Shown piece by piece: positions 1-18,193 of a DNA stretch of 18,193 nt. Within the stretch, counting starts at the first letter, position 1. Each line of letters opens with the position of its first letter. A program made the position numbers and the translations under genes. Below the pieces are notes generated by a model. It did no database searches. It saw nothing but the letters and a program-made list of their open reading frames with translations, and was not told where the DNA came from. Source of the stretch: Calditrichaceae bacterium (GTDB lineage Bacteria > Calditrichota > Calditrichia > Calditrichales > JBFXGD01). The DNA lies in assembly GCA_050173015.1 (NCBI GenBank), contig JBFXLE010000043.1, forward strand, positions 1-18,193, given 5' to 3'.

Positions 1-140
1 TCTCCTTTTCGGGATCAATGCCCCATGCTAATGATACAGCCTTAAGCCTTTTTCCACTCTACCCAGATAGTTAATAATCTGAGCGGTGAATTTCAACCGA
101 CTATATATTCATGTCGTCTCCTTTTTGGTCCATAATTATT

Positions 141-268
141 GCTAACGACTCGCATAGGAAGCCTTACGAATAAATAGTTGAAACTTAATTAAAATATATA
201 ACGATGAAAGACAAAAAGTAATTTCAAAAATTGCATAGACTTAGCAATGATTTTTTCTCGTTGTTAGC
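141..268 (-). mobile_element. attC-like recombination site (integron cassette type), degenerate
   Basis: Complementary core boxes GCTAAC (141-146) and GTTAGC (263-268) bound 128 bp. On the minus strand it reads ...GCGCTAACAACG...GAGTCGTTAGCAAT, followed by an AGGAG RBS and ATG at 112, which is typical cassette layout. The internal L-box pairing was not verified. Confidence 0.35.
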
Positions 269-547
269 GCGCGTATTTGAATTAAGTACCAAATTGACAA
301 CAGAGAATATAGAAAATTAATTTCTCAATATTTTAGTAAACATGATTGGCCTTATGAAACAAGCCATATATACCTAAAAACCTATAAGCACAAGAAAAAA
401 CAATTATCGGGATTCAAACACACGGCTCCGGATTGCTTATTGGTAAGTTAACTAAAATTTCATGGTATTAAATTTGTCCTAAAAATCCAAAAGGCTCTGA
501 GGCAGAACACAAGATATTACACAAAACAACTCAACTTACATTCTTTT

Positions 548-580
548 GATACTCCGTCTGTTTGCGGTGGGGTAGTTCAT
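548..580 (-). repeat. Imperfect palindrome resembling an IS200/IS605-type end or small MITE remnant
   Basis: Minus strand reads ATGAACTACCCCACCGCAAACAGACGGAGTATC, with partly complementary arms (TACCCC...GGAGTA). The resemblance is from pattern memory only. Confidence 0.2.
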
Positions 581-607
581 TTTCTATGTCTGTTTTTCTT
601 TTATAAA

Positions 608-707
608 TAAAACCCAATTAAAAATATGACGGTCTTTCCAAATAAGCGCAAACCTCTGGAAAAGCTCTTATTAGCTATGTTTTATACACGAGGTTGCGCG
701 CCGGTAT
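608..707 (-). mobile_element. Partial attC-like element downstream of abgT
   Basis: Minus strand reads ATACCGGCGCGCAACCTCGTGTATAAAACATAGC..., with an AAC-ending R''-like box about 70 bp after the abgT stop. There is an internal inverted repeat GCGCAAACCTC (646-656) / GAGGTTGCGC (690-699). No matching GTT box is evident, so it is probably truncated. Confidence 0.25.
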
Positions 708-771
708 TTTTTATTCGTATTATTCCTCATAAAAAAATTTTGAATTATCTTAATAATCAAATTAAATCAAT

Positions 772-2280
772 CTAATTGCTATAGTACAAACCAGCCTCAG
801 GCCCAAGTGGTAAACCAAGCAGAATCCAGCCAATCATCAGCAAAGTCCATACAATAAAGAAGGAAATAGAATAGGGCAGCATCGTCGCTATAAGTGAGCC
901 AATGCCCGATTCTGAATCATATTTTTCAAAGTAAACAATAATCAGGGCAAAAAAGCTCATCATTGGAGATATTAGATTGGTGACACTATCGCCTATTCGA
1001 TAAACGGCCTGTGATAATTCGGGAGAATAACCCAACAACATAAACATAGGAATAAATACCGGAGCCATAATAGCCCATTTAGCCGACGCGCTTCCCATAA
1101 ACATATTAATTATACCGGAGATAATTATAAACAAAATGACCAGGGGAATGAGTCCGAGTTCCACGCTTTGAAGGAATGCGGCTCCTTTCACGGCTACCAT
1201 AATGCCGAGGTTGCTCCACTTGAACCAGGCAACAAACTGTGATGCAAAAAAGACTAAAACCAAAAAAGAAATCAACCCTTTAAAACTGCTGTTCATTCCA
1301 CTTATGACATCTTTATGATTATTGAAAGTGCCACTCGCGTATCCGTAAACAATTCCGCAAGTTCCCGCGATAATAAATAAAACAGCAATAAATCCCTTAA
1401 GTACAGGTGAATGAAGTATAGAATTATCATCGGCTCGCAGGATTCCATTTTCGGGAATAAGAGTTGCTGAAATCAGAATCATGAAGAAAAGAAAAACAAT
1501 ACCTGTCCATATCAGCCCTTTTCTTTCTTTGGGAGTTAGAGCAGTAATTTCTTCTTTTTCGATGTTACCGGTGTATTTACCCAGACGCGGCTCAACTATG
1601 GTATGAGTTACCCATGTTCCTGTAATAGCAATGGCAAAGGTTGATGCCACCATAAAGTAATAATTAGCTGTAGGCATGACATAATAACCCGGATCTACAA
1701 TCTTTGAAGCCTCTGTTGATAAACCGGCAAGTAGGGGATCTATCGTTCCGATTAATAAATTTGCGCTGAATCCGCCGCTAACACCCGCGAAAGCTGCTGC
1801 CATGCCCGCGATAGGATGTCTTCCCAAAGAATGAAAAATAACTCCTGCTAAGGGAATAATCAGAATATATCCCAAATCTGAAGCAATGTTGGAGAGAATT
1901 CCTGTGAGTACAATAAAAAAAGTAATTGAATTTTTAGGCGCCTTAACAAGTAATAGATTTATGGAAGATCTTATAAGTCCGCTACTTTCGGCGATACCTA
2001 TTCCCAGCATCGCGACCATAACGATACCCAAAGGCGCGAAACTTGTGTAACTGTCAACCATTTCAAGCAATATCCTGTGAAGACCATCTCTTGAAATCAA
2101 GTTAATTATTCTAACGGTCTCTCCGTTACCCGGATTAACGCCTTCCCATTGTAAATAGTAACCTATCGAGGATACCAGTAAAGTTATTAGTCCGAATATC
2201 GCGAATAAAGCGGCGGGATGAGGCAGAGCATTGCCAACTTTTTCAACCGCGCCAAGGATATTAATTTTTCTCATATTCAT
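772..2280 (-). CDS. abgT: AbgT family transporter (p-aminobenzoyl-glutamate transporter / MtrF-YdaH family)
   Basis: 502-aa hydrophobic protein with the family signatures VEKVGNALPHP, FAPLG..LVAMLGIGIAE, GRHPIAG.AAAFAGVSGGFSAN, NYYFM.AST, SASAKWA and YRIGDS.TN.ISP. Confidence 0.93.
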   Translation of the reverse strand: MNMRKINILGAVEKVGNALPHPAALFAIFGLITLLVSSIGYYLQWEGVNPGNGETVRIINLISRDGLHRILLEMVDSYTSFAPLGIVMVAMLGIGIAESSGLIRSSINLLLVKAPKNSITFFIVLTGILSNIASDLGYILIIPLAGVIFHSLGRHPIAGMAAAFAGVSGGFSANLLIGTIDPLLAGLSTEASKIVDPGYYVMPTANYYFMVASTFAIAITGTWVTHTIVEPRLGKYTGNIEKEEITALTPKERKGLIWTGIVFLFFMILISATLIPENGILRADDNSILHSPVLKGFIAVLFIIAGTCGIVYGYASGTFNNHKDVISGMNSSFKGLISFLVLVFFASQFVAWFKWSNLGIMVAVKGAAFLQSVELGLIPLVILFIIISGIINMFMGSASAKWAIMAPVFIPMFMLLGYSPELSQAVYRIGDSVTNLISPMMSFFALIIVYFEKYDSESGIGSLIATMLPYSISFFIVWTLLMIGWILLGLPLGPEAGLYYSN

Positions 2281-2553
2281 AAATTTTCTATTTTAAATTT
2301 CTCGTTTCTATAAATACACATAAGCTAAAAATTTTTGAGTAAAGCAGGCAGTGCCATAATTATTAAAGATATCAGAATTATATTTTATTTCATTGCTTTA
2401 CTTTTTATGCGCCTCAATTTATCATTTCGCGGACCATCTTTTTTTCGCGCGTCAAGTACAACGGTTACGTATGAGTTACTGTTCTTATCTGCCCAAATTA
2501 GCGGAATAAGCACAATTGTCTATATATTTCTTTATGCAATGAACGAATCCCTT

Positions 2554-2703
2554 TCAAAAAAAATCATCAACAGGACTCTTGATTGTATCAATTGGTTTTT
2601 TGATACGCGCGTATAATTCAGAATTATTGGAACTGTTATGACCGGCTAACTCTTGAATATACCTTAAATCAGTATCTTGTTCAAGCAAGTGTTGTTCTGC
2701 CAT
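2554..2703 (-). pseudogene. C-terminal remnant of a tyrosine recombinase (integron-integrase/XerD-like)
   Basis: Manual translation gives MAEQHLLEQDTDLRYIQELAGHNSSNNSELYARIKKPIDTIKSPVDDFF*. This matches box II of tyrosine recombinases (HLLE.G.DLR.IQELLGH....T.IY) and the IKSPLD-type tail of integron integrases. The HxxR motif and the whole N-terminus are missing. Confidence 0.75.
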
Positions 2704-2822
2704 TCTCCCCAGTGCGGTCTATTTTGATAAGCAGTCGGATTTTCCATCAATTGCCCGAAAATATATTTTAATTGGCTTTAGCCTAATTTGGTTTCTCTTT
2801 ATCCCCTGATCTAAAGATAGGG

Positions 2823-2891
2823 CTATGACTCCCCATTAAACGCTTCCCGTAAAACCGCCTGCATCAATTGCTCTACCTGCACCCGGGAAGC
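2823..2891 (-). pseudogene. Short remnant resembling the C-terminus of a type I restriction-modification specificity subunit (HsdS)
   Basis: Manual translation gives ASRVQVEQLMQAVLREAFNGES*, resembling the conserved HsdS terminal helix (L.QAVL.EAF.G). It is only 22 aa and abuts the REP-like element upstream. Confidence 0.45.
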
Positions 2892-2897
2892 CCAATC

Positions 2898-3008
2898 CCG
2901 GAGGGATGAAATTTTTGTAGAAAAACAGACACCTCGCCATTCCGCGACCCCGTAGGGGTCGAACTATTACCGCGGAATTCCTCCGCTACAAAGATGTGAC
3001 ACCTCCGG
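2898..3008. repeat. REP/REPIN- or MITE-like nested palindromic element
   Basis: 23-bp imperfect terminal inverted repeats (2898-2920 CCGGAGGGATGAAATTTTTGTAG / 2986-3008 CTACAAAGATGTGACACCTCCGG, 18/23 matches). Internal perfect hairpin CGACCCC-GTA-GGGGTCG (2945-2961) and an additional IR ATTCCGCG (2939-2946) / CGCGGAAT (2971-2978). Confidence 0.65.
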
Positions 3009-3132
3009 CGCCGGCTTTATATTAAAGCAAATCACATTTACATAAAATTCAACTTTATCGGCATGAATATTTCTCTTTCCCGTGATTAATTGCTCTTGTC
3101 CCGTTACTTTTTAACCCGTCCCGTCAGCTTTT

Positions 3133-3472
3133 AGAGCTCCCCTCCGGAGTGTGACCTTCCCCTCCGCCGTTTTACCCCTTCCCTCCACAAAATCAAGGCT
3201 CCCCTCCGGAGGGTGACCTTCCCCTCCGCCGTTTTACCCCTTCCCTCCACAAAATCAAGGCTCCCCTCCGGAGGGTGACCTTCCCCTCCGCTGTTTTACC
3301 CCTTCCCTCCACAAAATCAGAGCTCCCCTCCGGAGTGTGACCTTCCCCTCCGCTGTTTTACCCCTTCCCTCCACAAAATCAAGGCTCCCCTCCGGAGGGT
3401 GACCTTCCCCTCCGCTGTTTTACCCCTTCCCTCCACAAAAACAGGGCTCCCCTCCGGAGAGTGACCTTCCCC
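3133..3472. repeat. 62-bp tandem repeat, about 5.5 near-identical copies
   Basis: Units start at 3133, 3195, 3257, 3319, 3381 and 3443 (partial). Consensus AAGGCTCCCCTCCGGAGGGTGACCTTCCCCTCCGCYGTTTTACCCCTTCCCTCCACAAAATC. There are no unique spacers. Confidence 0.95.
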
Positions 3473-3584
3473 GGCGCGTTATAACCCGTCACGGACCGAT
3501 TTTTACCGGAAATATTATTGTTTATTTAATTGATCAAAAACAAGTTGGATAAAGAGATGGGAAGAAATCCGTACCGCTGATAAA

Positions 3585-6275
3585 TTATTCCCCTACCTTT
3601 AGTATTTTTTTTATAAACCGCGCTAATTCGGACGGAGAAAAAGGTTTTTGTATAAAATTTGAATTTTCGGCCATCCGGTTCCCGTCTTCGTGATTGTCTA
3701 AATCCCGGTGTCCGGACATATAAATGACCGTGATACCGGGTCGGTCGGTTTTTATTTTTCGCGCCATCTCGGTACCGTACATTTTTGGCATCACAATATC
3801 CGTGAGGATTAAATCAATATCCCCCTGATGTTCCCTCGTGATTGCCAATCCATCGGTGCCGTCCGCGGCTTCGATCACATTGTAACCGTATGTCCGCAGA
3901 GTTTCTCCCACCAGTGTCCTGACGGCATCTTCATCTTCCACTACCAAAACGGTTTCACTGCCCGTTAAATCATTCTCATCAATGGCCGGGGATTCTTCAA
4001 CGACTAAAGTTCCGCTTTCAGCGGGAAAATAGATACTAAATGAAGTTCCTTTACCGGGCTCGGTCTCCACAAATATATGACCGTTACTTTGGCGAACGAT
4101 TCCGTAAACTGTTGACAACCCCAGGCCCGTTCCTTTGCTTTTATCTTTTGTACTAAAAAATGGCTCAAATATTTTTTCTTTTACCTTGCTGTCCATACCG
4201 ATACCCGAATCCGTTACCCGCATCATCACATATGGCCCGCTATCCATATCCGAAGCAGTCGTCCGGGTATTCTGATCAACGCAATGGTTCGCTGTTTCAA
4301 TAATTAATTCACCACCCTTTGGCATAGCGTCCCGGGCATTTACCGCCAGGTTCATAATGATCTGTTCAATTTGGGAAGGATCCGCCTTTATCGGTTTTAA
4401 TTCATCTTCTAAATTTGAAATGAGTTTCACATCCTCCCCGATCAGTCGATGAAGCATTTTCCCCATATCGCTGATCAAATTATTCAAATCAACAACCTTA
4501 GGCTGCAAAATCTGTCTGCGGCTAAAAGCGAGCAATTGCTGTGTCAGCGCCTGCGCCCTGTTGGCCGATTCTATAATGACTCTGAGATTATCAGATGAAT
4601 ACTCATCGTCTGATAAACGTCGAAGCAATAGTTCGCCATATCCAAGAATTACGGTAAGCATATTATTAAAATCATGGGCGACCCCACCCGCCAACTGACC
4701 GATGGCCTCCATTTTCTGGGACTGTCTCAACTGCTCTTCAAGCTGATTTCTTAAACTGATATCCAATCCCACGGCGAGTACGGCAAATGTATTTCCATTT
4801 TCATCCCTCATCAATGAATTTTGCCAGGATATCAATTTTTTTAGTCCTGATTTGCAGACGATCAGATTTTCATTCATTTTAAGACCGGTCGTTCCGTGAT
4901 AGAACTGATGATAGAATTTTATGAGATCTTCCCTGATTTCATCCGGAACGAATAAATCAAACCAGTTTTTACCCAATACATCTACCCTGGAGTAGCCTGT
5001 CAGATCGGCGGCGTATTTATTGAACTCAAGAATCGTTCCTTGTTCATCAAGCGTGATGATCAGTTCAGGGGCTGTTTGAATAATATTTTCATTAAATCTT
5101 TTTTCCTTCCTGAATTTCTCATCGGCATCTTTCATCCTTGTTATATCGATCCCCACCAGAACAGCCGCTTGATTCTGATTATATTTCTGCGCGACCATCA
5201 GCATATCCCGGTATCCGTCGTGTATGCTTGTTCTTACTTCTCTCGCAATCTGAACGGCGTTACTCCTAAAAAATTCTTTAACGAACCGGACAAAAACGGG
5301 ACTTTTACCCATAAAACCGACTTCTTTGCCGATAATTTCATCGGGGCGAATATTCAATCCTTCCCAAAGATATCGATTAACACCCAAATATTTTAAATCC
5401 GAACTGATCCAGGAAACACCCCCCGGAACCGCGTCTAATACGGCCTGTATCTGATCACGGGTATGCCTCAGATCCCGCTCCGCAATAACCCGGTCGGTTA
5501 CATCCTCCGCCAGACTCAAAATCCCGTCAGCGCCCCCGGGAAGCGGCACTTTGGTCTCATGCAATTCCATATAACAAACAGTGCCGTCATGCCTGATGCT
5601 CTTTTCCGAATGTTTCAGCAGTTCCCCGGATAACAGCCGCGCGATATTTTTTTCAACTAAATGCACCACATCCGGATGGGTGAGCATTTGTACTTTTTTC
5701 CCTACCAGCTCATCTCTGCTGTATCCAAGGGATTGGCAGACCGCCGGATTCGCGTCTATGATATACCCGTCTTTATCCTCCAGAAGAATGCCGCTCGGTG
5801 AAAGATCGAACAGGATATGATATCGTTCTTCTTTGTCACTCAGGAACTTCTCAGAAGCGTTTTTCAGCTTAAAAATATATCCGGTCAGCCTGTTTTCCGC
5901 GTTTCTGACCGGCAAAATTTTTACTCTTACTTCAGCACCCTTCCTGCCTTTTTTATCAAAACCGATATATACGGCTACTCCTTCCGGTAGTCCTGAAGTA
6001 TTGATATTTTCCAAATATCCGGTTAAGGAGGTTGATGAGTTCACCGCGGTTTTTAATCTCATAACCTTGTCCAGATGAAGACCGGTTAAATTTTCATCCG
6101 TCGATAGTATCATTTCTTTAGCGGCTTTGTTGATGAAATTAATCATACCGTATTCATCAGTCGTAATGACGGGATCTTCCAGCGTGTTCAACGCGTCAGC
6201 AAAGAAATCCATAGGCCTGTCCTGGCTCATATTCTTTTTTTTGATTTTCCGTAAATTTTCAATATTCTTTTTCAA
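3585..6275 (-). CDS. Cytoplasmic multi-PAS hybrid sensor histidine kinase/receiver (CckA-like architecture)
   Basis: About 4 PAS/PAC repeats, H-box QSQKMEAIGQLAGGVAHDFNNML, N-box NLAVNARDAM, G boxes DSGIGMD / FEPFFSTK / GTGLGL, and a C-terminal receiver (VVEDE, LILTD, QKPF). The TTG start at 6275 is uncertain; ATG at 6230 or 6212 are alternatives. Confidence 0.93.
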   Translation of the reverse strand: MKKNIENLRKIKKKNMSQDRPMDFFADALNTLEDPVITTDEYGMINFINKAAKEMILSTDENLTGLHLDKVMRLKTAVNSSTSLTGYLENINTSGLPEGVAVYIGFDKKGRKGAEVRVKILPVRNAENRLTGYIFKLKNASEKFLSDKEERYHILFDLSPSGILLEDKDGYIIDANPAVCQSLGYSRDELVGKKVQMLTHPDVVHLVEKNIARLLSGELLKHSEKSIRHDGTVCYMELHETKVPLPGGADGILSLAEDVTDRVIAERDLRHTRDQIQAVLDAVPGGVSWISSDLKYLGVNRYLWEGLNIRPDEIIGKEVGFMGKSPVFVRFVKEFFRSNAVQIAREVRTSIHDGYRDMLMVAQKYNQNQAAVLVGIDITRMKDADEKFRKEKRFNENIIQTAPELIITLDEQGTILEFNKYAADLTGYSRVDVLGKNWFDLFVPDEIREDLIKFYHQFYHGTTGLKMNENLIVCKSGLKKLISWQNSLMRDENGNTFAVLAVGLDISLRNQLEEQLRQSQKMEAIGQLAGGVAHDFNNMLTVILGYGELLLRRLSDDEYSSDNLRVIIESANRAQALTQQLLAFSRRQILQPKVVDLNNLISDMGKMLHRLIGEDVKLISNLEDELKPIKADPSQIEQIIMNLAVNARDAMPKGGELIIETANHCVDQNTRTTASDMDSGPYVMMRVTDSGIGMDSKVKEKIFEPFFSTKDKSKGTGLGLSTVYGIVRQSNGHIFVETEPGKGTSFSIYFPAESGTLVVEESPAIDENDLTGSETVLVVEDEDAVRTLVGETLRTYGYNVIEAADGTDGLAITREHQGDIDLILTDIVMPKMYGTEMARKIKTDRPGITVIYMSGHRDLDNHEDGNRMAENSNFIQKPFSPSELARFIKKILKVGE

Positions 6276-6557
6276 ATTAACATAATCCGATTCTTTTTGC
6301 CTATCAGATTAACATCAATGACCGAAAGATGGGTCTGAGTAAAAATCTCCTCAGCCAAACCGGCATATACATTCCTAACATATTAAAAGGTTAGATCACC
6401 AGAGAATATATGAATTTCAATCACCGGATACATAATCGATATCACAAAAAACAACTTTATTCTATGTCACACAAATCCCGGGGGAATCTTTTACGCGTTA
6501 AAAGATGAAAGATTTGCAGGTTACCTGTCGGGGATGGCAGGTCAATTAAATGAAACT

Positions 6558-9509
6558 TCAATGATCCAGGACGTCCCGGACTTTTTTGGCGAGCGCGTTG
6601 AATGAATAGGGTTTGTGAATAAAATTGATCCCTTTTTGCAGCACTCCGCTGCTAACAATCCGGTCATCCGTATAGCCCGAGGTGAATAACACTTTGATTT
6701 CCGGAATAATTTTCTTCAGGGCTTCCACCAGATCTTTGCCGCCCATTTCCGGCATAATCACATCGGTCATGATCAGATCAATTTTAATCTTCTTGCTTTT
6801 CACAAGTTTAAGGGCTTCCATGCCGTTGGATGCTTCAAGAATTTTGTATCCGAATGACTCAAGAGCAAAGCAGGCGATCTTTCTTACATCAAGATCATCT
6901 TCAACGACCAATACTGTTTCATTTCCCGTTCCCATTTCCCGTTCCTCTTCCTGTTCATATAACTGAATATCCTTTTCATCAGATTGCGGCCAGTAAATAT
7001 TGAATATGGATCCTACTCCCAGTTCTGTTTCAACAAAAATACATCCGTTATTCTGCTTTACGATTCCATAGACGGTCGCCAGACCCAAACCCGTGCCTCT
7101 CTCTTTTTCTTTTGTCGTAAAAAACGGCTCAAACATTTTTGCTTCCGTGTCCTTATCCATCCCTGTTCCATTATCTTTTACGGCCATTTTCACGTATGGT
7201 CCCAAATTACTCCCGATGTGAGCGGACACAAATTCTTCATCGAGATAAACCGGTTCGGTTTCGATGGTGATTTCTCTGAAAGATCCGTTTTTCGTTTTTT
7301 GGTTGATCGCGTCTCTTGCATTGATAACAAGATTTATAAGTATCTGCTCAATTTGAGCCGGATCGGCTTTAATCGGCTTTATCTGATCCGATAAATTGCT
7401 CTTCATCATTATATCTTCACCGATTAACCGATGAAGCATTTTTTCCAATTCCAAAATCACATGGTTGATATTGATAATGCGCGGTTCAATGATCTGTTTA
7501 CGGCTGAACGCGAGAAGCTGACGCGTGAGACTGCTTGATTTTTTTCCCGCCTTCATAATGCCGATAACTTTTCCGTAAAACGGATTGTCCGCTTCCATTT
7601 GGGTAATCATCAGCTCCGCATACCCGTTTATCGCCGTCATAATATTGTTGAAATCATGAGCGATGCTTCCGGTGAGCAATCCTATGGATTCCATTTTCTG
7701 TGACTGGAACAATTGCTGTTCAAGTTTCCGCTCGTTGGTGATATCTCTCTTTACGGCGGCATAGTTCATGGTTTTTCCGGTTGTGTTTTTTATGGGAAAA
7801 ATGACTGCTGTTTCATAAAAAACCGATCCGTCTTTCCGCTTATTGGCAAAAGTTCCTGTCCAGGTTTTATCAGCGATTAATGTATTCCATAAATTCTTAT
7901 AAAATTCGTCCGGGTGCTCTCCGCTTTTCAGGATACGCGGATTCTTCCCCATGACTTCCACAAATGAGTAACCCGTTACTTTTTCAAATGTCGGATTCAC
8001 ATATTCGATCTTACCGGTTATATCCGTGATAATAATCGATTCACTGGCCTGTTCAACAACGGATGCCAGTATTGATAGCTGTTCATCGACACGCCGGTCC
8101 TGAGTGATATCGCTTAAGATGGTCATAATACCCGAAATTTCACCGTTATTATCTCGAAGAGGCGCTGTGGAAACACGGATATCCAGAATTGTCCCGTCTT
8201 TTTTTCTTCTTTTTACCTCTAACCCGGAAATGGATTCTCCGGACATCACTCTTTGACGCAGCGCCACAAATTTTGGATCATCGGGATCCTGTCCCAGTGG
8301 ATTTTTTTTCCCGATCACTTCAGATTCCGTCCAGCCGAATATCCGTTCGGCGGCCGGATTCCATCGCCGGACATAACCGGATGAATCGATCGAAATGATC
8401 GCCAGTGGGGACGCGTCGAACAGTGCGTTCAGCGTCTGATTTGTTTCCTTTAATTTTGATTCAGTGATCTTTGTGAAAGTGATATTACGGGCAATTCCCT
8501 GTGTCCCTTTAAATCCTCTTTTTTCAGGATTTCTCGTCGTGTACAGTCCTTCCGCGTTGAGCAGAAAAACAGGATCAGGTCTCGGAAGCATTCGCTCCTT
8601 TTCCCCGCATCTTGAGAATAAGCGGACTTCAAAATCCTTTGTGCTTCTTTCGCCTGTACGTCGCTCTTTCACATGATAGAATGCCTTTTCCCGGTCATCC
8701 GGATGAACGAGCTCAAGAATACTCTTGCCAATCAGGTCATTTGAATCGTATCCGCAATATTTGACCGCATCATTGATAAAAATAATATTCCCTTCATGAT
8801 CCAGCCGGTAAATGATATCGGGTGTATTTTTAATGATGGCGTCAAGCATCTGTTTTGTGTTTTTTAATTCTGACTCCAACTCTTTTCTTATTGTAATGTC
8901 GTGAAAAATAGCGGAAAAAGTGGTCGGTCCCTGAGGAAGAACAGTGATGCTAAAATGTTTTCTTAAGTTAAATAAATAAGTTTCAAAATATGCCGGGGTT
9001 CCTGTCTCGGTAACCTCGGCATATTTTTCGACATAAGGGGCGTGTCCCAGTTTATACAGATTGGAGGCGGGTATTCCGATTATATCTTCTTTTCTTTGCC
9101 CAAAAACAGACTCATAGGCGGGATTGGTATCGATAACCGCGTAATCGATCGCTTTACCCGATTCGTCAACGATCAGTTCATAAAATGCCGCGCTGTCCGT
9201 GATCCGGTTGAACAGCAGCTCAAAATCCGCCCCGCTGCTCACCGTCTCTAAATCATTTTTCTTTTTACTTTTACTAACCGACCTGTAAATACGGGACAGA
9301 TCGGAGAGTTCCTTTGAGATATCGCATCCCGAGCCGGATTTTTCCAATTTTTCATACAGGGCTTTTAGCCCTGTCCCGGCTTTTTCGAGAATCCGGCTCA
9401 TGGAATTGTTTTCTTTTCTGAGCCGGTCAATTACCGAATTGGCTTCATCAAAGGTTTTTGGTGTAAAATCCATTTTGCCATAAGCCATGGAGCCCGCCTT
9501 CTTGGTCAT
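6558..9509 (-). CDS. Cytoplasmic multi-PAS hybrid sensor histidine kinase/receiver
   Basis: 4 PAS domains, H-box QSQKMESIGLLTGSIAHDFNNIM, HATPase motifs (NARDA, DNGTGMD, GTGLGL) and a receiver (VVEDD, IMTDVIMP, HKPYS). No transmembrane segment seen. The start could be ATG 9488. Confidence 0.93.
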   Translation of the reverse strand: MTKKAGSMAYGKMDFTPKTFDEANSVIDRLRKENNSMSRILEKAGTGLKALYEKLEKSGSGCDISKELSDLSRIYRSVSKSKKKNDLETVSSGADFELLFNRITDSAAFYELIVDESGKAIDYAVIDTNPAYESVFGQRKEDIIGIPASNLYKLGHAPYVEKYAEVTETGTPAYFETYLFNLRKHFSITVLPQGPTTFSAIFHDITIRKELESELKNTKQMLDAIIKNTPDIIYRLDHEGNIIFINDAVKYCGYDSNDLIGKSILELVHPDDREKAFYHVKERRTGERSTKDFEVRLFSRCGEKERMLPRPDPVFLLNAEGLYTTRNPEKRGFKGTQGIARNITFTKITESKLKETNQTLNALFDASPLAIISIDSSGYVRRWNPAAERIFGWTESEVIGKKNPLGQDPDDPKFVALRQRVMSGESISGLEVKRRKKDGTILDIRVSTAPLRDNNGEISGIMTILSDITQDRRVDEQLSILASVVEQASESIIITDITGKIEYVNPTFEKVTGYSFVEVMGKNPRILKSGEHPDEFYKNLWNTLIADKTWTGTFANKRKDGSVFYETAVIFPIKNTTGKTMNYAAVKRDITNERKLEQQLFQSQKMESIGLLTGSIAHDFNNIMTAINGYAELMITQMEADNPFYGKVIGIMKAGKKSSSLTRQLLAFSRKQIIEPRIININHVILELEKMLHRLIGEDIMMKSNLSDQIKPIKADPAQIEQILINLVINARDAINQKTKNGSFREITIETEPVYLDEEFVSAHIGSNLGPYVKMAVKDNGTGMDKDTEAKMFEPFFTTKEKERGTGLGLATVYGIVKQNNGCIFVETELGVGSIFNIYWPQSDEKDIQLYEQEEEREMGTGNETVLVVEDDLDVRKIACFALESFGYKILEASNGMEALKLVKSKKIKIDLIMTDVIMPEMGGKDLVEALKKIIPEIKVLFTSGYTDDRIVSSGVLQKGINFIHKPYSFNALAKKVRDVLDH

Positions 9510-9602
9510 TTAGATCTGTTCAGCAATCTCAGTGATTTAAATCGTCCTTCTGCGATGTGAACTCTTCAGTAATTTATCATCCGTTTAAATATCGCTTTAC
9601 TC

Positions 9603-9986
9603 TCAGACCGCGATCGAAGCGGGCTGTCCGATATTCAGCAGTTGATTAACCTTGTCTTTGAGGGCCGGTACATAAAACGGTTTTTCAAAGAAACGGTCCT
9701 TGAGTATATACTTCGCCTGCATGGCAAGATCTGATTCCGGGAAAGCCGTAATGGCGATAAAGGGAATCTCTTTTTCGCTTTTTTTGACCAGATCCATTAA
9801 CTGAATACCGTCGCCTCGAGTCAAAAACAGATCAGCCAGCACAAGATCAAAGTTAAAGGCGCGGAAAGCGCTGACGGCTTCATGAAAGTCCGTGGCGTAA
9901 ACAACTTCATATCCCTCGTCTTCGAGTTCAAACCTTAGCGCCTGACGAATGGACCGTTCATCTTCAACAATTAAAATTTTAATCAT
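9603..9986 (-). CDS. Single-domain response regulator (receiver only)
   Basis: 127 aa with ILIVEDE, phospho-acceptor LVLAD, AITA and EKPF motifs. AGGAG RBS at 9992-9996. Confidence 0.92.
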   Translation of the reverse strand: MIKILIVEDERSIRQALRFELEDEGYEVVYATDFHEAVSAFRAFNFDLVLADLFLTRGDGIQLMDLVKKSEKEIPFIAITAFPESDLAMQAKYILKDRFFEKPFYVPALKDKVNQLLNIGQPASIAV

Positions 9987-10016
9987 GTCAACTCCTATGT
10001 TTTTATTAATAAATAA

Positions 10017-10032
10017 TACAATTATCGTACCA
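10017..10032 (-). promoter_or_regulatory. Putative sigma54 (-24/-12) promoter for the single-domain response regulator unit
   Basis: Minus strand TGGTACGATAATTGTA versus the consensus TGGCACG-N4-TTGCW: correct GG-N10 spacing with two mismatches, about 30 bp upstream of the ATG. Confidence 0.65.
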
Positions 10033-10035
10033 AAT

Positions 10036-10048
10036 TAAAAATTTGATT
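10036..10048 (-). promoter_or_regulatory. Putative IHF-binding site between the enhancer array and the sigma54 promoter
   Basis: Minus strand AATCAAATTTTTA is an exact match to WATCAANNNNTTR. The AT-rich context raises the chance of a random match. Confidence 0.4.
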
Positions 10049-10141
10049 GATTTTTTAAATATAATACGCGTTTAATGCTTGGTTTTTAATAACTTACAAG
10101 GAGAGTTAATCTGATTGGATAGAATTTGAAGAAAAATCCGC

Positions 10142-10204
10142 ATATGAAGGATCGTTCACATTATATGAAGGATCGTTCATATTATATGAAGGATCGTTCA
10201 TATT
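10142..10204. promoter_or_regulatory. Triple 21-bp palindromic array, putative enhancer (UAS) for a sigma54 activator, copy 1
   Basis: ATATGAAGGATCGTTCAYATT x3 (10142, 10163, 10184). The 20-bp core ATATGAAGGATCGTTCATAT is 18/20 self-complementary. It lies 110-173 bp upstream of the -24 element, and the same motif occurs at 16566-16628. Confidence 0.7.
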
Positions 10205-11604
10205 CTTTTTATTTTGAGACGTCTGATTTTTATGCTCAGCCATTCCCGGCTCATGCCTGCTTTATTAGCCGCGTCACCTAAATTCCAGAAGGTTTTCTGT
10301 AAAATATTCATAAAATACTGTTTTTCGAACTTTTCAACCGCCTCGCTGTGGCTAAGATCCAATAATTCCGTATCGACGGCTTTACCCTTTTCAGATGAAG
10401 CGGATTCCTGCATCGGTTTTGTCAGTTGCCTTAATGAAATGTTATGCGGGCCGATCACCTGTCCTTCGCAGAAAACAAAGGCATCTTCGATGATATTTCG
10501 AAGCTCCCTGACATTTCCGGGAAATTCATATGCTTCGAGCATCAGAAGCGCTTCTTCCGAAAATTTTAGTTTTTTTCTTCTTTCGTTGTTGAATTTTTCA
10601 AGGAAAAACCGGGCCAGAAGCCGAATATCCTGTTTTCTTTCCCTAAGCGGGGCAATAGTTATCTTTGTCACGTTAAGCCGGAAATATAAATCTTCTCTGA
10701 ACTTCCCGGCCTCGACCAATTTTGCCAGATCCTGATTGGTGGCCGAGAGGATCATTACATTCACATCGATGGGATTTTTTCCGCCGATTCTGTAAAAACT
10801 ACGCTCTTCAAGAACTCTCAGTAAACGCACCTGTAACGGAAGCGGTAACTCGCCTATTTCATCAAGAAAAATGATCCCTTCCCCCGCGAGTTCAAATTTC
10901 CCCTGTTTCGATGTATAGGCTCCGGTAAATGAGCCCTTTTCATGGCCAAACAATTCGCTTTCAATTAAGTTTTCCGGAATGGCGGCGCAGTTGACGGGAA
11001 CAAACGGGGCGTTCTTTCTGACACTGTTAGCGTGTATGGTCCGGGCTATCAATTCCTTGCCCGTTCCGCTTTCTCCGTGAATAAGGCAGGTGACAGTGGC
11101 GTCACCGGCGACTTTCTGCAGACGCTTGACCACCTCGGTCATCTGCTTTGATTTACCGATGATGTTGTAGTCGCTGTACTGTTTTTGGATGGTTTCTTTA
11201 AGAATCTGATTTTCCGTCGAAAGCTGCGTTATTTGAATTTTTTTTTTAAGCATGCTTTCAATCCGGTAGCCAAGTTCCGCGAGACCAAATCCTTTTGGAA
11301 TAAAATCATCGGCGCCGGCTTTCATTGCCTTTACGGCGTTATCAACCGTGTCAAACGCGGTCATGGCGAGAATAACCGGATTATACCACTGGGATCTTGC
11401 TTCGCGCATCACCGAAATACCGTCTTCAATATCCGGCATCATTAAATCGGAAACCACGAGATCAATTTCGTGCGCCGCGAGAATCTTGAAGGCTTCCTCC
11501 CGGTTCGACGCCGTATAAACCTCATATTCCGGATTTTCCTGAAGATTGAACTCAATTCCTTTGAGCATAGAAACTTCATCATCCGCGATAAGTATGCGAT
11601 ACAT
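10198..11604 (-). CDS. Sigma54-dependent NtrC/AtoC-family response regulator (receiver-AAA+-HTH)
   Basis: Receiver (ILIADDE, VVSDLMMP), Walker A GESGTGKE, ESELFGHEKGSFTGA loop, Walker B FLDEIGE, FREDLYFRL, PGNVREL and a Fis-type HTH at the C-terminus. Confidence 0.96.
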   Translation of the reverse strand: MYRILIADDEVSMLKGIEFNLQENPEYEVYTASNREEAFKILAAHEIDLVVSDLMMPDIEDGISVMREARSQWYNPVILAMTAFDTVDNAVKAMKAGADDFIPKGFGLAELGYRIESMLKKKIQITQLSTENQILKETIQKQYSDYNIIGKSKQMTEVVKRLQKVAGDATVTCLIHGESGTGKELIARTIHANSVRKNAPFVPVNCAAIPENLIESELFGHEKGSFTGAYTSKQGKFELAGEGIIFLDEIGELPLPLQVRLLRVLEERSFYRIGGKNPIDVNVMILSATNQDLAKLVEAGKFREDLYFRLNVTKITIAPLRERKQDIRLLARFFLEKFNNERRKKLKFSEEALLMLEAYEFPGNVRELRNIIEDAFVFCEGQVIGPHNISLRQLTKPMQESASSEKGKAVDTELLDLSHSEAVEKFEKQYFMNILQKTFWNLGDAANKAGMSREWLSIKIRRLKIKRI

Positions 11605-11689
11605 GTGTCTATTTCCTGTTTAAAAATTCAATGGTATAAAATATAAAAATTGATCATTAAAATCCCAAAAATCTTTAATAATCACTTCA

Positions 11690-11878
11690 CTCAACTCTTT
11701 TCCCTTAACGCTCATTAATTCTTACTTCTTACTTCCTACTTTTCACTTAGGGCACGAGCATCGTGCCCCTACTTTCCCCTCTTCTCTTTTTTCTTTTATC
11801 TTTTATCTTTTTTCTTCAAATTCCCGGACAAGATCTTAATTCCTACTTCTTACTTCTTACTTCTTACTTCCTACTTCC
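11690..11878. repeat. Heptamer-repeat element (TTCTTAC/TTCCTAC) containing a GTAG-type REP hairpin
   Basis: Tandem heptamers at about 11719-11739 and 11839-11876. Hairpin GGGCACGA-GCA-TCGTGCCC followed by CTAC (11750-11772), i.e. GTAG plus stem on the minus strand. 11799-11825 is the exact reverse complement of 17448-17474. Confidence 0.75.
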
Positions 11879-11880
11879 TC

Positions 11881-13302
11881 TCATCCCGGGTACTTTGGCA
11901 GACTGATGGTAAAAGCCGAGCCTTCGCCTGTCTTGCTCTCCACATCAATTTTGCCGCGGTGGGCGATAACCGCTTTTTTCACCATCGCCAGACCCAGCCC
12001 GTGCCCTTCATTTTTCATCGAAAAGAACGGACGGAAAATGGTGGCGAGCCGGTCTTCAGGAATACCAACCCCCGTATCGGATACCGTAATTTTCACATCA
12101 TCTTCCACCGAGGTGAGAATCGTAATTTGCCCCTTCCCGGAGATAGCTTCAGCGGCGTTGGTCAACAGATTTTTCAGGGCCATCAGCAGCATCTGGTAAT
12201 CCCCCGGAATCTCGGGAACTTTTTTGCTGAATTTTTTAACCACCGGAATCGATTTGAGATGGACCTCATCCAGCGCGTGTTCTATGAGTTCATTTATGCG
12301 TATGGGTTCGACTTTCAGCTGGGTTGAACGCGCGATATCAAGCGTTCGTTTTGTAAAATCTTCCAGCTTTTGAGAAGCCAGCAGAATTTCGGTCGAGTAT
12401 TTTTTTAACGGGCTGTCATCTGTGAGTTTGCGATGCAGACCATCGGCCAGAAGATGAATTCCGCTCAACGGATTCTTCAGATCATGGATAATATAAGAAC
12501 TGAACTCCCCGATCATGATCAAATTTTCATTGGCGATGCGTTCATCAATCAGTGTTTTTAATTCATGCGATAATTTATTTAACGATTGAACAAGATCTCC
12601 TATTTCGTCGGTTCGCTCGATTTCCAGATTGGCCTCGAGGTTACCCTTTCCGTACTCACTTGCCAGGTCAACGACATCGCGGATTGGCTGAGATATGGAT
12701 CGGGCGAAGGAGTAGGACAGGAACAGACTGATCAGTATGGCCGCGATACCGATTCCGATAATCGTGCCAAGCAGACCTTTGTAAGTATCTTCAACCGAAT
12801 ATTTGATACGCGCCGTTCCGACGCGTTTATTCAGTTCAAATATCGGCACGGCGGTATCCCAGATTTCCGAACCGTCATCGCCGGTTTCACTCTGCAATAA
12901 AAATGTATCCGTGGCAAGCGCGCGGTCGGTCAGCGGGTCGCTGTATTTGCGTCCCCGAAGTTCCGGAGTATTGGAAGCGATCACTTTTCCCGTGGTGTCG
13001 AGCAGCGCGATGGAGGTGATGTCCGGGCCGTCGCTCATGCTGTCGATAAGAATCTGCAACGTGATATAATCATCCAGCAATATGGCGTTCAGGCTGGAAT
13101 ACGCCAGCGTGCGCGTCAGGCTAAAGGCTTTCTCCTGAGCCTGTCTGAGCAGCGTCTGTTTCTGGAAATAGAAGACAGCCGCCGAGACGATACACACCAC
13201 CAGTATCACCAGGCCGCTGAAATAGACAAAGAATTTGCCCTGCAGATTCAATCGAGATTTTTTGCCAAACATGTTTGATCTGTTTTTTACGATATTTGTC
13301 AT
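11881..13302 (-). CDS. Membrane-bound sensor histidine kinase (TM-extracytoplasmic Cache-like-TM-HAMP-HisKA-HATPase)
   Basis: Two hydrophobic segments, HAMP (ISQPIRDV...DEIGDL), H-box IIHDLKNPLSGI, NLLTNAAEA, DTGVGI and GHGLGL. It starts 7 nt after the binding-protein stop and is the likely cognate kinase of the downstream NtrC-type regulator. Confidence 0.94.
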   Translation of the reverse strand: MTNIVKNRSNMFGKKSRLNLQGKFFVYFSGLVILVVCIVSAAVFYFQKQTLLRQAQEKAFSLTRTLAYSSLNAILLDDYITLQILIDSMSDGPDITSIALLDTTGKVIASNTPELRGRKYSDPLTDRALATDTFLLQSETGDDGSEIWDTAVPIFELNKRVGTARIKYSVEDTYKGLLGTIIGIGIAAILISLFLSYSFARSISQPIRDVVDLASEYGKGNLEANLEIERTDEIGDLVQSLNKLSHELKTLIDERIANENLIMIGEFSSYIIHDLKNPLSGIHLLADGLHRKLTDDSPLKKYSTEILLASQKLEDFTKRTLDIARSTQLKVEPIRINELIEHALDEVHLKSIPVVKKFSKKVPEIPGDYQMLLMALKNLLTNAAEAISGKGQITILTSVEDDVKITVSDTGVGIPEDRLATIFRPFFSMKNEGHGLGLAMVKKAVIAHRGKIDVESKTGEGSAFTISLPKYPG

Positions 13303-13309
13303 TAAAATA

Positions 13310-14806
13310 TCAGTTATTCAACTCAATCTTATGATATTGAATAATGCCGTATGGATTAACCGGCAACGTTTTGATTTTCTCGCGATTATATGCAAAATGC
13401 GGTTTGACGTGATACAAAAAAACCGCCGGTGTATCTTCTAAAATTTGTTCCGTGATTTTTTTATACAGCTCCTGACGCCGTTCAGGATCGGATTCCAGCC
13501 TGGCCTGATCGAGCCACGCGTCAACCCGCGCATTTTGGTAGTGTAAGGTATTAAATTCTGACTTTGAATGAAAGAAGGAACGCAAAAAACTTTCCGCGTC
13601 ACCGATAACAGAGCTTTTTCCACCATCAATAAAAAGCTGCGCGCTATCGCTCATAACAGCATTTATATGTTCTTCCCAAGTATCGAACATCGTCACTTCA
13701 AGGCTTATTCCAATTTTAGCAAGATCAGATTTAATCATTTCAACAATTGTCTCTCGCACAAAACCAACTTTTGGAAAATATAGTTTTAATTTTAAACCAT
13801 TTGGATACCCCGCCTTAGCTAACAAAATTCTGGCTTCTCTAATATTAAATGACTCTTGAAAAATTCCATTATAATCTAAGTAAACTGGAGGCAAAGGTCC
13901 TTTCGCAACTATTGCATTTCCTCTATTCACATTTAGAACTAATCTAGGTATATTAATCGCTTTTAAAACTGCCTGTCGTAGATATAAATTATCCACAACC
14001 TTATTTTGATTGTTAAAGCCTAAATAAAAAACACTTACGGGTTTCTGAACTAAATAATCTACTTTCCCTTGCCATTTTAATCTATCAATAGACAAACCTG
14101 ATACCATATAGAGAATATCTACATCATTTGTTAAGATTGATTTTTCTCTATTAAATTTATCTGAGTAATATTTAAAATTTATACTTTTAATCTTTGACTC
14201 CCCTTTTCCCCAATACAAATCAAACAGCTTCAATTCTACCTTAATTCCCTCATCAAAACTGGAAATTTTATAAGGACCGGTACCTGTTGGATGAAATGAT
14301 AAATTATTGGCTTGGTTCTCAATGGCCTTTTTTGAAATAATTACAAAACCTATTGGACTTGTTAGTTCATAAAGAAAAGTTGAGTTAGATTGCTTTAGAT
14401 TTATCTTAAAGCTCATAGAATCTAAAATTGTTATTTCTTCTATAAGATCAAATAAAGAGGATTTTGGATTTTTTAAGTTAAACCAATCAAATGAAGATTT
14501 GACATCATCTGTATGCAAGGTGGAACCATCATGAAAGACAATGTTTTCTCTTAAATAAAATGTATATTCCTTATTATTTTCAGAGATTTTCCAATATTTA
14601 ACAAGATGAGGATGAACTGTAGAATTATCTTCGTCAATCGTTACAAGAGGTTCATAGATTTGTGAATAAATCATTAACTCATCGACTCCAAAGTTCTCAG
14701 ATGGGTCCAATCCTTTTGGAAAATACTTAATAGCTTGGGTCACTGAAGGCTCATTACAACTTCCTAAAATGAATATTAATGTTAAAATAATAAAAATGTT
14801 TTTCAT
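13310..14806 (-). CDS. ABC-type peptide/nickel substrate-binding lipoprotein (SBP family 5, OppA/DppA-like), orphan
   Basis: Motifs LDP...IYEPLV, YTFYLRENIVFHDG..L...DVK.S, GTGPYK and LRQAV. Start revised from GTG 14851 (inside a hairpin) to ATG 14806, which gives the signal peptide MKNIFIILTLIFILGS-C with a lipobox. No permease or ATPase genes in the window. Confidence 0.9.
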   Translation of the reverse strand: MKNIFIILTLIFILGSCNEPSVTQAIKYFPKGLDPSENFGVDELMIYSQIYEPLVTIDEDNSTVHPHLVKYWKISENNKEYTFYLRENIVFHDGSTLHTDDVKSSFDWFNLKNPKSSLFDLIEEITILDSMSFKINLKQSNSTFLYELTSPIGFVIISKKAIENQANNLSFHPTGTGPYKISSFDEGIKVELKLFDLYWGKGESKIKSINFKYYSDKFNREKSILTNDVDILYMVSGLSIDRLKWQGKVDYLVQKPVSVFYLGFNNQNKVVDNLYLRQAVLKAINIPRLVLNVNRGNAIVAKGPLPPVYLDYNGIFQESFNIREARILLAKAGYPNGLKLKLYFPKVGFVRETIVEMIKSDLAKIGISLEVTMFDTWEEHINAVMSDSAQLFIDGGKSSVIGDAESFLRSFFHSKSEFNTLHYQNARVDAWLDQARLESDPERRQELYKKITEQILEDTPAVFLYHVKPHFAYNREKIKTLPVNPYGIIQYHKIELNN

Positions 14807-14842
14807 CTCTTCTAAATTTGTTTTTACAGAACAGAATTTAGA

Positions 14843-14876
14843 TCTCTGCACTCTCTCTAAATAGAAAGTGCAGAGA
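14843..14876 (-). terminator. Stem-loop immediately after the peptide gene (leaky terminator or mRNA-stabilising hairpin)
   Basis: 14-bp stem (TCTCTGCACTCTCT / AGAAAGTGCAGAGA, one G.U pair on the minus strand) with a 6-nt loop, 10 nt after the peptide stop. The U-tract is weak. Confidence 0.65.
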
Positions 14877-14886
14877 GTCTATTAAT

Positions 14887-15006
14887 TTAGTTAATACTTT
14901 CACCACAAGCTCTTAGAATAATTCCCATATTTGCCACAAAAAATGAACTTAATAAAAATTTAACCGGTGCAAATTTCTTTACATTCTTACGCATTTTCTT
15001 TAACAT
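14887..15006 (-). CDS. Unannotated 39-aa peptide, candidate precursor/signal peptide: MLKKMRKNVKKFAPVKFLLSSFFVANMGIILRACGESIN
   Basis: GGAGGG RBS at 15014-15019, 7 nt before ATG 15006, and TAA at 14887-14889. It fills the gap between the radical SAM and SBP genes in the same orientation and is followed by a hairpin. Basic N-terminus, hydrophobic middle, single Cys near the C-terminus. Confidence 0.8.
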   Translation of the reverse strand: MLKKMRKNVKKFAPVKFLLSSFFVANMGIILRACGESIN

Positions 15007-15064
15007 TTTCAATCCCTCCGATTAATAAATGAATGATTTTTTAAAAATAAATTCTATCTTTCGC

Positions 15065-16459
15065 TTACTTCATACTGGTCAGCATTGCTTTTAGCGGTTT
15101 TAAACGCCAGATCAACGACTTAATAAATATCCCCGGTTTTAACATCACCCTGAATAAATTCTCTTCCACATTGAGCATCTTCAGCCGCGCCGCTGTCCAG
15201 AAGCGCAGTCTAAAATCATAGCCCGTCAGATAATTGTCTTTGGTGAGTAATCCCCGGGCCTTATAATCACGGTACACCCTGCTGCCGGGATAAATCTCCA
15301 GTTTTTTGTTCACTGAAATCTGGCAGTTGCGGCTGTTGAAATAACGCTGTTTTAATTCAAAAATGATCATAAACTGTGTCAGCAAATCCCATAAAGAGGT
15401 GTGGGCGTCCGCCAGGATCACCGACGCGATTACATCGATTTTTAACCGGTACAGGGTGATCACCGCTTTTAGATTCTGTCGTACCGAGATCTTTTTGTTA
15501 AACCGATTGAGCTGTCTGACATCAAAGGATTCCAGTCCCATAAATACCCGCTGCAGACCGACGGACTTCAGGCGCGTCATCACTTTTTTGCTGACGGTAT
15601 CCGCCCGGCACATCAATTCAAATCGTACATCGAGATTTCTTTGTTCTATTTCAGAGGCGAATTCATCTACGATTTCAAAGGCCTTGTTTCCTTTTACCAG
15701 AAACTGATCATCGTTAAAGATAAAATAATCGGTTCCAAATTCCGCCTTTAACTGTTCCATCTCATCCACCAGGCTTTTGGCGGAACGGCGGCGCCATACT
15801 TTGCCGGGACTTGTTCCATAGAGACCGATAATATCACAAAAAGAGCACTGCCCCCAGCATCCCCGTGTTCCGTAAACGCGCAGATGTTTGTCATGTTTTA
15901 GTACTTCACGGGCGTATTTGCGATCAACCGCCGGCAGTATATCCAGATCATGAATCAAAGGACGGGCCGGATTTTCGATGATCTCACCTTTTTCCCGATA
16001 CGAAAGCCCCTGAATATCAGAATACCCGGCGCCGGTCTTATTGAGTTCGTATTCCATCAGCTCCGCCAGCGTCAGTTCGCCTTCACCGCGAACCGCGAAA
16101 TCGATTTCAGGAAAATCACGCAGAATATCGGCCGAGTTAAATGTCGCGAAGTATCCGCCGATGACGATCTTTCCTTTGTACCCCGCTTTTTTCAGCCCTT
16201 TTGCCAGCGTGAATCCCTTTTTCTTCGAATCATCCAGCAGCGACAAGCCGATCATTTTGGGATTGATTTCAAGCAGACGTTCCAGAGCGCTTTGAACCGG
16301 AAGCGCTTCTACAGCCATATCCAGCGTATCCGCCTTAAATCCTTCCGAACAGACAAACGATTTCAGACTGGCGATTCCAAGATGCTCAGTGACCTGCTCA
16401 AATCTTGAATCCCCCGGATTGACTAAAATTATATCCATATCGCTCCTGTAAGCTTTCAT
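15065..16459 (-). CDS. Cobalamin (B12)-binding radical SAM enzyme (class B methyltransferase-like)
   Basis: N-terminal B12-binding domain (ILVNP, EHLGIASL, IVIGGYFAT, RGEGE), CxxxCxxC motif TRGCWGQCSFC, FNDDQF and GLES. Start revised to ATG 16459 (AAAGGA RBS) or 16438 (AGGAG), because the track's TTG at 16501 overlaps the sigma54 promoter. Confidence 0.92.
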   Translation of the reverse strand: MKAYRSDMDIILVNPGDSRFEQVTEHLGIASLKSFVCSEGFKADTLDMAVEALPVQSALERLLEINPKMIGLSLLDDSKKKGFTLAKGLKKAGYKGKIVIGGYFATFNSADILRDFPEIDFAVRGEGELTLAELMEYELNKTGAGYSDIQGLSYREKGEIIENPARPLIHDLDILPAVDRKYAREVLKHDKHLRVYGTRGCWGQCSFCDIIGLYGTSPGKVWRRRSAKSLVDEMEQLKAEFGTDYFIFNDDQFLVKGNKAFEIVDEFASEIEQRNLDVRFELMCRADTVSKKVMTRLKSVGLQRVFMGLESFDVRQLNRFNKKISVRQNLKAVITLYRLKIDVIASVILADAHTSLWDLLTQFMIIFELKQRYFNSRNCQISVNKKLEIYPGSRVYRDYKARGLLTKDNYLTGYDFRLRFWTAARLKMLNVEENLFRVMLKPGIFIKSLIWRLKPLKAMLTSMK

Positions 16460-16484
16460 TTCAATTCCTTTCTGCATATTGTAC

Positions 16485-16500
16485 TTCCAAAATCGTGCCA
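16485..16500 (-). promoter_or_regulatory. Putative sigma54 (-24/-12) promoter for the radical SAM-peptide unit
   Basis: Minus strand TGGCACGATTTTGGAA: perfect -24 box TGGCACG and GG-N10-GA with a divergent -12. The predicted transcription start is just upstream of the RBS of ATG 16459. Confidence 0.65.
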
Positions 16501-16565
16501 AAAATAAAATAGTGAGCTATTGTCTTGTTATTATTGCATTTATACAAAAACAGCATTTTTGCCCG

Positions 16566-16628
16566 ATATGAAGGATCGTTCATATTATGTGAACGATCCT
16601 TCATATTATGTGAACGATCCTTCATATT
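16566..16628. promoter_or_regulatory. Triple 21-bp palindromic array, putative enhancer (UAS), copy 2
   Basis: ATATGAAGGATCGTTCATATT (16566), then ATGTGAACGATCCTTCATATT x2 (16587, 16608), which are the inverted form of the unit at 10142. It lies 67-129 bp upstream of the -24 element. Confidence 0.7.
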
Positions 16629-16771
16629 GATCTTAAAAAATGTCAAGTCTTGTATATAAATTCTAGGGAGGAAAAGAGATAAATTAAAAGAATTTTAAAA
16701 ATTTATTATAATTGTTACCGAATATCGGAGACATGTTAAAAATTTGAACTGTTTTTGAGCCTGGAGAAAAC

Positions 16772-16808
16772 AAAAAAAGGCTTACGGAATTTTCCCGTAA
16801 GCCTTTTT
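16772..16808 (-). terminator. Intrinsic terminator after tRNA-Thr (bidirectional shape)
   Basis: A7-GGCTTACGG-loop-CCGTAAGCC-T5: a 9-bp stem with A/T tracts on both sides. Confidence 0.85.
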
Positions 16809-16816
16809 CTTACCCG

Positions 16817-16889
<73 letters not shown>

Positions 16890-16926
16890 GGTTATTTTAA
16901 AATATTATGTTGTTGAAAAGGCGTCT

Positions 16927-16955
16927 AATTTAATGGAAATTGCGCTTCAACGCAA
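16927..16955 (-). promoter_or_regulatory. Putative sigma70 promoter for tRNA-Thr
   Basis: Minus strand TTGCGT-N17-TAAATT, followed by a GC-containing discriminator (AGACGCC). Confidence 0.5.
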
Positions 16956-16970
16956 TAATCCTTCCATTTT

Positions 16971-17315
16971 TTATCGGAACGGACCTTCTATGGTGATTTT
17001 GTTTCCCGTGCAAAGATCACACTGACATATTTTTCTGAGATAATCGTAAGTGTAAATTCCTGTTTTGTGATTGTCGGAAAACTTGAAACTGATGGCGTAG
17101 CGGCCGATCATTTCCCACTCACTCAGCACGACATTTCCCGGATTAGTCTTCATAACATACAGGGGATTATCTGTCTTTTTTGCCCGCTCCTCTTCACAAA
17201 CCGCGCAAGGACAATTTTTGCGCAAATCTTTCGCGAAATATACACTTTCGTGACCGTCACTCCATTCGATGGTCAACGCCTCATCACTGATCTGATCGAT
17301 CGAAACCGGATGCAT
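16971..17315 (-). CDS. DUF971 / gamma-butyrobetaine hydroxylase-like N-terminal domain protein
   Basis: 114 aa with the motifs IEWSDGH.S.Y, LR.NCPCA.C and IGRYAI.F.FSDNH.TGIY.YDYLR. AGGAG RBS upstream. Confidence 0.85.
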   Translation of the reverse strand: MHPVSIDQISDEALTIEWSDGHESVYFAKDLRKNCPCAVCEEERAKKTDNPLYVMKTNPGNVVLSEWEMIGRYAISFKFSDNHKTGIYTYDYLRKICQCDLCTGNKITIEGPFR

Positions 17316-17376
17316 CCTGAACTCTCCTTATTTTTCGCTAAATTACATTATTATTTTGAATCAATCAAATGGATTA

Positions 17377-17518
17377 TAAGAAGTGGGAAGTAAGAAGTAG
17401 GAATTAAGAAGTAAGAAGTAAGAAGTAGGAAGTAAGAAGTAGGAATTGGGAATTTGAAGAAAAAAGATAAAAGAAAAAAGAAAAGATGGAAAAGTTAAGA
17501 GTTAAAAGTAGGGGCGTT
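17377..17518. repeat. Heptamer-repeat element (TAAGAAG/TAGGAAG family), copy 2
   Basis: 11 tandem heptamers at 17377-17453, then purine-rich AAAAGAT/AAAAGAA units ending in GTAGGGGCGTT. It is inverted relative to the copy at 11690-11878. Confidence 0.8.
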
Positions 17519-17713
17519 TCAAGTCGGGCATGCGATGTCATAGTCAACCGCGGTGAAACCGGTTAATCTACCCGTATGTCATGCCGCCGGCATCTTTGGC
17601 TACCTTGGAAAGATGTAGAAAAAAAGATTCTTCGGGGCGAATTTTCTGTTCGAGTGTAATAATATGAAAAATGGATAAATGATACACGAGTTAAAATTCG
17701 CCAGGGCTTTTTG

Positions 17714-17739
17714 CTACTTTTTGGCCATTCAAAAAGTAG
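17714..17739. repeat. Perfect 10-bp hairpin ending in GTAG
   Basis: CTACTTTTTG-GCCATT-CAAAAAGTAG. Confidence 0.5.
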
Positions 17740-17751
17740 GGAGAAGAAGAA

Positions 17752-17860
17752 AAGTGGGAAGTAAGAAGTAGGAAGTTAAGATAAAAGAAAAAAGATAAAA
17801 GAAAAAAGAGAAGATAGAAAAGTTAAGCGTTAAGAGAAAAGAGTTAAGATTAGGGGCGTT
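17752..17860. repeat. Heptamer-repeat element, copy 3
   Basis: TGGGAAG TAAGAAG TAGGAAG followed by AAAAGAT/AAAAGAA units and AGCGTTAAGAGAAAAGAGTT (near-identical to the reverse complement of about 11693-11712), ending in TAGGGGCGTT. Confidence 0.7.
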
Positions 17861-18193
17861 CCTGTTCGGGCGCCAGGGTAGCGTCAACCGGACCGACACG
17901 ATGACCTGCGGACTGACATGTGGGAGTCAGGAAAATTTTTCCAAATCAGTCCCATAGCCCCCGGATGTCATGCAGGAGGCATCTTATTCCTATTCGGGAT
18001 AAGTGTCTTCTCAAATACAAATGATTACAGGTGATTCTTCCTGGGTAAACACTGACCCTCCCCTCGATCCCCTCCCTTATGCCAGGCTGTTGCAGATTAT
18101 TGTTGAGGGGATAGTTCATATTACGTAAATTTATTGCCATAAACTGAGTCATACTTTTAAGGATTTTTATGGGATTTATATCAAGCGACCGTT

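Follow-up and report, generated by a model that had tools for sequence, protein, structure and literature searches.

A candidate modified-peptide autoinduction cluster with a replaceable peptide and binding-protein cassette in Calditrichota

Here we report that a gene cluster of a Calditrichaceae bacterium contains what sequence alignments indicate is a replaceable cassette, new here, made up of the last 22 codons of a 39-codon peptide gene and about 416 codons of the neighboring solute-binding protein (SBP) gene. The cluster lies in a window of 18,193 nucleotides, the whole stretch of DNA that was analysed (contig JBFXLE010000043.1), and the source organisms are represented by metagenome assemblies only, with no RNA run among the sequencing runs listed for this DNA. 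Our data demonstrate the anatomy of the cluster, its conservation, its operator-promoter architecture and the polymorphism of the cassette. The most likely reading, to which we assign a probability of about 0.5, is an autoinducing modified-peptide circuit with specificity alleles that resemble pheromone types, for which we infer the modification, export and binding of the peptide, the contact between SBP and kinase and the diffusibility of the signal.

Anatomy and conservation of the cluster

ORF calling and Pfam searches recovered the complete set of elements that an earlier note on this DNA had listed, every one on the minus strand (Table 1). Along that strand the order is a triple palindrome, a -24/-12 promoter, the B12-radical SAM gene, the 39-codon ORF, a hairpin, the gene for an SBP_bac_5 lipoprotein, the sCache/HAMP kinase gene and the gene for an NtrC-type activator. 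The 276-nt gap between kinase and activator holds a repeat element with a hairpin, so that a single transcript through the activator cannot be assumed. Further downstream, the hybrid kinase probably belongs to the output operon, since the order CheY regulator, PAS-rich hybrid kinase recurs in four other genomes.

Table 1. Features of the cluster and its output operon, in the order of transcription
Feature	Positions	Strand	Remarks
Upstream activator site 1: three 14-bp palindromes (TGAAGGATCGTTCA type), 21-bp spacing	16566..16625	.	About 95 nt upstream of promoter 1
Sigma54-type -24/-12 promoter 1: TGGCAC, followed by a -12 element that reads GA instead of the usual GC	16485..16500	-	
B12-binding radical SAM enzyme, candidate peptide maturase	15065..16459	-	ORF open from 16501; likely start ATG 16459
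39-codon precursor-like ORF	14887..15006	-	GGAGGG 8 nt upstream
Replaceable cassette (from alignments): peptide codons 18-39, intergenic hairpin, SBP residues 1 to about 416	13604..14955	.	
Hairpin just past the peptide stop codon	14839..14881	-	dG -25 kcal/mol, without a T-run
Orphan SBP_bac_5 lipoprotein, candidate signal receptor	13310..14806	-	ORF 14851..13310; likely start 14806
Membrane histidine kinase: TM, sCache_3_2, TM, HAMP, HisKA, HATPase_c	11881..13302	-	Pfam
Kinase-activator gap: purine-rich heptad repeat and GC hairpin	11605..11880	.	Lineage-specific intergenic repeat
NtrC-type sigma54 activator: REC, AAA+ with GSFTGA loop, HTH_8	10198..11604	-	Pfam (Sigma54_activat), sequence
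Upstream activator site 2: identical palindrome triplet, 21-bp spacing	10144..10203	.	Overlaps the activator stop codon
Sigma54-type promoter 2: TGGTAC-N5-TTGTA	10017..10032	-	31 nt upstream of the regulator ATG
CheY-type response regulator, single domain	9603..9986	-	First output-operon gene
PAS-rich hybrid histidine kinase	6558..9509	-	After the regulator

An orthologue of the radical SAM gene is present in 24 of 86 Calditrichota genomes, the phylum-level search having covered the same 86 genomes as the class-level search. The conserved gene order on which the earlier note had staked its proposal is borne out: radical SAM, SBP and kinase genes follow one another in the 12 Calditrichota loci that were fetched, most of which extend into activator and regulator. 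In three genomes the match to the SBP or to the enzyme is fragmentary. The SBP and kinase genes adjoin in 15/15 loci with both genes readable, including three with the enzyme elsewhere, and the enzyme gene and the 39-codon ORF are adjacent or close in 21 of the 22 loci that bear the ORF. One genus keeps the enzyme-peptide pair apart from the SBP, kinase and activator genes, one genome has a peptide-SBP-kinase unit 80 kb from the enzyme, and a tandem duplicate of the enzyme-peptide pair is present in one genome. On gene neighborhood, the putative precursor gene is thereby linked to a dedicated candidate maturation enzyme. A profile search of contigs with the enzyme alignment gave at least 600 matches, of a pattern generic to B12-radical SAM proteins, and only three known orthologues were among the matches listed; it therefore sets no limit to the taxonomic range. 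No SBP-kinase-activator neighborhood was found outside Calditrichota in 88 loci, among the matches listed (80 from the contig search and 8 of 14 from another); 85 of these are distant homologues of 25-34% identity.

The enzyme has the class B (cobalamin-binding) radical SAM layout, with an N-terminal B12-binding domain and a CxxxCxxC core. Its Pfam matches (PF02310, 7e-15, 55 bits; PF04055, 1.6e-12, 48 bits) are both above the cut-offs, and the core cysteines C215, C219 and C222 are invariant across 20 orthologues. By NCBIfam it belongs to no characterised subfamily tested (BchE, HpnJ/R, ApyD, the RiPP C-methylase TIGR03975 and others); the 22 matches all fall far short of their cut-offs, the best of them with 127 bits where 481 are required. 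The nearest solved structures, OxsB (E 3.5e-14) and TokK (E 3.9e-05), stand in a distant sequence relation, and they share the B12-binding domain and CxxxCxxC core with the enzyme, as do the peptide and protein C-methylases of the class. Because of this distance, and because no NCBIfam equivalog cut-off is reached, the chemistry of the enzyme is not assignable. A protein atlas search returned generic B12/radical SAM clusters only. Pfam and NCBIfam detected no RRE/PqqD-like domain in the enzyme or the cluster, and no exporter or leader peptidase gene in the cluster.

The small ORF, which the earlier note had singled out as a peptide gene, is conserved in 22 loci (23 sequences), almost all of 39 codons and with a ribosome-binding site. 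We rejected the idea of a chance ORF: a post-hoc filter on length, basic start, hydrophobic middle and ribosome-binding site gave 25 matches in 33 loci, all at the expected place and none elsewhere. The product has a basic N-terminus and a hydrophobic middle of about 14-20 residues; a Gly/Pro break and a semi-conserved C-terminal nonamer come after these, and the tail measures about 13 residues. Its N-terminal half resembles a Sec signal or membrane anchor, unlike the usual RiPP leader. Several family members carry classic small-x-small motifs immediately before the nonamer, which suggests cleavage. Across the family the nonamer is semi-conserved and not hypervariable, so that the family comparison does not point to one part of the peptide as the bearer of specificity. 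A profile search of 1.84 billion proteins yielded 27 cluster representatives, 23 of them exactly 39 residues long; the source locus's own copy is absent from a 15-billion-protein collection, and 'hypothetical protein' was the sole name in a cluster look-up of four relatives. NCBIfam has no equivalog for any component of the cluster and nothing for the peptide. The hairpin behind the peptide gene is possibly an attenuator or stabiliser; strong hairpins, differing in sequence, occupy this position in 8 of the 23 loci folded.

The SBP matches PF00496 at 2e-67 (228 bits), and its model (pLDDT 90) gives Foldseek TM-scores of 0.86-0.87 to 5u4o and YliB, with DppA next; by family domain and fold it belongs to the cluster C solute-binding proteins. 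This fold takes many ligand classes, among them peptides, nickel, opines, sugars and glutathione. The likely start is followed by a lipobox-like L-G-S-C, and the GTG of the listed ORF falls within the hairpin. No linked ABC permease was found among the ten window proteins scanned by Pfam, and in the orthologous loci the kinase gene comes directly after the SBP gene. In the source locus the kinase starts 7 nt past the SBP stop, and its sCache_3_2 domain lies between two hydrophobic segments. A complex prediction with alignments for SBP residues 33-513 and the 39-residue peptide scored 0.02, which is below the mark and speaks neither for nor against binding.

The triple palindrome and -24/-12 type promoter stand, just as the earlier note had described, at the cluster head and again before the CheY-type regulator. 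The palindrome has nine matches on two strands against 0.03 expected, and nine or more matches arose in 0 of 200 shuffles; four such sites are present in the source genome. Upstream of the enzyme gene, two to four phased palindromes with a -24/-12 element recur in 18 of 21 orthologous loci. Behind the activator gene, at least one site is present in 6 of 9 loci and at least two are present in 4 of 9. Promoter 1 has an imperfect -12 element, and orthologues read GGCAC-N5-TTAGC/TTGC at this place. The activator has the NtrC-type set of REC, AAA+, GSFTGA loop and HTH_8, together with genomic rpoN (200 bits), -24/-12 promoters and upstream sites. Moreover, in the one genome with operators altered at both promoters, the recognition helix of the activator is uniquely altered too. 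The predicted wiring of the activator to the promoters of a signal operon and an output operon is supported by these sequence features.

Polymorphism of the peptide tail and binding protein

Compared with metagenome contig L141, the flanks are 98-100% identical while the stretch from 13603 to 14996 is only 52-70% identical, and a matching low-identity block appears against a congeneric genome. A public contig of 5007 nt matches 11852-13603 and 14956-16870 at about 99% and bridges the cassette, with 1339 unrelated letters replacing 1352. In contigs of two further studies the match ends at 14956 and 13606, where the records continue; read runs X5, X6 and X7 give no cover over the cassette, which the X2 contig alone bridges. 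Three data sets place the left border of the cassette at codon 17/18, within the peptide gene. Peptide residues 1-17 are conserved and outside the cassette and the tail is variable; the kinase (95%) and the enzyme (89-99% identical) also lie outside.

The L141 SBP is 59% identical to that of the congener and 49% to that of the source locus, and the L141 peptide tail is likewise nearer the congener's, while the L141 flanks resemble the source locus. For the three alleles read as sequence, the trees of peptide tail and SBP agree mutually and conflict with the flanks. These three alleles point to allelic groups in which candidate signal and candidate receptor vary together, and the joint replacement of the tail and the SBP body lends new population-level support to the candidate peptide-SBP link. 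Adjacency alone would let two genes hitch-hike in one recombination event. Of all components, the SBP shows the greatest divergence in 45/45 orthologue pairs. A partial Mantel test of peptide tail against SBP gave a weak correlation (r 0.26, p about 0.04, 10 genomes), hardly better than that of tail against enzyme (r 0.22, p 0.07) and hence not specific. A second congeneric pair goes in a like direction without a sharp block, with 54-71% identity in the SBP body against 72-79% in the flanks.

A proposed circuit and its alternatives

In the circuit that we propose, the cobalamin-type radical SAM enzyme would recognise the conserved basic residues 1-17 of the 39-residue precursor and modify it in the cytoplasm. 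Directed by its signal-peptide-like N-terminal half, the peptide would reach or cross the inner membrane. Its last 9-16 or so residues would be released as a fragment, and the orphan OppA/DppA-type lipoprotein would bind this product. The loaded SBP may then be read by the periplasmic sCache domain of the adjoining kinase, which would phosphorylate the NtrC-type activator for binding to the tandem GTGAAC-N4-GTTCAC-type sites. Together with sigma54, the activator is predicted to turn on the signal operon, giving positive feedback, and to act likewise on the CheY/hybrid-kinase operon and on no fewer than two other loci. The specificity determinants would be the tail of the peptide and the SBP body, swapped jointly between otherwise near-identical strains, and such cassette swaps would yield groups that resemble pheromone types.

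Other functions can be considered for the same genes. In the nisin system a lipoprotein confers immunity and a two-component system senses the peptide, and the cluster could in this manner encode a self-induced antimicrobial peptide with its immunity, the radical SAM enzyme making a bacteriocin-like modified product that the SBP mainly sequesters and perhaps also presents to the kinase; the cassette would then represent toxin-immunity diversification and not communication. We consider this unlikely. It agrees with the pairing of peptide and SBP specificity in the data, with the autoregulatory-type promoter and with the lipoprotein nature of the SBP, but the constant place of the SBP beside the kinase (7-nt gap here), even with the enzyme elsewhere, better fits a sensor part, no locus examined has an ABC transporter for immunity or export, and the released fragment would be very short. 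We consider it equally unlikely that the peptide is a tethered small membrane protein in the style of MgrB-PhoQ. It would stay in the inner membrane, oriented N-in, and dock through a short periplasmic tail on the SBP or the kinase, of which it would be a permanent subunit or a feedback regulator. The true input would then be an external SBP ligand, and the enzyme would modify the small protein or be a co-regulated output. The duplication and movement of enzyme and peptide gene as a unit argue against such tethering, as do the small-x-small motifs, which suggest cleavage before the nonamer, and a private, non-diffusible partner provides no obvious cause of allele diversification. It would account for the layout of the peptide, in which some 14-20 hydrophobic residues come after a basic N-terminus and the tail has about 13, for the lack of an exporter or peptidase gene in the cluster, for the fixed length of 39 residues, which suits a structural role, and for the one genome that has the peptide gene with SBP and kinase, away from the enzyme.

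We regard as improbable an ordinary nutrient or metal sensor, with an SBP that reports a ligand from the surroundings, for instance oligopeptides, nickel or an opine, to the kinase and a radical SAM-peptide pair that is one of its outputs. The SBP would in that case vary as an exposed lipoprotein under phage or predator pressure, with the peptide tail hitch-hiking. The SBP is indeed the fastest-evolving gene (45/45 pairs), its family is promiscuous in ligand class, and SBP-dependent nutrient kinases are common according to the cited part of a survey (PMC8050422). Such a sensor does not readily explain why the left border of the cassette cuts the peptide gene (codon 17/18, three data sets), why the common allele tree of peptide tail and SBP is at odds with the flanks, or why self-induction is predicted, in 18 of 21 loci, for an operon that starts with the enzyme and peptide genes; it also leaves a conserved peptide without a role.

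Should the autoinducing circuit be correct, the logic of a signal-plus-receptor cassette would have evolved independently and with very different parts: a B12-radical SAM enzyme as maturase, an SBP for specificity and sigma54 for the output. A peptide substrate would be gained for an unassigned branch of the cobalamin radical SAM enzymes, and a function for a 39-residue gene family mostly missed by annotation. Natural cognate and non-cognate allele pairs would be at hand for a clean binding experiment, and synthetic biology would obtain a compact orthogonal peptide-to-sigma54 switch. Strain-specific peptide pheromone types are textbook Gram-positive biology; to our knowledge they are almost unknown in diderm bacteria, and we know of nothing on cell-cell signalling in Calditrichota. 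A literature search of full texts, supplementary files aside, found no description of such a gene combination. We put forward tentatively the larger claim that peptide-pheromone quorum sensing with true pheromone types would here be met for the first time in a phylum that is diderm and non-Firmicute, built from a B12-radical-SAM-modified, Sec-routed peptide, an orphan OppA-type lipoprotein as exchangeable specificity subunit and a sigma54 two-component switch, with the strains of one Calditrichota species split into mutually deaf groups.

Comparison with known signalling systems

The self-inducing agrBDCA locus of staphylococci encodes a precursor peptide and, beside it, its maturase, together with a histidine kinase and a regulator. 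Specificity groups arise there from a hypervariable block over the signal and part of the receptor, and the precursor is targeted to the membrane by its N-terminal part. The Calditrichota cluster similarly pairs a precursor with a candidate maturase, a kinase, a regulator, predicted self-induction and a variable signal-receptor block, and the N-terminal part of its peptide is also predicted to be membrane-targeting. Unlike agr, the cluster has a cytoplasmic B12-radical SAM enzyme as candidate maturase, a separate SBP lipoprotein in place of the kinase as variable candidate receptor, a sigma54 activator as regulator and a diderm phylum as host. In comQXPA of Bacillus subtilis, conserved flanks enclose a pheromone-type polymorphism that extends over the modifying enzyme, the peptide and the receptor's sensing part. 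The cluster too has a polymorphic block between conserved flanks, but its enzyme is outside the variable block (89-99% identical), and the chemistry, receptor type and regulator differ. No AgrB/AgrD or ComQ/ComX homology was detected by Pfam or NCBIfam in the six cluster products.

PrgZ and TraC of enterococcal plasmids are OppA-like lipoproteins dedicated to one signalling pheromone. Signalling by Phr, SHP and PapR is Opp-dependent, and Phr-type signals are exported via a Sec-type signal sequence. Like PrgZ and TraC, the orphan OppA-family lipoprotein of the cluster is a candidate dedicated peptide binder. Proteins of the PrgZ/TraC type, however, feed an import permease and thereby a cytoplasmic receptor, whereas the cluster SBP is without a linked permease and has a membrane kinase as its partner.

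Radical SAM-modified peptides have been tied to quorum sensing for streptide and other RaS-RiPPs (PMC9389541, PMC13361665) and for ranthipeptides (through a reference of PMC13635244), in the portions of these papers that we cite. The cluster resembles the RaS-RiPP loci, which are cell-density-linked, in pairing a radical SAM enzyme with a short precursor. As far as the cited portions extend, the RaS-RiPP enzymes are SPASM-type, whereas that of the cluster is B12-type; the streptococcal modified peptide is the output of a separate SHP/Rgg signal, unlike in the circuit proposed here; and the RaS-RiPP systems are without the SBP-kinase-sigma54 sensing arm that the cluster has.

In SBP-dependent sensor kinases such as LuxP-LuxQ, CBP-ChiS, TorT-TorS and ChvE-VirA, a periplasmic binding protein encoded beside the kinase is the ligand-sensing subunit, according to the cited parts of two reports (PMC8050422, PMC12704726). 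The cluster matches this layout, with an SBP gene adjacent to a kinase with a periplasmic domain, and the CBP of CBP-ChiS is an SBP_bac_5 protein like the cluster SBP. The ligands that the cited part of PMC8050422 gives for these kinases are external small molecules or sugars, and none of the cases listed there has an operon-encoded ligand or an allelic SBP cassette, whereas the Calditrichota cluster has candidates for both.

The gene cluster and its predicted control

The earlier note had proposed a co-oriented cluster headed by the B12-radical SAM protein (the enzyme). All of its genes are present and co-oriented on the minus strand, the identities of the five larger ones backed by Pfam, but a repeat- and hairpin-containing gap between the kinase and activator genes leaves a single transcript through the activator unsupported. 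This gap of 276 nt (11605-11880) contains lineage-specific heptad repeats, which are rich in purines, together with a GC hairpin. The summed contig word depth over 11800-11986 reached 474-1178 in three of four runs, as compared to ~3-10 on the neighbouring genes there, so the gap element belongs to a widespread family of repeats. Within the cluster it may serve as a partial terminator.

Scans of the products with Pfam and NCBIfam revealed no exporter, peptidase or RRE domain in the cluster. The enzyme matches no characterised NCBIfam subfamily, and its nearest solved structures are OxsB (E 3.5e-14) and TokK (E 3.9e-05). The fold of the SBP_bac_5 lipoprotein (SBP) accommodates many ligand classes. 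Since the order of CheY regulator and hybrid kinase recurs in four other genomes, the proposed circuit seems to have another phosphorelay, and not enzymes, as its output.

Features of the cluster and its surroundings, with two further candidate operator sites in the same genome (G000, contigs C37 and C16)
Feature	Position	Strand	Remarks
tRNA-Thr (CGT)	16816-16889	minus	directly 5' of cluster
Strong terminator	16810-16772	minus	between tRNA-Thr and cluster
14-bp palindrome, three copies, 21-bp spacing	16566-16625 and again 10144-10203
-24/-12-like elements	16500-16485 and 10032-10017
B12-binding + Radical_SAM protein	ORF 16501..15065	minus	likely start 16459; Pfam
39-codon ORF	15006..14887	minus	between enzyme and SBP genes; GGAGGG 8 nt upstream
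Hairpin	14881..14839	minus	3' of 39-codon ORF; -25 kcal/mol
SBP_bac_5 protein	ORF 14851..13310	minus	likely start 14806, then lipobox-like motif; Pfam
Kinase, sCache_3_2 + HAMP + HisKA + HATPase_c	13302..11881	minus	Pfam
REC/Sigma54_activat/HTH_8 activator	11604..10198	minus	Pfam
CheY-only regulator	9986..9603	minus	Pfam
Two large PAS-rich hybrid histidine kinases (983 + 896 aa)	3585-9509	minus	3' of CheY regulator
Extra phased site	G000:C37:608-667 (L009)		before lipoprotein gene cut by contig end
Extra phased site	G000:C16:13295-13331 (L164)		before genes for secreted proteins

The same triple palindrome and -24/-12-like element are indeed found, as the note had reported, at the cluster head and again before the CheY regulator. 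Nine palindrome matches were observed against 0.03 expected, and in 0 of 200 shuffles was a count of nine reached. The -12 element of the first promoter carries GA in place of the usual GC, and sigma54 is encoded in the window's genome. The terminator upstream shields the cluster's predicted sigma54 promoter from read-through. We searched 400 nt upstream of the enzyme gene with the pattern TGAAC-N4-GTTCA (up to two mismatches). In 18 of 21 loci this gave 2-4 sites with a phasing of 21-23 nt; the exceptions are a locus where no more than 121 nt could be searched, a genome with different operators and, in a genome with a duplication, the first copy. GGCAC-N5-TTAGC/TTGC elements lie downstream of the phased sites in orthologous loci. 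Matches elsewhere in the loci show a scattered distribution of roughly one every 1.5-2 kb, save for a few close pairs (for example at the activator end in genome G004), and 3' of the activator gene there are at least two sites in 4/9 loci and at least one in 6/9. The deviant genome has GTAAC-type operators at both promoters, and only its activator has a changed recognition helix, the others keeping an R-E-W-L-S-K-K-like motif. Operator and helix may have changed together, a covariation that, as a single event, is no more than suggestive.

Two more phased palindrome sets occur in the window's genome, and ~80 nt from each of them there is a TGGCAC-N5-ATGC element on the minus strand. Downstream of the C16 site lie genes for a secreted protein (416 aa), a lipoprotein (143 aa) and a small protein that carries a type IX secretion tail; Pfam gave no informative family for the genes behind either site. 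Both loci are probable additional members of the regulon.

Range of the cluster and the peptide family

Of the 86 Calditrichota genomes searched, 24 have an enzyme orthologue (50-90% identity), representing 16 of 55 genera, and the orthologous contigs carry record titles of Calditrichia/Calditrichota assemblies. Among the matches listed, the best enzyme relatives outside the phylum are ~25-34% identical and the SBP-kinase-activator neighbourhood occurs at 0 of 85 distant enzyme loci. Comparison with loci from 21 other genomes bore out the proposed gene order: enzyme, SBP and kinase follow one another at 12 loci, most of which go on into the activator and CheY regulator (and in some a hybrid kinase). 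Two further loci run from enzyme to SBP and then reach the contig end, and at five the contig breaks off at the enzyme or directly after it. The unit is split in three genomes; in two congeners, enzyme-regulator-peptide-regulator and SBP-kinase-activator occupy separate loci, and in one complete genome peptide-SBP-kinase lies 80 kb away from the enzyme, with N stretches adjoining both loci. Thus, SBP-kinase(-activator) is one module and enzyme-peptide a second, and the peptide gene can accompany either.

At loci L056 (G046), L059 (G041) and L060 (G044) the SBP (in two genomes) or the enzyme (in one) aligns only as two or three pieces that adjoin one another, a pattern suggestive of frameshifts or decay, with assembly errors as an alternative; these loci are possibly signal-blind or signal-negative variants.

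The small ORF, likewise claimed beforehand, is conserved: 22 loci yielded 23 sequences, each with a Shine-Dalgarno sequence, and the peptides have 39 residues in 21/23, 40 in one and 36 in one. A property filter, devised only after the family had been seen, gave 25 matches in 33 loci, all of them where the small ORF was expected and with no match anywhere else. When 1.84 billion representatives were searched with a profile, 27 clusters were retrieved, 23 of them exactly 39 residues long. The sole name attached to the relatives looked up is "hypothetical protein", and the window's own peptide is missing from the protein collection consulted. Peptide counts in the genomes of L055 (G082), L032 (G025) and L159 are lower bounds, because N stretches (just 3' of the enzyme gene, at 886-1101 and near 11000-11080, respectively) sit where the peptide gene or a second copy is expected.

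The peptide N-terminus contains five or six Lys/Arg within the first 11 residues, followed by a nearly invariant Phe17, a hydrophobic stretch and a Gly/Pro break near residues 24-26. This N-half is thus closer in character to a Sec signal peptide, or to a membrane anchor, than to the usual RiPP leader. The C-terminal nonamer is semi-conserved across the family; Asn, Arg/Lys, a small residue, Ile/Leu and, at the very end, Glu/Asn/Asp/Ser recur in it, and several peptides have small-x-small motifs immediately N-terminal of it. In L029 (G030) the enzyme-peptide pair is duplicated in tandem (3958-7529); the first peptide copy has 36 residues and lacks the usual C-terminal end, and there are no palindromes 5' of the first enzyme copy and one match between the two pairs.

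A candidate specificity cassette

The main new result is a replaceable cassette that probably sets specificity. Aligned with a congeneric genome, the window is 84-97% identical along the enzyme, the kinase and the last ~100 SBP codons, as compared to 46-70% from ~14996 to 13603. For the metagenome contig L141, identity to the window is 98-100% from 17392 across the enzyme and into the peptide gene, falls to 50-70% over the same block and is again 93% at 13602. A single 5007-nt Logan contig of public run X2 aligns with 11852-13603 and 14956-16870 (41 differences in total), 1339 other letters replacing the window's 1352. The same break points recur in Logan contigs of other studies; in runs X5 and X6 the match ends at 14956 and 13606 and the records continue beyond. 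The block holds peptide codons 18-39, the hairpin and SBP residues 1 to ~416, while the enzyme, the peptide leader, the C-terminal part of the SBP and the kinase lie outside it.

The L141 SBP is 59% identical to that of the congener and 49% to that of the window, and its peptide tail is nearer the congener's, whereas its flanks are window-like; the allele tree conflicts with the flanks. Three cassette alleles were read as sequence. In 45/45 pairs from 10 genomes the component that has diverged most is the SBP, and a second pair of congeners agrees in direction but has no sharp edges. A peptide-SBP co-evolution test was weak. Window and L141 also differ, with low identity and many gaps, at 17400-17850 upstream of a GBBH-like gene; this difference has nothing to do with the cassette and represents an indel or replacement of its own.

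Candidate circuit, alternatives and known systems

The data are most simply explained by an autoinducing circuit built on a candidate peptide signal, in which the cassette would give signalling groups; we assign it a probability of about 0.5. The enzyme would recognise the conserved leader and modify the peptide, the signal-like N-half would route it to the membrane and a C-terminal fragment would be released. The orphan lipoprotein would bind this fragment and report to the kinase via its conserved part, and both the signal operon and the output operons would be induced by the activator. Groups of the agr/comQXP kind would then arise from the cassette.

One point against the circuit is that adjacent genes hitch-hike. 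An ordinary ligand sensor beside which the peptide is such a passenger is the least likely of the alternatives. Also counted against the circuit are the missing exporter, peptidase and RRE, an enzyme in no characterised subfamily, the many ligand classes accepted by the SBP fold, the semi-conserved nonamer, the weak co-evolution test and the three alleles only. We consider it unlikely that the peptide is a self-induced bacteriocin for which the lipoprotein provides immunity, a reading under which peptide tail and SBP would also be exchanged together. That the peptide, with its anchor-like N-half, is a small membrane-tethered partner of the sensor is equally unlikely.

The agr and comQXP types are known signalling groups. 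The working of the autoinducing circuit proposed here would be similar, but the cluster has no homologous part in common with agr/com. Full-text searches of the literature turned up no description of such a circuit. SBP-dependent kinases, for example CBP-ChiS and LuxPQ, are an established principle (PMC8050422). The cluster shares this principle and joins it to a self-encoded peptide.

Follow-up and report, generated by a model that had tools for sequence, protein, structure and literature searches.

A phylum-conserved 39-residue peptide gene beside a B12-binding radical SAM enzyme in Calditrichota, and the allelic cassette that it shares with a substrate-binding protein

The locus described here raises the question of whether a 39-codon open reading frame (ORF), lying between the genes of a B12-binding radical SAM enzyme (rSAM) and of a substrate-binding lipoprotein (SBP), is a gene at all, and if so, what its product would do among such neighbours. 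The ORF lies in a stretch of 18,193 nucleotides from a Calditrichaceae bacterium (contig JBFXLE010000043.1, the whole of which is hereafter called the window). An earlier note, made from the letters of the window, had pointed to it as a hidden precursor-like peptide organised around a Cys residue, from which housekeeping signal peptidases could release a C-terminal hexapeptide.

A peptide gene conserved beside a radical SAM enzyme

The peptide gene (P0001) occupies 14887..15006 on the minus strand, stop codon included, running from an ATG at 15006 to a TAA at 14889-14887, and a Shine-Dalgarno (SD) sequence GGAGGG (15014..15019, minus strand) precedes the ATG by 7 nt. Lys and Arg make up seven of the first 16 residues, after which come a hydrophobic stretch, Leu-Arg-Ala-Cys and five polar residues. 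The ORF of 39 amino acids, its ribosome-binding site at 15019-15014 with a 7-nt spacer and the basic, hydrophobic and polar layout had all been described in the earlier note and were confirmed, the strand being minus. A TTG start at 15012, two codons upstream of the ATG, was rejected, given that all homologues begin at the ATG-equivalent Met. Family alignments and codon comparison divide the gene into a constant, leader-like part (codons 1–17, 15006-14956, minus strand) and a strain-variable part (codons 18–39, 14955-14890, minus strand), with a breakpoint at 14956. Neither Pfam nor NCBIfam holds a family matching the peptide, and a look-up in the ESM Atlas gave no usable match.

The earlier note had proposed a search for homologues at related loci, and there both the ORF and its ribosome-binding site proved to be conserved. 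A homologue of 36–41 residues with a strong SD site at 4–8 nt spacing follows the orthologous B12-binding rSAM (50–99% identity) in 18 of 18 Calditrichota loci with downstream DNA, namely the window, nine further genome loci and eight metagenome loci; three more rSAM loci, interrupted by the end of a contig, were left out of this count. When whole genomes were searched, the peptide was found at E ≤ 1e-14 in exactly seven of 41 related genomes, which are the seven with a full-length orthologous rSAM, so that the candidate precursor gene both adjoins and co-occurs with the enzyme. Marginal profile matches in G008 and G018 (E ~0.007–0.009) were discounted, as they fall inside ORFs of 172 and 251 residues, and in the two closed genomes among the relatives the module was not found with these queries; none of the carriers found is a cultured organism. 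Further out, no match better than E = 0.03 was obtained in ~120 loci around rSAMs of 24–32% identity, and a profile search of 1.84 billion proteins returned 15 cluster representatives (50% clustering) of 39–41 residues. Members of the family are unnamed or called ‘hypothetical’ in every source that carries them.

Close pairs of these peptides differ mainly by synonymous codons. Over codons 18–34, the pair from G035 and G025 has 6 identical, 10 synonymous and 1 non-synonymous codons, and the pair from the metagenome contigs L034 and L035 has 5, 9 and 3, respectively. In G030, the rSAM and peptide genes are duplicated together as one tandem unit, and G025 has repeated copies of the peptide gene alone. 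Because the ORF, its length and its strong SD recur in every assessable orthologous locus and the profile searches agree, this is far more than chance would give, and such conservation, together with the codon pattern, led us to reject a chance ORF. The 39-codon peptide gene is genuine and is conserved within one phylum, the Calditrichota.

The enzyme gene upstream (15065..16459, minus strand) encodes a B12-binding and a Radical_SAM domain (PF02310 and PF04055), and these were the only domains found; the Pfam scan showed no RiPP recognition element (RRE), and SPASM was likewise not found. Its likely start is the ATG at 16459, because the alternative TTG at 16501 overlaps the promoter and was rejected. 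The nearest solved structures are OxsB, TokK and CysS. All NCBIfam matches lie far below their cut-offs, including rSAM_ocin_1 (88 bits), ApyD (104 bits) and the MCR glutamine methylase (71 bits), and TIGR04280, the SPASM-type ‘geopeptide’ maturase, is absent from the 22 NCBIfam families matched at E ≤ 0.01. The peptide is a likely substrate for this enzyme, and with it for a B12-dependent radical SAM clade that is as yet uncharacterised.

Directly 3' of the peptide stop codon lies a stable stem-loop (14839..14881, minus strand) with a 14-bp core stem, for which folding gives −27 kcal/mol and z = −5.7, with none of 200 shuffles folding equally well; the downstream hairpin of the earlier note is thus real and strong. 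It has no T-run and was not called in a terminator scan; its probable role is that of a partial terminator or of a stabiliser of the 3' end. In eight of 17 loci, the peptide gene is followed by a hairpin of comparable strength (z ≤ −2.9), and in nine this is absent, for which reason a universal terminator was rejected; a T-run is present in three of the eight (both G030 copies and L092).

An exchanged cassette within a sigma-54 sensor locus

Downstream of the peptide gene, the window encodes an orphan family-5 (OppA/DppA/NikA-type) substrate-binding lipoprotein (13310..14806, minus strand), with a lipobox in its homologues, a sensor histidine kinase with sCache_3_2, HAMP, HisKA and HATPase domains by Pfam (11881..13302, minus strand), and a sigma-54-dependent response regulator with REC, AAA+ and HTH_8 domains by Pfam and NCBIfam (10198..11604, minus strand). 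The SBP adjoins the kinase and comes with no permease or ATPase genes, as in SBP-dependent two-component sensors with a sigma-54 output. The order rSAM, peptide, SBP, kinase and sigma-54 regulator is kept in the window and in G001, G030, G004, L034, L035, L036, L092 and L094, and in G025 the trio of SBP, kinase and regulator sits at a contig end. The nearest solved relatives of the SBP bind short peptides, glutathione, or heme or nickel complexes. A complex prediction for the mature SBP (residues 18–498) with the 39-residue peptide scored 0.02 against a mark of 0.32, which is evidence neither way.

Within this locus, peptide codons 18–39, the intergenic hairpin and SBP residues 1 to ~400 form a swapped allelic cassette (13604..14955, minus strand). 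In run X2, a single contig of 5007 nt matches the window on both sides, at 11852-13603 (16 differences) and at 14956-16700 (23 differences), and carries between these flanks 1339 other letters instead of the window’s 1352. A contig from run X5, which belongs to another study, matches the window from 14956, and the preceding 1074 letters do not fit. The evidence taken from sequencing runs for the cassette is confined to these two contigs, and the window’s own cassette has no cover in X5, X6 and X7; no RNA data set was among the runs listed for 14700-16700; a piece from X6 that also starts at 14956 was left out, as it begins at that contig’s own end.

Comparison among assembled loci gives the same breakpoint. 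The DNA of the window and of the metagenome contig L087 is 98% identical up to 14956, that is, peptide codon 17, and while the two rSAM proteins are 98.8% identical, the SBPs share only 49%. Against G001, the identities are 90% for the rSAM and 95% for the kinase, and 58% for the SBP, where the first ~400 residues are 36–54% and the last 100 residues 90–98% identical. In the SBP tree (support 99/99) and in the variable part of the peptide, L087 groups with G001, apart from the window; in the rSAM comparison, the window groups with L087. Peptide codons 18–39 and ~400 residues of the SBP are exchanged as one block between strains. The result resembles the polymorphism of pherotype loci, in that one hypervariable block extends from the peptide into the SBP between flanks that are 98–99% identical, and because the two parts travel as one cassette, the locus appears by analogy to hold several key-and-lock variants. 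The same cassette could also reflect selection that acts only on the exposed lipoprotein and carries the back half of the peptide along. Between alleles, the last five peptide codons differ synonymously with their residues unchanged, and the window and L087 peptides share their last six residues despite the 49% identity of their SBPs; if only the hexapeptide were released, SBP divergence would therefore go unexplained by matching of signal and receptor.

Two promoters of sigma-54 type frame the locus. One, with a -24 TGGCAC and a -12 element (16486..16500, minus strand), precedes the rSAM-peptide operon, and three tandem 16-bp palindromes, 21 bp apart, lie near it (16568..16625) as putative binding sites of a sigma-54 activator. 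The other (10018..10032, minus strand; conserved in G030 and G004) is accompanied by a second set of three tandem putative activator sites of the same 16-bp pattern (10144..10201). It precedes a single-domain response regulator (9603..9986, minus strand), which is the first gene of this second sigma-54 unit and is also found in G030 and G004, followed by two hybrid histidine kinases that Pfam shows to be PAS-rich (3585..9509, minus strand; 6558-9509 and 3585-6275), which are the probable output phosphorelay; a PAS hybrid kinase occupies the equivalent position in G030. In each of the ten loci examined, a GG-N10-G(C) element lies 45–79 nt upstream of the conserved rSAM start, and tandem palindromes lie upstream of the rSAM in nine of them, the tenth being cut by a contig end. 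In other loci, the palindromes are of the GTGAAC-N4-GTTCAC type, and there are two or three activator sites per promoter of the module. The 16-bp site occurs six times in the window (0.01 expected) and eight times in the whole 4.3-Mb genome, so that six of the eight sites stand at the cluster’s two promoters; a reversed control pattern gave 0. The genome also carries rpoN.

The product of the peptide gene: proposed route and alternatives

The reading that we favour, at a probability of about 0.55, is that the locus encodes an autoinduced peptide signal, modified by the rSAM, whose leader is constant and whose variable part is matched to the SBP as its receptor. As the sequence reads, the sigma-54 promoter with its two or three upstream activator sites drives the rSAM-peptide pair, and a hairpin or terminator often parts this pair from the sensor genes. 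The rSAM would then recognise the constant N-terminal 17 residues and modify the peptide, the likely site being the conserved C-terminal end, where the penultimate residue is aliphatic (Ile, Leu or Val). In what is the weakest step, the basic and hydrophobic N-terminus would direct the peptide to the inner membrane or through it, and its C-terminal part may be freed by a housekeeping peptidase. In the periplasm, the peptide would be bound by the orphan OppA/DppA-type lipoprotein, which would signal through the sCache/HAMP kinase to the sigma-54 regulator, as gene order and the co-inheritance of the peptide’s variable part with the SBP suggest. Since palindromic sites stand at both promoters, the regulator is expected to act both on the rSAM-peptide operon, as positive feedback, and on the operon of the receiver and PAS hybrid kinases, as output. 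The Calditrichota are diderm, so a released peptide above ~600 Da would have to pass the outer membrane to act between cells.

How this compares with the Cys-centred precursor is decided by the alignment of 40 unique family members. The strict lipobox is [LVI][ASTVI][GAS]-Cys after n- and h-regions, and the window allele does show Leu-Arg-Ala-Cys after a basic and hydrophobic N-terminus, with Cys at the same column in three close relatives (P0002, P0004 and P0021). In a lipoprotein-type (signal peptidase II) or AgrD-type precursor, a conserved Cys would be lipidated or cyclised and a Cys-initiated hexapeptide freed. The Cys34 column, however, holds Ile in 15 members, Val in 8, Met in 6, Cys in 4, Thr in 3, Ser in 1, Ala in 1 and others, with Val in G001, of the same genus, and Thr in P0008. 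At this position, the strict lipobox occurs in 0 of 40 members, the window’s own motif failing through Arg at -2, and no AgrB was detected by a Pfam scan of ten window ORFs or in the flanks of G030 and G004. Since the Cys is not conserved, both the lipoprotein and the AgrD reading of the earlier note are contradicted, and a precursor of either kind is highly improbable; on the alignment, we take the Cys of the window allele to be an allele-specific residue, neither a lipidation nor a thiolactone site. What stands of the earlier proposal is the precursor-like small gene, which is real and conserved; the expectation of a conserved Cys fell, the column being mostly Ile, Val or Met. Its remark that the cluster lacks a dedicated protease or exporter also held for the window, and protease, exporter and ABC permease genes were absent from the window and from the flanks of G030 and G004. 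This absence, like that of an RRE and of any NCBIfam match near its cut-off in the enzyme, counts against the favoured reading.

The remaining columns are of a RiPP-like kind, with a conserved leader and a variable core: columns 1–12 and 18 are highly conserved, columns 26–32 and 34–36 are variable, and near-identical strains change residues only in codons 18–34, while the short polar C-terminal tail is under purifying selection. The N-terminus also has the n- and h-regions of a Sec signal, in which the h-region is expected to span about 7–15 residues, with 6–7 Lys or Arg in the first 16 residues and a hydrophobic block at columns 13–25. Within this stretch, F17 is invariant (40/40) and S/T21 nearly so (39/40), a conservation that is unusual for a plain Sec signal peptide and counts against the favoured reading. 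By the crude -3/-1 rule for signal peptidase I, applied to residues 24–35, 32 of 40 members have a site, at a varying column, and eight have none, which likewise counts against it.

This pattern bears on a different proposal, which we regard as unlikely though worth weighing, that the product is an uncleaved, membrane-tethered micro-protein, a single-pass N-in/C-out anchor whose periplasmic tail of 7–9 residues, or whose helix, contacts the SBP, the kinase or both as a third sensor subunit or a tethered ligand, the rSAM acting before insertion or on the cytoplasmic basic end. The uncharged span runs over 13–24 residues and would also fit a membrane anchor: in most members, Lys-Lys is followed by 19–20 uncharged residues and then Arg or Asn, and the span is at least 19 in 26 of 40. 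Within the hydrophobic stretch, the pair S/T21-F/Y22 follows the invariant F17 at a distance of one helical turn, which suggests helix packing, signal-peptidase sites keep to no fixed column, and the co-inheritance of peptide and SBP fits a protein-protein interface equally well. One clade, however, has an uncharged span of only 13–16 residues followed by acidic residues, too short for a bilayer helix, and Gly, Ala or Pro pile up at columns 25–26, a pattern seen where the h- and c-regions of cleaved signals meet; a tethered micro-protein would also leave the tight pairing with a cytoplasmic rSAM and the tandem peptide repeats unexplained.

The exchange of the cassette could also be read as a toxin-immunity polymorphism, in which an rSAM-modified, bacteriocin-like antimicrobial is sequestered by the variable lipoprotein and induces its own production through the two-component system. 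Proteins of LanI or SapA type do sequester peptides, nisin production is autoinduced via a two-component system, and in classic polymorphic toxin-immunity loci the N-terminus is constant while the C-terminal part varies together with a downstream gene. The peptide locus has that layout, its product is cationic and hydrophobic, and the SBP profile matches SapA-type antimicrobial-peptide-binding proteins at ~1e-47. We nevertheless judge this improbable, for neither an exporter nor an ABC immunity transporter is encoded in the window or the flanks of G030 and G004, the genes behind the regulon’s second promoter are for signalling proteins and not for resistance, and the kinase always follows the SBP, whose conserved last ~100 residues fit a receptor docking to a conserved kinase. 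Quite improbable, in turn, is a non-peptide product, with the rSAM making a small-molecule or lipid ligand and the small ORF serving as a membrane anchor of the enzyme or as a leader that tunes the SBP via the hairpin. In NCBIfam and the PDB, the enzyme’s best matches include small-molecule and lipid enzymes (BchE, HpnJ, HpnR, OxsB) as much as peptide methylases, and the hairpin does follow the ORF in the eight loci mentioned above, but it is missing in the other nine and conservation is at the amino-acid and not the nucleotide level. The peptide gene is, moreover, amplified in tandem in G025 and duplicated with the rSAM in G030, and the neighbouring receptor belongs to a peptide-binding SBP family and co-varies with the peptide, not with the enzyme.

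Relation to known signalling and peptide-modification systems

The rSAM-modified signal that we favour would be most informative if it extended to true peptide quorum sensing or kin recognition with pherotypes in Calditrichota. This further proposal, a B12-rSAM-modified peptide exported without a dedicated transporter and read by an interchangeable OppA-type lipoprotein receptor that feeds a sigma-54 phosphorelay, with strains diversifying through exchange of a signal-receptor cassette whose alleles would be as old as genera, is a tentative one that we would put on the doubtful side. Strain-specific peptide pherotypes are textbook knowledge in Gram-positives and, to our knowledge, essentially undescribed in diderms, and we know of no peptide signalling described for Calditrichota. 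A literature search of listings and abstracts found nothing describing the system, which supplementary cluster lists might include. The candidate is compact and testable, consisting of one enzyme, a 39-residue peptide, a binding protein, a kinase and an activator whose promoter sites can be recognised, and the natural allelic cassettes are ready-made specificity controls.

The closest parallels are the pherotype loci agrBDCA of Staphylococcus, comQXPA of Bacillus and comCDE of Streptococcus. Like these, the present locus places a small candidate precursor beside a putative modifying enzyme and a sensor kinase, would be autoinduced by its own regulator, and has a hypervariable block over the proposed signal and the presumed ligand-sensing part of the receptor between conserved flanks. 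It differs in its diderm host, in having a B12-binding rSAM in place of AgrB or ComQ and a sigma-54 activator as regulator, and in encoding no exporter or protease. The variable receptor part is here a separate family-5 SBP lipoprotein and not a membrane domain of the kinase, which would mean that an OppA-family protein has been recruited as the variable half of a receptor.

A conserved short C-terminal end and a putative OppA-family partner recall the Phr peptides of Bacillus, pre-pro-peptides of ~40 residues that carry a Sec signal and of which the C-terminal pentapeptide, bound by OppA, acts as the signal. The two systems share a precursor of this length, a basic and hydrophobic, export-like N-terminus and a conserved short C-terminus. 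Phr peptides, however, are unmodified, imported and act on cytoplasmic Rap proteins, whereas the window peptide is paired with an rSAM and the SBP stands beside a kinase, permease genes being absent.

With regard to enzyme and precursor, B12-rSAM peptide C-methyltransferases include PoyB/C and enzymes of the rSAM_ocin_1 type. Streptide and other RaS-RiPPs, which are radical-SAM RiPPs controlled by quorum sensing, are treated in PMC13361665, and QCMT, another B12-rSAM peptide C-methyltransferase, in PMC13469106. Set beside these systems, the present locus is alike in that a short precursor adjoins an rSAM of B12-binding and radical SAM architecture and that a leader-like part is conserved while the rest varies. 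It differs in that its rSAM falls far below the family cut-offs and shows no SPASM or RRE domain, that its leader resembles an export signal, and that its regulation and receptor are of another kind.

The sensor half has its own counterparts, in which an SBP is combined with a histidine kinase and a sigma-54 activator, such as AioXSR for arsenite and LuxP-LuxQ feeding LuxO. An orphan binding protein without permease beside a kinase and an NtrC-type regulator, sigma-54 promoters and palindromes are common to these and to the present locus, which differs in that the presumed ligand is encoded within the locus under the same regulator and that the SBP is of the peptide/nickel family 5. On the LuxO model, the sigma-54 regulator of the window scores 306 bits, below the cut-off of 800.

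The peptide gene and its radical SAM partner

The peptide (P0001, 39 residues) is encoded on the minus strand from an ATG at 15006 to a stop at 14889-14887, with a Shine-Dalgarno sequence, GGAGGG (15019-15014, minus strand), 7 nt 5' of the ATG. Seven of its residues 1-16 are Lys or Arg; after them come a hydrophobic stretch, Leu-Arg-Ala-Cys and a tail of five polar residues. Downstream of the stop codon lies a stem-loop whose core is 14 bp long (-27 kcal/mol, z = -5.7; none of 200 shuffles equally stable); it carries no T-run and was not called by the terminator scan. The open reading frame (ORF), the ribosome-binding site with its spacing, the basic/hydrophobic layout and the hairpin are all present as the earlier note had described them.

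Directly before the peptide in gene order lies a B12-binding radical SAM enzyme (rSAM; 16459-15065, minus strand), whose closest solved structures are OxsB, TokK and CysS and whose NCBIfam matches all fall far under the cut-off (BchE 127 bits, HpnJ 113, HpnR 105, ApyD 104, rSAM_ocin_1 88). Of 41 related genomes, 9 have an orthologue of the rSAM (50-99% identity), as do 10 of 58 genome-collection loci (each titled as Calditrichota, Calditrichaceae, Calditrichia or Caldithrix) and 9 of the 80 metagenome loci kept, the remaining matches being at 24-32% identity and from other phyla and archaea. The search of homologous loci that the earlier note had proposed showed that a homologous ORF, 36-41 aa long and preceded by a strong Shine-Dalgarno sequence, is present in all 18 orthologous loci having DNA 3' of the rSAM, namely the window, the genomes G001, G030, G037, G035, G025 and G004, and the loci L034, L035, L036, L087, L088, L090, L091 (counted although the contig end cuts its peptide), L092, L093, L094 and L095; G024, G040 and L089, whose sequence ends too early, were left out of this count. 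A receiver gene stands between rSAM and peptide in G035, G025 and L091.

The pairing is also exclusive. When 25,255 stop-to-stop ORF pieces from loci L021-L166 were searched with the peptide profile, only orthologous loci matched (E <= 7.5e-7; best E elsewhere in this set 0.033). In the whole-genome search, the genomes with a peptide match at E <= 1e-14 were precisely those 7, out of 41, that have a full-length orthologous rSAM. The profile returned 15 matches from 1.84 billion cluster representatives, all of 39-41 aa, and a search among 5.8 billion proteins gave 20, unnamed or "hypothetical". Over peptide codons 18-34, G035 and G025 differ by 10 synonymous and 1 non-synonymous change (6 codons identical), L034 and L035 by 9 and 3 (5 identical), and the two G030 copies by 8 and 3 (6 identical), a codon comparison that shows the signature of protein-level purifying selection. 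To judge from this conservation, the peptide gene is real and belongs with the rSAM.

In G030 the rSAM-peptide pair is present twice in tandem (L023, contig C82, 3958-7532); of the two peptides, the first has 36 aa with a different and shorter tail, and the first rSAM copy has no obvious sigma-54 promoter within 300 nt upstream. G025 (L021, contig C154, 885-1275) carries at least two, possibly three, tandem peptide genes interrupted by an N-run, and since its genes for the substrate-binding protein, kinase and regulator lie at the edge of a separate contig, C5, the assembly is probably broken within the peptide repeat.

Anatomy of the peptide family

In an alignment of 40 unique members, Met1, Leu2, Lys3, Lys4 and a Lys-Lys pair at residues 10-11 are conserved, Phe17 is invariant (40/40), Ser/Thr21 (39/40) is followed by Phe or Tyr at 22, and residue 24 is Gly or Ala. 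Residues 25-31 and 33-35 are variable. Residue 32 is Arg or Asn in 35 of 40 members, residue 36 is often Arg and 37 Ser or Thr, while the penultimate residue is aliphatic in 37 of 39 and the last is Glu, Asn or Asp in 32 of 39.

The earlier note had likened the peptide to lipoprotein signal peptides and AgrD-type precursors with a conserved Cys, and suggested that signal peptidase I or II could release the hexapeptide CGESIN. It had proposed to check whether leader and Cys are conserved while the tail varies. The front part is conserved and the back part variable, but the Cys is not conserved: column 34 holds Cys in 4 of 40 members (other counts I15, V8, M6, T3, S1, A1), any Cys occurs in only 8 of 40, spread over four columns, and a strict lipobox at the window's Cys position is found in 0 of 40. 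Because Cys34 is unconserved and the strict lipobox absent at its position throughout the family, we reject the lipoprotein/AgrD reading.

Sec-type n- and h-regions are present in the family. A crude -3/-1 rule finds candidate cleavage sites in 32 of 40 members, at varying columns, and none in the other 8, and the uncharged span of 13-24 residues reaches at least 19 in 26 of 40; the sequences would fit either a cleaved signal or a membrane anchor.

An exchanged cassette spanning peptide and binding protein

The gene 3' of the peptide gene encodes an orphan family-5 substrate-binding lipoprotein (SBP; 14806-13310, minus strand), whose closest solved structures are an unnamed SBP (5u4o), YliB/GsiB, HbpA, DppA and NikA, followed by OppA and SapA types. 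The window and the metagenome contig L087 are 98% identical in DNA from upstream of the rSAM to 14956 (peptide codon 17), where the close match ends; their rSAMs are 98.8% identical and their SBPs 49%, a value as distant as that of SBPs from other genera (45-47%). Against G001, from the same genus, the break in the DNA match falls at this position too (14956/14957), and protein identities are 90% for the rSAM, 95% for the kinase and 58% for the SBP, whose first ~400 residues are 36-54% identical and whose final 100 are 90-98% identical. Independent assemblies agree with these breakpoints: in run X2 a single contig of 5007 nt aligns to 11852-13603 with 16 differences and to 14956-16700 with 23, and has 1339 other letters where the window has 1352; in run X5, which belongs to another study, the match of a 2311-nt contig begins at exactly 14956, and the 1074 letters before that point do not fit the window; and in run X6 the match of one piece stops at 13606, followed by 62 unlike letters. 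What is exchanged is thus peptide codons 18-39 together with the intergenic hairpin and the SBP up to about residue 400, a block that extends past the interval 14887-15006 with which the earlier note was concerned.

In the SBP tree L087 groups with G001 (support 99/99), apart from the window (1.07 changes per site from window to L087), and the variable part of the peptide follows this history rather than that of the rSAM, which joins window and L087. Between these two, peptide codons 1-17 comprise 15 identical, 1 synonymous and 1 non-synonymous, codons 18-34 comprise 2, 5 and 10, and codons 35-39 comprise 3, 2 and 0. As its codons differ only synonymously, the GESIN tail is kept by selection even within the diverged block.

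Regulation, a candidate signalling circuit and its setting

All window genes lie on the minus strand. The SBP is followed by an sCache/HAMP histidine kinase (13302-11881), a sigma-54-dependent response regulator (11604-10198), a single-domain receiver (9986-9603), two PAS-rich hybrid kinases (9509-6558 and 6275-3585) and an AbgT transporter (2280-772); no ABC permease/ATPase, peptidase, exporter or AgrB-like gene is found among the window genes. In each of the 10 loci examined, the conserved rSAM start is preceded at 45-79 nt by a sigma-54-type promoter (nine by pattern match, G004 by eye), and ~100 bp upstream of that promoter stand two to three tandem GTGAAC-N4-GTTCAC-type palindromes spaced 21-22 bp apart, with strict matches in seven loci and variants visible in G037 and G025 (the contig end cuts the G035 upstream region short). 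The 16-bp site occurs six times in the window against a chance expectation of 0.01, with one set of three ahead of the rSAM (16568-16625) and another ahead of the receiver gene (10144-10201), the latter followed by a second sigma-54-type promoter (10032-10018) that with its sites is present at the equivalent place in G004 and degenerate in G030. Genome-wide there are only eight copies, the two outside the window both on contig C37, and none of a reversed control pattern; rpoN is present in this genome. On the simplest reading, the cluster's own sigma-54 regulator would drive both the rSAM-peptide and the receiver/hybrid-kinase operons. In 8 of 17 loci the peptide gene has a strong hairpin on its 3' side (with a T-run in both G030 copies and L092), which suggests that producer and sensor genes are often separate transcription units.

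The most economical model is an autoinduced, rSAM-modified peptide signal with an SBP-kinase receptor, in several key-lock variants. We favour it because the peptide pairs tightly and exclusively with one rSAM clade, its gene is duplicated by itself as well as in company with the rSAM, the front of the peptide is constant and the back variable, and this back part is co-inherited with the large ligand-binding portion of an SBP from a peptide-binding family. That SBP is encoded next to a kinase and a sigma-54 activator, and putative sites for the activator are found ahead of the operon for rSAM and peptide. The sequence itself shows that the gene is real and conserved, and it shows the gene order, the conserved promoters and sites, and the cassette; beyond this, the rSAM would modify the peptide, which would be exported by some route, possibly cleaved, and bound by the SBP, with the sigma-54 regulator controlling the operons.

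Several observations weaken this model: candidate cleavage sites are not at a fixed position, the hydrophobic stretch contains invariant residues, no exporter is encoded, and the cell envelope is diderm. The last six peptide residues are, moreover, identical in window and L087 despite the divergent SBPs, so the SBP, if it reads the peptide, must read more than the hexapeptide. We also considered that the peptide may be a tethered micro-protein subunit of the sensor, that it may be bacteriocin-like, with the binding protein as immunity and sensor partner, or that the rSAM may make a non-peptide product, the ORF being accessory.

The circuit, known here from sequence, would work like the agr, comQXP and comCD pherotype systems, Phr/OppA signals and the SBP-kinase-sigma-54 sensors AioXSR and LuxPQ-LuxO. 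It belongs to none of them: no AgrB-like gene is present, the Cys is not conserved, the peptide lacks a strict lipobox, and the rSAM is not a TIGR04280 maturase. No description of this system was found in the literature at the level of titles and abstracts.

Elsewhere in the genome, contig C37 (L167, ~516-670) holds a third palindrome cluster (two exact-class sites and one degenerate, 610-670) and a near-consensus sigma-54 promoter (~531-516, minus strand) directed toward a lipoprotein gene (2-187) truncated at the contig start; the regulator probably has a third target here. In G004 (L024, contig C77) the promoter region, activator sites and first rSAM codons are duplicated (~840-1400 and 5250-5520), the printed 260 nt upstream being letter-for-letter identical; the upstream copy retains only an rSAM fragment (1191-1385, 54% identity to residues 287-351), probably a decayed second copy. 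In the window, a tRNA-Thr(CGT) (16889-16816, minus strand) with a hairpin and T-run terminator (16782-16889 together) lies directly upstream of the activator sites, and given this neighbour and the patchy distribution of the module (7-9 of 41 genomes), a tRNA-adjacent accessory island is possible. A 114-aa protein with several Cys pairs (16971-17315) matches only PF06155, the N-terminal domain of gamma-butyrobetaine hydroxylase-like proteins, and is, as far as seen, unrelated to the module. Purine-rich, low-complexity dispersed intergenic repeats with units like GAAGTAAGAAGTA or its complement (11720-11880, 17400-17850) look like a family of short repeats present at high copy number in these genomes, and many unrelated sequencing-run contigs pile up at 11834-11879 (summed depth up to 1358).
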